Origin: Syntrophorhabdaceae bacterium
GTDB taxonomy: Bacteria; Desulfobacterota; Syntrophorhabdia; Syntrophorhabdales; Syntrophorhabdaceae
DNA length: 64,000 nt
Reading direction: 5' to 3'
NCBI GenBank assembly: GCA_963666485.2
Contig: CAXXUO010000001.1
Span: 64,001 to 128,000 of the forward strand
Each line of letters starts with the position of its first letter. The stretch's first letter is position 1. The position numbers and the translations under genes were made by a program. Positions 1-64,000 of the stretch are shown here, piece after piece. The notes under the pieces were generated by a model. It was not told where the DNA came from, searched no databases, and saw only the letters and a list, made by a program, of their open reading frames with translations.

Positions 1-686
1 TTGCTCCAGTCCCAGTAGGACGCGCATGCCACGATCCTTCCGTCGGCCTCAACAATAAGGATGTTATTGAGGCCGAACTCTGGAATGCTCCTGATATCGG
101 AAAGTAATTTTTCTACCGTTACGGGCTCATACAGGTCATAGCCCGTCCACATCCTGTTCAGGAGATCGCATACAGCGGCCGCGTCATCTGTGGTCATCGT
201 ACGTACTCTCTTTGAAGAGTTCAGGACAGGCATTTTCCGGTAGGTCAAAACGTACTCGACACACGGGCCCTTTAAGGCATCATAACCGGCCCTGCCGGCA
301 GCGCGCCTGTTCGCCTCATTATCCTGCATGATCAACCCGAAACCGATCCGCACCCCCCGGCTTTTGAGGAACTGTTCGCAATGCTCATACAGTTTGCGTA
401 CGATCCCCCGTCCCCGCAGCTGCGGCTCCACAAAGGCCTGAAAGATATACCCTGCTTTCTCCGGCCGGCCGCCGACAGTGGTATCAAGGATGGCACATGC
501 CACCGAACCGAGAATTCTCTCGCTGTCACAGGCCACGAACACCCTGCATTCCTGATATGCCCCGGTCCGGGAGAAGAAATCAGGTTCGTTCACCGTTACT
601 ATCTTGAGAGTGGTCCCCGCTACACACCGCGATTGTATATCCTGCAGCTCATGGCCATCGTCACGGCTCGCTTCCCGGATCATCAT
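1..686 (-). CDS. GNAT family N-acetyltransferase, probably two GNAT domains (3' end lies outside the window)
   Basis: Not in the ORF track. Manual translation from ATG 686 gives MMIREASRDDGHELQDIQSRC...YIFQAFVEPQLRGRGIVRKL (acetyl-CoA binding motif A), open to the window edge. GGGGG SD upstream. Confidence 0.8.
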   Translation of the reverse strand, partial: MMIREASRDDGHELQDIQSRCVAGTTLKIVTVNEPDFFSRTGAYQECRVFVACDSERILGSVACAILDTTVGGRPEKAGYIFQAFVEPQLRGRGIVRKLYEHCEQFLKSRGVRIGFGLIMQDNEANRRAAGRAGYDALKGPCVEYVLTYRKMPVLNSSKRVRTMTTDDAAAVCDLLNRMWTGYDLYEPVTVEKLLSDIRSIPEFGLNNILIVEADGRIVACASYWDWS

Positions 687-737
687 TGCTTTATACCCCC
701 TTAAATTACTCGTCAGACGCCGGGCGCGACGTCTATC

Positions 738-3524
738 CTAGAATTTGAACTGTAATCCCACCATGCCCGAATGCTGCGTCGTGTCACCGGAGAAATAACC
801 GTCATACGAGAGATTGATGTACAGGTGGTCCTTTGTCTTCAAGGTGATGCCAACCCCTGCTGCGAGCCTGTCACGATCGGGCCTGTCAGCATTCACGCTG
901 AACGCGGTCTGGGGATACCCCGTGAAGGACGCCCTCAGGGAATGATTGTCATTCGAGAACTCGTGGTCCCAGCGAACCCTGAGTTCGGGACTCAAGGTGC
1001 CGGCAGGGATCGTGTAATCCTTTCTGAGACGAACTCCGAGAGACGCCAGGTACGATGTCGTGGTCTCCTTGTCGGCGTCAAGGCTCAATGCCCCGGCACC
1101 GTCCTCACTGAAGCTGCCGCGGGTAAGGTAGGTTGCCTGAAAAGCCGCGAACGGAATAATGTCGGCATACCGCGTCACGAGCTTGTACCCGCCTTCCAGG
1201 TAGCCGGCGAAGAGGTGGCTGTTGTAGGACGCGTTCGCCGTACGCGCGATCGTCCCGAACGCCATGTCGCGCGACGTATCGTAGGTATTGTAGGAATATG
1301 AACCGATGCCGCCGGCATACCAGGGGCCTTTTGTATAGATGCCGTAGAGCGATCCCTGGTAGCTCGACATCCGTGCATCCTCGGAGAGGCCCTTGAGGTC
1401 CACCTTGCTGTATGCGTAGCCGACAGATGCACCGAGAAGCAACGAAGAGGTGATCTTCTTGTCGAAACCGAAGACGGCGCCTGCCGTGCTTGAATCATAC
1501 CGGGATGATATGTCGGTGGCGCGCCTCTCGCCCAGGCTTCCATAGGTATCTATCCAGAATCCCCAGGCGGGTGTGCCGGTGCCCGGCGTGGTGTTGTTCG
1601 CCGCCGCGAGGAGCCTCGTCTGTGCATCACTGCCTGTATCGCTCAGCGACGCGGTGAGAACGGGCTTTACGGCCAGCATGGCCGAAGGGCCGCCCGATAC
1701 GAAGCCTGCCATCCTCCTCGCCATCATGTCCCTGTACTGGTTGTACGACGAGAACGTGACGGCGGGCATGGCTGTATGAATGTAGCCGCCCATCTGGTCG
1801 TAGGCGTTGAGGGCCTGAGGTGCATTCATGGCGAGGACCATGTCGATGATGTTCCGCATGTCGCCCGTGGCGATGGCATACCCGCCTTCAAGCCCGCCGG
1901 CGACCGCGCACTGGTTCTCCGTCTCGCACACGGATTGGAGGGATTTACGGGTGAACGTGAGATCGACCGCCGTGGGCAGGTAGGTGAGATATGTGTCCGC
2001 CAGGAATGCAGACGTGTTCGTGAGGTTCGCGAATGCCCCGGTGACTCCCCCTGCGGCGGTGAGGATGGTGTACGTATATGGTTTGTTTGCCACGAAAAGG
2101 CCCGTCGGAAGGAGCTGGACCGTACCTCCTTTCAATGTGGCCATACCGGTGACCACCAGCCTGTCCGCCTGTGTCGGGCTCAACTCGACCTGCAGCGTGC
2201 TCCCGGGGTTCTGTGTGTAATTGCCGGCGATCGTGAGTGTCCCGATGGAATTGCCCGCGGCGACGGTGCCGTTGTTCTGCACGTTGTTGCCGGTATCCCC
2301 GGAGCCCGTGAAGAGCCCGTTATTGACAATGGTGCCTCCGCCGGCGATCGTCCCGTTATTGACAAGTGTGCCGGCATTGATCAGGGTCCCGCTGTTCGTC
2401 TGCGTATGGCCCGTGGGGTTCGTGAGCCTCGCATTGTTCTGCAGCGTGCCTCCGGCGTTCAGGTTCATGGTCCCGCCCGTTGCGCCGTCAAAGGTGAAGT
2501 CCCGACTCAGCACGAGTGTGCCGCCGTTGTTGTTATTGAATGTTCCGCCGGCGAAGTTGTAAGTGCTCCCCGCGGCGAGTTCCACTGTGCCCGCATTGTT
2601 GAACGTGCCGGCGTTGTTCAGGGTGCCGGTATTGATCAGGGTGCCGGAGTTATTGACGGTGGCGTTGTTCGTGAGCGTCCCCGAGTTATTGAAAGCGGCC
2701 CCGCCCTGGTTGGTAATTATGCCGAGGTTGTTTATCGTTCCCGCATTGTAGAAGGCGCCTCCGGCCTGGTTCCGGAGATTCATGCCGCTGCCGTTGTCGA
2801 TCACCCCCGGGGCGTTGTTGTAAAATGCCCCTTCATTCTGGATGCCATGGGTTGAACCAAACCATTGCTCTGTCGTCATGTAGCCGCTGTTACGGAAGAC
2901 GCCCCCCGCGTAATTCAGGATAATGCCGCTGTGATGTATCCAGCGGGCATTGTTCACGGTTTCGCCGTAATTGTAAAATACCCATCCGTCGTACGTGCCG
3001 TTGTTTATAAAAGAGGCGCCGCCTCTTACATAGGTGGTCGTTCCGTTCAAATAATACCCTCCGGCTTGATTGACGATGAGGCCGTAGTTGTCAACTATAC
3101 CCGCATTGTTGAAGGTCCCCGCATTGTTGAAGGTGGCGCCGGCCGCGTTATTGAAGCGGCCGTTGCCGTCGTCCATCGTTGCGCCGGCATTGTTATTCAC
3201 GACGGCTCCCGGGTTGTTGTTAAAGCGGATAAACTGGATAATATCGGTTACCGTCCCATTGTTGTTAAAGACGGCGTTGTTGTTAAAACTTCCCCACAAT
3301 TGCACGGTCCCGTTATTCGTGAAATCGATAGCATTATGACTTGTGACGGCCGGGGGATTATTGATATCTATGGGAGTGTCGATCACATTGCCGGCGGGGT
3401 TCGGGTTGGGCCCTATCTGGACAGATTGGGCGTGTAAGGCGAATATCGACGCAAAGAGCATCATACCTGCGAAAATACTGACCAGGGCAATTCTTGCCAG
3501 GCCGGCCATGTGCAACGTTTTCAT
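738..3524 (-). CDS. Autotransporter (type Va) with Asn/Gly-rich beta-helical passenger and C-terminal beta-barrel
   Basis: 928 aa. Signal peptide, many NNxGT/NNAG repeats, GTVAAGNSIGTLTIAGNYTQ linker, ~280-aa barrel ending in F (GLQFKF). Confidence 0.9.
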   Translation of the reverse strand: MKTLHMAGLARIALVSIFAGMMLFASIFALHAQSVQIGPNPNPAGNVIDTPIDINNPPAVTSHNAIDFTNNGTVQLWGSFNNNAVFNNNGTVTDIIQFIRFNNNPGAVVNNNAGATMDDGNGRFNNAAGATFNNAGTFNNAGIVDNYGLIVNQAGGYYLNGTTTYVRGGASFINNGTYDGWVFYNYGETVNNARWIHHSGIILNYAGGVFRNSGYMTTEQWFGSTHGIQNEGAFYNNAPGVIDNGSGMNLRNQAGGAFYNAGTINNLGIITNQGGAAFNNSGTLTNNATVNNSGTLINTGTLNNAGTFNNAGTVELAAGSTYNFAGGTFNNNNGGTLVLSRDFTFDGATGGTMNLNAGGTLQNNARLTNPTGHTQTNSGTLINAGTLVNNGTIAGGGTIVNNGLFTGSGDTGNNVQNNGTVAAGNSIGTLTIAGNYTQNPGSTLQVELSPTQADRLVVTGMATLKGGTVQLLPTGLFVANKPYTYTILTAAGGVTGAFANLTNTSAFLADTYLTYLPTAVDLTFTRKSLQSVCETENQCAVAGGLEGGYAIATGDMRNIIDMVLAMNAPQALNAYDQMGGYIHTAMPAVTFSSYNQYRDMMARRMAGFVSGGPSAMLAVKPVLTASLSDTGSDAQTRLLAAANNTTPGTGTPAWGFWIDTYGSLGERRATDISSRYDSSTAGAVFGFDKKITSSLLLGASVGYAYSKVDLKGLSEDARMSSYQGSLYGIYTKGPWYAGGIGSYSYNTYDTSRDMAFGTIARTANASYNSHLFAGYLEGGYKLVTRYADIIPFAAFQATYLTRGSFSEDGAGALSLDADKETTTSYLASLGVRLRKDYTIPAGTLSPELRVRWDHEFSNDNHSLRASFTGYPQTAFSVNADRPDRDRLAAGVGITLKTKDHLYINLSYDGYFSGDTTQHSGMVGLQFKF

Positions 3525-3536
3525 AATGTCCCCCCG

Positions 3537-3683
3537 TTATCTGTTTTTTTGTGAATTTCGCCTGTGGCGGCTGTCGTCCTCATCTCTTATGATGAAGAGG
3601 ATCTTGTTTCTCAATTGCAGTTGACGGGCACGATGACTGTCCACACAGATTCTTTGTTTGGTTGTAAGCATTACCAGGTACAT
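3537..3683 (-). CDS. Putative 48-aa small ORF directly upstream of the autotransporter
   Basis: AGGAGG SD 5 nt before ATG 3683. MYLVMLTTKQRICVDSHRARQLQLRNKILFIIRDEDDSRHRRNSQKNR*. The stop abuts the autotransporter SD. Confidence 0.4.
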   Translation of the reverse strand: MYLVMLTTKQRICVDSHRARQLQLRNKILFIIRDEDDSRHRRNSQKNR

Positions 3684-3959
3684 ACGAACCTCCTGTCGCG
3701 TGGTCTCCCCGTCAGCTGGTAACCGGCGGTGCTATGTGTGACAATGTTGTATCAGGCTGTATTACCGCAGACAATATAGGAGAGATACAGTGAAAATATA
3801 GGTATAAAACACGTATTCATAGAACCGGAGGAACGAGTCTATGTAACTTTTAAACTACTGATAATATAGGAGTTTTAATAATGTACCTTTTTTTCTTGGA
3901 ATATATGACCCGAAAATATATAGTATGGGAGATCATGGGAACGGATAAGGGACACTTCT

Positions 3960-4379
3960 ATGAAGGTACGTAATTTTCATCGGAGTTATTCGACGAAAGG
4001 TGCGGGCGACCTTATCAATATCACGTCCGACCTTATAAAAAACCTGGAAGGCTCGGGGTTTGCCGTTGGAAATATGACTGTATTCGTGCAGGGCTCTACC
4101 GCCGGCATCACGACATTTGAATATGAACCGGGGCTTATCGCGGATATGAGGGAATTTTACGAGGGCCTTATCCCGTCAAGCCGGGGCTATCACCACGATG
4201 AAACATGGGGAGATGCGAACGGTTTCAGTCATTTGCGGGCCACCCTCACGGGACAGTCACTCGTGGTCCCTTTTGAGGCGGGGACATTGCTTCTCGGGAC
4301 ATGGCAGCAAGTCGTACTGGCAGAATTCGACAACCGCCCCCGGAAAAGACTGGTCGTGTGCCAGCTGATCGGGGAATAG
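3960..4379 (+). CDS. yjbQ: YjbQ/UPF0047 family protein
   Basis: 139 aa with GSTAGITTFEYEPGL, NGFSHLRATL and LGTWQQV motifs. Confidence 0.9.
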   Translation: MKVRNFHRSYSTKGAGDLINITSDLIKNLEGSGFAVGNMTVFVQGSTAGITTFEYEPGLIADMREFYEGLIPSSRGYHHDETWGDANGFSHLRATLTGQSLVVPFEAGTLLLGTWQQVVLAEFDNRPRKRLVVCQLIGE

Positions 4380-4498
4380 GGTGTTTTTTTGCAGCTTTCG
4401 TTTCTCTTTTTTGTTTTACCAACCTTTGCAATCTATATATACTAAACCAAGGCTGACGCCCCGGATATCGACGGAGGGCAGGCCTATCCAGGTTTGAC

Positions 4499-4969
4499 AT
4501 GTCTCGCACACGTACAAAGATCATTCTTATTCTACTTAGCCTGATCGTCGCCGCTGCAATCGCGGGGTGCAAGAAGCCCGAACCCGCCCGGCTCATGGTC
4601 CAGGTCGAGGGCCAGCTATTCTCCGACGCTCTCTTGTGGATCGACGGCAAACAGGTCGGTAAACTGACGAAAACAGAGATAAATACTGACGGTCAATTGT
4701 TTATCGATAACAAGTACACCGTGACATTACCGCCGGGCCACAAGGATATCCCTTCCCAGGACCAGTGCACCGGCGCCCTTGATTCTCTCGAGCTGAAACC
4801 CGGGAAATATGTTATCCTCCTCCAGACCGAGGAAGGGAAATCATTACAGATCAATGCCCGCCTCGTCTCCGGCCTTAACACGATGGTGTATTATTCTGAT
4901 CAACAGGTCTTGAAATTGAACGACGCAAAAACGAAGGCCGCTCCGGGATCGACGGTAACATTACCGTAA
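4499..4969 (+). CDS. Hypothetical lipoprotein
   Basis: Signal peptide with lipobox (IAGC) and a beta-rich body. Confidence 0.7.
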   Translation: MSRTRTKIILILLSLIVAAAIAGCKKPEPARLMVQVEGQLFSDALLWIDGKQVGKLTKTEINTDGQLFIDNKYTVTLPPGHKDIPSQDQCTGALDSLELKPGKYVILLQTEEGKSLQINARLVSGLNTMVYYSDQQVLKLNDAKTKAAPGSTVTLP

Positions 4970-5039
4970 AACGTAAAACGCAAGACGCAAAAACAAGAGA
5001 CTCTTCTTCCGTTTTACGTTTTGCGTCTTGCGTTTTACG
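4964..5039. repeat. Inverted heptamer tandem repeats between convergent genes (possible bidirectional terminator)
   Basis: GTAAAAC GTAAAAC GCAAGAC GCAAAA followed by GTTTTAC GTTTTGC GTCTTGC GTTTTAC. Confidence 0.75.
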
Positions 5040-5045
5040 GTTTGT

Positions 5046-5498
5046 TTACCTTCTCATTCCCCCCGGATCGTGGGATACCGTGAAGATGAGGATGTTCTTG
5101 TCAGCGTTCCTCTTGTATTCAATATTCCTGGCGGCTCTTTTCATGATCTTTGTCGATGGTCTTTCCCCGCCGGCGAAGAAATCATCCGTTTCCGGGAATG
5201 TTCCCGCGAGGAGCATGTTGAAGGGTTCGCCGGTGTCCGTGATCGTGATATAGAGGGCGCCGTTATCGTGGATAAGGCATGCGATGCTTATCTCGGCCTG
5301 CCTGTCGCGGCATGCGAAGCGGATTATGTTGAGTGCCGCCTCTTCGGTTGCCCGCCCGAGGTCTTCGATGGTCTCGTCCCGGTACCCGCATTCGGTTGCC
5401 ATGTTCCGGACAAAAGCCGCAAGGTCGGGGATCGACGCCTCTTCGGCAGGACGGGTTATGATGTCGAGCGCCTGTTCGTGTTCAGTTTTCTTCGTCAT
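5046..5498 (-). CDS. ATP-binding protein, RsbW/anti-sigma-factor-like HATPase
   Basis: ATEEAALNIIRFA (N-box) and ITDTGEPFN (G1 box); the G2 box looks degenerate. Confidence 0.75.
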   Translation of the reverse strand: MTKKTEHEQALDIITRPAEEASIPDLAAFVRNMATECGYRDETIEDLGRATEEAALNIIRFACRDRQAEISIACLIHDNGALYITITDTGEPFNMLLAGTFPETDDFFAGGERPSTKIMKRAARNIEYKRNADKNILIFTVSHDPGGMRR

Positions 5499-5523
5499 GA
5501 CATACCTCGCAATTCATGGTTTG

Positions 5524-6720
5524 TTACCGGGAGAAGAAGCCGCCGGCGAAACTGACCGACGAGTGCCCGTCACTCCATTGATCATAATCGACAATTTCGG
5601 CCCGGGACCCCTCGAGCAGTTTTAGCTGGAAGAAAATGGGCGTAAGGCCGCAAATTCTCCGACGGTCGCCCTCTTCCCTGACCTCTTCGAAAAAACCCCC
5701 GGCGTCGACGTTCTTTATGTGACCGAGGAGCATCTCATCCTTTTTCCGTGACCTCTCCATCGTTACCGCATCGAGGGAATACCGGTCCCCGAATTGCGCC
5801 CCGATATGGGCGAGGTCGGCCCCCGCGACAATGCAGTGCGGTTTGCCGTACATATCGAGGACGGATCTCATGTTCTCCGTCAATTGCACGACCTCGTCAT
5901 TGTCGATCTTCTTTTCTCCTTCGATATATTCATGCATCGAACCGGTCAATACCGGCAATATCTCAAAGTCGTCCTGCATCATGAACTGTATGAGAGGGAG
6001 CTGCAGTTCTATGGAATGTTCATTCCTGTGAGGCCACTCCTCGATATACCCGTTCAAGAAAGCATTGCCCCTGATCAATTCCTTGAGCTTAGGGCCGATC
6101 GGGACCCGTTCGAGCGGCGTCTCGAAGTCTTTGAGGGATATGCTCCAGAGCCCCTCCGTGGGATGATGGCAGGTCCCGAAAATGACAAGCAGGGGCTTCG
6201 GCGAGCCCTTGAGGTACGGGTATATCCGGCGATACACCGACGCGCCCCGCGGGTAATCGATGTGAGGCGCCAGGATGCCCGAGATGTCGCCCGCCGTGCC
6301 GGTACTTTGAACACAACCGTCGAACATCCCGTCGAGGAAGTTCAGGAGCTCCATCCTGTTTGCCGCATAGCTCCTGCCTGCGCAATAAGCCGGCCTGACC
6401 GGCAGCCGTTCATAATCGTCATGAAGGGCCTTCACGTGGGCCACGTAGCGGTCATTGTAAAGGAACAGGTTCTGGTCAAGCGTTTTGACAAGGTTCTCGA
6501 TCTGCTCCATGTAGACCATCTCGCCCGAGAGGCGCATGAAAGCGGCCTGTATGTCGCGAAGTGTGTTCGTGCCGTCCATGAGCGATATCATAAAAGCGAC
6601 ATCGCGGGAAACGGCCAGGGCCTCCCGGGATATCCCTTCCGTATCCCTCAATATGACCAGCTGCTTCCCGTCTTTTTCGTAGGGAACTGCCTCGATGAAC
6701 CGTATCCTGGGTCTTTCCAT
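5524..6720 (-). CDS. amrB: AmmeMemoRadiSam system protein B (MEMO1 family) with N-terminal extension
   Basis: APHIDY, HRNEHSIELQLP, GADLAHIG and ICG motifs. Confidence 0.85.
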   Translation of the reverse strand: MERPRIRFIEAVPYEKDGKQLVILRDTEGISREALAVSRDVAFMISLMDGTNTLRDIQAAFMRLSGEMVYMEQIENLVKTLDQNLFLYNDRYVAHVKALHDDYERLPVRPAYCAGRSYAANRMELLNFLDGMFDGCVQSTGTAGDISGILAPHIDYPRGASVYRRIYPYLKGSPKPLLVIFGTCHHPTEGLWSISLKDFETPLERVPIGPKLKELIRGNAFLNGYIEEWPHRNEHSIELQLPLIQFMMQDDFEILPVLTGSMHEYIEGEKKIDNDEVVQLTENMRSVLDMYGKPHCIVAGADLAHIGAQFGDRYSLDAVTMERSRKKDEMLLGHIKNVDAGGFFEEVREEGDRRRICGLTPIFFQLKLLEGSRAEIVDYDQWSDGHSSVSFAGGFFSR

Positions 6721-6844
6721 CGCAAAGATATACCATAAACGGCCTCAAAAGGGGAAGTGGGGCAGCAAAGGGCCGTCCCGCCGTGCGGCCGTCCCGTTGA
6801 AAGGGTTGACATCATCATGATAAAATTTGAGAATACTAAATCGC

Positions 6845-7378
6845 ATGCCTGAGCGTTCTTTTCTCACCGAGATGGAAACAGTGACAGGGGTGGCCGTTTC
6901 CGGGTGCTATCAGTGTTTCCGCTGCACGAACGGATGTCCCGCTGCCCGGGATATGGACATCCTTCCCCACAGGCTGATCGGGTACATCATAGCGGGGGAA
7001 CGCGACCGTGTCCTTGGATCACAGTCGATCTGGGCCTGCCTGCAATGCGCCGCGTGCAGCATCCGGTGCCCGAACGGCATCGATGTTGCCCGCATCTTCT
7101 CGGCTTTGCAACGGATGTCCGTCGAATCGGGCAGGGCCGCATCAGCGGATATCCACGATTTCGATACCCTGTTTATCGAAAGTATCGCCCGGCATGGCCG
7201 GATGTATGAGCTTGGAACGGTGGCGCGATACCGCCTTCAGCGAAAAGAGCTTTTCAAGGACCTTCGTATGGGGTTCTCCATGATAAGGAAAAGGAGGATC
7301 GGCCTTTTTCCCCATAACGCGGCCGGCAGAAAACAGATACGTTCCCTTATGAAAAAAACGGGTATGAACGGCGAATGA
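6845..7378 (+). CDS. hdrC: Heterodisulfide reductase subunit C-like 4Fe-4S dicluster protein
   Basis: CYQCFRCTNGCP and CLQCAACSIRCP. Start could alternatively be TTG 6827. Confidence 0.88.
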   Translation: MPERSFLTEMETVTGVAVSGCYQCFRCTNGCPAARDMDILPHRLIGYIIAGERDRVLGSQSIWACLQCAACSIRCPNGIDVARIFSALQRMSVESGRAASADIHDFDTLFIESIARHGRMYELGTVARYRLQRKELFKDLRMGFSMIRKRRIGLFPHNAAGRKQIRSLMKKTGMNGE

Positions 7379-8241
7379 TCACGCTTTCCTACTATCCGGG
7401 CTGCTCCCTTGGATCGTCGAGCGACTTTTACGATGCCTCGTTGAAAAAGGTCCTGGACATCTATGGCGTGAGGCTCAAAGAATTGAGCGACTGGTCATGC
7501 TGCGGGGCTTCTGCGGCCCCGGCAGTCAGCGAAGAACTGGCAATCACGTTGAGCGCGCGGAACATTGCCGTCGCTGAAGAATCCGGCCTTCATCTCGTTG
7601 CCCCCTGTTCTGCGTGCTATGCGCGGACAAAAGCGGCCGCACTGAGAATTGCCGGGGACACCGAAACCCGGCACAGGGTGAATCGCGCACTCTTTCCCCT
7701 TTCCTGCAAAGGAAAGATCGAGGTCAGGAATATCATCGAGGTGTTCCTCGAATACATCGGCATCGAACGGATCGCAGGCTCCGTGGAGCATGACCTTGCT
7801 TCGATCCGCGCAGTCGCTTATTACGGATGCCTGCTCACGCGCATCGCAGGCATTCTCCCGTCCGATGATGTCGAAGACCCGACAGGGATGGACACCATCC
7901 TCAAGGCACTGGGGGTGACCGTCATTCCCTGGCAGTACAAGACGGAATGCTGCGGTGCGAGCGCAACGATAACGAAGGGCGAACGAACGGCGGAACTTTC
8001 GGGACGGCTCATCAGGGCGGCAGTGCACGCGGGAGCCAAGGCGATCATCACCACGTGCCCGTTATGCCAGCTCAACCTCGACCTTATGGTATTTCTTGGC
8101 AAGGATGTTGAACCTGTCCCCGTCCTCTTTCTTCCGGAAGTCTTCGAACTGGCCCTTCTCGGCGAAACGCCCGGCGCTGCGCGGCACATTGTGAACATTA
8201 AAGACCTTACGCGGGGTATAACCCGCTTAAAGAGGGCATAA
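7375..8241 (+). CDS. hdrB: Heterodisulfide reductase subunit B (two CCG domains)
   Basis: YYPGCS, WSCCG, CSACY, YYGC, ECCG and CPLC motifs. ATGA overlap with hdrC. Confidence 0.9.
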   Translation: MITLSYYPGCSLGSSSDFYDASLKKVLDIYGVRLKELSDWSCCGASAAPAVSEELAITLSARNIAVAEESGLHLVAPCSACYARTKAAALRIAGDTETRHRVNRALFPLSCKGKIEVRNIIEVFLEYIGIERIAGSVEHDLASIRAVAYYGCLLTRIAGILPSDDVEDPTGMDTILKALGVTVIPWQYKTECCGASATITKGERTAELSGRLIRAAVHAGAKAIITTCPLCQLNLDLMVFLGKDVEPVPVLFLPEVFELALLGETPGAARHIVNIKDLTRGITRLKRA

Positions 8242-8250
8242 GCGGCAGAC

Positions 8251-8640
8251 ATGCAGACACATGACGATAACGGGACCGATACCCGGCTCTCCATGATCGA
8301 GTTCGTCAGAACCTTCGACCCGGAGGGAGCCGAGAAACTCGAGAGGCTCCTTAAGAAACAGGACATCCTCATGAAAGGAAATGTCTACGGAGAGAGATTT
8401 ACCGCGCTGCAGTTCTCTCTGGTTTTTGACCCGCTTCTCAGACGCGCCGTCGAGAGGTCGCATATCCTCGAAAACCTTGGCCGCGGGCCGGCTACGGTAC
8501 CCGAGCTTGCCCGGGCCCTCGACCTGAAGCCAAATACCGTCTTCGACCACATAAAAGAGCTCGTGCGGCGCGACCGCGTGGAAATTGCCGGGTACGACGA
8601 CCGCGACGCCCGGTACAGGAGGAAAGAGACTGATCGATAG
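8251..8640 (+). CDS. Small winged helix-turn-helix-like protein inside the hdr operon
   Basis: GNVYGE segment, then ILENL..PATVPELARALDLKPNTVFDHIKELVRRDRV. Confidence 0.7.
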   Translation: MQTHDDNGTDTRLSMIEFVRTFDPEGAEKLERLLKKQDILMKGNVYGERFTALQFSLVFDPLLRRAVERSHILENLGRGPATVPELARALDLKPNTVFDHIKELVRRDRVEIAGYDDRDARYRRKETDR

Positions 8641-11600
8641 CGGCAGCAACAATGCGCCCGGCCAATCAGGGGCCATCCTCATCATAGGCGCGGGCATTGC
8701 GGGCATGGAGGCAGCGCTCAATTGCGTGGGGGCCGGGTTCAAGGTCTATCTCGCAGACCGCAAACCGAACATAGGCGGGAATATGGCGCAGCTCGACAAG
8801 ATATTCCCGACGAACGACTGCTCCATGTGTGTTATGGCGCCCAAGCTCGTGGAGGTGGGCAAGAACCCGAATATCGAGCTTCTCATGAACTCTGAGGTCT
8901 TTCGCCTCGAAGGGGAACCGGGACATTTCAGGGCCACCTTGAGGACCCGGCCGAGGCGCGTCGTCCCCGAGCGCTGTACATCGTGTACATCGTGCTCGGC
9001 CGCATGCCCGCTCGAGGTCGGCAACGTGTACAATGAGGAGATGTCGCTCCGCAGCGCCGCATTCATCAATTTCCCCCAGGCCATACCGTCGACGTACATG
9101 ATAGACAGGCAGCTGTCGCCCTGCATATATACCTGCCCGATCAACCTCAACGCCCGCGACTATATCGGTCTCATCGCTGAAGGGAAGTTCTTCGAGGCGC
9201 TGGACCTCGTGCGGGACAAGCTCCCCTTCCCCGGCATTATCGGCAGGATATGCGCTCACCCCTGTGAAAATGCCTGCCTGAGAGGGAAAGAGGTCGATCA
9301 GCCCATCGCTATATGCGCACTTAAGCGTTTTCTCGCGGACTACGAGATCGGGAGGCGCGAACCCCTCCTTCCGGCAATTGCACCGGAAAAGAACAAAACG
9401 GCCGCGGTGATCGGCGCAGGCCCTGCGGGCCTCACATGCGCGGTCGAACTGCGCAAGGCAGGTTACCGGGTGACCATATTCGACGCAAATGAACAGCCCG
9501 GCGGGATGCTGTATGCCGGGGTGCCCGCCTACCGGCTGCCCCGCGATGTCCTTGCCCGCGAGTTTTCCCTGGCCGGGCGAATGGGCGTCGAGCTCAGGAT
9601 GAACACCCGCATCGGGCGCGACGTTCCGCTTGCCGACGTTCTCGATTCCTTCGACTCCGCCTTTATCGCCTCCGGGGCGCACGGGCGCAGGAAGCTCGGA
9701 CTTTTGAACGAGGACGCACACGGAGTGTTGAGCGCCCTCGATTTTCTCAAGGACATCAACACCGGCAAGGACGTGACTCTCGGGAAACGGGCCTTCGTCG
9801 TCGGCGGGGGAAACGTCGCGATGGACACGGCGATAACCCTGCGGAGGCTCGGCGTGCCGGACGTCCACATCGTGGCCCTCGAAAAATGGGAGGACATGCC
9901 GGCCCATCGCTGGGAGATAGACCAGGCCATAGAGGAGAGCATCGTATTCCATAATGCCTGGGGCCCTTTGACGATCCTCGCCCGCGACGGGCGCGTGACC
10001 GGGATGGAGCTCGCGCGGTGCACGCGGGTCTTCAACAGCAAAGGCGCCTTCGATCCCGTGTACGATACATCGAACACGGTGACCTTCGACATGGACATGC
10101 TGATCCTGGTCATATACGAGACGATCGACACCGCGTACCTCTCGGCATCCCCGACGATCGAGCGGCACGAGGACGGCCGGGTCAAGGTCGATCCCGTATC
10201 GCTCGAAACAACACACACAGGGGTCTTCGCAGGAGGAAACGCGGTGACGGGGCCGAGAAGCGCGATCGATGCGATGGCGCAGGGCAAGCGGGCCGCCGAA
10301 TCAATGGTCCGCTTCCTCGAAGGGCGCGACCTTCTCGAAGGGCGCCTTGCAGAAGACGACAAGATCCTCGACGAGGTGCCTTTTCCCGTTGAGCATGCCG
10401 TCAGGGCCAATATCCCCCGCACGGCGATAGCGGACCGCACGGGCTTCCTGGAAACGGTCGGGACGCTCGATGAAAAAAGCGCCGTGGAAGAGGCGAAAAG
10501 GTGCCTTTCCTGCCGCAGGTGCCTTGGCTGCGGGATATGCGAGGAATTCTGCAAGCCGGAAGCGATCGATTATAATGAGGGGCCGGCGGAAAGGGTCCTC
10601 GATATCGGCAGCATAATCATTGCGTGCGGTTTCGATGAGTTCGATTCGGCTGCAATGAAGGAATTCGGGTACCACGCCTTCGATAACGTGCTGAGCAGCG
10701 TCGACTACGAACGCGTCCTCTCTGCAACGGGGCCCACGGGGGCTCTGGTCATGAGGCCGTCCGACGGCAGGATACCGCGGAAGATCGCCTTCATCCAGTG
10801 CGTGGGAAGCAGGAACAAAGAGAACCCGTACTGCTCGTCAATCTGCTGCATGTTTGCCATGGAAGAGGCGATCATATCGAAAGAGCACCACCGCGACATC
10901 GAGCCCACCATCTTCTACATGGACACGCGGACATTCGGAAAGGGATACGACGAGCACTATGAACGGGCGCGGTCGGAGTACGGCGTCCGTTACATACGGT
11001 CTGCGATCTCCAAGATCTACGAAGATCCCGGCACGAAGGACCTCGACATAACCTACACGAGTCCTGACGGGGCCCTTGTCACCGAGACTTTCGATCTCGT
11101 CGTCCTTGCGGTCGGCCTTCGTCCCTCGAAGCAGCTCGGCGGGCTCACACGCATCATGAGCGTGGAATCGAACGATTACGGTTTTGTCGGCACGGAGCCC
11201 TTAACGCCGCTTGCCGCCTCGCGCCCGGGGATCTACGTCTGCGGAGGTTCCGCCGCACCGCGCGACATATCGGAGACGGTCGTCGAGGGATCGGCCGCGG
11301 CATGCCAGGCCGCATCGCCTCTTTCCGGCGAGCGCTGGAAAAATATCACGGTGCCGTCGCTGCCCGACGAACGGGACATCACGGGACAGGACCCGAGGAT
11401 CGGGGTCTTCATCTGCAATTGCGGCGTCAATATCGGCGGGATCGTCGATGTCCCGGCAGTCAGGGATTATGCAAGTGAACTGCCCGATGTCGCGTTTGCC
11501 GAGCAATTCCTCTTCACGTGCTCACAGGACACGCAGGAGAAGATAAAGAACATCATCCATGAGCAGAAGCTCAACCGCGTCATCGTGGCTTCCTGCTCGA

Positions 11601-13102
11601 CACGGACACATGAACCGATATTCCGCTCTCTCATCCGGGACGCGGGGCTCAACAAGTATCTTTTCGAGATGGCGAACATCAGGGACCAGTGCTCATGGGT
11701 CCACATGCATGACAGGAACGAGGCAACCCTGAAGGCGAAGGACCTCGTCCGGATGGCCGTCGCGAATGCGCATCACATAGAGCCGCTCGTCGAGAAGACA
11801 CTGCCGGTCGAAAAGTCTGCGCTCGTGGTCGGCGGCGGGATCGCGGGAATGACGGCGGCCCTGAGCATTGCAGACCAGGGATTTCCCGTGCATCTTGTCG
11901 AGAAGGAGGGACGGCTCGGCGGCAACCTCAATAATATCTTCACGATCGTGGACGCCGTCGATGTGCAGGAGTTTCTCGGGGACACCATCCGGAAGGTAAC
12001 CTCGCACATGAACATTAAAGTCCACATGGATACGGAGGTCATAGGTTCCGGGGGATTCCGGGGAAACTTCCAGACCGAGGTCATGACCAGAGGCCGGTCG
12101 GCGCCGGAAGAGATCAGGCACGCGGTCACGATACTTGCAACCGGTGCATCGGAGATGAAACCCGACGGCCTCTATCTCTACGGCAAGGATGACCGGGTGA
12201 TGACGCAGCTTCAGCTTGAAGCGGGCTTAACCGCCGGTACACTTCCCGAACCGGGTGTCTGCGTGATGATCCAGTGCGTCGGTTCGCGCAGCGAACAGAG
12301 GCAGTACTGCAGCCGGGTCTGCTGCATCACCGCGATCAAGAACGCAATGACGATGAAACTCAGATGGCCGGACACGCAGATCATTATCATGTTCCGCGAC
12401 ATGATGAGCTACGGCTTTTCCGAGAAATATTACAAGGCGGCGCGCCATATGGGCATACGCTTCCTCCGCTTTTCCGATGACAACCCGCCTGCCGTAGAGA
12501 AAAGGGACGACAGGGTCCAGGTGCGCTGTTTCGATACGGCATTGCGTGAAACGGCTGAATTCCGTGCGGACAGGGTTGTGCTCTCGAGTGCCGTGGTGCC
12601 GAACGACACGGCCGGCCTTGCAGGCATATTCAAGCTTCCCCGGACCCGCGACGGGTTCTTTCACGAAGCGCATATGAAGCTGAAGCCGATCGATTTCGCA
12701 ACCGACGGGTTTTACATGGCAGGAACGTGCCACGCGCCGAAAAATATCAGCGAGACGATAGTGCAGGCTTTAGGCGCGGCAGGCAGGGCGCTGACAACCC
12801 TCGCCAGGGACTCGATAACCGTTGATGCCATGATTGCAAGGGTAGATGCCGACGCATGTGCAGCATGCCTGACCTGCGTGAGGACATGCCCGTTCGGCGT
12901 GCCTTTCATAAATGACGAAGGAAGCGCGGAGATAGACGCGAGCAAATGCAAGGGCTGCGGCACGTGCGCAGCCGAATGTCCCGCGAAAGCGATAGATTTA
13001 ATGCATTCAAGGGATGTGCAGATATTGGCGAAGGTAAAAGTGGCGGTGCGGAAGCAAAATATTGACGTCATCCCGGCGAAGGCCGGGATCCAGGAAAAAT
13101 GA
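8630..13102 (+). CDS. hdrA: Large HdrA (HdrL-type) flavoprotein with two HdrA modules and an inserted GltD-like NAD(P)H-binding domain
   Basis: GAGIAG, DKIFPTNDCSMC, GltD-like CxxxCP..GRICAHPCENAC/GAGPAG/GGGNVAMD, two IQCVGSR..YCS..CC motifs and C-terminal ferredoxin motifs. Start uncertain: CTG 8630 has an AGGAGG SD, while the ORF track uses TTG 8585. Confidence 0.88.
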   Translation: MIDSGSNNAPGQSGAILIIGAGIAGMEAALNCVGAGFKVYLADRKPNIGGNMAQLDKIFPTNDCSMCVMAPKLVEVGKNPNIELLMNSEVFRLEGEPGHFRATLRTRPRRVVPERCTSCTSCSAACPLEVGNVYNEEMSLRSAAFINFPQAIPSTYMIDRQLSPCIYTCPINLNARDYIGLIAEGKFFEALDLVRDKLPFPGIIGRICAHPCENACLRGKEVDQPIAICALKRFLADYEIGRREPLLPAIAPEKNKTAAVIGAGPAGLTCAVELRKAGYRVTIFDANEQPGGMLYAGVPAYRLPRDVLAREFSLAGRMGVELRMNTRIGRDVPLADVLDSFDSAFIASGAHGRRKLGLLNEDAHGVLSALDFLKDINTGKDVTLGKRAFVVGGGNVAMDTAITLRRLGVPDVHIVALEKWEDMPAHRWEIDQAIEESIVFHNAWGPLTILARDGRVTGMELARCTRVFNSKGAFDPVYDTSNTVTFDMDMLILVIYETIDTAYLSASPTIERHEDGRVKVDPVSLETTHTGVFAGGNAVTGPRSAIDAMAQGKRAAESMVRFLEGRDLLEGRLAEDDKILDEVPFPVEHAVRANIPRTAIADRTGFLETVGTLDEKSAVEEAKRCLSCRRCLGCGICEEFCKPEAIDYNEGPAERVLDIGSIIIACGFDEFDSAAMKEFGYHAFDNVLSSVDYERVLSATGPTGALVMRPSDGRIPRKIAFIQCVGSRNKENPYCSSICCMFAMEEAIISKEHHRDIEPTIFYMDTRTFGKGYDEHYERARSEYGVRYIRSAISKIYEDPGTKDLDITYTSPDGALVTETFDLVVLAVGLRPSKQLGGLTRIMSVESNDYGFVGTEPLTPLAASRPGIYVCGGSAAPRDISETVVEGSAAACQAASPLSGERWKNITVPSLPDERDITGQDPRIGVFICNCGVNIGGIVDVPAVRDYASELPDVAFAEQFLFTCSQDTQEKIKNIIHEQKLNRVIVASCSTRTHEPIFRSLIRDAGLNKYLFEMANIRDQCSWVHMHDRNEATLKAKDLVRMAVANAHHIEPLVEKTLPVEKSALVVGGGIAGMTAALSIADQGFPVHLVEKEGRLGGNLNNIFTIVDAVDVQEFLGDTIRKVTSHMNIKVHMDTEVIGSGGFRGNFQTEVMTRGRSAPEEIRHAVTILATGASEMKPDGLYLYGKDDRVMTQLQLEAGLTAGTLPEPGVCVMIQCVGSRSEQRQYCSRVCCITAIKNAMTMKLRWPDTQIIIMFRDMMSYGFSEKYYKAARHMGIRFLRFSDDNPPAVEKRDDRVQVRCFDTALRETAEFRADRVVLSSAVVPNDTAGLAGIFKLPRTRDGFFHEAHMKLKPIDFATDGFYMAGTCHAPKNISETIVQALGAAGRALTTLARDSITVDAMIARVDADACAACLTCVRTCPFGVPFINDEGSAEIDASKCKGCGTCAAECPAKAIDLMHSRDVQILAKVKVAVRKQNIDVIPAKAGIQEK

Positions 13103-13445
13103 TGAGTAGCAAACAACCATCTGTATACATACTGGCAAGTGGAAAAAATGGGACTCTTTATATTGGCGTAACATCCGATTTAATTAAACGGGTCTGGGAA
13201 CATAAAAATGATGTAGTCGAAGGCTTCACAAAAAAATATCAGGTACATTATCTTGTCCGGTATGAAGTGCACGACAATATGGAATCTGCAATTTCGCGTG
13301 AAAAAGCGATAAAAGAATGGAAAAGACTTTGGAAACTGAGAATCATCGAAAAAGACAATCCGAAATGGAGAGATTTGTACGAGAAATTGTTAGGTTAAGA
13401 GGTAAATTACGGTTTTACTGGATTCCGGCCTTCGCCGGAATGACG
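13066..13445 (+). mobile_element. Putative REP-flanked GIY-YIG nuclease element inserted between hdrA and mvhD
   Basis: Left CGTCATCCCGGCGAAGGCCGGGATCCAG (13066-13093) and inverted right CTGGATTCCGGCCTTCGCCGGAATGACG (13418-13445) flank an AT-rich nuclease ORF. Confidence 0.65.
13099..13398 (+). CDS. Small standalone GIY-YIG nuclease family protein
   Basis: VYILAS..GTLYIGVTSDLIKRVWEHK, AISREKAIKEWKRLWK and NPKW motifs; 99 aa. Confidence 0.92.
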   Translation: MMSSKQPSVYILASGKNGTLYIGVTSDLIKRVWEHKNDVVEGFTKKYQVHYLVRYEVHDNMESAISREKAIKEWKRLWKLRIIEKDNPKWRDLYEKLLG

Positions 13446-13679
13446 TTGGTGGAGGCAATCCGGGATGGAGAGATTTGTACGAGAAATTGTTAGGTTAAGA
13501 GGTAAATTACGGTTTTACTGGATTCCGGCCTTCGCCGGAATGACGTTGGTGGAGGCAATCCGGAATGGAGAGATTTGTACGAGAAATTGTTAGGCTTATA
13601 GGTAAATTACGGTTTTACTGGATTCCGGCCTTCGCCGGAATGACGTCGGTGGAGACTGCCGGAATGACATTGGTGGAGG
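13356..13679 (+). repeat. Three near-identical 100-bp tandem repeats plus a short partial copy
   Basis: Units start at 13356, 13456 and 13556 (CAATCCG..ATGGAGAGATTTGTACGAG...). Each carries the GIY-YIG 3' end and one palindrome. Confidence 0.95.
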
Positions 13680-13688
13680 GTTGTTGAG

Positions 13689-14111
13689 TTGGATAATTTT
13701 ACACCCCAGATAATCGCTTTTTGTTGCGAATACTGAGGGTACTCTGCGGCGGACCTGGCAGGTTCGATGAGGCTTTCCTATCCGGCATCGGTGAAGATCA
13801 TTAAGGTGCCGTGCACGGGCAGGGTAGATACGATCCATATACTCGAGGCCTTCGAAAACGGGGCGGACGGGGTGTGCCTCGTGGGGTGCCTCGAAGGCGA
13901 CTGCCATTTCATCGCGGGGAACATCCGGGCGGGAAAACGCGTTGAGTATGCGAGGGCCCTTCTCGATGAAACGGGCGTGGGAGCCGGGCGCCTCGCAATG
14001 TACAACCTTTCCGCATCCGACGGCCGCAAATTCGCCCGGGTGATGCGGGAAATGACGGAGAAGATACGGGAGATGGGGGAAAGTCCCATAAAAGCGGGCG
14101 ATAGGCGATAG
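13689..14111 (+). CDS. mvhD: MvhD-type 2Fe-2S subunit, putative selenoprotein (TGA 13734-13736)
   Basis: TTG start with GGAGG SD. MDNFTPQIIAFCCEY-TGA-GYSAADLAGSMRLSYP continues in frame into ORF 13767 (PCTGR, GCLEGDCHF). The TGA sits at the conserved Cys of the MvhD CCxxC motif. Confidence 0.88.
13751..13765 (+). promoter_or_regulatory. Candidate bacterial SECIS hairpin of mvhD
   Basis: GGACCT-GGC-AGGTTC. The loop starts with G, 21 nt after the TGA. Confidence 0.6.
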
Positions 14112-14188
14112 GCGATGGGCGATAGGAAAGATACTGACCGGATCTTTCACTGCGAAGCCCATTGCCCATTGCCCATTTCCCATTGCCT
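14096..14188. repeat. Heptamer tandem repeats (GGCGATA)n and (GCCCATT)n
   Basis: Seen directly at the mvhD stop and before the metV SD. Confidence 0.8.
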
Positions 14189-14199
14189 GGAGGTATTTT

Positions 14200-14868
14200 A
14201 TGATCGTTGCCGATAGAAAACCCTTTGACGAGATCATGCAAATGATCGCGCCCTATGAAAAAATACTGCTCCTGGGGTGCAATGAGTGCGTGACTGTCTG
14301 CGCGGTGGGCGGGACGAAAGAGACGGCCCTGCTTGCATCGCAGATACGGATGAAACGGCAGGTCGAAGGACGCGGGGTGATTGTCGGGGAGAAAACCCTG
14401 GAGCGGCAGTGCGACCCGGAATATGCGGACACGCTCGCCGGTTCCGTGGAAGAGTATGACGCGGTCCTGTCGCTCGCCTGCGGGTGCGGCGTTCAGTTCA
14501 TTTCCGAGAGATATCCCGGCAGACCGGTCCTCCCGGCGGTCAATACCCGGTTCATGGGGGTGACGGAACAGGCAGGGGTCTGGGCGGAGCGGTGCCAGGG
14601 GTGCGGCAATTGCGTTCTCGACAAGACGTACGGGATATGCCCTGTTGCCCGGTGTGCGAAGAGCATCATGAATGGCCCGTGCGGCGGTTCTCACGGCGGT
14701 GCCTGTGAAGTGAACGACGACCTTCCGTGCGCGTGGCAGCTCATTATCGACCGGCTGAAGGCGCTAGGATCGCTCGATGCATACAGTGAAATTGAAAAAC
14801 CCCGCGACTGGTCGACGTCCCGCGACGGCGGGCCTCGCAGGAGAGTAAGGGAGGACATGACATTATGA
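14200..14868 (+). CDS. metV: Methylenetetrahydrofolate reductase MetV subunit
   Basis: GCNECVTVCAVGG, ERQCDPE, ACGCGVQ and CQGCGNC..GICPVARCAKSIMNGPCGG..C motifs. Confidence 0.9.
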   Translation: MIVADRKPFDEIMQMIAPYEKILLLGCNECVTVCAVGGTKETALLASQIRMKRQVEGRGVIVGEKTLERQCDPEYADTLAGSVEEYDAVLSLACGCGVQFISERYPGRPVLPAVNTRFMGVTEQAGVWAERCQGCGNCVLDKTYGICPVARCAKSIMNGPCGGSHGGACEVNDDLPCAWQLIIDRLKALGSLDAYSEIEKPRDWSTSRDGGPRRRVREDMTL

Positions 14869-15791
14869 CGCCGGCAGGCAATCTCAAAAGGGTCCTCGCG
14901 CAGGGAAATTTTGCGGTAACGGCAGAGTGCGGTCCCCCGCGCGGCGCCGACCCGGATGTCATAGCGAGAAAAGGCGACCTCCTTAAAGGGTATGTCGATG
15001 CCGTGAATGTCACAGACAACCAGACTGCGGTGGTACGCATGTCGAGCCTGGCGTCGTGCGTGATCTTGAAGAATATGGGCCTTGACCCGGTCCTCCAGAT
15101 GACGGTCAGGGACCGCAACCGCATAGCACTGCAGAGTGACGTGCTGGGAGCGGCGGCCCTCGGCATCAAGAATATTCTCTGCCTGACAGGCGACCACCAG
15201 TCGTTCGGGGACCATCCCGGCGCGAAGAACGTGCACGATATCGATTCGGTCCAGCTGATCGACACGGTGCGCATGATGCGCGACGAAGGAAAATTCTTAA
15301 GCGGCCAGGAGGTAAAAGGAAAACCGGACGTTTTCATCGGCTGCGTCGAAAACCCTTTCGCGGACCCCTTCGAGATCCGGGCCATGCGGGTCGCAAAAAA
15401 GGTAAAGGCAGGGGCCCAGTTCGTTCAAACGCAATGTGTCTTCAATGTCGAAAAATTTGCACGCTGGATGGAAATGGTCCGGGAACTCGGGGCACATGAA
15501 AGGGCGCACATCCTGGCCGGGATCACACCAATGAAATCACCGGGCATGGCCCGCTACATGAAGAATTCCGTACCCGGCATGGACGTGCCCGACGGCCTCA
15601 TAGAGCGAATCGCATCGGTCCCCAAAGAAAAATACCGCGACGAAGGTCTCGCGATATGTCTCGAGACGATCGACGCGGTAAGGAATATCGAGGGCATAGC
15701 GGGCGTTCACATCATGGCCATAGAATGGGAGGACATAGTCCCCGCGATCGTGAAAGAGGCCGGCCTCTTCCCGCGCCCGGTACCCGCTTAA
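14865..15791 (+). CDS. metF: Methylenetetrahydrofolate reductase MetF
   Basis: VTAECGPPRG, NVTDNQ, RDRNRIALQS, LTGDH, FVQTQ and GVHIM motifs. Confidence 0.92.
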   Translation: MTPAGNLKRVLAQGNFAVTAECGPPRGADPDVIARKGDLLKGYVDAVNVTDNQTAVVRMSSLASCVILKNMGLDPVLQMTVRDRNRIALQSDVLGAAALGIKNILCLTGDHQSFGDHPGAKNVHDIDSVQLIDTVRMMRDEGKFLSGQEVKGKPDVFIGCVENPFADPFEIRAMRVAKKVKAGAQFVQTQCVFNVEKFARWMEMVRELGAHERAHILAGITPMKSPGMARYMKNSVPGMDVPDGLIERIASVPKEKYRDEGLAICLETIDAVRNIEGIAGVHIMAIEWEDIVPAIVKEAGLFPRPVPA

Positions 15792-15794
15792 GGT

Positions 15795-16274
15795 CTACTT
15801 CTCGTCCGCCATGAGGTCCTTGAAGAAATTCACCTTCCATGTCCCATCCTGCTTGAACATGCCGAAATCCTTCGGATCGTTCTGGACCTCTATGGTGACG
15901 ATCGCAGTTGTGTCGGTTTTCTTTTTGACCGTGAATTTTCCCTTGCCGTATATCTCGTCAAGAAGTTCCTTGATGCTTTCCTGAAATGCGGTGAAGTATT
16001 TATCCCTGAGCCCGTTCTCGTTCGTGTTCAGCATCCCGAGCACCTTGTCGGTCGGGGCGTTCGCTTCCTTCGCAATGAGCTCGGCAATGGTGAGCCTGCT
16101 TTCGTTCGCGAGGTTATCCCATGCCTTTGTAAAATCCTTGTCAATGAGCAGCTTGAAATAGCTCTTGTATATGGCGGCGAGATCATCCGTTTTGTTCTGT
16201 GCATATGCCGGGACTGACACCATGCATATGAGCATGATGCATACGATAAAATAAGCAAGACGGGACCTTTTCAT
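15795..16274 (-). CDS. Hypothetical exported protein
   Basis: Signal peptide MKRSRLAYFIVCIMLICMVSVPAYA. GGGAGA SD before ATG 16274. C-terminal ..QDGTWKV typical of NTF2-like domains. Confidence 0.7.
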   Translation of the reverse strand: MKRSRLAYFIVCIMLICMVSVPAYAQNKTDDLAAIYKSYFKLLIDKDFTKAWDNLANESRLTIAELIAKEANAPTDKVLGMLNTNENGLRDKYFTAFQESIKELLDEIYGKGKFTVKKKTDTTAIVTIEVQNDPKDFGMFKQDGTWKVNFFKDLMADEK

Positions 16275-16352
16275 TGTGTCTCCCTTTTTGTTTGGATTGG
16301 TTGCCATGGGCTATTCTAACCTATTCCTTCGCGGGGGACAAGACGCTGTGAC

Positions 16353-17156
16353 CTAAAGATCCCCCGGCGAAAGATTTTTTTCGATAGCGCGGTACATGGC
16401 GACAAAGGAGGCGGGTTCCAGTTCTTCAGCCCGTACCGAGCGGGGAAATCTCATCCGTTCGTAAAGCTCGTCTATCTGCGCATCCGTGTAATTGTCTTTC
16501 AGGGCATTGCGCATGAATTTTCGCTTATGGCCGAATGCCGCACGCACAAAAGAGATGAGGTCCTTGTCGACATACCCGGCATCATCCCTGAAATGCATCG
16601 AAAAATAGACGCTGTCCACCTTGGGGGGCGGGATAAAGATGTGGGCCTTGATGCGCATGAGCAATTTTACCCCGGCAACAAGCTGGCAGACCACGGACAG
16701 CGACCCGTACGCCCGCGACCCCGGCTGTGCGGTTATACGGTCCCCGATCTCCTTCTGCACGGTAAGGAAGGCGCTTTCGACGCATGCCCGCTCCTCTATC
16801 AGCTTGAAGATGATGGGGCCGGTGATGCCATAGGGTATGTTCCCCATCACCTTGATCTTCCGGCCCGCCGCAAAAGAGGCAAGGTCGACAGCCATTATAT
16901 CGCGGGCGACAACCTCGATATTCTTCTTCTCCCGCCCCTCCCCGGAGGCGAGAAGCTCAAGGTACGGCACCATGTCGCGATCGAGCTCTACGGCGATGAC
17001 CTTGCATGCGCATTGTGCTATCGCGCGCGTCAGGTCGCCCCTCCCTGCACCTACCTCGACGACCGTGTCGTCGCCCGAGATCTCCGCAAGAGACACCATC
17101 TTGCGGAGAATGTTGCCGTCTTTGATGAGATTCTGGGAAAAGCTCTTCTTCAGCAT
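16353..17156 (-). CDS. rsmA: 16S rRNA adenine dimethyltransferase
   Basis: SQNLIKD, VEVGAGRGDLT, GNIPYGIT and FIPPPKVDS motifs. Confidence 0.93.
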   Translation of the reverse strand: MLKKSFSQNLIKDGNILRKMVSLAEISGDDTVVEVGAGRGDLTRAIAQCACKVIAVELDRDMVPYLELLASGEGREKKNIEVVARDIMAVDLASFAAGRKIKVMGNIPYGITGPIIFKLIEERACVESAFLTVQKEIGDRITAQPGSRAYGSLSVVCQLVAGVKLLMRIKAHIFIPPPKVDSVYFSMHFRDDAGYVDKDLISFVRAAFGHKRKFMRNALKDNYTDAQIDELYERMRFPRSVRAEELEPASFVAMYRAIEKNLSPGDL

Positions 17157-17166
17157 GGGGCCCGGG

Positions 17167-18162
17167 TCATTTCATGACCATTCGTGAATATGCCTTTATG
17201 TCGAGCGTCGAATAGATACCGGCGGATGCGTAAAAAGATGCGAGCGAAGCGATCATTGCCCCGTTGTCCGTGCAGTAAAGGGGGGACGATATCATGACCT
17301 CGAAGCCCTCCTCGCGTGCCCTTTCGAGGAAAACCTCGCGGAGGCGCCCGTTCGCCGCGACCCCGCCCCCGACGACGATGCGTTCTATATTGGATTGCCT
17401 GGCCGCCCTGAATGTCTTCGACACGAGCACGTCGCACACCGCCTCCTGGAACGAGGCCAGGACATCGCTGATATTCGAGTCGTTGACCGGGTTCTTTTTT
17501 GCGTACGTGATGAATGCCGTCTTGAGGCCGCTGAAACTGAAATTGCACTTCCCGTCATCCATCATGGGACGGGGAAACGCGACATGGGCGGGTGATCCCG
17601 TGCGGGCCGTCTCCTCGATGATGCGGCCCCCCGGGTACCCGAGCCCTAAGAACTTGGCGATCTTGTCAAAGGCCTCCCCCGCGGCATCGTCGAGCGTCGA
17701 GCCGACAACCCTGAACGAGCACGGTGCGTCGAACGAGAGAATTATTGTGTGTCCCCCTGAAACGACCAGGGCGACAAAGGGAAATTCGACCTCGCGCTCG
17801 AGGAATATGCTCATCGCATGCGCCTCGACGTGGTTGACCCCTATAAGCGGTATATTTCCCGCGAGGCTTAAACCTTTGGCAAAGCTCAACCCCACGAGGA
17901 CACTCCCGATAAGCCCGGGACCGGACGTGACGCCGACAAGATCGATGTCGCCGGATTGTATCCCTGCTTTTTCGAGGAGGTCATCATAGATGCCGTCGAT
18001 CAGTTCGACATGCTTGCGGGATGCTATCTCGGGGACGACGCCGCCGAACAGCCTGTGAAGGTCCGCCTGGGACGATATGATGTGGGCAAGGATGCGCCGG
18101 TCGTGGTCGATCAGTGCCAGCGATGTGTCATCGCAGGATGTATCGATGCCGAGTATTATCAT
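17167..18162 (-). CDS. tsaD: tRNA threonylcarbamoyltransferase TsaD
   Basis: GIDTSCDDT, GGVVPEIASRKH, NHVEAH, SGGHT, DDAAGEAFDK and CTDNGAMI motifs. Confidence 0.96.
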   Translation of the reverse strand: MIILGIDTSCDDTSLALIDHDRRILAHIISSQADLHRLFGGVVPEIASRKHVELIDGIYDDLLEKAGIQSGDIDLVGVTSGPGLIGSVLVGLSFAKGLSLAGNIPLIGVNHVEAHAMSIFLEREVEFPFVALVVSGGHTIILSFDAPCSFRVVGSTLDDAAGEAFDKIAKFLGLGYPGGRIIEETARTGSPAHVAFPRPMMDDGKCNFSFSGLKTAFITYAKKNPVNDSNISDVLASFQEAVCDVLVSKTFRAARQSNIERIVVGGGVAANGRLREVFLERAREEGFEVMISSPLYCTDNGAMIASLASFYASAGIYSTLDIKAYSRMVMK

Positions 18163-18172
18163 GGCGGGAATT

Positions 18173-19576
18173 CTAGATCTCTTTCGGGTTCTTTACTATC
18201 TTGATCTTCCCCTGCTTGATCATTGCCTGTTTCGACTCCTCGATAAAGGACACCAGGAACTGCTCTTTATGCCGGGCGGTATAATACTGGGAAAAGCGTT
18301 CTTTATCCTTCTGCCACTCCTGGCGGTCGGGCTCCTGTTCACCCGCGTACCCGAAGACATAATAATCCCCGTCTATTTCGACGGGCTTGTCATAGACAGG
18401 CTTGTCCTTCGCGAGGCCGAGCACGCCTGCACTGTCCCGCGGGATGGTCCCTATTTTCGGAAGCGACGACGCGGTCCTCAGGACGAAACCGGTATGGGCT
18501 TTTTTGTCCACCGACTTGCTTTTGACCGCATCCTCGGCCGCAAGGCGGGCTTTTTCCTTCGCCTTTTCAGTGGTGAGACGTGTCTTCAGGCTTTGAAGGG
18601 CAGCACTCTTTTCCATCGGCTTGCCTTCCTCGCGATCAACAAGCTGAAAGATGAGCGAGCGCCCGTCGTCCCGTATCGGCAGGGAAACGTCGCCTTTGCG
18701 CAGGTCTTTTGCCCATGTCTCGATCTTGAGGCTCTTGTATGCCCGGAACAGGTCGCTCTGGCGCACAACCCCGGTATCGTTGACCTTCAGGCCTTTTTCG
18801 CGGGCGTACGCATCCATGTCCTTCGTCTTGAGAAGGTCCATGTAAACCCGGTCATCCTTGATGGCGCTCTTTGCATCGATGACGATGTACTTGAGCCGGT
18901 ACGTGTTCTCCCCGCGGAAACGGTCTTTTTCCTTATCATAAAGATCGTTCAGCTCTTTCTCCGTGACCGTGACCTTGTCCTTGTATGCAGAGGGCGAAAA
19001 ACGGGAATAGTAAAGGTCGACCTTGCCTTTCTCGCGGACATACCCCGACCAGATGTCGGCATCCGTAACGGGTGCCCCGGTATCACGGACGATGCTGATG
19101 ACCTTTCGTATGAGAAGCATCGTCTTTTGCGACTTTTCGAACTGGTCCGGCTCTATCTTGTTCTGGCGGAGCACCGAAACATAGCGGTCCTTGTTGAATT
19201 TCCCGTCCTTTTTGAATGCCTCGATCGATCCCAGGAGATCGGCGAATTCCTGGTCGCTCACACTCAGCCCCAGTTTTTTTGCCTCGACAAGAAGAATATA
19301 CCTGTTGATGAGGTCCTGCAGGACCTTGTCCTTGAGCTCGGCCGCCATTTTTTCGTCGAACTTGTCGCGGTACAGCTGCCGGAACATCTCCAGTTCCTTG
19401 TTGTATGCCTCGTAAAATTCCGGGTACAGAAGATCGAAGCTGCCGATCTCGGCGATCTTGGTCTCTTTTTCGCGGAGCGTTCCCGCCCCGAAATAAAAGA
19501 CAAAGACGATGATGATCACGGCAAAGATCACCTTGATCAGATAGCTTCGTGCGTATTTTCTCATAAACTTGAGCAT
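18173..19576 (-). CDS. SurA N-terminal domain / PpiD-like periplasmic chaperone
   Basis: MLKFMRK N-terminal anchor; LLVEAKKLGLSVSD..AFKKDGKFNKDRY pattern. Confidence 0.8.
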   Translation of the reverse strand: MLKFMRKYARSYLIKVIFAVIIIVFVFYFGAGTLREKETKIAEIGSFDLLYPEFYEAYNKELEMFRQLYRDKFDEKMAAELKDKVLQDLINRYILLVEAKKLGLSVSDQEFADLLGSIEAFKKDGKFNKDRYVSVLRQNKIEPDQFEKSQKTMLLIRKVISIVRDTGAPVTDADIWSGYVREKGKVDLYYSRFSPSAYKDKVTVTEKELNDLYDKEKDRFRGENTYRLKYIVIDAKSAIKDDRVYMDLLKTKDMDAYAREKGLKVNDTGVVRQSDLFRAYKSLKIETWAKDLRKGDVSLPIRDDGRSLIFQLVDREEGKPMEKSAALQSLKTRLTTEKAKEKARLAAEDAVKSKSVDKKAHTGFVLRTASSLPKIGTIPRDSAGVLGLAKDKPVYDKPVEIDGDYYVFGYAGEQEPDRQEWQKDKERFSQYYTARHKEQFLVSFIEESKQAMIKQGKIKIVKNPKEI

Positions 19577-19656
19577 TGGGTTTAATACCTCTGAAAGATT
19601 ATTGATTTTGAAACTTTAAAATAGTATATTAAGGCTGTTTTTTCAATAACTTTTAA

Positions 19657-20721
<1,065 letters not shown>

Positions 20722-20733
20722 AATAGTGGTAAC

Positions 20734-21534
20734 TTGAGAAATTCAATAGCTATAATCATAGCCATTCTCGTTCTCGTCATATCATTTCTTTCCTTCACGA
20801 ATGCCCCTTTTGTCGCGAGATCGTATACGACCGTGAAAACCGGCCTCAGCAGCGTCTTCGGGCCAGTCCTGAGCGTCATCTCAAAGCCCGTCTCCTCGGT
20901 CGGGGGATTCTTCGACTCCTACTTTAATGTCGTCGGGGCAAAGAAAGAGAACCGGGAACTCAGGGAAAAATATGAAAAGCTCTATGTCGAGAACCAGAAG
21001 CTCGTCGAGACGGAACGGGAAAATGCCCGCTTGAGGAAACTCCTCGAGTTTACTCAGAAAAGGCCCAACACGATGATCGCCGCGAGCGTGATCGGGGAAG
21101 ACCTGAAGAACTGGTTCCGGTGCGTCATCATCGATAAGGGCAGCAAGCATAATGTCCGCCAGAAGATGCCCGTGGTAACGCCGAAGGGGATCGTCGGCCA
21201 GGTCGTCGAGGTGGATCCCTGGCATTCCAAGGTCATGGTCCTCAACGATACGAACTCGTCCGTCGATGTCGCCGTCGAAGGCAAGAACACGCGCGGTCTG
21301 ATCGAAGGCACCGGTCAAAACACGGTCAAGATGAAATACGTCACGAAGAACGACGACATCGAGATCGGGGATAAACTGGTGACCTCAGGGAAGGATGGCA
21401 TCTATCCCAAAGGCATTCCCGTGGGGATCGTTATAACGGCAAACAAGGGCAAGGCCGGCATATTCACGGACATCGAGGTCATGCCGTACAACAATTTCAG
21501 GCAGCTCGACGAGGTGCTGCTCGTCAGAAAATAA
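20734..21534 (+). CDS. mreC: Rod shape-determining protein MreC
   Basis: TM anchor, coiled coil ENARLRKLL, IIDKG and TSGKDGIYPKGIPVG; follows mreB. Confidence 0.93.
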   Translation: MRNSIAIIIAILVLVISFLSFTNAPFVARSYTTVKTGLSSVFGPVLSVISKPVSSVGGFFDSYFNVVGAKKENRELREKYEKLYVENQKLVETERENARLRKLLEFTQKRPNTMIAASVIGEDLKNWFRCVIIDKGSKHNVRQKMPVVTPKGIVGQVVEVDPWHSKVMVLNDTNSSVDVAVEGKNTRGLIEGTGQNTVKMKYVTKNDDIEIGDKLVTSGKDGIYPKGIPVGIVITANKGKAGIFTDIEVMPYNNFRQLDEVLLVRK

Positions 21535-22025
21535 TGAAAACCTCGCTCTACATCTTTATCGGGATAATACTCCTTCTCATAGAAACTGTCATTTCGCCCC
21601 ATGTTTCCCTTGATGTCTTAAAGCCCGAGCTCGGTATACCTGTCGTCCTGTACGTGACCTTTTTCCTCGGCCCGGGACCCGGGCTTGTTGCCGCCGTGTG
21701 CATAGGACTTGCAGAAGAAGGGCTCTCAGGCGCCCCCAATGGCTCCCTTCTCTTCGTGACCATGGTGATATACCTGATAGCGGCGCTTATGCGCAAAAAA
21801 TATTTCGTCGATTCCAAGTACACCTTCGCCTATTTTTCGAGCGGTGCGGTGCTCGTGCAGTCATTCCTGTTCGCCGCGCTTACGTTCTTCGCACATGGCG
21901 AAACACGCGGGATCCTCAATATCGCCTTCTACATGGTCCCGAACGCCATCATTACCGGTTTCGTCTCCATCCTTCTTTTTACCTTCATCGACCGGCTGAA
22001 CAACATCCTTATGGAGCGGTCTTAA
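21534..22025 (+). CDS. mreD: Rod shape-determining protein MreD
   Basis: Hydrophobic 163-aa protein between mreC and mrdA. Confidence 0.8.
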   Translation: MKTSLYIFIGIILLLIETVISPHVSLDVLKPELGIPVVLYVTFFLGPGPGLVAAVCIGLAEEGLSGAPNGSLLFVTMVIYLIAALMRKKYFVDSKYTFAYFSSGAVLVQSFLFAALTFFAHGETRGILNIAFYMVPNAIITGFVSILLFTFIDRLNNILMERS

Positions 22026-22026
22026 G

Positions 22027-23832
22027 ATGAAGGAGGAAAAATTCACCGCCAAATACAAATGGTGCACCCTTGTCCTCGTGCTCACCATGACGGTCCTTCT
22101 CATCAGGCTGTGGGACCTGCAGATCATGCGCGGGTCGGAAATGCGCAAACTCTCGGAGCAGAACCGGATCCGGGTGAAAAAGATCGTGGCGGCGCGCGGC
22201 ATCATCTTTGACCGGACAGGAAAAGTACTGGCAGACACCCGGCCATCATTCAATATTTACCTGACCCCGGAAGATATCAAGGATTTCAGCCAGACGGTGG
22301 ACGGCCTTGCCCAGCTCCTTTCATGCGACCGGGAGGAGATCATTGAAAAAATGAAGGCCGCAAGCGGCATGCCGCCGTCTTTCCCTATCAAGATCAAATC
22401 GGATATTCCCATGGACGAGGTTGCCCGGGTCGAGGCGAACAGGATCTATATACCGGGCATCTCGATCCAGATCGAACCGAAACGAAACTATCCCTACGCC
22501 GCATCATTTGCGCACGTCATCGGCTATGTCTCGGAGATCAGCGACGAGGAGCTGAAGGACAAGAAGAAATACAAGGATTATTCACCCGGGGATTATATCG
22601 GGAAATACGGCCTGGAACGTTCCTATGAAAAAGAATTGCGCGGCACCGACGGTGAAAAACGGGTCGAGGTTGACGCGATGGGCCGCGAGATCCGGACGCT
22701 GGACGTCGTCGAGCCCATCCCGGGGCACAGCCTTCATCTCAACATGGACCTCGATCTCCAGTTGACAGCAGACAAGGCCCTCGAGACGCGCAAAGGGGCG
22801 GCGATAGCACTCAATCCCAAGACGGGCGGGGTGCTTGTCCTTGCGAGCAGGCCGGGCTTCGACCCGAACCTCTTTGCCTCGGGCATAAAGAAAAAGGACT
22901 GGCAAAAGATAGCCCTCGATAAGGCGCATCCCCTGCAAAACAGGGCGATCCAGGGCGGATACCCTCCGGGATCGACCTTCAAGATATTGCTTGCGCTCAA
23001 GGCGCTCGAGGTCGGAGTGATCAACGAGCGGACCACGTTTCACTGCGGAGGCGGCTTCGCATACGGGAACCGGGTGTTCAAGTGCTGGAAAAAAGGCGGG
23101 CACGGCTCCGTATCGGTCCACCGCGCAATCGTGGAATCCTGCGATGTCTTCTTCTACAATGTCGGGCTCAAGCTCGGCGTCGACAGGATCCACGAGATGG
23201 GCGACATCCTCGGCATGGGAAGATTAACAGGCATCGACCTGCCGGCCGAGCAAAAGGGCCTCATCCCGTCGACTGAATGGAAGAGAAGGCGCTACAACCA
23301 GCCCTGGTACGAGGGTGAGACCGTATCTGTCGCTATCGGGCAGGGTGCCGTGTGGCTTACCCCTATCCACCTTGCAATGCTGTCATCATTTGTCGCCAAC
23401 GACGGCAAGAACTTCAAGCCGCAGTTAGTCAACAGGATCGTATCCAATCAAGGTAAGGTCCTTAAGACGTTCGAGCCGGTCGTCAACGCCGAGCTGAAAT
23501 TGAAGCCGGGTGTGCTGAAGCTCGTCAAAGACGGGATGCGGGGGGTCGTCAATGAGCCGGGAGGCACGGCAGGTGCGTCCAAGGTGCAAAACGTGCTCAT
23601 GAGCGGGAAGACGGGTACCGCCCAGGCAGGCTCCGACAAGGTGAAACTGGGCGACCATGCATGGTTCATTGCGTATGCCCCGTCGGAGGATGCGTCCATC
23701 GCAATGGCAATACTGGTCGAGCACGGTCTCCACGGCTCGTCGGCGGCCGCGCCTATCGCAAAAGGGATCACGGAGACCCTTTTCAAGGTTAAACCGGACA
23801 TAAAGGAAGCAAAGGTCCATGAGAATAGATAA
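22027..23832 (+). CDS. mrdA: Penicillin-binding protein 2
   Basis: RGIIFDR, PGSTFK (SxxK), SCD (SxN/D) and KTGTAQ motifs. Confidence 0.95.
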   Translation: MKEEKFTAKYKWCTLVLVLTMTVLLIRLWDLQIMRGSEMRKLSEQNRIRVKKIVAARGIIFDRTGKVLADTRPSFNIYLTPEDIKDFSQTVDGLAQLLSCDREEIIEKMKAASGMPPSFPIKIKSDIPMDEVARVEANRIYIPGISIQIEPKRNYPYAASFAHVIGYVSEISDEELKDKKKYKDYSPGDYIGKYGLERSYEKELRGTDGEKRVEVDAMGREIRTLDVVEPIPGHSLHLNMDLDLQLTADKALETRKGAAIALNPKTGGVLVLASRPGFDPNLFASGIKKKDWQKIALDKAHPLQNRAIQGGYPPGSTFKILLALKALEVGVINERTTFHCGGGFAYGNRVFKCWKKGGHGSVSVHRAIVESCDVFFYNVGLKLGVDRIHEMGDILGMGRLTGIDLPAEQKGLIPSTEWKRRRYNQPWYEGETVSVAIGQGAVWLTPIHLAMLSSFVANDGKNFKPQLVNRIVSNQGKVLKTFEPVVNAELKLKPGVLKLVKDGMRGVVNEPGGTAGASKVQNVLMSGKTGTAQAGSDKVKLGDHAWFIAYAPSEDASIAMAILVEHGLHGSSAAAPIAKGITETLFKVKPDIKEAKVHENR

Positions 23833-24925
23833 ACGCAGATACTATCATCTCGACTGGTACCTGATAATCAACGGCCTTTTTATATTCGGCATCGGGATGA
23901 TGAACCTCATCAGTGCCACGAGCTCATTTTCAAGCGGGTCGTGGAACTTCATCATCAAGCAGCTCATCGCGTTTGCCTTGGGGCTTGCGCTCATGCTCGT
24001 CATCATGTATTACGATTACCGTATAATCGCCAATCATTCCAAGTGGATTTATGCAGGGGGCATTTGCCTCGTCATCCTCGTCCTGCTTATCGGGCTCGCC
24101 GCAGGGGGTGCGAAAAGATGGATCAGTCTTTTCGGGTTCAGCATCCAGCCTTCGGAACTCATGAAACCGATCCTCGTCATATTCCTGGCCAACATGCTCT
24201 ATGACCGGAAGCGGCAGAACATGCCGCTCAGCCTGAAAGACATCGCCAAGCCCCTTTTCTGGACCTTTCTGCCCTTTGTCCTCATTGTTAAACAGCCTGA
24301 CCTGGGGACGGGTATCGTCATTCTTCTCGTTTCTTTCTCTATGCTCTGGTATGTCGGCCTCAAGAAATCGACATATGCCGTGATCTTCGGTGTCGGCGCC
24401 ATATCACCTTTCATAGCCTGGCTCTACCTCATGAAACCGTACCAGAAGATGCGGGTCCTGAGCTTTATCAATATCGATGCCGATCCGGCGGGATTCGGTT
24501 ATCACGCGAAACAGGCTATAATAGCTGTGGGGTCGGGGAAATTCCTCGGAAAGGGTTTCATGAACGGGACGCAGCACAAGCTCCAGTTCATACCGGAACA
24601 CCACACCGACTTCATTTTTACCGTCTTCAGCGAGGAATGGGGATTTATCGGCTCCGTGGTCCTGTTCGCATTGTTTATCTCTTTCATAAACCGTTGCCTC
24701 AAGGTCGCGATGAACGCCCACGATGAGCTCGGATCCATCATAGCGTTCGGCATCGCAGCCATTTTCTATGTGCAGTTCACGATAAACGTCATGATGGCAA
24801 TACACCTCGCCCCCGTTGTCGGCATTCCCCTGCCCCTCATAAGCTACGGGGGATCGTCCCTCATATCCATGATGATGTCCATAGCACTGTTGCTGAACAT
24901 TAGCACGCGGCGCTATATGTTCTGA
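23819..24925 (+). CDS. rodA: Rod shape-determining protein RodA
   Basis: QPSELMK, QPDLGT, PEHHTDFIF and SYGGSS motifs. Confidence 0.95.
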   Translation: MRIDKRRYYHLDWYLIINGLFIFGIGMMNLISATSSFSSGSWNFIIKQLIAFALGLALMLVIMYYDYRIIANHSKWIYAGGICLVILVLLIGLAAGGAKRWISLFGFSIQPSELMKPILVIFLANMLYDRKRQNMPLSLKDIAKPLFWTFLPFVLIVKQPDLGTGIVILLVSFSMLWYVGLKKSTYAVIFGVGAISPFIAWLYLMKPYQKMRVLSFINIDADPAGFGYHAKQAIIAVGSGKFLGKGFMNGTQHKLQFIPEHHTDFIFTVFSEEWGFIGSVVLFALFISFINRCLKVAMNAHDELGSIIAFGIAAIFYVQFTINVMMAIHLAPVVGIPLPLISYGGSSLISMMMSIALLLNISTRRYMF

Positions 24926-24928
24926 AAA

Positions 24929-25358
24929 CCGGCGTACGGCTAACGGCGTACGGCTAACGGGAAAAGCGGGCGACCTGAAACGGCTAACGGCGTACGGCTG
25001 ACGGGAAAACCGGGCAACCTGAGACCTTCAACTATAGGCGTAAGAACGGCGTACGGCGTACGGCTGACGGGAAAACCGGGCAACCTGAGACCTTCAACTA
25101 TATATGTGTCAGGTTGTAAACGCTTTTAGTGACTTGTGCAATCTATTTTATTGTCTGCATGCGTCCCGCAAGATCGAAACCTTATACATTTACACCTCGG
25201 CTTTTCACCTTTCGCCGTGCACCTTTCTCCTTTCTCCTTTAGCCTTTAGCCTTTCGCCTTTCGCCTTTCGCCTTTCGCCTTTCGCCGTACGCCGTTAGCC
25301 GTTAGCCGTTAGCCGTTAGCCGTACGCCGTTAGCCGTACGCCGTTAGCCGTACGCCGT
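24929..25358. repeat. Complex repeat region of heptamer tracts and two identical 50-bp direct repeats
   Basis: (ACGGCGT/ACGGCTA)n on the left; identical 50-mers at 24987-25036 and 25053-25102; (CCTTTCG)n then complementary (CCGTTAG/CCGTACG)n on the right. Confidence 0.9.
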
Positions 25359-25361
25359 TCC

Positions 25362-25389
25362 TTGACATCCCCCCGTTGTCTGCTATACT
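25362..25389 (+). promoter_or_regulatory. Sigma70-type promoter of the GNAT gene
   Basis: TTGACA-N16-TATACT with an extended -10 TG. Confidence 0.65.
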
Positions 25390-25428
25390 CGACAGTAAGT
25401 AAGCTTCAAATGCGGGGAGGCAGACAGC

Positions 25429-25872
25429 GTGGATCTCGTGGAGCCCGTAAAGCTCAGATTGCTTACCTTAAAAGACCTCGATTCTATCACCGATATCGAC
25501 GAATCACTCCTGGGGACACGACGAAGGGATTATTGGGCGGTGAGGCTCGAACGGGCCGAAACATCGGGTGTCCCGTCGCTTGCAGCGGAGGTCAGCGGGC
25601 GCGTTATCGGGTTTATCCTGGGCAGTGCGAGCGGATGGGAGTACGGTATACCGGAGAATATCGCATGGATCGACACCCTCGGCGTCAGGAAGGAATACCA
25701 GAAGAAGGGCATCGCGCGGCTTCTCTTCCGGGAAATGTTCTTCATGTTCAAAGAGGTCGGGGTCGATACCATCTACGTCTTCGTGAACTGGAGGGACTGG
25801 GACCTCCTCAAATTCTTCGATAAGATGGGGTTCAGGCGGGGAGATATGATAAACCTCCAGATGAAGATCTAA
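25429..25872 (+). CDS. GNAT family N-acetyltransferase
   Basis: GGGAGG SD and GTG start; WIDTLGVRKEYQKKGIARLL and FFDKMGF motifs. Confidence 0.88.
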   Translation: MDLVEPVKLRLLTLKDLDSITDIDESLLGTRRRDYWAVRLERAETSGVPSLAAEVSGRVIGFILGSASGWEYGIPENIAWIDTLGVRKEYQKKGIARLLFREMFFMFKEVGVDTIYVFVNWRDWDLLKFFDKMGFRRGDMINLQMKI

Positions 25873-26064
25873 AAGTCTGAAAAGGGCCGACTTTTGCCGG
25901 CCCCGTGGTACATACCACAGAAAGACCGGGGCAACAAAGGCACCGCCAGCCCCGGCCTTTCTATTGAAAGCCCCATTGAATTCTGTTTTCTTCCGGCCCT
26001 CATTTTTCCTTCTTCTCCTTACGCCTTACGCCTTACGCCTTACGCCTCTATGTTTCTTTTGTTC

Positions 26065-26092
26065 TTGAAACTAAAGCAAAAACTGCTATAAT
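26065..26092 (+). promoter_or_regulatory. Sigma70-type promoter of ruvX (probably leaderless)
   Basis: TTGAAA-N16-TATAAT with extended TG, 5 nt before ATG 26098. Confidence 0.6.
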
Positions 26093-26097
26093 AGGTG

Positions 26098-26514
26098 ATG
26101 CGAATACTTGGATTGGATGTGGGGGACAAGAAGATCGGTGTGTCTTTGTCCGATCCTACCCTTTCTATTGCCCAGGGCCTTAAACTCTACCGGCGGGCTT
26201 CTCTCGAAGAGGATATCGAAGAGTTCAAGCGGATAGTAAAAGAACATGAGGTCGGGGAGATAGTTATCGGCCTGCCCAAGGACTTGAGCGGCAAGATCGG
26301 CACCCGGGCGCAAGGTGTTATCGGGCTCGCCGATAAGATCCGGGAATCGATAGATGTCCCGGTCAACCTGTGGGACGAAAGATTCAGCACAAACGAAGCG
26401 CATCGGGTTTTTGACATGGCCGAGGTCCGGCACAAAAAAAGGAAACCGTATCTGGACATTATGGCGTCACAGATAATTCTTCAGGGATACCTTGATGCTC
26501 GCAGCACGCGATAA
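26098..26514 (+). CDS. ruvX: RuvX/YqgF family nuclease
   Basis: MRILGLDVGDKKIGVSLSD, VIGLP, WDERFST and D..A..IILQGYLD motifs. Confidence 0.92.
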   Translation: MRILGLDVGDKKIGVSLSDPTLSIAQGLKLYRRASLEEDIEEFKRIVKEHEVGEIVIGLPKDLSGKIGTRAQGVIGLADKIRESIDVPVNLWDERFSTNEAHRVFDMAEVRHKKRKPYLDIMASQIILQGYLDARSTR

Positions 26515-27496
26515 AAAAATAATCGTCATCGCCTTCATTATTTTTCTGTTCTCGCAGACGCTTATATTTGCAAGCATTCCCCGGGACACGGACCCCGCAT
26601 TGCGCCCGGTCGTCATAAAAAGCGGGACACGGCTTCCTGAAATAGCCGACATTCTCAAGAAAGAAGACCTCATTTACTCGAAAACACTTTTCGTTATAGG
26701 TTCGATGATCTACGGCGGGCGGCTGATAGCCGGTGAATACGACCTGCGACGCGACATGTCGACCCTCGAGATCATCATGAAAATGGGCCAGGGCAAGAGG
26801 AACATATACACCCTGAAGATCATTGAAGGACAGAATATCTACACGATAGCGGACACCTTTGAGCAAAGCCGCATCATGACGAAGGAAGAATTCCTGAAGC
26901 TTGCCTCGTCGAAGGAATTTCTTGAAAGGATCGGTGTCGCAACCGGCTCGCTCGAAGGGTACCTCTACCCGGACACGTATTTCTACAGCAAGGAGATAGA
27001 TAGGGAAAAATTGATCGAACGTATCGTCCGGCGGACCCTGAAGATATTCGAAGACCCCGGGATCAAAGAGAAGATGGCCCGCCGCAACATGGACATCAAC
27101 AAGACCTTGACGCTGGCGTCAATGATAGAGAAAGAATCGGGAGTGAACGGGGAGCGGCCCCTTGTCTCCGCTGTCTTTCACAACAGGCTGAAGAAGGGTA
27201 TGTCTCTTGACTGTGACCCCACGGTCATCTACGGAACAAAGGGTTTCGGGGCCCCCATCACGAGAACGGACCTCAGGACATTTACCCCGTACAATACATA
27301 CAGTTTCAAAGGTTTGCCGGCCGGCCCCATATGCAGCCCGTCAAAGCCGTCCATCCTGGCGGCCTTAAGCCCCGCCGACGTCGATTATCTCTTTTTCGTC
27401 TCGAAAAATGATGGTACCCATGTCTTTTCCCGGGACATGGCCGAACATAACAAATACGTAACTATGTATCAGAGAACCAGGACAACACACCAATAA
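26492..27496 (+). CDS. mltG: Endolytic transglycosylase MltG
   Basis: LEGYLYPDTY, LASMIEKE, VFHNRL, PYNTY..GLPAGPI and YLFFV motifs. Confidence 0.92.
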   Translation: MMLAARDKKIIVIAFIIFLFSQTLIFASIPRDTDPALRPVVIKSGTRLPEIADILKKEDLIYSKTLFVIGSMIYGGRLIAGEYDLRRDMSTLEIIMKMGQGKRNIYTLKIIEGQNIYTIADTFEQSRIMTKEEFLKLASSKEFLERIGVATGSLEGYLYPDTYFYSKEIDREKLIERIVRRTLKIFEDPGIKEKMARRNMDINKTLTLASMIEKESGVNGERPLVSAVFHNRLKKGMSLDCDPTVIYGTKGFGAPITRTDLRTFTPYNTYSFKGLPAGPICSPSKPSILAALSPADVDYLFFVSKNDGTHVFSRDMAEHNKYVTMYQRTRTTHQ

Positions 27497-27506
27497 GGAG
27501 GAATGT

Positions 27507-28688
27507 ATGGCAAAAGATGTTGCAGTTATCGGCGTTGGCCAGACTTACTTTGTCAGGGGCTATGAAGGCTCCATCAGGGAACTGGCCTTCGAAGCCTTCA
27601 GGGAAGCAATGAAGGATGCTAACCTCACCACGAAGGACGTGGATGCTTCCGTGTTCTGCTCCGCCCCGGAATATGACAAGCAGCGGTCACCGGCCGGCGT
27701 GTTGGCTGAGTACCTCGGCCTTGTGCCGCAGCCGACATTCTATGTTGAGACGGTCTGCTCGTCAAGCACCGTCGGCGTCAAGATCGGCTACAGCATGATC
27801 AAAGCCGGACTTCATGACATCGTCGTAATACTCGGCTTCCAGAAAATGTCAGAGATCACCTCTGCCGAGTCCCAGGAAAGAATGGGCCGCGGCGGCGACA
27901 TTCAGTGGGAAGCCCCGTTCGGCACGATGATGCCCGCGTACTACGCGCTGTATGCCCAGGCATACCTTGCAAAGAATGGCCTCACCCTCGATGACTTGAG
28001 GGACGTCAGGGTCAAGGCAGCCACCTACGGCCAGATCAATGAAAGGGCCGTGTACCGCAAAGGCGTAAAACCTGAAGATTTCGATCCCAACAACCCGGAT
28101 GCCAAGATGGCAGGCCCGGTCGCATCACCCCTTCGCGTTGGCGATTGCTGCGCAAACGCAGACGGCGCATCATGCATCATCCTGGCGAATGCCGAGAAGG
28201 CAAAGATCTTCCAGAAGAAACCTGTCTGGATCCTCGGTATCGGCGCGGCATCGGAAGTCGTCAACATGGCATCACGCCCCGATTTCTCAAAAGGCATCCA
28301 GGTCGCCAAGGCAGCCGCAGGCCAGGCCTATAAAATGGCAGGCATCGGTCCCCAGCAGGTCAACGTGGCTGAAGTTCATGACTGCTTCACCATCGCAGAG
28401 ATCATGGCGTATGAAGGCCTCGGATTCGCACCGGAAGGCGACGGCAAACAGCTGATCCGTGAGAAGGCAACCTATAAAGAAGGCAAGATCCCCGTCAACG
28501 TTGACGGCGGTCTCCTCTCAAAAGGTCACCCCATCGGAGCGACAGGCGGTTCACAGATCCGGACGATCGTCCTCCAGTTAAGGGACGAAGCCGGCCCGAT
28601 GCAGGTAAAAGATCCTCAGATCGGCCTCAACCACAATATTGGCGGTGTAGGCCTCTACGGAAACGTCACAATTTTTGGGAGGGACTAA
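27507..28688 (+). CDS. Thiolase (SCP2/archaeal-type acetyl-CoA acetyltransferase family)
   Basis: ETVCSSS, EVHDCF, GGLLSKGHPIGATG and HNIGG motifs; AGGAGG SD. Confidence 0.9.
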   Translation: MAKDVAVIGVGQTYFVRGYEGSIRELAFEAFREAMKDANLTTKDVDASVFCSAPEYDKQRSPAGVLAEYLGLVPQPTFYVETVCSSSTVGVKIGYSMIKAGLHDIVVILGFQKMSEITSAESQERMGRGGDIQWEAPFGTMMPAYYALYAQAYLAKNGLTLDDLRDVRVKAATYGQINERAVYRKGVKPEDFDPNNPDAKMAGPVASPLRVGDCCANADGASCIILANAEKAKIFQKKPVWILGIGAASEVVNMASRPDFSKGIQVAKAAAGQAYKMAGIGPQQVNVAEVHDCFTIAEIMAYEGLGFAPEGDGKQLIREKATYKEGKIPVNVDGGLLSKGHPIGATGGSQIRTIVLQLRDEAGPMQVKDPQIGLNHNIGGVGLYGNVTIFGRD

Positions 28689-28689
28689 G

Positions 28690-29097
28690 ATGGGATTCGA
28701 TAAATTTGGAAGAAAAAGCTTCACGAGCTTCACAAAGACCGGAAAATTCGTCGACCTTCTTGCCGAAGGCAAGGTCGAGGGAACAGTCTGTAAACAGTGC
28801 GGCGCCAAGTGGTTTCCGCCAAGGGCCGATTGCGCAAAATGTTTCTCGGCCGATATGGATTGGTTCGAGCTGCCGAAGAAAGGCACCCTCGAAACATTCA
28901 CCACCGCCATGTACGCACCTTTCGGCTTTGAAGCTGATGCACCGTACACGATGGCAGTCGTTGATTTCGGCGATGGCGTGAAGGCATTTGCCCGCCTCGC
29001 AAAAGATTTCGCCGACCCCAAGATCGGGATGGATGTAACAGTAAAGCCTCTGAAATACGATGACGGACAGGTGACATTCGAGATCGCAAAAGCATAA
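28690..29097 (+). CDS. Zn-ribbon/OB-fold DUF35 protein (thiolase partner)
   Basis: CKQCG..FPPRADCAKC, then GTLETFT OB-fold; immediately follows the thiolase. Confidence 0.9.
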   Translation: MGFDKFGRKSFTSFTKTGKFVDLLAEGKVEGTVCKQCGAKWFPPRADCAKCFSADMDWFELPKKGTLETFTTAMYAPFGFEADAPYTMAVVDFGDGVKAFARLAKDFADPKIGMDVTVKPLKYDDGQVTFEIAKA

Positions 29098-29108
29098 CAA
29101 ACATAGTC

Positions 29109-29139
29109 AAAAAAGGGCCGCCTTCGGGCGGCCTTTTTT
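29109..29139 (+). terminator. Rho-independent terminator
   Basis: GGCCGCC-TTCG-GGCGGCC followed by T6 and preceded by an A-tract. Confidence 0.85.
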
Positions 29140-29210
29140 ATTCAACCTTGCACCGTAACCTAGGCGAAGAGGCTGTGTCACAATCATCAATTCTTCGTCT
29201 CGTATACATC

Positions 29211-29400
29211 CCTTAAACCTCGTCATCATCCTTAAACCTCGTCGTCATCCTTAAACCTCGTCGTCATCCTTAAACCTCGTCGTCATCCCGGGCTTGACCC
29301 GGGACCCAAGGTTCTTCTTTTTTCAAAATAGATGCGTGAAAAACAACAACAAAAAAACAAAACCTTGGGTCCCGGCTCGGAGGCCGGGATGACGACGAGG
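29211..29400. repeat. Four 19-bp tandem repeats running into an inverted pair of CGTC palindromes
   Basis: (CCTTAAACCTCGTCRTCAT)x4, then CGTCATCCCGGGCTTGACCCGGGACCCAAGG, an AT-rich spacer and CCTTGGGTCCCGGCTCGGAGGCCGGGATGACG. Confidence 0.9.
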
Positions 29401-29485
29401 GACGCTGTAGATCACGACGAGGAGAAATATCGTCCTTTCTTTATTCCTGTAATTCTTTTACAATTACCGGAAAGAAAGGGGAAAC

Positions 29486-30667
29486 ATGACCAAAGACTTC
29501 ATCCTTGAATTGTTCAGCGCCGCTGCCATGCAGCGGTGGAACGACAAGATACGGCCTGTCGAGCTGAAAGAACTGGACAAGCAGGCGCACAAGATGACGA
29601 TCGCCTATTTCCTCGGGAAGTTCGAGGAATCGACCGAGGGGTTCAGCTGGCTCGAGATCATCGAGGGCGGGCTTTTCGAGTTTCTCGAACGCCTCGTCAT
29701 AACCGATCTCAAACCCCAGATATTCAACCGGATAAAAGAAGACAGGAAAAGATACGAGGAATTGACCAGATGGGTCTTTGCGAAGCTGGAGCCGGTCCTG
29801 TCGCCCCTTGGCGGGGAGTTCCTCGAAAGATTTCAACACTATTTCGCGAGCGCGGACAATACAGTCAATAAAAGGATCCTCACTGCCGCGCATTTTTACG
29901 CGACGCGCTGGGAATTCGACATCATCGAGCGGGCAAACCCTACCGGGTATGAGATCCCTGAGATCAGGGGCTTTCTGCAGGGCCGGCAGGAACGCTACTA
30001 TGACCTTGCCGGCATCCAGCAGCTCGCCCTGTTCCAGAAATACAGGAACTTCCTCGACCTGTGCGGGCAGCTGCGTTTCCAGTACCGCTGGAGCCACATA
30101 AACATGATACCCCGCATATCGGTGCTCGGGCATATGCTCATTGTCGCCATCCTCGCGTATTTGTTCTCACTGCAGATCGGGGCATGTCCCCGGCGGTGCT
30201 TCAACAATTATTTCACCGGGCTTTTTCACGACCTGCCGGAGGTGCTCACACGCGACATTATCTCGCCCGTCAAAAGGTCTATCGAAGGGTTGGAGTCTCT
30301 CATCAAGGCCTATGAGAAGGAACAGATGGACAAGGAGATCTTCAACCTCCTCCCCGCCGGATGGCATGATGAGATGAAAACCTTCACGGAGGATGAATTC
30401 TCGAGCATTGCCGTTATCGACGGCACCATTGTCAGGACCGACACAGACACGATAAACCGGCAGTACAACGAGGACAGGTTCAATCCCCGCGACGGTGTGA
30501 TGATCAAGGCCGTCGACGACCTGGCCGCATATGTCGAAACATACTGTTCCCTGGAAAACGGTGTCCGCTCACCCGAGCTCGCCGAGGCGCGCAGGTCGAT
30601 CCGCGACAAGTATCGCGACACCGTTATCGGCGACATCCTTTTTCATGCCCTGTTTGCACAGTTTTGA
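29486..30667 (+). CDS. HD domain-containing protein (tandem YfbR-like HD domains)
   Basis: MQRWND..ELDKQAHK, QLRFQYRWS, SVLGHML and FHDLPEVLTRDIISPVK motifs. Confidence 0.85.
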   Translation: MTKDFILELFSAAAMQRWNDKIRPVELKELDKQAHKMTIAYFLGKFEESTEGFSWLEIIEGGLFEFLERLVITDLKPQIFNRIKEDRKRYEELTRWVFAKLEPVLSPLGGEFLERFQHYFASADNTVNKRILTAAHFYATRWEFDIIERANPTGYEIPEIRGFLQGRQERYYDLAGIQQLALFQKYRNFLDLCGQLRFQYRWSHINMIPRISVLGHMLIVAILAYLFSLQIGACPRRCFNNYFTGLFHDLPEVLTRDIISPVKRSIEGLESLIKAYEKEQMDKEIFNLLPAGWHDEMKTFTEDEFSSIAVIDGTIVRTDTDTINRQYNEDRFNPRDGVMIKAVDDLAAYVETYCSLENGVRSPELAEARRSIRDKYRDTVIGDILFHALFAQF

Positions 30668-30689
30668 CGGTCGCCTTCGCCCGTATCAC

Positions 30690-30718
30690 TTGACAAAAAC
30701 CGGCCGTCCCGTTACCAT
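30690..30718 (+). promoter_or_regulatory. Sigma70-type promoter of the cytochrome-rhodanese pair
   Basis: TTGACA-N17-TACCAT, 14 nt before ATG 30733. Confidence 0.65.
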
Positions 30719-30732
30719 TTTGTCAGGTGCCC

Positions 30733-31974
30733 ATGCGGAAATATCCCCTCTGTATATGCCTGTTCCTGGCATTTGTCATCGCCATTTTCACTTGCACCGC
30801 ATACGGAGCGGACAGCGGCTGCGTTAATTGCCACACAAACGAAAAAATGATGCGCGCCCTCCACACGCCGGTGAAGGCCGATCTGTCCGAAGGCGTCGGG
30901 TGAGCGGGCGCACCTCCGTCGGTGCCGGCGGAGATCCAATATAAGGCATATCTCGTCAATCCCAAGATCCTCGCCACAAATCCCCATTTCGCGGAAGGTT
31001 GTGCCTTCTGCCATAAGGGCAACGAAAAGGCGGCAACCCGGGAGAAGGCGCACGCAGGGCTCGTAAAAAAACCTTCATCCAACATTGACGTATGTGCGCC
31101 GTGCCACGACAAGGCGGCAAAGGTATACAAGGATTCACTGCATTATACGACTGAGGGGTTCAGGCACGGCGTTTCGGCACGGTTCTCCGCAAAAGAGAAG
31201 AAAATATTCGATGATAAGGTATTCCAGGGATCGTGCAGGAGTTGTCACGCAACGTGCGGCGATTGCCATGTTTCGTCCCCGAAAATAGGCGGCATATCGA
31301 CCGGCCTTATCAAGGGGCATGAATTCGTGGCAAAAGAGGACAAGACATGTGCAACCTGCCACGGCGGGAGGGTCTATCCCGAATTTACCGGGGATTTCGG
31401 CGGGCAGGCGGATGTGCACTACCAGAAAGGGATGAACTGCCTGAGTTGCCACAACAAGGCGGAGCTTCACGGGACGGGGACCCGGTATGTGACAAAGACG
31501 GATGTCAAAGAGAAGCCTTCCTGTACGAACTGCCATAAGCCCGGCACCGAAACAACAGAAAAGGCCCGGTCATCACATACGCAGCACACAGGAAAAGTAA
31601 GCTGCTACGCCTGCCACGCAGGCGGTTCTTATACGAACTGCTACGATTGCCATCTCGGAAAAGGCGCTACCCCGAAACCCGGGTTTTACCTGGGGTTGAA
31701 CCCCAAAGACAGGAAGACCGTAACGACATTGCGCCTTGTGCCCACCGTACGCAATACATTTAAATCGGCCGGCATAAAGCAGGAAAATTTCGACAAGGTC
31801 CCGAACTACTGGGGTACCGCAACGCACAACATAAAGAAGCGGACCGACAGGACACGCTCCTGCGATGTCTGTCACACGGACAAGCAGAATTTCCTTACGC
31901 AGCAGACATTGATCAAGGGTGGTTCGAAAGCGAACAACCTCCTCATCTATACCCCGAAACCCATAAAACCTTAA
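30733..31974 (+). CDS. Exported multiheme cytochrome c (11 CxxCH), putative selenoprotein (TGA 30901-30903), 413 aa
   Basis: ATG 30733 gives a signal peptide, CVNCH and ..SEGVG-TGA-AGAPPSV, in frame with ORF 30922, which has 10 further CxxCH motifs. Confidence 0.82.
30914..30933 (+). promoter_or_regulatory. Candidate bacterial SECIS hairpin
   Basis: CTCCGTCG-GTGC-CGGCGGAG. The 8-bp stem starts 11 nt after the TGA and the loop begins GU. Confidence 0.72.
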
Positions 31975-31987
31975 AAGGAGACCGGCA

Positions 31988-32881
31988 ATGAAAAAAGCGA
32001 CAACATTCGCACTATTGGTATTTTCCTTGATGTTCCTCTTTCCCGCCCTGGGCATGACGCGGTCGATAGACCCGGTCATCTCCACGGACTGGCTCGCCGC
32101 CAATGCAAAGGACCCGAAGATCGTCATCGTTGACATCAGGAAGGTCGAGGATTACAAGGCCGGGCATATTCCGAATGCCGTGAACATCTTTGTCAATACA
32201 TGGGCGATAACCCAGGGGAAACTCCGCAACCAGGTCCCGCCGATAGATGACCTGGCCGACATAATAAACTCTGCCGGGATAGCGGCCGATTCAAAAGTGG
32301 TCGTTGTCGGCAACACCGATAATCCCCCCAACCGCTCAGGCATCATGCGGGTAGCCTGGACCCTCGAATATGCAGGCATAGAAAATGTTGCGATCCTTGA
32401 CGGGGGATGGGAGAAATGGGTTGCCGAGAAAAAACCCGTTGCAACGGATATGGTAAAGCCCAAAGCTTCCAATTTCCAGCCAAAGCCCAATAAGGCCATG
32501 CCGGCCTCAAAGGATGACGTCAAGGCTGCCATAGGAAAAGAGACGATCGTCGATGCCCGGGACCCTGATTTTTACCAGGGCAAAAAGAAACTCGACTTTG
32601 TGGCCCGGGCGGGCAGGATAAAAACCGCCGTCAACCTTCCTTCGATGGCGGCGTACAACCCGAACGGCACATTCAAGGACAAAAAAGAGCTTGCGGACAT
32701 GGCCGCGAAAGCCGTGGGAAGCGACCTCAACAAGAATATAATCGTTTATTGTGACACAGGCAGACTCGCCACGGTCTGGGCATACCTTTTAAAAGACGTC
32801 CTGGGATATAAGAACGTCCGGATGTACGACGGCTCATCGGAAGAATGGATGGCGGATCCGACTGCACCGATAGAACCGTAA
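31988..32881 (+). CDS. Exported two-domain rhodanese/sulfurtransferase
   Basis: Signal peptide, GHIPNAVN, LDGGWEKW, VDAR, YCDTGRLA (catalytic Cys) and YDGSSEEW motifs. Confidence 0.92.
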   Translation: MKKATTFALLVFSLMFLFPALGMTRSIDPVISTDWLAANAKDPKIVIVDIRKVEDYKAGHIPNAVNIFVNTWAITQGKLRNQVPPIDDLADIINSAGIAADSKVVVVGNTDNPPNRSGIMRVAWTLEYAGIENVAILDGGWEKWVAEKKPVATDMVKPKASNFQPKPNKAMPASKDDVKAAIGKETIVDARDPDFYQGKKKLDFVARAGRIKTAVNLPSMAAYNPNGTFKDKKELADMAAKAVGSDLNKNIIVYCDTGRLATVWAYLLKDVLGYKNVRMYDGSSEEWMADPTAPIEP

Positions 32882-32902
32882 AAGGCGTAAGGCGTAAGGC
32901 GT

Positions 32903-32940
32903 AAAAAACCGCTATCCCATCCGGGGTAGCGGTTTTTTTT
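32903..32940. terminator. Bidirectional rho-independent terminator
   Basis: A6-CCGCTATCCC-ATCC-GGGGTAGCGG-T8 between the convergent rhodanese and lexA genes. Confidence 0.85.
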
Positions 32941-32983
32941 ATAATTTGGTTTTTACGTGGAACGGTGGAACGTGGAACTCTTT

Positions 32984-33616
32984 TTACGGATCCATCCGCA
33001 AAACCATCACCACCCTCCCCTGCACCCGGACGTTTTCCGCATCGTGGAACATGGGCAGCATGTACGGGTTGCACGGCTGAAGCCTTATCTTCTGATCCTT
33101 TTCGTAATAGACCTTTTTGAGAGTCACTTCCTGTTCGTTTTCAAGCCAGCAGGCGGCGACATCACCATTCTTCACGGAATCGGCCTTCTCCATGATCACG
33201 ATGTCCGAATCGGCTATCATGGCGTCCACCATGGAATTGCCCCTGACCCTGAGTGCGAAGAGGTCCCTTCCCTTTCGCATGACGTCGCGCGGGACATCGA
33301 CCATCTCCTGGTCCGAAGCAGATTCTTTATCCATGGAAGGAACATCTATGGGCTGGCCAGCCGCGATCACGCCGAGGAGCGGCACACAGGCAGGTCCCTC
33401 TTCATCTCCCACCACACCGATGCTCCGCGAACGCACCCTGTCCTTTGTGATCAGCCCGGCTTCCTTGAGCTGCTCCAGGTGATACTGAACGACGGACGGG
33501 CTTTTCACCCCGCAATGGCTCGCAACCTCGCGCACGGACGGTGAATAGCCGTTATCGCGCCGAAACGCCCTGATAAAATCGAGGATCTCTTCACGGGTGT
33601 TTGTTTTTCGTACCAT
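32984..33616 (-). CDS. lexA: Transcriptional repressor LexA
   Basis: GYSPSVREVA..SPSVVQYHL HTH, IAAG cleavage site, GNSM (Ser) and TLKK (Lys). Confidence 0.95.
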   Translation of the reverse strand: MVRKTNTREEILDFIRAFRRDNGYSPSVREVASHCGVKSPSVVQYHLEQLKEAGLITKDRVRSRSIGVVGDEEGPACVPLLGVIAAGQPIDVPSMDKESASDQEMVDVPRDVMRKGRDLFALRVRGNSMVDAMIADSDIVIMEKADSVKNGDVAACWLENEQEVTLKKVYYEKDQKIRLQPCNPYMLPMFHDAENVRVQGRVVMVLRMDP

Positions 33617-33630
33617 AGAACAAGTGTACT
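33617..33630. promoter_or_regulatory. Candidate LexA box abutting the lexA start codon
   Basis: AGAAC-AAGT-GTACT, overlapping a minus-strand -10 element TACACT. Confidence 0.7.
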
Positions 33631-33670
33631 ACAAACAAGGAAAACTTTACAACAAATTTATAAAACCTGC

Positions 33671-33851
33671 CGTCATTCCCGCGAAGCGGGAATCCAGTGT
33701 CTTTTTTGTTATTTTTTTGCGTAATACCCGGAAACATATAAACATTTGTGCAAGTAAATCAGGCCGCCGGCTGCCCCCTACAATAAGAAGGCTCAACACT
33801 ATAGAAGATTAAAAGATAAAGACGCTGGATTCCCGCTTCGCGGGAATGACG
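33671..33851. repeat. Inverted pair of CGTC palindromes around an AT-rich spacer
   Basis: CGTCATTCCCGCGAAGCGGGAATCCAGTGTC ... GACGCTGGATTCCCGCTTCGCGGGAATGACG. Confidence 0.9.
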
Positions 33852-33932
33852 ACCGATTTTTTAATTCTGAATAATAACCGGAAATTATCTAACTTTGAAC
33901 CTTGAACTTTGAACCTTGAACAAAAATTTTTC

Positions 33933-33961
33933 TTGCCAAATTAGAACAGATGTTCTAATAT
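33933..33961 (+). promoter_or_regulatory. Promoter of the imuY operon containing a perfect LexA-box palindrome
   Basis: TTGCCA-N17-TAATAT with TTAGAAC-AGAT-GTTCTAA at 33941-33958; ATG 6 nt after the -10. Confidence 0.8.
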
Positions 33962-33967
33962 TGCGTT

Positions 33968-35158
33968 ATGCGAGTTGCTTGTCTCTACATCCCCCATTTT
34001 TATTGCCAGGTCGAATACCGGAAAGACCCTTCCCTCAGAACAAAACCTGTCGTAATCATAGGCATGCCCGAGGAAAGAGGGTTTATCATGGATTGCTCCG
34101 AAGAGCTTACCCGAAGAGGAGTTGCTCCCTCGATGGCACTCAAGGACGCCTATCATCTTTGCTATGATGCGGCCCCGCTACTGGCCCGCAGAAAGGAATA
34201 CGAGACCCTGTGGGAAGACATCCTTTCTTCCGTCGCGGGGATAACCCTGCGCATCGAACCAAAAGAACCGGGCACGGTATTTCTTGATATTACGAGGCTT
34301 CCCGGCATGTTCAGAAGCGAGGAGCAGATCGCACACGCCTTGACCAGGATGGTGTCGGAAAAATTTGGCCTCGATGTCAGGATGGGGATCGGGAATTCCC
34401 GTTTCTTGAGCGGTGAGGCCGCCTCGTCGGCAGCCGGGGCTGTGCGTGTCATTCCTCCGGGAATGGAAAGGGATTTCCTATCCTCTATCAAGATCGGGCG
34501 CCTTGCGATACCGGACGAGATCCGCGAAAGGCTCGATCTTCTCGGTCTCGATTCGCTCGGGCAGATCGGCGCATTCACCTTTTCGGCGCTTACCTCGCAG
34601 TTCGGGGCTGCAGGAAAAGAATTGTGGGAGATCGCAAACGGGGTCGGCGACCAGGGCAGGATACTGCCCGCCTTCACTATTACCGACATAGACCGGGAAA
34701 TGGTCTGTGACGGGCCGGTCCATTCACGGCAGGAGATCAAGGCGGCCCTTCTCGAACTCCTCGACGGGCTGTGCCTCGAACTCGAGGAACTCGGTAAGGC
34801 CTGCCGCACGATAAAGCTCGTTCTCGACCTCGAGAACAGGACTTTTTTTGAAAAAGAATTCTTTATGCACGGCCCCACGGTACACAAGGACGACATGCTG
34901 CTGAGGATAATGGCAGGGCTTGAAGGGATCGAACTTGCAAGCCCGGTCAGGATAATGAGCGTACGGGCCGGGGCCCTTGTCAATTATGCGGGAAAACAGG
35001 AGAAGCTTTTCCGGAACCGCAACCGCATTGAAAGAAGCATGAAAGAGATCAGGGGATTTCTGAAAACCAAGTACGGATCGATGCCGCTTGCACGCGCTGT
35101 CAGGAACGACGGCGGCACCCTCCTGCCCGATGACAGGTTTATTTTTGTCGAACCATGA
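33968..35158 (+). CDS. Y-family DNA polymerase-like protein (ImuB/ImuY type, probably inactive)
   Basis: DinB-like pattern, but the catalytic acidic residues appear replaced (YIPHFYCQVE; IEPKEPGTVFLD). Lies upstream of dnaE2. Confidence 0.85.
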   Translation: MRVACLYIPHFYCQVEYRKDPSLRTKPVVIIGMPEERGFIMDCSEELTRRGVAPSMALKDAYHLCYDAAPLLARRKEYETLWEDILSSVAGITLRIEPKEPGTVFLDITRLPGMFRSEEQIAHALTRMVSEKFGLDVRMGIGNSRFLSGEAASSAAGAVRVIPPGMERDFLSSIKIGRLAIPDEIRERLDLLGLDSLGQIGAFTFSALTSQFGAAGKELWEIANGVGDQGRILPAFTITDIDREMVCDGPVHSRQEIKAALLELLDGLCLELEELGKACRTIKLVLDLENRTFFEKEFFMHGPTVHKDDMLLRIMAGLEGIELASPVRIMSVRAGALVNYAGKQEKLFRNRNRIERSMKEIRGFLKTKYGSMPLARAVRNDGGTLLPDDRFIFVEP

Positions 35159-35406
35159 AAGCATCACCCTCCGATCCCGAACCTTTGCCCGTTATTGCCG
35201 TTAAGAACAGGCCGGCATGGGTCATCCTGAAAAAGAAAAAGCAGAAAGTCCGGGAGATTGTCAACATCTGGCGGATCGATGACGCCTGGTGGCGCAAACC
35301 CGTTGCCCGCATGTATTATGCGCTTGAACTTGAAAGCGGGGCCCGGATAACGGTCTTCCAGGACCTTGATTCAGGTGACTGGTACCGGCAAAACTGGTCT
35401 GCCTGA
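35155..35406 (+). CDS. Small mutagenesis-cassette protein (DUF6504-like)
   Basis: 83 aa, WRIDDAWW..RMYY..VFQDLDSGDWY. ATGA overlap with the upstream gene. Confidence 0.75.
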   Translation: MKASPSDPEPLPVIAVKNRPAWVILKKKKQKVREIVNIWRIDDAWWRKPVARMYYALELESGARITVFQDLDSGDWYRQNWSA

Positions 35407-35411
35407 GATCC

Positions 35412-38400
35412 ATGTACACCGAACTGCACGCCCATTCAAATTTTTCTTTTCTCGACGGGGCCTCACCTACCCGCGCCCTCGTCGAACGGGCCGCGTCCCT
35501 CGGCATGGACACCCTTGCCATCACCGATCACGACGGGCTCTACAACGCCTGCCTCTTTACGAGGCTCGCAAAAGAGGCAGGTATAAAACCCATTATCGGC
35601 GCCGAACTGACGCTTGAAGGGGAGCGGCACCTTACATTACTCGTCGAAAACGGCAGGGGATACGAAAATTTGTCCCACCTTATCACCCGCGGGCACCTTG
35701 CGGGCTCCAAGGGGAAGCCGGTCTTATCCCCGGCAGACCTTCAGGCCCGCACGGAAGGGCTCGTCTGCCTGTCCGGCTGCGCACGATCGGAGATAAACCG
35801 TCTTCTCATACAACGGGAAAGGCGGGCCGCATACGAGGCGGCAAAGGCATACACCGAGCTTTTCGGCAAAGACAATTTTTATATCGAGCTCGAGGGGCAT
35901 CTTTATCCCGAAGACAGGGGCCTGTGCCGTCAACTGATCGAGATGGCCCGGGAATTGGGCCTCAAGACCGTTGCTTCGAATAATGTCCATTACGCGACAC
36001 GGGACGGGCATACCCTTCACGATGTCCTCACCTGCATACAGCACGGGGCGACCCTGGAGAGATCGGCCGCCATCCGGAGGCTCAATTCCGAATTTTATCT
36101 CAAAAGCCATGAGGAGATGCTCGAGCTTCCCTTTATACCCCGGGACGCCATCCTCAGGACCGAAGAGGTAGCCCGAAGGTGCACATTCAACCTCGATTTC
36201 TCTTCCTTTTCCTATCCTGATTTCCCCCTGCCGGTTGATGAGACAGCAGCGGGATTTCTTAAAAAATTGGTAATGCAAAAGGCCGGCGAGCGCTATGGGG
36301 CCCTGACGGAAGAGGTCCTGGCGCGGATCGAGGACGAGACCGGCCTTATCGAGCAAAAAGGGCTTTCGGGATATTTCCTCGTTGTCTGGGACATCATCGA
36401 ATACGCCCGAAAAATGGGGATATCCGCGCAGGGCAGAGGCTCGGCGGCAAGCTCCGTCGTGGCATATGCCCTCGGTATAACCCCCGTCGACCCGATACGC
36501 CACAGGCTTTTCGTGGGGCGTTTTCTCAATGAACTGAGCATCCCCGATATCGACATCGATATCGCGACAAACAGGCGCGAAGAGGTTATCAGATACGCCT
36601 ACGACACCTACGGCCGTGAGCATGCCGCGATGGTCTGCACCTACGTGACGTTCCAGGGGCGCAATGCAATGCGTGAGGTTGGAAAGGTGCTCGGCCTTCC
36701 CGCGCATATCATAGACAGGATGGCGAAGTCTACTTCCGCGTATGGCGGCCACGGGGCCGTGGAGTCATTGAGGGAGGTCCCCGAGTTCAGATCATATCTC
36801 GACTCCGGGGCCTGGGGGCATTTCAGCAGGCTATGCGGGCAGATAGCCGATTTCCCGCGCCATCTCTCGATCCATGTCGGGGGGATGATCATTACCCCGA
36901 AACCGATCGCGGACATTGTGCCCCAGGAGCACGCCCGCGCCGAAGGAAGGATCGTCTGCCAGTGGGACAAGGATTCCGTCGATGACGCGGGGCTTATCAA
37001 GTTTGATCTCCTGGGCCTGAGGATGCTTTCCCTTATCGATGATGCGAAGGAGCTTATCCAGAAGCACCGGGGCATTGACCTCGATCTCGACCGCCTTCCC
37101 CCCGACGACCCCCGCGTTTACGACATGATAAGCGAGGCGGACACGGTCGGGATATTCCAGGTTGAGAGCCGGGCGCAGATGCAGACATTGCCCAAAATGA
37201 GGCCGCGCACCTTCGAAGACCTCACCATCGAAGTGTCCATCGTTAGGCCGGGCCCCCTCCAGGGGAACATGGTCCATCCCTTCATACGCCGCAGGCAGGG
37301 CAAAGAGCCCGTTGTCCACCTGCACCCCAAACTGGCCCCCATCCTCGATGAAACACTCGGCGTGATACTTTTCCAGGAACAGATCCTCGAGGTGGCAATG
37401 GCCATAGCCGGATTCACGGCGGGTGAAGGGAACAAGCTGCGTAAGGTAATGGGGCGCAAGAATGCACGGGAGGAACTCCTCGCATGGCACGAGCGTTTTC
37501 TCGAAGGGGCAAAAAGGCAAGGCATCGTGAGCGGCATCGCCTCGAAGATATTCGACCATATCTGCGGGTTTGCCGATTTCGGTTTTTGCAAGAGCCACGC
37601 CGCCAGTTTTGCGATCCTGTGCTACCGGTCCGCCTACCTGAAATATCATTATCCGGCAGAGTTTTATTGCGCCCTCCTCAACAACCAGCCCATGGGTTTT
37701 TATGAACCGGAGGTCATCATAGGGGACGCGAAAAGGCACAACGTCCCTATCCTTCCCGCGGATATCAACAGGAGCACGTGGAACTGCACCATTGAGGAAG
37801 GTTCTGTCAGGACAGGTTTCAGGTATGTGAAGGGGATCGGAGAGGAAAAAGGGGACCGTATTGTCACGGCGCGCGATCGGGGAGGAACATATATCTCGCT
37901 GCAGGATGTCGCCGACCGGTCGGGGCTCGACATGAGGTCCCTGCAAAACCTCGTTGCTGTCGGCGCATTGAGCGCCATCAAAAATTCCCGCAGACAGCTT
38001 CTCTGGGAAGCGGGGACAATACGGACAGCAGGGCTTACAGGGCTCGATGCCGGCGCGATGCATGAAAAACTCCCCATCCCCGAGATGACGGCACGCGAGG
38101 AGACGATAACCGACTATATCTACCAGGGGTTCTCCCCCGCGCGCCACATAATCAAGCTTTACCGGAAAAAACTGGATATGCTCGGAGCGGTGCCGAGCGA
38201 CAGGCTTATCCGCTGTTCTTCCGGAAGCAAGGTGATCGTTGCAGGGTACATGGTGTGCCTGCAGATGCCCCCGACAGCAAAGGGAAAGTTTTCATTCATC
38301 ACGCTTGAAGACGAAGACGGTCTTATCAACCTTGTGGTAAGGCCGGAGGTTTACAAGGCGTACCGCACTATCATACGCCTCGAGCCGTTCCTTCTTGTCG

Positions 38401-38480
38401 AAGGCGTTGTCGAAAAAAAGGGCAGCCTGATCAACATCAAGGTGAGCAAGGTCGAAAGCCTTGCCCCGTCGTTCCGGTAA
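35412..38480 (+). CDS. dnaE2: Error-prone DNA polymerase III alpha subunit
   Basis: PHP motif ELHAHSNFSFLDGAS, GRGSAAS, PDIDID, PRHLSIHVGG, KFDLLGL, FCKSHA, NNQPMGFY and FITLEDE. Confidence 0.93.
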   Translation: MYTELHAHSNFSFLDGASPTRALVERAASLGMDTLAITDHDGLYNACLFTRLAKEAGIKPIIGAELTLEGERHLTLLVENGRGYENLSHLITRGHLAGSKGKPVLSPADLQARTEGLVCLSGCARSEINRLLIQRERRAAYEAAKAYTELFGKDNFYIELEGHLYPEDRGLCRQLIEMARELGLKTVASNNVHYATRDGHTLHDVLTCIQHGATLERSAAIRRLNSEFYLKSHEEMLELPFIPRDAILRTEEVARRCTFNLDFSSFSYPDFPLPVDETAAGFLKKLVMQKAGERYGALTEEVLARIEDETGLIEQKGLSGYFLVVWDIIEYARKMGISAQGRGSAASSVVAYALGITPVDPIRHRLFVGRFLNELSIPDIDIDIATNRREEVIRYAYDTYGREHAAMVCTYVTFQGRNAMREVGKVLGLPAHIIDRMAKSTSAYGGHGAVESLREVPEFRSYLDSGAWGHFSRLCGQIADFPRHLSIHVGGMIITPKPIADIVPQEHARAEGRIVCQWDKDSVDDAGLIKFDLLGLRMLSLIDDAKELIQKHRGIDLDLDRLPPDDPRVYDMISEADTVGIFQVESRAQMQTLPKMRPRTFEDLTIEVSIVRPGPLQGNMVHPFIRRRQGKEPVVHLHPKLAPILDETLGVILFQEQILEVAMAIAGFTAGEGNKLRKVMGRKNAREELLAWHERFLEGAKRQGIVSGIASKIFDHICGFADFGFCKSHAASFAILCYRSAYLKYHYPAEFYCALLNNQPMGFYEPEVIIGDAKRHNVPILPADINRSTWNCTIEEGSVRTGFRYVKGIGEEKGDRIVTARDRGGTYISLQDVADRSGLDMRSLQNLVAVGALSAIKNSRRQLLWEAGTIRTAGLTGLDAGAMHEKLPIPEMTAREETITDYIYQGFSPARHIIKLYRKKLDMLGAVPSDRLIRCSSGSKVIVAGYMVCLQMPPTAKGKFSFITLEDEDGLINLVVRPEVYKAYRTIIRLEPFLLVEGVVEKKGSLINIKVSKVESLAPSFR

Positions 38481-38496
38481 AACCCGCAGATACCCG

Positions 38497-38679
38497 TCAC
38501 GCGATCTTTTTCTTGCACCGGATACAATACATCGGCTTTTCGTCGTGGATCGCATCCTCGAAATACCGGACCTTTTCGGGGGACTGTCTTTCCTCGTCGC
38601 TTGCGCAAACGGGACAGATCCACCCGCTATCTTCCTTACGATGATATGCCCTTATCTTTTTTTCATCTATTATCGCCAT
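38497..38679 (-). CDS. Small zinc-ribbon-like protein
   Basis: 60 aa with CPVC and CIRC; GGGGA SD. Confidence 0.65.
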   Translation of the reverse strand: MAIIDEKKIRAYHRKEDSGWICPVCASDEERQSPEKVRYFEDAIHDEKPMYCIRCKKKIA

Positions 38680-38784
38680 AGGTCTTCCCCCTTGAAATAT
38701 ACGATCTTTTCCCTGGGGGAACTATAGTGCGCCGGATAGCGGCCGTCAACGAATGATGGATGCAGAATCGCGGTGGAAGAGGTT

Positions 38785-39714
38785 TTACGGCTGAACGACT
38801 GTGATCGCCAATTCCCTGTCGAGTTTCATTTCCTCAAGAAAATGCGGCTTTATGAAAACCTTGATGGTTGCCGGCCCCGGCTTTTGTGCCCTGAACTCCT
38901 TTGCAAGGGCCGCGTCCTGAACGAGCCAGCCGTCGCTATCCATCGACAGGACGGGAGTCCTGGCATCGCGAAGCGGGGCGAGCACATCGCCATCGGCCCG
39001 GACATTATAGAACGGCCCGCTCTTGCTGCCTTCCTTTCCATAATAAAACATGACGGTTTCTCCGAGCGGAAGGACTCCATCCTCTCCCAGGTAGAAAAAC
39101 GTAAAGTTCTTGACGATCAGACCTCCGTCGGGTTTGTTCCCACTGACTGTCAGGGTGTTTTTACCCTGCCGCCATGCCGGATCAATGATCCGGGCCTGTA
39201 CGTCGCTGCCTGTCGATCTTCCGTACATATCCTTGCCGTTGAACGATATCCTGATGTCCGTAACATTGACTATGGCGACGGCGAGTTGTTTACCCTTTCC
39301 CGATACTATCTCCCGGTCGCCCGGATGGTCCATGACAGCGATAAGGGGAACTTGTTTCCATTCAAAAACGCTCTTCGCAACCGCGGTGCGGCTGTTGACC
39401 GTCATTTTTACCGTTACGGCCTGTTTGCCTGCCCGCCGGGGAAAGAACATGAGGTCGGCCATGTTCCTGCCGCCCGAGAAGCCGCCGGATACCTTTCGCG
39501 CCCGGACGGGCTTGCCGTTGACCTCAACCGTAAATTTTGCATTATCACCCCATGCCTGCGGGTATTCGAGCCCGGCTATGGCATATATGTCATGTGCGGG
39601 CTGAATGGATGTGATCTTAAGCGTGGTCACCGCGGCCGGCTCAGACGATTGTCCGGCGCACAGGCCGGCGAAAAGAACGATCATGATAATAAAAATAACG
39701 GAAAAATATCTCAT
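38785..39714 (-). CDS. Hypothetical exported beta-rich protein
   Basis: Signal peptide and GAGG SD; no family recognised. Confidence 0.7.
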   Translation of the reverse strand: MRYFSVIFIIMIVLFAGLCAGQSSEPAAVTTLKITSIQPAHDIYAIAGLEYPQAWGDNAKFTVEVNGKPVRARKVSGGFSGGRNMADLMFFPRRAGKQAVTVKMTVNSRTAVAKSVFEWKQVPLIAVMDHPGDREIVSGKGKQLAVAIVNVTDIRISFNGKDMYGRSTGSDVQARIIDPAWRQGKNTLTVSGNKPDGGLIVKNFTFFYLGEDGVLPLGETVMFYYGKEGSKSGPFYNVRADGDVLAPLRDARTPVLSMDSDGWLVQDAALAKEFRAQKPGPATIKVFIKPHFLEEMKLDRELAITVVQP

Positions 39715-39774
39715 TATGAAAACCTCAAGAATGATAGAGGCCGTATAGCCTTCTTTCCTGTGCGCACCCTTATA

Positions 39775-40332
39775 CTAATTCATTTTGGACAGTATCTGCA
39801 TCGCCATGTTCCGGGTATAATTCAGGCTCTGCTCCTCTCTCGCCCTTTCCATGGCTTGACTGGACGGAAAACTTCCCTCGAGGTGCGGATGGGCGACGAG
39901 GACGAACAGGTAATTTGCCTTTATTATCCAGAGATCATACCCGTTCCAGAAGGCTTCTTCACCCAGGGCGGGGATGTTCCTCATTTTCTTCGCCGTATCC
40001 GGGTTCGCCATCCGGGCTTTTTTCTGTCTTTCATAGGCATCCCTCGCCGATTTGAATATCCCTTCCGGCTTTATCTGTTCGGACGATGAGACCCTGACCT
40101 TAATGGCGCACGTAGTGCCTTTGATCTTGAAGATATATATACACATGGTGCCGGCAGGGGCCTTGACCCTTTCCGCTTTCTGCGACTGTGCCTTCGCATT
40201 AAAGAGCGATTCCGCCTCGGGCCTCGTAAAGATGCCGCATGCTTCGATCTGGTCTGCCGCATACACGGCCGGAGGGCCCGGCATGACAGCAAACAACAGG
40301 GCAATAACGGCAAAGGACGCGAATATCTTCAT
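39775..40332 (-). CDS. Hypothetical exported protein
   Basis: GGAGGAG SD before ATG 40332; signal peptide; ACGIFT..C..IPALGEEAFW pattern. Confidence 0.7.
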   Translation of the reverse strand: MKIFASFAVIALLFAVMPGPPAVYAADQIEACGIFTRPEAESLFNAKAQSQKAERVKAPAGTMCIYIFKIKGTTCAIKVRVSSSEQIKPEGIFKSARDAYERQKKARMANPDTAKKMRNIPALGEEAFWNGYDLWIIKANYLFVLVAHPHLEGSFPSSQAMERAREEQSLNYTRNMAMQILSKMN

Positions 40333-40411
40333 AACTCCTCCTGGCGTCATGGCATACAGTTTTTGTGTGATTGAATGATACTACAAAATGAGGAGGTTTG
40401 AAAGCGCCGGT

Positions 40412-41191
40412 CTATTTTTTGTCCTGTTCCCGTGCTATAAGCGCTGCACCGAGCGCGGCCGTGATCTGGGGATGATCGGGAACAAAGAGTTTCGCGCCAA
40501 GTTCCGCGCCAAGCGCATTGACGAGCCCGATATCCATTGCCCCGCCGCCTGTCACGGCAAAGTCGGGATTGAGCCCGACGCGCATCGCCAGCGTCACGAT
40601 CTTCGACGCCATGGCATTGTGAATTCCCGCCAGTATATCGGCCGGGGATGCCCCCTCCGATATGCGGGACACCGCTTCCGATTCGGCGAAGACAGCGCAT
40701 GCTGTTGTGAACTCTACAGGCTTCTGCGCTTTCAACGATAGTTCCCCGATGTCTGCCACATTCATATGCAGGATGCGTGCGGCTACCTGGAGGAACTTGC
40801 CGCTTCCCCCGGCGCATTTTTCGTTCATGATGAAGTTCGCAAGCCTTCCCTCGTCGTCGAGCCGGATCGCCCGGGAATACTGGGCCCCCACATCCATGAG
40901 AGTTTTCACGGAAGGGAAGAGGTGATGGACCCCGATGGCATGGCACGAAATGTCCGTTGACGTATCGTCGGCAAAATCCACCATGTTACCGCCATACCCT
41001 GCCGCAACCGTGCGTGCCACATCAGCCCGGGTAATTCCGATCTCATCGAGCGCCGCTTTTGCCGCCAGCGTGCCCGCCTCCCGGTAATCCCCCCCGGATG
41101 GTATTACGGCGTAGGACCGGATCTCGCCGTCTTCAAGGATGACCGCCTTCGAATACCCGGAACCCACATCTATGCCAAGTACAAATGACAC
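40412..41191 (-). CDS. BcrA/BcrD-family ATP-binding activase subunit
   Basis: GTG 41191 with GAGGT SD; GIDVGS, AGYG, DISCHA, DVGAQ, MNEKCAGGSGKF and CAVFAESE motifs. Confidence 0.88.
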   Translation of the reverse strand: MSFVLGIDVGSGYSKAVILEDGEIRSYAVIPSGGDYREAGTLAAKAALDEIGITRADVARTVAAGYGGNMVDFADDTSTDISCHAIGVHHLFPSVKTLMDVGAQYSRAIRLDDEGRLANFIMNEKCAGGSGKFLQVAARILHMNVADIGELSLKAQKPVEFTTACAVFAESEAVSRISEGASPADILAGIHNAMASKIVTLAMRVGLNPDFAVTGGGAMDIGLVNALGAELGAKLFVPDHPQITAALGAALIAREQDKK

Positions 41192-41201
41192 TATTATTAC
41201 C

Positions 41202-42041
41202 TCATGCGAAGAATGTCGCTTCTTCCAGTTTCTTTTCGCTGCGCGGCGGTTTTTGCCCTTCGGCCGCATATTTTGTGTAGATGTCCTTACCCATCAGCGC
41301 GGCACCCAATGCCCCCGTTATGAGAGGTTCCGGGGGAACGAGGAGTTCCCTGCCGAATTTGGATTCCAGCGCCTTCACGAGGCCGGTGTTCTTCGCCCCG
41401 CCTCCCGTGACAGCTATATCGGGCTCGACATTAAGCTTCCGGACGAGGGCCGCGATCCGCGTTGCAACCGCATCGTGGATCCCGGCAATGAGATTCGCGA
41501 TAGGCTCGCCCGTTGCCAGGCGCGAGATGATCTCCTGTTCGGCAAAAACGGTGCACGTGCTGCTGACAGGGGCTATCCTTTCCGCAGATATCGATATCTC
41601 ACCGATCTTGTTGAGGGGTACGCCGAGAGAATCGGCGATGATCTCGAGAAAGCGGCCCGTACCGGCGGCGCATTTGTCGTTCATGACAAAGTTCATGACT
41701 TTGCCGTTTAAGATCTTGATGCCTTTACTATCCTGACCGCCGACATCGATGACGGTTTTAACAGAGGGGAGGAGGCTATGGAGGCCTTTTGCGTGGCAGG
41801 TGATTTCAGTAATTTGTCGATCAGCAAAGGGAACGTTGATCCTGCCGTATCCAGTAGCAACAATGTATGTCAGGTCGTCGAAGGAGAGGCGCGCTTGTCC
41901 GAGCGCCTCCTCCATCACTCTGTTTGCTAATTTTCTATGCTCGGGCCCCGTCGGCCCTATAAGCGACGCTTCGATCCTGTCGCTTACGATAACCACCTTG
42001 GTCATCGTGGAGCCGATGTCGACACCGGCAAAATATTCCAT
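41202..42041 (-). CDS. BcrA/BcrD-family ATP-binding activase subunit
   Basis: GVDIGSTMTK, TGYGR, EITCHA, DVGGQDSK, MNDKCAAGTGRF and CTVFAE motifs. Confidence 0.92.
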   Translation of the reverse strand: MEYFAGVDIGSTMTKVVIVSDRIEASLIGPTGPEHRKLANRVMEEALGQARLSFDDLTYIVATGYGRINVPFADRQITEITCHAKGLHSLLPSVKTVIDVGGQDSKGIKILNGKVMNFVMNDKCAAGTGRFLEIIADSLGVPLNKIGEISISAERIAPVSSTCTVFAEQEIISRLATGEPIANLIAGIHDAVATRIAALVRKLNVEPDIAVTGGGAKNTGLVKALESKFGRELLVPPEPLITGALGAALMGKDIYTKYAAEGQKPPRSEKKLEEATFFA

Positions 42042-42082
42042 GTACTGCTCCTATAAATAAATCCAGGCTTGCGCCGCGTTCC

Positions 42083-43408
42083 CTAGCTTCTCGCCTTATG
42101 AGCCGCAAGGGTCTCGATGAACGCGTCTATCCTGTTGTGCGTGTCCGCTTCGTTATAGGAGCTGATATCAACGATATCGCCTTCCATGATCAGGATGGGG
42201 ATATCCTTGTATACTTTCTTCAGTGTCGCTGCCTGCTGCATAATACCCGCGTGCCAGCTTCTGCAGGAGAAGGCTGAGTGGAACACGGCGCCGTCACATT
42301 TGTAATCTTCGATATACTCGATGATCCTTTCTACCTTCGGGGTTGAGCCCGGGCGCTTCTTTGCCGCATCGTACCAGTGCGTCCAGTAGCGGACCCATCT
42401 CCATGCGATGTGCTCGAGCGGATCGTTTGTTTTCGGGATGTCGAGCCGTTCTATCTTCTCGCAGCCGCGATACGTCACTTCCACCGGGAACACGACGCCC
42501 TTGCTGTTGAAATACTGGAAATCTCCCAGCGCGAACCAGCTCGGAAGGCCGGCGGCCCAGATGACCCTGAATTTTTCCGGGTTGGCGACGCCGACGCCGT
42601 CCGCGATCTTCTGCTCCAGCTCGGCCTTCAGGCTGACATAAAAGTCATATGCTTCCTGGGTGCCGAGGTTGAATGTCAACGGGACCATGGTGTTCATCGC
42701 GTCGCCGGTATCCATCGGCGTCGGGATGTGCTTGCGCAGTTCGTACGTATCGATGAAAAGGTCCCATGTCTTGTCGGAAAGCTCGACGGTTTTCGCCAGG
42801 CGGTCCCAGTCCATCTTCTTGCCCGTGATCTTTTCGCAGAACTTCACTGTCTCGTGGAGCTCTTCTTTGGCATATTTAACGTATAATGCTTCAACTTCGT
42901 GGTGATCTGCCTTCGGGTCCCACGGGGGATAATACATGTTGGTGACGAACACGGGGACATCCTGCTGATAATGCTGGGTTGCCTGCGGCCATTTGAACCG
43001 CGGGTCGCACAGGAGCTGGCCGTTGCCGAGCATCATATCCGGCCGCGCCATGCCGCCCCAGGGTGCCCCTTCGGGCGCCTGGCCGAGCTCTTCGCGCATC
43101 ATGTCGAAGCCGATGTTGCAGGTCGCATATGTGCAAAGTGACCGGGAGAAGTTGTCCGATTCCGCCTTCTGGAGATATTTCTCGGCATCGCGCTTGGCTG
43201 CGCAGACACCGGAGAAGCTCTCACCCCACGCCGGGACGATGTCCATGGCGCGCATGATCTCGTCCTGCCCGTCAGCGATGAACGCTGCGGCGACCTTCTT
43301 GCCCTCTTCTTTTGCCTTTAATGTTGCAGACAGGTTTCCCCGTACGAATTTCGGTATACTTGCTGCCGTTGAGGTTGCTACCGCTCTTCCTTTTTTTTCT
43401 TCAGCCAT
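42083..43408 (-). CDS. Benzoyl-CoA reductase / 2-hydroxyacyl-CoA dehydratase family subunit (BcrB/BzdO-like)
   Basis: SRSLCTY, LCDPRFKW, DGAVFHSAFSCR and EGDIVD..RIDAFIETL motifs. Confidence 0.82.
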   Translation of the reverse strand: MAEEKKGRAVATSTAASIPKFVRGNLSATLKAKEEGKKVAAAFIADGQDEIMRAMDIVPAWGESFSGVCAAKRDAEKYLQKAESDNFSRSLCTYATCNIGFDMMREELGQAPEGAPWGGMARPDMMLGNGQLLCDPRFKWPQATQHYQQDVPVFVTNMYYPPWDPKADHHEVEALYVKYAKEELHETVKFCEKITGKKMDWDRLAKTVELSDKTWDLFIDTYELRKHIPTPMDTGDAMNTMVPLTFNLGTQEAYDFYVSLKAELEQKIADGVGVANPEKFRVIWAAGLPSWFALGDFQYFNSKGVVFPVEVTYRGCEKIERLDIPKTNDPLEHIAWRWVRYWTHWYDAAKKRPGSTPKVERIIEYIEDYKCDGAVFHSAFSCRSWHAGIMQQAATLKKVYKDIPILIMEGDIVDISSYNEADTHNRIDAFIETLAAHKARS

Positions 43409-43434
43409 GGTGGTGTCTCCTTATCTCTCTTCCG

Positions 43435-44586
43435 TTATGCGATCATCTCGAGGAAAGCCTCGATCCTGGTCTTGACCCGTGCGAGGGACGACGTTGAATA
43501 CTCGTCTTCCAGGTACAGCACAGGCGCTCCCGCCGCTTCGACGTAGCTCTTGATAGCCGGTACTTCAAATCCATAGGGGTCGCAATACTTGTAGATAAAG
43601 AGGATAACTCCGTCCACCTTGAAATCCTTCACGTAATTCTTCATGTGTCCGAAACGTTCCTCAAGGATGCCCTGGTACGTGGGGGCCGAACCGATAAATG
43701 TCGTCGGCACTTTCAGTTTTCTCAGGTACCGCTCTGCAATTCCCTGGAGCGGGTCCGCCGTAGCATCGACATCCTGCCAGTACATTTTGGAGCCGGTTGA
43801 AAGATCGTCCATGACGAGGTACGCGCCGGCCGATTCGATGGCCTCGATCACCGCGACATCGTCAATCTGATCACCGATTATCATGATGCGTTTCGCCTTG
43901 GGGTCTCCTGCCGCAGGCGTGCGGCCTTTTACTTCTTTTATGACCGATTCGATAAGAGCACTCGACTCTTCGACCGGAAGGCTCATCGCAGCCACACAGA
44001 CCTTCATCATTTCAACGCCGGAGATGAGGGGGGGATTCGATTTCCGAAGGTCATAGAGGTCCCTCATGAGTTTTCTGTTCTGATTGTGGGCCGCGACCGC
44101 CTTCGCGATCGCTTCGTCGGTTATCGTATTTCCGGTATATTTTTCGAGTGATTTAACAAACATCCGCAGGATCTCTTTCGTAAAAGCTATCGACGGATCG
44201 TCCGCAACGTGCGGGAGGTTCAGGAAATGCCAGTATGGAAGGTTTAAGGTATAGCTCCATGTCTCGTTCGTGCGGTCAATCGAGTCGCACTGATGAGGCA
44301 GGAGCATGCCATCCAGAAAATCATATTTTCCCTTGACCGCGGCATCGAAGACATTGCGCACAAATGGACACACGATCGTCTCCATGTACGCATCGCCTTT
44401 TGTTATTGATTCGGAAACATTCCCTTTGAGCCTTATCGGGAGAACGCCCGCTGCTGTCAGGATCTCAACCGGACCAAGCGCGGACAGGTACCCGATCACC
44501 TTTTTCCCCGACGCTTTCAATTCTCTCGCTCTCGACCCGTACTGGGTGTAAAGCTTTTCGGCGGCTGCCAAACCTATATCTGTCAT
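43435..44586 (-). CDS. Benzoyl-CoA reductase / 2-hydroxyacyl-CoA dehydratase family subunit (BcrC/BzdN-like)
   Basis: PVEILTAAG, IVCPFVR, PHQCDS, KYCDPYGFE and TRIEAFLEMI motifs; GGAG SD before ATG 44586. Confidence 0.85.
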   Translation of the reverse strand: MTDIGLAAAEKLYTQYGSRARELKASGKKVIGYLSALGPVEILTAAGVLPIRLKGNVSESITKGDAYMETIVCPFVRNVFDAAVKGKYDFLDGMLLPHQCDSIDRTNETWSYTLNLPYWHFLNLPHVADDPSIAFTKEILRMFVKSLEKYTGNTITDEAIAKAVAAHNQNRKLMRDLYDLRKSNPPLISGVEMMKVCVAAMSLPVEESSALIESVIKEVKGRTPAAGDPKAKRIMIIGDQIDDVAVIEAIESAGAYLVMDDLSTGSKMYWQDVDATADPLQGIAERYLRKLKVPTTFIGSAPTYQGILEERFGHMKNYVKDFKVDGVILFIYKYCDPYGFEVPAIKSYVEAAGAPVLYLEDEYSTSSLARVKTRIEAFLEMIA

Positions 44587-44674
44587 CTTCACTCCTTGCA
44601 TCCCGCCCTGCCAATACGGGATCTCTTTATGGGATAGCCAAGCCAGGCGTCAAAGGGGCCAATCTTGGCACACA

Positions 44675-44704
44675 ATTCTAATGGAACGTGGTGCCGTTTG
44701 TCAA
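44675..44704 (-). promoter_or_regulatory. Sigma70-type promoter upstream of the reductase genes
   Basis: TTGACA-N18-TAGAAT on the minus strand. Confidence 0.55.
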
Positions 44705-44722
44705 TCAATTATGTGAAGCTTT

Positions 44723-45040
44723 TCACACAATCAGGCGCATCGGCACATGCTGCACGGTGCCGTCTTCATGCAGCACCCGCACGATGACCTTCTTCTTCCT
44801 GTCGACGTCAAATTCGACGACATGCTTGTGAAGGGGCAGGCAGCCGAACGTTTCGACCAGCGTCTTCTCCTGGGCCCCGAGGCTCTCTTCCGGCAGCACC
44901 ATCGGCGTTCCCCTGCGAACGTCGAGTTTGACCACCCTTTTGTAATCGACGGGGATACAGCCGTAAACCTCGATCAGATTCTTTTCGAGTTCCCTGAATT
45001 TAAGATTCGTAACCGTCCTGAGAGACCATTCTCTTGCCAT
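44723..45040 (-). CDS. Hypothetical 105-aa protein with an internal duplication
   Basis: Strong GGAGGAGG SD; two copies of EKxLxExxGC(I/L)P...VVxxDV. Confidence 0.75.
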   Translation of the reverse strand: MAREWSLRTVTNLKFRELEKNLIEVYGCIPVDYKRVVKLDVRRGTPMVLPEESLGAQEKTLVETFGCLPLHKHVVEFDVDRKKKVIVRVLHEDGTVQHVPMRLIV

Positions 45041-45150
45041 GATGTCCTCCTCCCTTCTCGATAACCTGACAATTGCGCCCGGGTGAAACCTGTGTTCGAT
45101 CAGCCATTCTGTGCCTCAAGGCACGTCCAACCGTCATCTGTCTACCATAA

Positions 45151-45166
45151 AGCAAAGGGTGTGCCA
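45151..45166 (-). promoter_or_regulatory. Sigma54 (-24/-12) promoter
   Basis: TGGCAC-ACCCT-TTGCT on the minus strand matches TGGCAC-N5-TTGCW. Confidence 0.75.
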
Positions 45167-45429
45167 CGCATTTTTCACCCATTATTTTAACATGTTAGAT
45201 AGTTCAGGGGTACCGTATCCTATCATATATGGCAGATTTTAACTGGTATATGTGTCAGATATAACCCATTCTGTAATATATGTCAGAGTTTGCGAGCGAC
45301 CAGGTGCGGTCAGGCCGGTATCGCTAAAATAGGCGGAAAATAATGACATTTCACCCTCGTACCTTGAAAAACAAAGGTTAATCACATATAATCCTTACGT
45401 TTTAAAAGTCATACGCGGGGATCTCATAC

Positions 45430-46548
45430 ATGGAACGATACGATTGCGTGGTTGTGGGGGCCGGTCCCGGCGGGTCAACGTTTGCCCGGCATTCGGCACA
45501 GAGGGGTCTAAAAGTCCTTATCATTGAAAAAGAGTCCCTCCCGCGGTACAAGACGTGCGGCGGCGGCCTCACTCCCGCGGTCAGGAACCTTCTCGATTTT
45601 GATTATTCTCCCGTCATTCAGCGAAAAGTGAGCGGCGTGGCCTTTCTGTCGCGCGACGAGGACGGGACTGTCTTTTATCCTGACAGCATGCCCGTGGATA
45701 TGGTCGCCCGCAGCGAGTTCGACCATTGTCTCGTAAAACAGGCCGTCGCGGCGGGTGCTTCACTCAGGGAAAAGATCCGGGTCGTTTCAATCGAAGAACG
45801 AAAGGATGAGGTGATCGTCGAAACGGGCGATGGCGGCCGGATATCCGGCCTTATCGTGGTCGGCGCCGACGGTGCCCGCAGCATTGCAGCGCGCGCCGCC
45901 GGATTTCGCCGGGGATACGGGGGAATAGCCGTCGAAGCCGAGATATATCCACGTGACCCGGCGATCGTGGAAGAGCACTCGGGGCACTCGATATTCGGTT
46001 TCGGCTTCGCCCCGGGAGACGGATACGGCTGGGTGTTCCCGAAAAAAGATCATTTCTCCGTCGGAATAGGAACGAGCCGTGCACGCCTGCCCGAGCTCGT
46101 CCTCGTGTACCGGGAATTTGTCGGCCGTTTCGATTTCTTAGGCGATGCCGAGGAGAGGCTCAGGCGCGGATGGTTCATACCCTACTGCAAAAGCTCGGAG
46201 ACGATCAATACGCGGCGCATCTGCCTTGTCGGCGACGCGGCGCACCTTGTGGACCCCTTCAGCGGTGAAGGAATATATCATGCCATATTGAGCGGCATGA
46301 TCGGTGCAGACATCGCTGTTAAAGAACTGGGGGAAAAAGGCCGCCTTTCGCGACGGTACAGCAGGGAAATAAAGAGACAGATCACGCGGGATTTCATGTT
46401 TGGCCGGTGGTGCTCCGAGATCTATTACAGGGCACCGTCCTACTTTTATCGCAAGGAACGGGTGATCCGGGCACTCACACGGCTGGCCAAAAAAGAGATC
46501 CGTTACAAGGATGTTCTGAATGAACTGCGGAAAAGCCGCAGGACCTGA
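45430..46548 (+). CDS. Geranylgeranyl reductase family FAD-dependent oxidoreductase
   Basis: GAGPGG, PRYKTCGGGL, GADG, GYGWVFPK and GDAAHLVDPFSGEGI motifs. Confidence 0.9.
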   Translation: MERYDCVVVGAGPGGSTFARHSAQRGLKVLIIEKESLPRYKTCGGGLTPAVRNLLDFDYSPVIQRKVSGVAFLSRDEDGTVFYPDSMPVDMVARSEFDHCLVKQAVAAGASLREKIRVVSIEERKDEVIVETGDGGRISGLIVVGADGARSIAARAAGFRRGYGGIAVEAEIYPRDPAIVEEHSGHSIFGFGFAPGDGYGWVFPKKDHFSVGIGTSRARLPELVLVYREFVGRFDFLGDAEERLRRGWFIPYCKSSETINTRRICLVGDAAHLVDPFSGEGIYHAILSGMIGADIAVKELGEKGRLSRRYSREIKRQITRDFMFGRWCSEIYYRAPSYFYRKERVIRALTRLAKKEIRYKDVLNELRKSRRT

Positions 46549-46561
46549 CGTCAATTTTCGC

Positions 46562-46786
46562 TTATTTTTGCATTGCCTCGGCTTTTTTCACGGCCTCGGT
46601 GAGCAGGCCGACAAGGCCCTGCACCTGGTCCGGGCTTATCGTTACGCCATCCGGCGTTGCGACAAGCTCCCCATCCGTCAATATTTTGTACAGCCTGCAA
46701 TCAATAGACTTCGTACCCTTGAATTTATCGAGGACTTCCACCACGAGACGTTCACGGACACCTGTCGATAATTTGCCCACCAGCAT
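46562..46786 (-). CDS. PC4/YdbC-like small single-stranded nucleic-acid binding protein
   Basis: 74 aa; KFKGTKSIDCRLY..GELVATPDGVTIS pattern; AAGGAG SD. Confidence 0.6.
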   Translation of the reverse strand: MLVGKLSTGVRERLVVEVLDKFKGTKSIDCRLYKILTDGELVATPDGVTISPDQVQGLVGLLTEAVKKAEAMQK

Positions 46787-46799
46787 GATTCTCTCCTTT

Positions 46800-48008
46800 T
46801 CAGGACCTCTTACGTCCTCTGTATGATGGTTTGAACGTGGTCCGCCGCTTACTGACAGGCTTTACCGCCATCGTGAACTCATCTTCCGGAGACAGCGGGG
46901 GGTGCCGTTTTATCTCCGTTTTTGCATAATTCGTTATCTCCCTGAGCTTGCTTATCTCGGTGGGAAGAACCAGGGTAAATGCGTATCCCGTCTGCCCCAT
47001 ACGCGCCGTTCGCCCGATCCGGTGAACATAGTACTCGTCATCACGGGGAATGTCATAATTGATGACCGCTTCGACGCCCCTGACATCAATGCCGCGTGCG
47101 GCGACGTCGGTGGCTACCAGTATTGTGGAATGCCCCCGTCTGAACTTTGACATGACGCGGTCCCTCTGCCCCTGTGCCATATCGCCGTGGATGCTTTCCG
47201 TATCGTATCCCAGGGTCTTCAGGTCACGGGCCACGTCATCGACACATCTCTTCGTATTGCAGAATACCAGCGACGACGAGAACTTGTAATTGTCGACGAT
47301 CTTCCGCAAAAGGCTGAGTTTCTTGCCCGGCCTGACCTCTATATAGCTTTGTTCGACTTCCGAAACGGTCAGTTCGTCCCCCACAACCTTGACGAGTGAA
47401 GGGTTCTTCTGATACTTCCCGGCGAGCCTCCGGATGCTCTCGGGCATTGTCGCCGAGAAAAGCAGGGTCTGCCTGCCGGCTGATGTTGCCTGAAGGATCG
47501 TTTCAATGTCCTCCAGGAACCCCATGTTCAGCATTTCATCGGCCTCGTCGAGGACAACCCGGGTAACGGTGCCAAGCTTGATCGTCCTGCGCCTCATATG
47601 GTCGATCATTCGCCCCGGTGTGCCGACAACGATATGGACCCCTTTTTTCAGGCTGGCTATTTGCGGGCGAATAGACTGTCCGCCATAGACGGGAATGATG
47701 ACTATGTCTTTCCTGTACTGCGCGAGCTTTCTCAGTTCTGAAGCAACCTGTACCGCGAGTTCCCGCGTCGGGCACAGGACAAGCGCCTCCGTCTGCCTTG
47801 TTTTGCCGTCGAGCAATTCAAGGAGGGGAATGCCGAAAGCGGCTGTTTTGCCGGTACCGGTCTGTGCCTGCCCAATGATGTCGCTGCCCCCGAGCACGAG
47901 GGGAATTGATTGTTCCTGGATGGGGCTCAATTCTTCGATCCCCATGTTGTCCAGGGCTTTCTGGATCTTCTTTGAGAGATGCAGCTTCTCGAATTTCGTT
48001 TCTTGCAT
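46800..48008 (-). CDS. DEAD-box RNA helicase (core only, short basic tail)
   Basis: AQTGTGKT, PTRELA, TPGR, DEAD, SAT and HRIGRTAR motifs; GGAG SD before ATG 48008. Confidence 0.93.
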   Translation of the reverse strand: MQETKFEKLHLSKKIQKALDNMGIEELSPIQEQSIPLVLGGSDIIGQAQTGTGKTAAFGIPLLELLDGKTRQTEALVLCPTRELAVQVASELRKLAQYRKDIVIIPVYGGQSIRPQIASLKKGVHIVVGTPGRMIDHMRRRTIKLGTVTRVVLDEADEMLNMGFLEDIETILQATSAGRQTLLFSATMPESIRRLAGKYQKNPSLVKVVGDELTVSEVEQSYIEVRPGKKLSLLRKIVDNYKFSSSLVFCNTKRCVDDVARDLKTLGYDTESIHGDMAQGQRDRVMSKFRRGHSTILVATDVAARGIDVRGVEAVINYDIPRDDEYYVHRIGRTARMGQTGYAFTLVLPTEISKLREITNYAKTEIKRHPPLSPEDEFTMAVKPVSKRRTTFKPSYRGRKRS

Positions 48009-48236
48009 TAACACTCCGTAAAAAAATGATTTGGTGCCGCCTTTGCCCGCCCGGCATTCGACCATTTTTTTTCGGTTGTCAGATCATGGCAGAATTTGAG
48101 AGGATCTAAGCAGTTACAGGAGTTTAGCATAATTTTATGGGAAAATACAGCCGAAAGCGACGTTCGGCCTTTGCGTGACAGACCGCCTCCGCCACGTAAG
48201 ACATCCAGATGTTCCGGAAAGACAAGGCCGATAGAA

Positions 48237-49478
48237 TTATTTCTCCCCGTATTTCTTGTACAACTCTTCGGCCAGCTTCCCGAACGCTTCTTCCGTTTTC
48301 GGACCGCTTATATTGGCCGTGATCACCATGCCAAAATCTTTCTTCGGCTGAACGTATATATGCGCAAGGTTCATGGTGTTCGATCCGTTGTGCCAGACGA
48401 ACGGTTCTTTCGACCAGGGGAAATATGCCTGGCACCAGCCGAGTGCATAAGAGCCGCGCTCCGGAAGCCCCGGCTGTTTTTCAGGCAAGGGTAGCTCTAT
48501 CACCGGGGTCGTGAGCCGGACGAACATTTCCGCCGGGATTATCTGAGGCGACCTTTTTCCTGCGCCGGCATTCCATGCCGCCCACCGGGCGAAGTCCTGC
48601 AGGGACATATGCACGGTCCCTGCCGGGCCGAGATACGGCGGGTTATCCGAGACGAGGCCTGCCATCATGGGTTTCAGTTTTCCGTCGATGGTCTTGTGGG
48701 GAAGCGGGGCGTCGACCATCCCCAGCGATGACTGGGTCCCGAAGCCTGCCGTCCTGAGCCTCAAGGGCACGAAGATCTTCTCGATAACGAGTTCCTCCCA
48801 CGACCTGCCGGAGATCCTTTCCAGGATGGCACCGGTCATGATGTAGCCCATATTCGAGTAAGAATACCTCGTGCGGGGGGCCGCGGCGACCGGCTGGCTC
48901 ACCCAGCGCGAAAGGAACCAGTACCGTGTATCGGTCAGGTTGTCCTCCGACCGCGTAAACGATTCCATGAAAAGTTTCGCGTAGAGCGGTTCTTTGTCCT
49001 CGGGCATCCCGCTCGTATGCGACAGGAGCTGTTCGACGGTGATCGAGCCCATGCCGGGTGTCATGGTCTTTTCCAGTTCGGGGAATATCTCCTCCAGCCG
49101 TGAATCCCAGCGGAGCTTCCCTTCTTTTACAAAGATCGCGGCGAGAAGGGCGGTCATTGCCTTTGTGTTGGACCCGATATGAAAGCGGTCACCCGGATAT
49201 ACCGTTATCTTCTCCCCGGCCTTGCGTGTACCCGCCGTCCCTATAGCGATGGTCCTTCCGTCCTTTACAACAGCCGCTCCCATGGCGGGAATGCCGTATT
49301 TGCTGCAATACTGTTCCAGTATATAGGTGAGGGATTCGGAGCTTTTCATGGCAACGTTCTTCTCCGCGATCACCCGCTGCGCCCCGGCTTCGGTACTGAT
49401 AAAAATTCCGAGAAAAACGAGAATACCCGCGCATAGCACGGAAAAGCATTGCATACCGGACCTTGATCGTCCCGCCAT
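48237..49478 (-). CDS. Exported serine hydrolase (beta-lactamase/class C-like)
   Basis: FHIGSNTK (SxxK), LLSHTSG, YSN and WHNG motifs. Confidence 0.9.
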   Translation of the reverse strand: MAGRSRSGMQCFSVLCAGILVFLGIFISTEAGAQRVIAEKNVAMKSSESLTYILEQYCSKYGIPAMGAAVVKDGRTIAIGTAGTRKAGEKITVYPGDRFHIGSNTKAMTALLAAIFVKEGKLRWDSRLEEIFPELEKTMTPGMGSITVEQLLSHTSGMPEDKEPLYAKLFMESFTRSEDNLTDTRYWFLSRWVSQPVAAAPRTRYSYSNMGYIMTGAILERISGRSWEELVIEKIFVPLRLRTAGFGTQSSLGMVDAPLPHKTIDGKLKPMMAGLVSDNPPYLGPAGTVHMSLQDFARWAAWNAGAGKRSPQIIPAEMFVRLTTPVIELPLPEKQPGLPERGSYALGWCQAYFPWSKEPFVWHNGSNTMNLAHIYVQPKKDFGMVITANISGPKTEEAFGKLAEELYKKYGEK

Positions 49479-49617
49479 ACCTGACCCCCTTGGATTTATA
49501 TGTCTTTACCATATCGTACGGCCAGGAACTTGTACAGTGAAAAGATTGACTTGACCGAGCTAAAACTCATATACTCTCATATACATATACGATCCTAAAC
49601 CCACCTGAGAGGTTGCC

Positions 49618-50595
49618 ATGGAATTTGAACAGACTTTCATGAATTTCCTCCTGGAACACCAGGAACGGAACAGACGGACCGGGCATTTTCTCGTCCTCAT
49701 GGACGCGATCGTCAGCGCGGCGAAGCACATCGAGCACTATTACATCACGGGCGCGCTCAAAGGACACCTCGGGCAGGCAGGCAAGGTGAACGTGCAGGGC
49801 GAAGACGTCATGCAGATGGATGATATGGCCCACGAGATAATCATCCACTACCTGAAGACGACGCGGCGCGTGATCCATGCAGTCAGCGAGGAATCCGACG
49901 AGATCATCAAGCTCAACGAGAACGGACGTTATTTCATGTACTTCGATCCGCTCGACGGTTCGTCCAACGTCAAGCATGGTCTTCCGGTCGGGTTTCTTTT
50001 CGGGATAGCCAAGCGGAACATCAACGGGGAAGAGGACTTTCACCTGCGGCCCGGAAAAGAATTCATAGCCGCCGGCATGTTCGTCATACCGACCGGAACG
50101 CTTACTATCGCGCTGCGGGATGCGGGCACCTGGCGTTTCCATATCGACGAAACGCTCGACTACGTGAAGCCGATGAAACTCGTCCTCCCGGACAATCCGA
50201 AGAGCTGGGAACTGTCCTTCAACGCGACGAACCGGTACACATACAGGCAAGAGGTCCTGGATTGGGTCCACAACAACGAGCGGAAATACACGTTCCGGTA
50301 CCTGGGGGCCCTTGCCGGCGACTTTCACCGGATACTGACGAACGGCGGGATGTTCATGTACCCGGCCATTGTCAACCATCCCGACCCGAAAAAGAACAGG
50401 CCTCAAGGAAAGCTGCGCCTCATGTACGAGGCAGCCGTCGTAGCGTTCATGTGCTGCGAGGCGGGAGGGCACGCGGTAAACGAACACGGGGTTCCCATAC
50501 TCGATATAGAACCCTCCGACCACCACCAGAGAACCGCCCTGTACGTGGGATCGAAGCAGCTTGTCGATGATATAGCGAATGTGCTCAAAAAATGA
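49618..50595 (+). CDS. fbp: Class 1 fructose-1,6-bisphosphatase
   Basis: NVQGEDV, VSEES, FDPLDGSSN, RYLGALAGDFHR and KLRLMYE motifs. Confidence 0.93.
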   Translation: MEFEQTFMNFLLEHQERNRRTGHFLVLMDAIVSAAKHIEHYYITGALKGHLGQAGKVNVQGEDVMQMDDMAHEIIIHYLKTTRRVIHAVSEESDEIIKLNENGRYFMYFDPLDGSSNVKHGLPVGFLFGIAKRNINGEEDFHLRPGKEFIAAGMFVIPTGTLTIALRDAGTWRFHIDETLDYVKPMKLVLPDNPKSWELSFNATNRYTYRQEVLDWVHNNERKYTFRYLGALAGDFHRILTNGGMFMYPAIVNHPDPKKNRPQGKLRLMYEAAVVAFMCCEAGGHAVNEHGVPILDIEPSDHHQRTALYVGSKQLVDDIANVLKK

Positions 50596-50930
50596 AGCGT
50601 AAGGGGTACACGGTGCGCCGGCCAAACAAGCCGGTCAAAAAAGAAATAACCGGGTCGATCGAGGATATCGTCAGGGACATTACGCGCGACCGGAACATAA
50701 AAAACGAGGAGTACCGTGAACAGTCCCTTAAAATGCACGGCCTTTTCTGCGCGCGCTGCGGACGGCAGTTCGACCACACGGACAGGCACCTGTTGACCGT
50801 GCACCACAAGGACGGCAATCACAACAACAACCCGCCCGACGGCTCGAACTGGGAGAACCTGTGCACATATTGTCATGACGACGTGCACGGCCGTAATTTT
50901 TTCGCCGCGGAAGAAGAAAGAAAACAATAA
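50592..50930 (+). CDS. yajD: YajD-family HNH nuclease
   Basis: YREQSLK..CARCGRQF..LTVHHKDGNHNNNPPDGSNWENLCTYCHD. Confidence 0.88.
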   Translation: MKRKGYTVRRPNKPVKKEITGSIEDIVRDITRDRNIKNEEYREQSLKMHGLFCARCGRQFDHTDRHLLTVHHKDGNHNNNPPDGSNWENLCTYCHDDVHGRNFFAAEEERKQ

Positions 50931-50949
50931 TGGATTGGAGGACATTGGG

Positions 50950-51759
50950 ATGAAAAGATGGGCCCTCACTGTATCGCTTATTTTTGTCACCGCGCTTCTT
51001 CCTCTCATATGTTTTAGCGCATCACCATCATCCGCGCTGCTCGGCGATGCAGCGAACAGGATCGAGCAATCCCTGAAGGCGATCGATGCGGACCTTGAAA
51101 AGGCCGCTAAGACCATCGGAAAAGATGTTAACGAACCAATGGGAAAAAGGCAGACGCTCAGCAATCTCTGCTCGGGGAAAAGTTATGCCGTTGATTGCGT
51201 GTTCATAAACACACGGGGGATAATGGAGACTGTCGAACCCTCGAAATACCGGAAGAACGAGGGTAAGAACATCGAAAACCAGGAACTTGTACGCCGCATG
51301 CAGAAAGATAAAAAGCCTGTGTTCAGCGAGATCTTTGCTACGGCCGAGGGCCTGCAGGGTGTTGTCTTTCAATATCCTGTCTTTGACAGGAAGAAGAAAT
51401 TCGCCGGCTCGGTGAGCCTCTTTGTCATGCCGGAAGTCCTCGTGCGCGACGCGATAAAAGACGTGAAATTAGAAAAAGGAATGGGCATTACCGTTGTCGA
51501 ACCGAGCGGCACGAACGTCTTCGCCACCGAACCGGAACAGGTACGCCTGAACGTCCTCACGAGCCCGCAGTACAAGGGATATGACCAGCTTCATGACATG
51601 GTGCGCCGCATAATCGCGGAGAAGGAAGGGGCGGGCGCGTACCACTATAAAAAACCGGGTACAGACATTGTTGTCAGGAAATCCGCCATCTGGAAGAACA
51701 TTTCTTTCTATGACAACTACTGGCGCGTGGTCCTGACGACGGAAGCGCATAGGCCGTAA
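50950..51759 (+). CDS. Exported Cache-domain-like protein
   Basis: Signal peptide from ATG 50950 (GGAGG SD); PVFSEIF..VVFQYPVFD..FAGSVS dCache-like pattern. Confidence 0.65.
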   Translation: MKRWALTVSLIFVTALLPLICFSASPSSALLGDAANRIEQSLKAIDADLEKAAKTIGKDVNEPMGKRQTLSNLCSGKSYAVDCVFINTRGIMETVEPSKYRKNEGKNIENQELVRRMQKDKKPVFSEIFATAEGLQGVVFQYPVFDRKKKFAGSVSLFVMPEVLVRDAIKDVKLEKGMGITVVEPSGTNVFATEPEQVRLNVLTSPQYKGYDQLHDMVRRIIAEKEGAGAYHYKKPGTDIVVRKSAIWKNISFYDNYWRVVLTTEAHRP

Positions 51760-51764
51760 AAAAA

Positions 51765-51853
51765 GGTTCCAGGTTCCACGTTCCAGGTTCCACGTTAAAG
51801 ACAAGAAATTAGCCAAATCCCAACCTGGAACGTGGAACTTGGAACGTGGAACC
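51765..51853. repeat. Inverted (GTTCCAS)n heptamer tracts between convergent genes
   Basis: GGTTCCA GGTTCCA CGTTCCA GGTTCCA CG ... CCTGGAA CGTGGAA CTTGGAA CGTGGAA CC. Confidence 0.85.
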
Positions 51854-51858
51854 CTTTT

Positions 51859-52185
51859 TTATTCTCTGAACATAAAAAACACCGCACCCGCCATCAGGCC
51901 GAAGGATAGAAGATAATTCCACTTGAATTCTTCTTTGAGATAAAGAATGGAAAAGACCGCAAAGACCGCCAGTGTTATTACCTCCTGGATTATCTTGAGC
52001 TGCGCCGCCGAAAACTGGTAATGGCCTATCCGGTTGGCCGGAACCTGAAAACAATATTCGGCAAATGCAATGAGCCAGCTTATGATTATCACCTTCCAGA
52101 GTGACGAATCTTTGTATCTGAGGTGTCCATACCAGGCAAAGGTCATAAAGACATTCGAGACTGTAAGAAGCATAACGGTTTTCAT
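51859..52185 (-). CDS. DMT family small membrane protein (DUF486-like)
   Basis: SNVFMTFAWYGHL, EYCFQVPANRIG and QLKIIQEVITL motifs. Confidence 0.9.
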   Translation of the reverse strand: MKTVMLLTVSNVFMTFAWYGHLRYKDSSLWKVIIISWLIAFAEYCFQVPANRIGHYQFSAAQLKIIQEVITLAVFAVFSILYLKEEFKWNYLLSFGLMAGAVFFMFRE

Positions 52186-52313
52186 ATTTCTCTCCCCATC
52201 GGCAAACTGTGAGTAATATACATAAAGATATCGCCGGCGTGAAGAGAATTATCCGGGAAATGAGTTGAAAAAAGTCAAGGATTGCGGGAGAATAGAGGGT
52301 TCAAAATAAGGCT

Positions 52314-53408
52314 GTGATCGGAGATCAGGTGAACGAACCAAACAGGAACTATAACATCATACACTTTGAGGCGCTCGGCCCGGAGGCGATGTACCTTCAG
52401 GCGGAGACAAAGAAGGCGATCGAGTGTAAAGAGCTCCCCGAAGAGCATGCGTACCTGATCACACCGAAGAACGTTCAGGAATATATACGGGACAACGCAT
52501 CCGCGACCCTTCCCGATATTATCACGACAAAAACGCACTCGGTTCTGCCCGACGCATATATCTCGGGGAAAAAGAAAAGTGTTGTAACACGCAGCGCCGG
52601 CTACGATCATTTCGAGCACCTCGTCGATAAGGTCAACATCGCTTCGCTTCGCGAATACTGCGTCAATGCGGTTGCGCAGACTGCCATGAAATTCCTGTAC
52701 GCGGCCGCTGGCGAGTTGAACCATTACACGCTCAACACGGCCACATTTGAAAGAAAAGATTCCCGCGCTTTTATCGAGCTCGACAGGCACCGGGTATGCA
52801 CGGTTTTTGGTGTCGGCAAGATAGGCAAGAAAACGTATGAGCTCGCCGAGGCGAACGGGCTCACCGTTCAGGGAGTCGATATCCGCGAGGATGAACTTTC
52901 CGCGCTCTATAAAGGATCGGTCCGTTTTGTGTCCAAAGAAGAGGCCATCCAGACGAGCGATATCATCATCAATGCAATGAACCTCACCCGAAATATGGAC
53001 AGCAAATTCTACAACATAGGCTATTTTTCGAAATTCTATCTGGGCCAGGCAAAAAAGAAGTTGATCTTTATTAATGTCACGAGGGGCGAGATAGCGCCCG
53101 AGTCGGTCATAGCCGACCTCTACCGCGCCGGTCAAATAATCGGGATAGGCCTCGACGTGTTCAGCAACGAATCCGAGTTTGCATCTTTGCTCAACAAGCA
53201 GGGCAATGTTACGGATGCGGATGTCCTTGCGGCGAGAGGCCTCGTCGAGAAGTCAATCGAGAGAAATTCCAATATTTACGTCCAGCCTCACCAGGGCTTT
53301 AATTCGGATATTGCGGCGCAGACGAAGGCGGTCGAGGCGATCAAGCACGTTGCGGCGTGGTACAGGAACGGCGGGGCGGGGTTCGAGGAACAGCTGCCGT
53401 ACTACTAA
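52314..53408 (+). CDS. D-isomer-specific 2-hydroxyacid dehydrogenase family protein
   Basis: TRSAGYDH, GVGKIG, INVTRGEI, GLDVFSNE and QPHQGF motifs. Start uncertain (GTG 52314 or 52329). Confidence 0.8.
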   Translation: MIGDQVNEPNRNYNIIHFEALGPEAMYLQAETKKAIECKELPEEHAYLITPKNVQEYIRDNASATLPDIITTKTHSVLPDAYISGKKKSVVTRSAGYDHFEHLVDKVNIASLREYCVNAVAQTAMKFLYAAAGELNHYTLNTATFERKDSRAFIELDRHRVCTVFGVGKIGKKTYELAEANGLTVQGVDIREDELSALYKGSVRFVSKEEAIQTSDIIINAMNLTRNMDSKFYNIGYFSKFYLGQAKKKLIFINVTRGEIAPESVIADLYRAGQIIGIGLDVFSNESEFASLLNKQGNVTDADVLAARGLVEKSIERNSNIYVQPHQGFNSDIAAQTKAVEAIKHVAAWYRNGGAGFEEQLPYY

Positions 53409-53412
53409 AAAA

Positions 53413-53507
53413 AGGTTCCAGGTTCCACGTTCCAGGTTCCACGAAAAAGATAAAAGATAATTAAAAAAAGCGTTGAAAGGTCAACGTTCAAGGCTCAAGG
53501 TTCAACG
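53413..53507. repeat. Heptamer tandem repeats after the stop codon
   Basis: (GGTTCCA/CGTTCCA)x4, then a degenerate (GTTCAAS)n tract. Confidence 0.75.
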
Positions 53508-53560
53508 AAAAAACGTACGCTAATAAAACTGCTTCAGATGTTAGATCGGGATAGGAGGAA

Positions 53561-55660
53561 TTGATGGAATTGACCGAAGTTTTCGGGTCCAATGTCTTCA
53601 ACGACAAGGTGATGAGGCAGCGGCTGCCCAAAGAAGTTTACAAGGCCCTGAAGAAGACCATAGAAGAAGGCCTTCCTTTAAAGGCCGACATCGCCGATGT
53701 CGTCGCCAATGCTATGAAAGACTGGGCGATCGAGAAGGGCGCCACACATTACACACACTGGTTCCAGCCCCTGACGGGAATTACGGCGGAGAAGCATGAT
53801 TCCTTTATTTCGCCGGCCCCCGACGGCAGCGTGATCATGGAATTTTCCGGAAAGCAGCTCGTACAGGGAGAACCTGACGCATCGTCATTCCCGAGCGGGG
53901 GCCTGAGGGCCACGTTCGAGGCACGTGGTTACACGGCATGGGATTGCACGTCGCCCGCATTCCTCAAGGAAGACGAGGCCGGCAATGTCACGCTGACCAT
54001 CCCGACCGCATTTTACTCTTATCGCGGGGAAGCGCTCGACAAGAAAACACCGCTCTTGCGGTCGATGCGGGCCATTTCCGGGCAGGCGATCCGGGTCTTA
54101 CGGGCTCTCGGAAATACAACATCCCGGCGTGTCATATCCACCGTCGGCCCGGAACAGGAGTATTTTCTCGTCGACAAGAAATACTACATGGAGCGGCTCG
54201 ACCTGATGCTCGCGGGGCGCACGATCTTCGGGGCCCCCGCACCCAAAGGCCAGGAACTCGAGGACCAGTATTTCGGCGCGATAAAAGACCGCGTATCAGA
54301 CTACATGCATACCCTCGATATGGAACTATGGAAGATGGGGATCACCTCGAAAACGAAACATAACGAGGTGGCACCGGCCCAGTTCGAGATGGCCCCCATC
54401 TTCGATACGACGAACATCGCGACCGACCACAACCAGCTCGTCATGGAGACCATGCAGAAGGTCGCCTTCCGCAACGATCTCGTATGCCTGCTCCACGAAA
54501 AACCCTATGCGGGAATTAATGGGTCCGGTAAGCATAACAACTGGTCATTATCAACCGATGACGGATTCAATCTCCTCGAGCCGGGCCATACACCGAGCGA
54601 GAACGTCCAGTTCCTTCTCTTCGTCAGCGCGATGATCAAGGCTGTCGATACGTACGCCGATGTTCTCCGCGCAACCTGCGCGACGGCCGGGAACGACCAC
54701 CGCCTGGGCGCAAACGAGGCGCCGCCGGCGATCATCTCGATATTCATGGGCGAGGAACTGACAGATATACTTGAAAAGATCGCACGAGGTGAAAAGACGT
54801 CCTCCCGGGGCGAGCAATTCGTCGGGGTAGGCGTTGACACCCTGCCCATGATACCGCGGGACAACACCGACAGGAACAGGACGTCACCTTTTGCATTTAC
54901 CGGCAATAAATTCGAGTTCAGGATGGTCGGTTCCGCCCAGTCTATAGCCGGGTCGAATGTCGTGCTCAACACGATAGCGGCCGAGGCCTTCGATGAAATA
55001 GCGTCACGTCTCGAAAAGGCAAAGGACGTCGTCTCCGAAACCGCGAAGACCATCCGGGATATCTGGAAGAAACACAACCGGGTCGTATTCAACGGCAACA
55101 ACTATTCAGAAGAATGGGTGAAGGAAGCGATAAAACGGGGCCTCCCGAACATAAACAACGCGGTGGACGCCCTCAAGGCTTTTGTCACGGAAAAATCATT
55201 CAAGCTTTTCGAAAAATACGATGTCCTCTCACGGAAAGAAGTTGTCTCGCGCTTCGAGATCTACGTCGAGACATATTCGAAACAGATAAATATCGAGGCC
55301 CGGGTAGCGATTGACATGGCAAGAAGACAGATTATTCCCGCAGCGATGGAATATGCCGGGTTTCTCGCCGATGCGGCCGACGGTCTTAAAGAATTCAACA
55401 TCCCATCCTTAGCACCGGAAGACATCCTGAAAAAGCTCGGCGCGGCCCTTACGTCAGCATACAAGAACCTGGGAAAACTCGAAAAAGCGCTGGAACGATC
55501 CCGCAAGATCGCGGACACCGTCAAATGCGCGGAAAATTATCGCGACGCCGTGCTCACCGCGATACAAACCCTGCGCGTCGATATAGACAAGCTGGAAACT
55601 ATGGTCCCGGCAAATATATGGCCGATACCGACATATACAGACCTATTATTTAAATTATAA
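53561..55660 (+). CDS. glnN: Glutamine synthetase type III
   Basis: [54 protein letters not shown] and [18 protein letters not shown] motifs. Confidence 0.95.
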
Positions 55661-55703
55661 AGAGTGTTCAAAGTCGGCTTGTTTGACGGTCGACTTACCT
55701 CGC

Positions 55704-55941
55704 CGTCATCCCGGGCTTGACCCGGGACCCAAGGTTTTCGCTTTTTTGTTCTTTTTATTTATAGTCCCGAAAAACTGAAAAGAAAAACCTTGGGGTCCCG
55801 GCTCTGACGGCCGGGATGACGGCTGAGAGGGTTTCCAGGTCATCGGTCACTTTCGAACCAAAAAAACCAAAGACGCTGGATTCCCGCTTGCGCGGGAATG
55901 ACGGCAGGTGGTGAATCCCGGTGTCAAGCACCTGGATGACG
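55704..55941. repeat. Cluster of four CGTC palindromes
   Basis: 55704-55734 in forward orientation; 55788-55821, 55872-55903 and degenerate 55913-55941 reversed. Confidence 0.88.
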
Positions 55942-55992
55942 GCCAGTGGGTAGATGCCTTACGCCTTTCCGTTAGCCGTTAGCCGTACGCCG

Positions 55993-58062
55993 TTAGCCGT
56001 TTATCATCCTCGCATCCACCACATACAACTCATCCCCTGTCCCCTTCAGCGGGTTTATGTCCATTTCCCGGATAGAGGGGAAGTCGGAGACGAGAAGTGC
56101 AAGACGCGCCAGGTTTTCAGCGAGAACGCTTATCGAAACGCCCTTCTGCCCGCGGACCCCTTCAAGGATCTTATAGGCCCTGATCGAGCGTATCATGTGC
56201 ATACATTCCTCATTGGACAGGGGGGCGAGACCAAAACTTACGTCCTTGAGCACCTCGGTATAGATACCGCCGAGACCGAACATGACGAGCTGCCCTATGT
56301 CCCCGGAGCGGCTCGAACCGAGAATGACCTCGGTCCCTTCTATCATCTTCTGCACCAGGACGCCGGCTGCCCCGGGTATCGCCATGAGATCGCTCCATGC
56401 CTGCCCGGCCTTATCGGCATTGCCAATTCCAAGCCTGACCCCGCCGACATCGCTTTTATGCAGGGGACCGGCCACTTTCATGGCGACGGGATAGCCGATC
56501 GCATCGCAGGTTTTCACCGCTTCATCGAGCGACGCAGCCATTGCCTGCGGCGGGAATGCAAACCCGGCATTTTTGAGCACCTGCTCTACCATATCGGCTG
56601 ACAGCACCCCGCCTTTGCCTTCCAGAATTCTTGCGACCCCTTCCCTGTTGTATCCCGGGATATCGCGGGATGCGTCGGATATAACCGGGCGCTTGAGCAC
56701 ACTGCCCAATCCCCAGCCGCAATTGACCTCATCGACAAAATAAAAATTGTCTCTTTCGGTAAATTCGCGTATCTGTTCCGTACAGGTCGTGACGGAACTC
56801 AATGTAGGAAGTATGGGTATCGGGCATGTCCTTCTCGCCTCGGCCACTTCATGATAGATCTCGCGGTTCGGATGCATCCCCGGGTTTCCCACCTGTATCG
56901 CTATGACATTGATGTTTTGGATCTCCTCTTCACCCAGTATTTGAAAGATCTGCCGCATCTGGAGGCCCGTCCGGGACGGAAGGGTATCGATGGGATTGAG
57001 GACCGAGCTTTCGGCCGGTAGAATTTCCCTCAATCTTTGGCGCGTCTTTTCGCCGAGGACCGGCAGGACGAACCCCTGCCGTTCGAGCTCGTCGGTGAGC
57101 ATGACGCCCGGGCCTCCTGCATCGGTTATAACGCAGGCGCGGTTCCCCGCGAGCTTCCCGCAGGTGCCCGTGAGGGCACATGCTGTGTCGATCATTTCCA
57201 TCTTGCTTTTCACCCTGATGATCCCCGCTTTTTCAAATAATGCATCTACGGCCGCGTTATCGGTTGCCATCGCGCCCGTGTGGCTCGCCGCCGCCCGGGC
57301 CCCGGATTCGGAGACGCCCGACTTGATGCCAATGATAGAACATCCTTTCTTTGTCAGGCTTCGGGCCGCCTTCAGGAAGATCCCGGGTTTCTTGAGATTC
57401 TCGAGATAGAGCAAAAGAATGGGGGACCCGTCGACGTCATAATTCTCGTCATAAAGAGCGAACAGGTCCTCGACACCGATCTGAACGGAATTGCCGACGT
57501 TCACGACATTGCAAAACTCGAGTCCCCTGAGCACCGCCTGTTCCATGACAAGGTCCACGGTCGCGCCGGAACCACTGATGAAGTCGATGGAATTTGGTTT
57601 TAATTCGGGTATGATCCCCGCGAATTTCCCGCTGTAATGATATGTCATAAACCCGGAACAATTCGGTCCGATGATCGTCATGTCAAGGTCTTGAGCGATC
57701 GAAAGCAGCCTCATCTCCTCTTTTTTCCCGGCTTCGTCTTTTTCTCCAAACCCGGCCGAAAGTATCACGACGGCCTTTGTTCCCCTTCGGCCGAGGTCTT
57801 CGAGCGCCTGCGCCACGAGTTTCGCCGGGATCGCAATGATGCCGAGCTCCGGTATACCGGGGACGTCATTCACCGACGGAAAGGTCGGAAGGCCCGCCAC
57901 CGGCCCGCCGGGATTCACAATGAAAAGTTCGCCCTCGTAATGATGCTCGACTATGTTGGCGAGCACGGTGCCGCCAGGCTTCAGCTTGCTCTCGCTGCCG
58001 CCGACGATCACAATGCTCTTGGGCCTGAAAAGCGCATTATAGATTGCCCGGCTATTTTTCAT
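55993..58062 (-). CDS. Acetate--CoA ligase (ADP-forming) family, fused alpha/beta
   Basis: FRPKSI, IGPNCSG, AAASHTGA (phospho-His), NPIDT and HKSDVGGV ATP-grasp motifs. Confidence 0.9.
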   Translation of the reverse strand: MKNSRAIYNALFRPKSIVIVGGSESKLKPGGTVLANIVEHHYEGELFIVNPGGPVAGLPTFPSVNDVPGIPELGIIAIPAKLVAQALEDLGRRGTKAVVILSAGFGEKDEAGKKEEMRLLSIAQDLDMTIIGPNCSGFMTYHYSGKFAGIIPELKPNSIDFISGSGATVDLVMEQAVLRGLEFCNVVNVGNSVQIGVEDLFALYDENYDVDGSPILLLYLENLKKPGIFLKAARSLTKKGCSIIGIKSGVSESGARAAASHTGAMATDNAAVDALFEKAGIIRVKSKMEMIDTACALTGTCGKLAGNRACVITDAGGPGVMLTDELERQGFVLPVLGEKTRQRLREILPAESSVLNPIDTLPSRTGLQMRQIFQILGEEEIQNINVIAIQVGNPGMHPNREIYHEVAEARRTCPIPILPTLSSVTTCTEQIREFTERDNFYFVDEVNCGWGLGSVLKRPVISDASRDIPGYNREGVARILEGKGGVLSADMVEQVLKNAGFAFPPQAMAASLDEAVKTCDAIGYPVAMKVAGPLHKSDVGGVRLGIGNADKAGQAWSDLMAIPGAAGVLVQKMIEGTEVILGSSRSGDIGQLVMFGLGGIYTEVLKDVSFGLAPLSNEECMHMIRSIRAYKILEGVRGQKGVSISVLAENLARLALLVSDFPSIREMDINPLKGTGDELYVVDARMING

Positions 58063-58237
58063 ATCGGTATCCTCGGAATTGTAAGACTTTCACAGCTCTC
58101 CATTATCATACCACAATGACCTTGCAACCCATATATTAAGGCTATCAAGGACCAACAAGAATATCCCGAGAACATTAAAAAGTCTTTTTAGAGATTCCGC
58201 GCGAAGGGCACCTTGCGCAAACAGAACCCGGTCTTTA

Positions 58238-59405
58238 TCATTGACGGCATATTTCCAGGAGGGCCTGGACCCGCGTAAGTATCTGGCCCGCATCTCCCTG
58301 GGAATAGTCTGTTTCTATCTTTAGGAAGGGCAATCCATGTTTCTTCTGAACATGTTCTCCCACCTTGTATGACTCGACATTATATGTGTGGCACGCCTGG
58401 AGGACGACATCGACCACGGCATCAGGCTTGAACCTCTCCACCATCGAGTCGATCGCATCCAGTCTTCGTGTATTAGGTGTCATACAGGAGCAAGGGATAG
58501 TAAGGTAATGCGCCGCTATCGCCCGGACAGGATCCTCTGTGCCTTCTTCAAACCCGTGCATGTATGGTTTCATTCCCATGCATGAGTCCGGGGCAACGAC
58601 CACACCCGCCGGCTTCTTCGATGATCTTGAAAACCTTTGCGGCATCCCCCGCAATAGGGCAGCCCGTTACCATCACTCTCGGCCAGGTTTCCGGCCTGTA
58701 CGCATAACCATCCGACAGCCTCGCATCGAGCTTTCTGAAAATGTCCTCGAAAACAGGGAGCATCTCTTTCCCGGACATACCCTGGGCCACAAAGAAGAGG
58801 TCGTACAATTCCTGCCAGCCGACAATTGACGGCTTGAGCGCCAAATAGTCGAATACGCGATTCATGAGACCGATTTTCATATTCGATTCCCGTATCGCTG
58901 CCTCGATCCTCTCCTTGTCAGCTGCTTTCCCGAATTGCATCTCAAGGAACCGTATCAGCTTCCCTATCATGTTTGTCCAATTATCGAGCGCTTCCGGCTC
59001 GTCGGGAATCTGCGGGAGGTCCATGACATGCATCGGTTTATGTGATCTTATAAGCTCAAACATCTTTTTCTTGCCGTCGCATGTCGTTTCGGCGACGACA
59101 GCGTCCGATAATCCGAAGAAAGGGCATGTGTCGGTAATAATATACCCGTAGCTGGATTTTATGAGGGAACAAAGATTGCCCGGCAGTACGGCTTCCGCTT
59201 TTTCGATTGGAGTATTTGAAAAAGCACAGAGGACCGCCGGAACATGGCCCATGGCACGGATGATCTCGACCGGGGCATACGTGCAGTATACTCCCACGAT
59301 CTTGACATCTTTGGTTCTTTGCGACTGGAGGTATGCCAGAAGTCTTTTGGTTGGTACATCGCCGGTATATTCGTCATCAAAAAGAGGTTCTCTATTAGTG
59401 TTCAT
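58238..59405 (-). pseudogene. Double-cubane cluster protein / 2-hydroxyacyl-CoA dehydratase D-like reductase with a 1-nt frameshift
   Basis: ORFs 58548-59405 and 58238-58654 join as ..KIIEEAGG|VVVAPDSCMG.. if one C of 58605-58607 is removed. Motifs YCTYAP, NLCSLIKSSYG, ETTCDGKKKM, CSCMTPN, ACHTY, IETDYS. Confidence 0.8.
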
Positions 59406-59918
59406 TTTTTCTCCTCGTATGTCCTGTACTTTTAAGGAACCGGATAAATATCATTCTGCCACCAGGCACATTGCCCCATGTTCCTGTTTCGTTTTTCGTG
59501 ATGTAATCTCGGCCGGGAAGGCAGAATTTTACGGGTGATGAGGAGGATACCAGACCGGTACCCCATGATGTAAATCAGGAGGGAAAAAAATATTACTTAT
59601 TTTACCTGTCTCTTCTCTCGTCATTATTCTATTTCAGAAATTCCTGGTTATTATAACATAGCGCTTCGACCATGTCATTATAAGCTGATTGCATTTTCGT
59701 CATAAGGCTGCCTAGGTTTATTGACCTTTCCGGTCCCGTGGTTCAGCTTCGGTGTTTCGGGGGTATTAATACCATAGAGCCTCACTTTCAATTTTGTCCT
59801 GTCCGCACGCCGCGAAGTGCGAAACGAAATAATTGACACAGAAATACAGGTTTATCTTGACGGGACGCCCCAAGAGACATAATCTTAGCTACACTTTATA
59901 AGACTATTCAGGTTTCCT

Positions 59919-60341
59919 ATGATGAAAACAAAGAAAAACCCCCAAATAGTTACAGCCGCTATAATCGAGAAAGATGGCAGGGTCCTCATCGGAAAAAGAA
60001 AAGAAGGGAAACATCATGCGGGGAAATGGGAATTCCCCGGCGGCACCCTTGAAGAGGGTGAAACGTATGAAGAATGCCTGAAACGTGAGCTTCAGGAGGA
60101 GCTCGCCGTGGATGCAGAGATCGGCGAACTGTACTGCATTGGCGAGCACGTTCTTACGCCGGAATGGACGATCAGGTTGTTGGCGTACCGTGTCGACAGG
60201 GTCTCGGGTGTTCTCACCCCGGAAGAGCACGAAGAGTTAAAATGGGTCCGGATAAAGGAGCTTGCCGACTACGAATTTCCGGAGGCGGACAGGCCGATCG
60301 TCGAAAAATTGATCTCCGAGTGTGACACCCGGGGCCTTTAG
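59919..60341 (+). CDS. NUDIX hydrolase (MutT/NudG-like)
   Basis: WEFPGGTLEEGETYEECLKRELQEEL Nudix box. Confidence 0.92.
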   Translation: MMKTKKNPQIVTAAIIEKDGRVLIGKRKEGKHHAGKWEFPGGTLEEGETYEECLKRELQEELAVDAEIGELYCIGEHVLTPEWTIRLLAYRVDRVSGVLTPEEHEELKWVRIKELADYEFPEADRPIVEKLISECDTRGL

Positions 60342-60404
60342 ACGGCAATAGATCTTTCAACTTGGGCTTTACCGGGAAGCAGTAATTATATTACGATACA
60401 CATT

Positions 60405-61061
60405 ATGCAGCTTCATATATATGGCCCGGGTGGACCTTACACGCCCATGATGGAGTCGGCCCTCGCGTATTTCCAGAGGACCGGGATCGAGGTTTTCGTC
60501 ATGATGGGGACGCCGGACCAGTGGATGCCATTCGCCCGCGCGAGCGCCGACTGCATCTACGGGGGTGCGGAATACATGATGACCGACCTTGCGGCGGAAT
60601 ATCCCGATATGATCGACACGGCATCAATAACAGGTCTTCACTCGCGCGAGATCGGCATAATTGTCAGGCCGGGAAATCCTCTCGGTATATCATCGCTCGC
60701 CGACCTCGGCCGCAAAAATGCCAGGATACTCGATATACGCCTCGAAAAAATGGAAGAACTGCAGGAACTGGCATCGATAGACCCCGATGCAGTCTCCCTG
60801 ACAGTGATGACAGGCAAGGAGGGATACGACGCCTGGCCATTGAGACCGGATATCGATGCCTGGATCACGTACCGGTCATGGCATGTCAAAATGACGGATA
60901 CTTCCGATTTTGTCCGGCTCCCGCCCGCGGAAATAGCGTTTCGAAAAACCCCTATCGCTATCACGAGAAACTCTTCAAAACCCTCCGAGGCCCAGAAATT
61001 TATAGAGTTTCTCAAATCCAAACCGGGCCATGCCATTTTTCAAAAATGGGGCTGGGAATAG
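60405..61061 (+). CDS. AcfC/PEB3-like substrate-binding protein without a signal peptide
   Basis: YGPGGP, YGGAEYMM, IIVRPGNP, DAWIT..W and IFQKWGW motifs. Confidence 0.75.
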   Translation: MQLHIYGPGGPYTPMMESALAYFQRTGIEVFVMMGTPDQWMPFARASADCIYGGAEYMMTDLAAEYPDMIDTASITGLHSREIGIIVRPGNPLGISSLADLGRKNARILDIRLEKMEELQELASIDPDAVSLTVMTGKEGYDAWPLRPDIDAWITYRSWHVKMTDTSDFVRLPPAEIAFRKTPIAITRNSSKPSEAQKFIEFLKSKPGHAIFQKWGWE

Positions 61062-61070
61062 AGCGGGATC

Positions 61071-61586
61071 ATGATCATACCTTTTTGCGGCAAACATCCA
61101 AAGATCGATCCAACGGCTTTCGTCGTCGGCAATGCCGCGATCATAGGTGATGTCGAGATAGGCCCCCGGGCGAACATATGGTTTCAATGCACCGTGCGGG
61201 GCGACACGAATTATATCCGCATCGGTGCCCGCTGCAACATACAGGACGCCTGCGTCCTTCACGTGGTGAAGGACCGGTACCCCGTTATTCTCGAAGATGA
61301 TGTCGTGCTCGGTCATCGCGTCGTTGTCCATGGATGCCGTGTGGGCCGCGGTGCCCTCATCGGTATCGGGGCCATCGTCCTTGACGGCGCCGAGATAGGT
61401 GAAGGGTCCATCATCGGGGCAGGTTCGGTCGTGAGCCCGCAAACGGTCATTCCCCCGCGCAGCCTTGCGCTCGGCACGCCCGCCAGGGTCGTGCGCAGCA
61501 TCGAACAGAGGGACGTCGCCCTCATCGAGGACATAGCGGGGCAGTATCTCGACCTGATGGAACTCTACAGGGGAACCGGGGCCTAA
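61071..61586 (+). CDS. Gamma carbonic anhydrase family protein
   Basis: IIGDVEIG, VRGD, NIQDACVLH, GHRVVVHGC and hexapeptide repeats. Confidence 0.92.
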   Translation: MIIPFCGKHPKIDPTAFVVGNAAIIGDVEIGPRANIWFQCTVRGDTNYIRIGARCNIQDACVLHVVKDRYPVILEDDVVLGHRVVVHGCRVGRGALIGIGAIVLDGAEIGEGSIIGAGSVVSPQTVIPPRSLALGTPARVVRSIEQRDVALIEDIAGQYLDLMELYRGTGA

Positions 61587-61750
61587 AGATCCTTGCATGG
61601 CGGGACACCGCCCGGGCAGGCCCACAAAAGCACTTGCAAACGGAACACCGGCTATAGGAAAATAGATGAAGGCTATTGCCTTGCTACTGTAATGTAAGGA
61701 GGCTCGCACTAACTGTGAAAATAGATGAAAGAAAACAGTCACCCCGCACA

Positions 61751-62245
61751 ATGTTCCCCCGTCCTTTCCTGTACTTACTGGCCATGATACTGTGCCTCGT
61801 ATGGTTCGCCGGCGACGCCTGTGCCGAGCGGGCTTCCGGCCCGGCTGAAAAAAAGCAGGGCCTCTCTGAAATGGACAGGTTGGCCCAGGAAAAGAACGAT
61901 GTCAGGCAGGCACGTTTAAAACTCCTGCAGGACGAAGGCACCTACCAGGTCCAGTATTTCAAACCTGTCGACAGGCTGCGCAGACAGCTCGATCTGGAGG
62001 AAAGCGACCTGTATGCGGAATGTTCGAACGGCAAGGACCTGAAGGCCCCGAAGCACGGCTTCTGCATAGCCGAACTCAACAGGTTCAACGACAACGTAAA
62101 ATATTACAATGAACGTGTCGATGCACTGAAAGCGGGACTTGTCGGCCACAAACAGGAATTTGCCGCGAAAATGGACGATCTCGACAAGAAAGAGCGGGAG
62201 ATAGACCGCAAGATAACCTTGCTAAAAGAAAAGAAGCAACGCTAA
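61751..62245 (+). CDS. Hypothetical exported coiled-coil protein
   Basis: Hydrophobic signal-like N-terminus and a charged helical body. Start uncertain. Confidence 0.6.
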   Translation: MFPRPFLYLLAMILCLVWFAGDACAERASGPAEKKQGLSEMDRLAQEKNDVRQARLKLLQDEGTYQVQYFKPVDRLRRQLDLEESDLYAECSNGKDLKAPKHGFCIAELNRFNDNVKYYNERVDALKAGLVGHKQEFAAKMDDLDKKEREIDRKITLLKEKKQR

Positions 62246-62263
62246 TAACCTTTCCGGTGCTTT

Positions 62264-62476
62264 ATGAACAGGAAAATATCCTGCGATTGCAGGCAGGGGC
62301 AGGAAAAGATCGATTGTTTTGCCTGCCGCCATTTTTACATAACGTACGATAAAGGATTCCCCTACGGCTGCGGGGCAATGGGGTTCAAATCCCGGGTTAT
62401 CCCGTGCCGCGAAGTGTATTCCAGTTCGGGCTTTGACTGCCAGTCATTTGCTTCGAAAAAGGCAAGGTCCCTTTAA
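62264..62476 (+). CDS. Small conserved Cys-rich protein
   Basis: CFACRHFYITYD..FPYGC..MGFKS..PC..V..SSG..C pattern. Confidence 0.75.
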   Translation: MNRKISCDCRQGQEKIDCFACRHFYITYDKGFPYGCGAMGFKSRVIPCREVYSSSGFDCQSFASKKARSL

Positions 62477-62559
62477 AACACGTTAAATCGGGTAGCGCAA
62501 AGGAAAAAGATGCTTACATTTATCGCATAATGAAGTAAAAACCAAAAGGAGGCATAATT

Positions 62560-63174
62560 ATGGAAGACCAAAAATTGTATGCTTTACCCGACCTGCCCTA
62601 TGCATACGATGCCCTCGCTCCGTACCTGTCAAAAGAGCTCGTGACTTTGCATCACGACAAGCACCACGCGGCGTATGTCAATGGCGCAAATGCGATCCTT
62701 CAGAGGCTGGACAAGGCGAAGGCCGACGGTGCAGATTTCGACACCAAGGCCACATACAAGGAAATGTCGTTTCATATAGGCGGTCACCTGCTCCACTACA
62801 TCTTCTGGGAAAATCTGGCCCCGGCCGGCAAGGGCGGCGGCGGCGCGCCGACAGGTGTTCTTGCCCAGCTTATCGACAGGGAATACGGCTCGTTCGACCG
62901 TTTCAAGAAATTATTCTCGGCGGCCGCGACCAGCGTCGAAGGCTCCGGCTGGGCAACCCTCACATTCTGCAAGCTGACGAACAGGCCGATCATCATGCAG
63001 GTTGAAAAACATAACGTCAACGTATACCCGATGTTCAGGATCCTGATGGCGCTCGACGTCTGGGAACACGCCTACTATCTCGACTACAAGAACGACCGGG
63101 CAAAATTCGTAGAGGCCTACTGGAACATCGTGAACTGGGGGGCGATCAGCAAGAGTCTGGAAGAGGTGCTGTAA
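62560..63174 (+). CDS. sod: Fe/Mn superoxide dismutase
   Basis: [24 protein letters not shown] and DVWEHAYY motifs. Confidence 0.96.
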
Positions 63175-63227
63175 ACAAAAGTTCCAGGTTCCACGTTCCA
63201 GGTTCCACGTTAAAGACAAGAAATTTC

Positions 63228-63256
63228 AGCCGGGGTCTTCGGATCCCGGCTTTTTT
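63228..63256 (+). terminator. Rho-independent terminator
   Basis: GCCGGGGTC-TTCG-GATCCCGGC followed by T6. Confidence 0.85.
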
Positions 63257-63329
63257 GTACTTCCTTTGGGTCAATTAATTTTCTTAAATGCCACATCAAC
63301 TTAGACAAAAATCATACAATGATACCAGC

Positions 63330-63427
63330 CGTCATTCCGGCTTGCCGGAATCCAGTGGCTTTGCAGTTTCTCTTTCCCAAAAACATTAAAGCCACTGGAT
63401 TCCGCCGCTAAAGCCGGCGGAATGACG
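63330..63427. repeat. Inverted pair of CGTC palindromes
   Basis: CGTCATTCCGGCTTGCCGGAATCCAGTGGCTTT ... AAAGCCACTGGATTCCGCCGCTAAAGCCGGCGGAATGACG. Confidence 0.88.
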
Positions 63428-63458
63428 CTATTTGGTTGAGATATAGCTCAACCGTGTT

Positions 63459-64000
63459 TTAGGGTATTCTCTTTTTGAGATAGGCTTTGCGGGCCAGGAT
63501 GATCCCGTACACAAACAGAAGCAACGTGAGTATGAATGCTGCTACGGGAATGAGGATCGAAAGGAGGGAAACAACAAGGGACGCAACGAGTTCCAGGCTG
63601 GCGACAATGAAATTTGCGAGTCCGCCGGTGAAGAGGGTGGACTTTGCGCGCAGCGCAACCGTTGCGCCCTGGAGCAGGCCTGCTATCCCGCCCCCGGCAA
63701 TGATCGAGATCGTCCATTTCAAGGAGGGGGGGATATCGGTTATCAGGGAGGCTGAAGCTATGGTGCCTGCAATGATGCTGACCGGCGACGCGATCGTATC
63801 CATGACGTTGTCGAGCCAGGGCACATAATAGGCAATTATCTCAAGTACGGTCGCGAGACCGAATGCAACCGTTACCTGTCTGCCCGCGATCCATTCAAAT
63901 CCCGGCGCCAGACTGATATACCCGAACATCGATGCAAGGTTGAGAGCGAGAAGCGGCAGGAAGATCCGGAAACCACAGGCTGCACTGAGCCCGATACCTG
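63459..64000 (-). CDS. DUF4126 domain membrane protein (5' end lies outside the window)
   Basis: Frame open to the window edge: GIGLSAACGFRIFLPLL, EIIAYYVPWLDNVMD and TGGLANFIV motifs. Confidence 0.85.
   Translation of the reverse strand, partial: GIGLSAACGFRIFLPLLALNLASMFGYISLAPGFEWIAGRQVTVAFGLATVLEIIAYYVPWLDNVMDTIASPVSIIAGTIASASLITDIPPSLKWTISIIAGGGIAGLLQGATVALRAKSTLFTGGLANFIVASLELVASLVVSLLSILIPVAAFILTLLLFVYGIILARKAYLKKRIP

Follow-up and report, generated by a model that had tools for sequence, protein, structure and literature searches.

A UGA-containing 11-haem cytochrome c gene next to an exported rhodanese gene: a candidate selenoprotein family for periplasmic chalcogen reduction

The closest described system is MccSep (ExtKL, gsu2937-2936) of Geobacter sulfurreducens. 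This selenocysteine (Sec)-containing multihaem cytochrome is encoded in the ext cluster and is described as a polysulfide and selenite reductase (PMC13510729). It was shown to be the sulfur-respiration enzyme of Geobacter only in 2026 (PMC13510729), and it has been expressed in a Sec-competent Geobacter host. According to the same source, MccSep contains five haems, and its Sec residue, U325, is located in a D-G-U-P motif on a mobile loop of an Ig-like domain at the C-terminus; a haem-ligating cysteine, Cys239, is strictly conserved (PMC13510729). A table of selenoprotein families in a 2026 review gives NF040886 as the ExtKL model and also names the OTR family and GSU2204 (NF041027). In NCBIfam, ExtH is named as the rhodanese-like protein of the ext selenite/tellurite reduction operon. 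A related arrangement exists in Wolinella succinogenes, in which the periplasmic rhodanese-type carrier Sud passes polysulfide sulfur to the terminal reductase Psr. Our literature search found no description of an 11-haem Sec cytochrome family, and MccSep was the sole multihaem case with an in-frame UGA that it returned.

Here, we analyzed a locus in a 64-kb stretch of DNA from a Syntrophorhabdaceae bacterium, referred to below as the window. In the list of open reading frames (ORFs), the cytochrome begins at a GTG codon and lacks a signal peptide (Table 1). A first-pass annotation of the window had pointed this out and had claimed a hidden upstream part of the gene, all elements of which are present in the sequence. 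Following an upstream ATG, there are a signal peptide, a CVNCH motif and the residues SEGVG, then the in-frame TGA, the residues AGAPPSV and ten more CxxCH motifs. Reading through the TGA produces a protein of 413 residues with 11 CxxCH motifs. The TGA corresponds to residue 57 (U57), 22 residues past the first haem motif and within EG-x-G-U-A-G-A-P-P. In the AF2 model of the cytochrome, residues 5-22 form a helix, which is followed by a low-confidence linker (residues 22-26). The N-termini encoded in related loci are hydrophobic, comparable to that of the window cytochrome.

The same annotation had proposed a promoter ahead of the ATG and a terminator after the rhodanese gene. The terminator is present, with both a stem and a T-run. 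The promoter candidate is also present and matches the consensus at 10 of 12 positions in a consensus scan, but the region has two such sites where shuffled sequence would give 1.8, and taken by itself the match is no proof of a promoter. The segment 30733-32881 is probably an operon of two genes that together encode a periplasmic module.

Table 1. Features of the cytochrome-rhodanese locus, in window positions.
Feature	Position	Strand	Details
Sigma-70-like promoter candidate, TTGACA, 17-nt spacer, TACCAT	30690..30718	+	TTGACA 30690-30695, TACCAT 30713-30718
Candidate 11-haem cytochrome c selenoprotein, full gene	30733..31974	+	ATG 30733, TGA 30901 read as Sec, TAA 31972-31974
Signal peptide, residues 1-25, probable cleavage after A-Y-G	30733..30807	+	n/h/c-type, judged by eye
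First haem motif CVNCH, residues 30-34, outside the annotated ORF	30820..30834	+	C30/C33/H34 invariant
In-frame TGA (U57), motif E-G-x-G-U-A-G-x-P-P	30901..30903	+	Same column in 80/80 loci and the window
SECIS-like hairpin, 8-bp stem, loop GUGC	30914..30933	+	Arms 30914-30921 / 30926-30933, loop 30922-30925
Table-11 ORF, GTG start, 350 aa, 10 haem motifs, without signal peptide	30922..31974	+	ORF list
Exported tandem-domain rhodanese, 297 aa, loop YCDTGR	31988..32881	+	Cys255 at 32750-32752 (TGT); Pfam Rhodanese twice
Intrinsic terminator ending the two-gene unit	32903..32938	+	16-pair stem, 7 G-C pairs, then T-run

The gene is split by standard annotation, as had been predicted. Among 120 listed database homologues, 113 are 305-362 aa long and start after the TGA, including a near-identical entry (P0003, 98% identity, 350 aa). 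At the nucleotide level, tblastn matches cross the TGA and cover query residues 1-412. All 62 read-through translations that were built from related loci contain 11 CxxCH motifs and measure 399-432 aa. The family comprises 533 confirmed stretches among the GTDB species genomes and 667 protein clusters. Carriers among cultured strains include Desulfonema magnum (L078) and Geobacter sp. OR-1 (L054).

We fetched 80 related genome loci. Every one of them contains a TGA at the U57 column, and none has TAA or TAG there; the signal peptide and the first haem motif lie upstream in frame, and both flanks are conserved. With coding flanks conserved in this way, recurrence of the in-frame TGA in 80 of 80 loci is far above chance. 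These loci span Syntrophia, Syntrophorhabdia, Desulfuromonadia, Desulfobacteria, Nitrospirota, Deferrimicrobia and other groups. In alignment A4, which also contains distant relatives, residues C30, C33 and H34 of the upstream part are invariant in all 99 rows. Haem is attached to c-type cytochromes outside the cytoplasm, and a product made only from the downstream part could not mature as a c-type cytochrome because it lacks the export signal. Recoding of the UGA at 30901, rather than its use as a stop, is well supported on sequence grounds, in agreement with the first-pass annotation.

That annotation had counted arbitrary residues at this position as evidence against recoding, and to some extent they do occur: seven close full-length homologues carry R, R, W, W, S, Y and A, and none has Cys. 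On the tree, these sense-codon homologues are scattered as single tips or one pair within the TGA clade. The non-Cys replacements indicate that the Sec residue is dispensable for the role of those seven proteins. In more distant relatives (27-38% identity), Cys is found at the aligned column in 12 of 29, often as G-C-G-G, versus none of the seven close sense-codon homologues. We infer that U57 is selenocysteine rather than another read-through residue. Within the 64-kb window, no tRNA gene and no other recognisable selenoprotein were found, and selA, selB and selD were not found among the 54 ORFs scanned. In favor of Sec use in this lineage, a preprint lists Syntrophorhabdus aromaticivorans among the genomes with a selenocysteine-assisted (SAO) cassette.

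A hairpin downstream of the TGA provides additional support for recoding. The SECIS element of E. coli is a stem-loop about 11 nt downstream of the UGA, with G/U in the apical loop. The 8-bp hairpin with a GUGC loop that had been noticed at this locus is confirmed, and it begins at the 11th nucleotide after the TGA and contains one G-U pair. It is the centroid structure and part of the MFE fold. The stability of the surrounding 66-nt stretch (z-score 0.47) is not unusual versus shuffles for such a G+C-rich sequence. RNAalifold, run on a 79-sequence alignment, did not predict the hairpin and returned a different 4-pair structure. A search of Rfam around the TGA gave no family match and two chance-level hits on the opposite strand.

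As RNAalifold had missed the hairpin, we judged it by pair counting for the named structure and by the entropy of synonymous sites. In its conserved core (30915-30920 with 30927-30932), pairing is kept in 71-75 of the 75 distinct rows at five of the six pairs; at the remaining pair the count is 61. The G-U of the loop is invariant (A3 columns 22-23, G and T). Compensatory change is seen at five of the eight pairs, a value reached by none of 500 shuffles. Pair counting on the hairpin alignment found a double change in six cells only, so the support comes from conservation, not from rich covariation. Four-fold codons hardly vary within the stem (CCT 75/78, CCG 73/78, CCG 30/31, GCG 61/61), where their entropy is 0-0.44 bits versus 1.4-2.0 bits in the flanks. 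Both the spacing and the loop G-U fit the geometry of a bacterial SECIS, as had been proposed, and the synonymous sites are frozen across the loci.

The 11-haem architecture and the export signals are evident from the translated sequences. Across the aligned relatives, all 11 CxxCH motifs are either invariant or close to it, and Pfam matches are to the generic c7, c3 and MtrC domain II/IV families. Candidates for the distal ligands of the 11 haems, judged from the 63 rows of the Sec clade, are nine conserved histidines outside the motifs and Met234. With at most ten conserved distal ligands, one or more of the haems may be coordinated in an unusual way. Besides the Sec column, this clade has no conserved Cys outside the CxxCH motifs. 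Seven basic residues are fixed in it: K204, R213, R340, K369, R370, R373 and R375. The loop containing U57 (residues 51-60) has a pLDDT of about 58 in the AF2 model; it is glycine-rich and probably mobile.

The second gene encodes the two-domain rhodanese with a signal peptide and a catalytic Cys that had been described at this position. Its ATG is located 13 nt past the cytochrome stop, with AAGGAG ahead of it. Pfam recognizes two Rhodanese domains (E 1.3e-39), and the closest solved structures are tandem thiosulfate sulfurtransferases (3hwi, E 6.7e-35). The score on the best NCBIfam equivalog is 102.9 bits versus a cut-off of 250. Cys255 is invariant in alignment A5. Of 60 aligned partner rhodaneses, 58 retain the catalytic Cys, and signal peptides are present in these proteins.

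The cytochrome and the rhodanese are genetically coupled. A rhodanese of the window type (P0002) is found by tblastn in 67 of the 80 loci and adjoins the cytochrome gene in 66. It is located 14-152 nt downstream in 62 loci (in one as a mere remnant) and directly upstream in four; in one more it is 1 kb downstream. The search did not find it in the other 13 loci, three of which contain a different rhodanese. In five close Syntrophorhabdus-type loci (L003, L004, L005, L007, L011), a superoxide dismutase gene is located at the rhodanese position. Among 17 long relatives scanned, two distant ones (P0143 and P0169) are fusions of the two proteins. The rhodanese is the usual, but not obligatory, partner. 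The link is stronger than the single locus could reveal, as the two genes adjoin in most loci and are naturally fused in two cases.

We propose that the recoded cytochrome and the rhodanese probably form a terminal chalcogen reductase module; its chemistry, substrate, electron direction and rhodanese-to-Sec transfer are inferred. In this proposal, codon 57 would be decoded as Sec with the aid of the hairpin. Cys255 of the rhodanese would bind sulfane sulfur, or selenium, as a persulfide and present it to the cytochrome; alternatively, free polysulfide could be the substrate source. The U57 selenolate would attack the substrate to form a Se-S (or Se-Se) adduct. Electrons from the haem chain would then reduce the adduct, and sulfide (or selenide) would be released. 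The mode of action would resemble that of MccSep/ExtKL with ExtH, or Psr with Sud, in a different protein family. That the rhodanese may supply a haem-wired Sec with sulfane sulfur or selenium had also been suggested by the first-pass annotation.

A more specific version of this proposal is possible, although we hold it tentatively. It describes an independent invention, in which Sec sits on a glycine hinge beside haem 1 of an 11-haem wire and is fed with substrate by a dedicated periplasmic rhodanese. The protein would then be an unrecognised terminal reductase of elemental sulfur/polysulfide (or selenium), used by Syntrophia, Syntrophorhabdia, some Nitrospirota and some Geobacter relatives. 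Bacteria that are seen as obligate syntrophs would in that case possess an electron sink in chalcogens. In a bolder variant, the selenolate would ligate or transiently bind haem iron.

The identity of the substrate is where the strongest alternative arises. The module may act on a chalcogen oxyanion or another sulfur compound, such as selenite/tellurite, thiosulfate or tetrathionate, with the rhodanese handling selenium or thiosulfate. We consider this rather unlikely, but it has several points in its favor. MccSep is described as reducing selenite as well (PMC13510729), and the ext genes are named in NCBIfam as a selenite/tellurite reduction operon. The window rhodanese has a weak match to ExtH (NF040901), although its 64.8 bits are far under the cut-off of 200. 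The best Foldseek match of the cytochrome model is octahaem tetrathionate reductase 1sp3, but the match is poor (E 0.017, TM 0.32-0.34, rmsd 14 Å) and TIGR04315 gives no match. The relationship of the rhodanese to thiosulfate sulfurtransferases also agrees with this alternative. None of the results here separates the candidate substrates.

A second alternative assigns Sec57 to a haem rather than to a substrate. In a cytochrome that does nothing but transfer electrons, the residue would serve one haem as an axial ligand or redox tuner, and the target of the rhodanese would lie elsewhere. The shortage of conserved distal ligands and the lack of a conserved extra Cys are consistent with such a role. 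The R, W, S, Y or A in the seven relatives is easier to explain if the potential of one haem alone shifts. Cys occupies the column in some of the distant relatives, and haems with a Cys ligand are described in TsdA, SoxAX and MccSep (PMC13510729). However, a glycine-flanked loop that is predicted to be poorly ordered is unlike the setting of a fixed axial ligand, and both fusion and adjacency to a catalytic rhodanese point to substrate chemistry. In addition, we know of no natural selenolate-ligated haem. We regard this alternative as improbable.

It is very improbable that the cytochrome serves in periplasmic oxidant defence, as a haem-fed Sec peroxidase/reductase that removes peroxides or reactive sulfur species. 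Peroxidases with Sec do exist, and the superoxide dismutase genes in the five close loci are of the Fe/Mn type with an N-terminal extension. However, these genes follow after gaps of about 90-510 nt. In L007, what is left of a rhodanese gene comes first and the dismutase gene after it, as if one had replaced the other instead of being its partner, and the great majority of the 80 loci have the adjacent rhodanese instead. Least tenable of all is a TGA that is not Sec, whether read by a standard tRNA, as would agree with the lack of Sec machinery in the window and with W and R in sense-codon relatives (their codons are one transition from TGA, and near-cognate read-through can insert such residues), or used as a true stop giving two products or a pseudogene, which we reject on the conservation of TGA with both flanks in frame; the conserved hairpin at SECIS spacing under nucleotide-level constraint, the missing export signal of the downstream product and the Cys in distant relatives also count against it.

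Members of the family are almost always entered in databases as "cytochrome c3 family" or "hypothetical" proteins without a signal peptide, and surveys of selenoproteomes and of respiratory cytochromes alike therefore miss them. The family suggests that syntrophic lineages in digesters and sediments reduce sulfur or selenium. Its presence in cultured strains makes the family testable.

We compared the cytochrome with described families. No curated family in Pfam or NCBIfam covers the read-through protein; the matches are generic cytochrome pieces and sub-threshold Ext models, including ExtM, ExtN and ExtO at 21-44 bits versus cut-offs of 200-800. A sequence search of the PDB found nothing below E 0.079, in a PDB copy that may not include the MccSep entries, and Foldseek of the model against the PDB gave no match at E <= 0.001. 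The GSU2204 family of CXXCH selenoproteins (NF041027) is not among the NCBIfam hits. Like the OTR family, which has Sec-containing members, the proposed enzyme would be a multihaem periplasmic reductase of sulfur compounds. Membership in that family is ruled out by 11 versus eight haems and by the lack of a profile match.

The rhodanese resembles the tandem thiosulfate/3-mercaptopyruvate sulfurtransferases (3hwi, 3aax, 1uar; E 7e-35 to 5e-32 over the whole length). They have in common two domains, of which the N-terminal one is inactive and the C-terminal one contains the catalytic Cys loop. Unlike these enzymes, the window rhodanese has a signal peptide and a C-D-T-G-R/K loop. The logic of Sud and Psr is the same as that proposed for the window gene pair. 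Psr is a molybdopterin enzyme and Sud a single-domain rhodanese, unlike the window cytochrome and its tandem rhodanese.

Similarities to MccSep are more extensive. Both are periplasmic multihaem cytochromes c with one UGA-encoded Sec (predicted in the window protein), a SECIS-like hairpin, annotation as two fragments and a rhodanese-family gene in the cluster. The Sec loop is mobile in MccSep and probably so in the window protein; polysulfide and selenite activity has been demonstrated for MccSep. However, MccSep has five haems and an Ig-like C-terminal domain, whereas the window protein has 11 haems. The Sec of MccSep is near the C-terminus, whereas U57 is near the N-terminus, in G-U-A-G. The ligating Cys239 of MccSep has no equivalent in the window family, which lacks a conserved Cys outside the motifs. 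The ExtKL model NF040886 does not match the window cytochrome at E <= 0.1. Together, the haem number, the Sec position, the lack of a conserved ligating Cys and the lack of a profile match rule out membership in ExtKL, consistent with the distinct architecture suggested by the first-pass annotation. With a second family of Sec cytochromes that is unrelated to the first and is likewise coupled to a rhodanese, sulfur chemistry by selenium plus haem looks like a recurrent solution. The best reading is that the window cytochrome represents a new family of multihaem selenoproteins, analogous but not homologous to MccSep/ExtKL.

Table-11 ORF calling splits the cytochrome reading frame into a short upstream ORF and an annotated cytochrome ORF. 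Translation from the ATG at 30733 across the in-frame TGA yields a single protein of 413 residues. As the first-pass annotation had proposed, it carries a signal peptide, a first haem motif (CVNCH), the TGA and ten later CxxCH motifs, 11 in total. The Sec loop, S-E-G-V-G-U-A-G-A-P-P-S-V, lies C-terminal to CVNCH and precedes the other ten. The proposed TTGACA-N17-TACCAT promoter is also present, but such sites occur at chance frequency in the region, so it is only a candidate. The predicted signal-peptide-bearing, two-domain rhodanese gene (Pfam; 297 aa) starts 13 nt past the cytochrome stop, is preceded by AAGGAG and is followed by a terminator. Its Cys255 is located within the loop Y-C-D-T-G-R, and the closest proteins of solved structure are tandem thiosulfate sulfurtransferases. 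The pair is flanked by an HD-domain protein gene upstream and by lexA and an IMS/DnaE2-type cassette downstream. These are unrelated housekeeping genes, which makes the pair a self-contained unit.

Features of the window (nucleotide positions unless residues are indicated)
Feature	Position	Strand	Remarks
Autotransporter protein	738-3524	-	928 aa; C-terminal autotransporter beta-domain (E 2e-60)
HdrC-like and HdrB-like genes	6827-8241		
Fusion flavoprotein	8585-13102		1505 aa; HdrA/NfnB-type FAD, NAD and Fe-S domains
Small GIY-YIG gene	within 6827-15791		
Methylenetetrahydrofolate reductase gene	14865-15791		
Promoter-like TTGACA-N17-TACCAT	30690-30718	+	candidate
Upstream same-frame ORF	ends at TGA 30903	+	table-11 ORF calling; 58 aa
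Signal peptide of cytochrome	residues 1-25		typical type; probable cleavage after A-Y-G
First haem motif CVNCH	residues 30-34		read-through protein
Hairpin	30914-30921 with 30926-30933	+	8-bp stem, loop GUGC; starts at the 11th nt after TGA
Annotated cytochrome ORF	GTG 30922-31974	+	table-11 ORF calling; 350 aa
Strong terminator	32903-32938	+	closes cytochrome-rhodanese pair
lexA	32984-33616	-	directly after rhodanese terminator
impB/mucB/samB (IMS) family gene	33968-35158		
Second DNA polymerase III alpha-type gene	35412-38480		
BadF/BcrA-type ATPase and three 2-hydroxyglutaryl-CoA dehydratase D-component-type genes	40412-44601 and 58548-59405		

Relatives were sought in one genome per GTDB species. 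This gave 533 stretches that encode relatives, of which the 80 best loci were retained. The Sec column is TGA in all 80; TAA, TAG and sense codons are found in none of them. It was read in 78 loci together (75 in a first pass) and individually in two (L049 and L041). The surrounding consensus reads E-G-[EV]-G-U-A-G-x-P-P-x-V, and upstream of the TGA every locus encodes, in frame, a hydrophobic N-terminus and a CxxCH motif. All 62 proteins with an assignable ATG have 399-432 residues and exactly 11 CxxCH; 16 of the 78 loci have no ATG in the accepted range and fall outside this count. A wide alignment shows no variation in the first haem motif (99/99 rows). Carriers include Syntrophaceae, Smithella, Syntrophorhabdaceae, Geobacteraceae, Pelobacter, Desulfonema magnum, Nitrospirota, Candidatus Deferrimicrobium and one Spirochaetales bin. 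The two halves make sense only as one polypeptide, because haem attachment to c-type cytochromes is extracytoplasmic and the post-TGA part has no export signal. With TGA conserved and both flanks coding in frame, the recoding call is strongly supported, and the window cytochrome is very probably a genuine selenoprotein. The 64-kb window contains no tRNA or sel genes. The sole outside pointer to Sec use in the lineage, a hint, is that Syntrophorhabdus aromaticivorans appears among carriers of a selenocysteine-assisted cassette in a preprint.

Of the 120 top-ranking database homologues, 113 have lengths of 305-362 aa and begin downstream of the TGA, which bears out the expected split by standard annotation. 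Those that carry a name are recorded as "cytochrome c3 family protein" or "hypothetical protein". The other seven (entries P0019, P0038, P0058, P0060, P0065, P0079 and P0080) are full-length; their residues aligned with Sec are R, W, S, Y, W, A and R, respectively, with Cys in none. TGA conservation at this column stands for the 80 loci and fails in these seven close proteins. A rapid maximum-likelihood analysis of 99 rows, calculated without the Sec-loop columns, groups the TGA family in a single 70-row clade (SH-aLRT 100, stem length 1.02). These seven proteins are dispersed inside it as single tips and one pair; seven changes of the U label are needed, at least five of them forced by starred branches. 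We infer that they are recent, independent escapes from UGA, which would have kept a full-length electron-transfer protein and lost the Sec chemistry. Of 29 distant relatives (27-38% identity), 12 align a Cys with this column, frequently within G-C-G-G, although the loop alignment is uncertain there. Since close relatives lack Cys and it appears just at this distance, any Sec/Cys relationship is long-range only.

The hairpin that the first-pass annotation had described after the TGA is present, with its 8-bp stem, loop and spacing. The E. coli fdhF rule combines 11-nt spacing with G-U in the loop, and the window hairpin resembles it in both. Alignment of 79 sequences, gap-free over 45 nt from the TGA, gave 75 distinct rows. 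In the six-pair core (columns 15-20 with 27-32), the individual pairs are standard in 72, 74, 75, 71, 61 and 75 of these, and loop columns 22 and 23 hold an unvarying G and U in all 79 sequences. Compensatory double changes occur in at least one sequence at five of the eight pairs, a number reached in 0 of 500 shuffles; they are confined to six cells, and the overall percentage paired barely exceeds that of shuffles. The clearest signal comes from synonymous sites. The stem codons Pro+4, Pro+5, Pro+8 and Ala+9 are CCT (75/78), CCG (73/78), CCG (30/31) and GCG (61/61), with third-position entropies of 0-0.44 bits, whereas usage varies at the neighboring Ala+1, Gly+2, Ala+3, Gly-3, Val+18 and Pro+27 (1.4-2.0 bits). 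Selection therefore acts on the RNA rather than the protein. Three results speak against the hairpin: its stability is unremarkable for the base composition (z 0.47), RNAalifold did not recover it from the alignment, and an Rfam search at this site matched no family.

A survey of the proposed rhodanese partnership supports it. Used as a tblastn query, the window rhodanese finds a match in 67 of the 80 loci. Sixty-two matches start 14-152 nt past the cytochrome, some cut by contig ends; the one in L007 is a mere 39-residue remnant (6296-6412). The match is 1 kb downstream in L044 and directly upstream in L056, L063, L067 and L079. Thirteen loci have no match to this type of rhodanese, and three of them (L051, L064 and L070) encode a different, 250-aa rhodanese behind an extra cytochrome gene. 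In four others of the thirteen, the close Syntrophorhabdus-type loci L003, L004, L005 and L011, an Fe/Mn superoxide dismutase (SOD) gene occupies the rhodanese position. The same gene in L007, next to the remnant, suggests that SOD replaced the rhodanese. The SOD in these loci (e.g. L005:2932-3681) has an N-terminal extension of ~50 residues. Clustering of all flanking ORFs gave no other broadly conserved neighbor.

Partner rhodaneses carry signal peptides and keep the catalytic Cys column in 58 of 60 rows; the remaining two are fragments. About half have a second Cys six residues further on (C-D-T-G-K-V-C), which may act as a resolving or relay cysteine; the window rhodanese has Ala there. 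Natural fusions of a related cytochrome to a C-terminal tandem rhodanese were found in 2 of 17 long representatives scanned, P0143 (652 aa) and P0169 (715 aa), both metagenomic representatives and distant members of the cytochrome superfamily. Their domain order is the gene order in the window. P0143 begins just past the TGA column and is therefore possibly a truncated annotation itself. Adjacency and fusion are good evidence for a common function of the two proteins, not for a particular chemistry.

In the 63-row Sec clade, nine non-motif His (85, 107, 137, 196, 229, 246, 282, 285 and 365) and Met234 are conserved, with no conserved extra Cys. Eleven haems need eleven distal ligands, so ligand counting makes it probable that one or more haems have a vacant or atypical sixth position, which would be a natural catalytic site. 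The residues K204, R213, R340, K369, R370, R373 and R375, fixed in the clade, could bind an anionic substrate. A three-step model is the most economical. The selenolate would attack a rhodanese persulfide or free polysulfide, a Se-S intermediate would form, and the haem chain would reduce it to release sulfide. Polysulfide or sulfane sulfur is the leading candidate substrate; selenite, thiosulfate or tetrathionate may be used instead. Less probably, Sec is a ligand rather than the nucleophile, or the module has an antioxidant role. A rhodanese-assisted chalcogen reductase is a plausible function judged from sequence, and we regard a sulfur or selenium reductase role as about evenly balanced.

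Other features of the window and of related loci were also noted. The layout at 32984-38480 matches an SOS-inducible mutagenesis cassette, and lexA/IMS synteny downstream of the cytochrome is also seen in the closest loci. The region 6827-15791 is a possible electron-bifurcating MetF-Hdr-type module. The BadF/BcrA and dehydratase-type genes fit an anaerobe degrading aromatic acids or hydroxyacyl-CoA, such as Syntrophorhabdus. No passenger domain was recognized in the autotransporter protein. In Smithella/Syntrophaceae loci (L045, L051, L055, L060, L064, L070, L071, L075, L077, L080 and others), a larger periplasmic redox cluster surrounds the Sec cytochrome. It comprises a Tat-signal flavoprotein of the flavocytochrome c subfamily (TIGR01813, 444 bits), a small cytochrome with 5-6 haems, a 600-670-aa cytochrome with 7-8 CxxCH that matches no PDB chain or specific NCBIfam model, and a second rhodanese of 250 aa.

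No Pfam or NCBIfam model spans the read-through cytochrome; matches are generic multihaem pieces, and the NCBIfam ExtM, ExtN and ExtO models score far under their cut-offs. The cytochrome-type entries in the table of prokaryotic selenoprotein families of a 2026 review, as far as its accessible text goes, are ExtKL (NF040886), the GSU2204 family (NF041027) and the OTR family (TIGR04315). None of these three models matches. An AlphaFold2 model from 99 sequences has fairly high confidence (pLDDT 86.5, pTM 0.80; Sec loop ~58). Foldseek found no solved structure at E <= 0.001 in PDB copies that perhaps do not include the MccSep coordinates. The best match is octahaem tetrathionate reductase 1sp3 (E 0.017, TM 0.34), and the next, HAO, S-layer undecahaem cytochrome, MtrA and MccA, are at chance level. 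Searches of openly available papers found no description of this family. It is distinct from the cytochrome selenoproteins named in the accessible parts of these sources.

MccSep (ExtKL), the Sec-containing multihaem cytochrome of Geobacter sulfurreducens, has five haems and an Ig-like domain, Sec325 within D-G-U-P and Cys239 as the ligand of haem 2, and its substrates are polysulfide and selenite (Science Advances 2026, PMC13510729). The window family has none of the defining features described there and NF040886 does not match, in agreement with the earlier view that its architecture differs; the two have the general idea alone in common. The glycine-flanked Sec loop, low-confidence in the model, is reminiscent of the mobile loop that holds Sec in MccSep, and likewise of the G-C-U-G tail in thioredoxin reductase.
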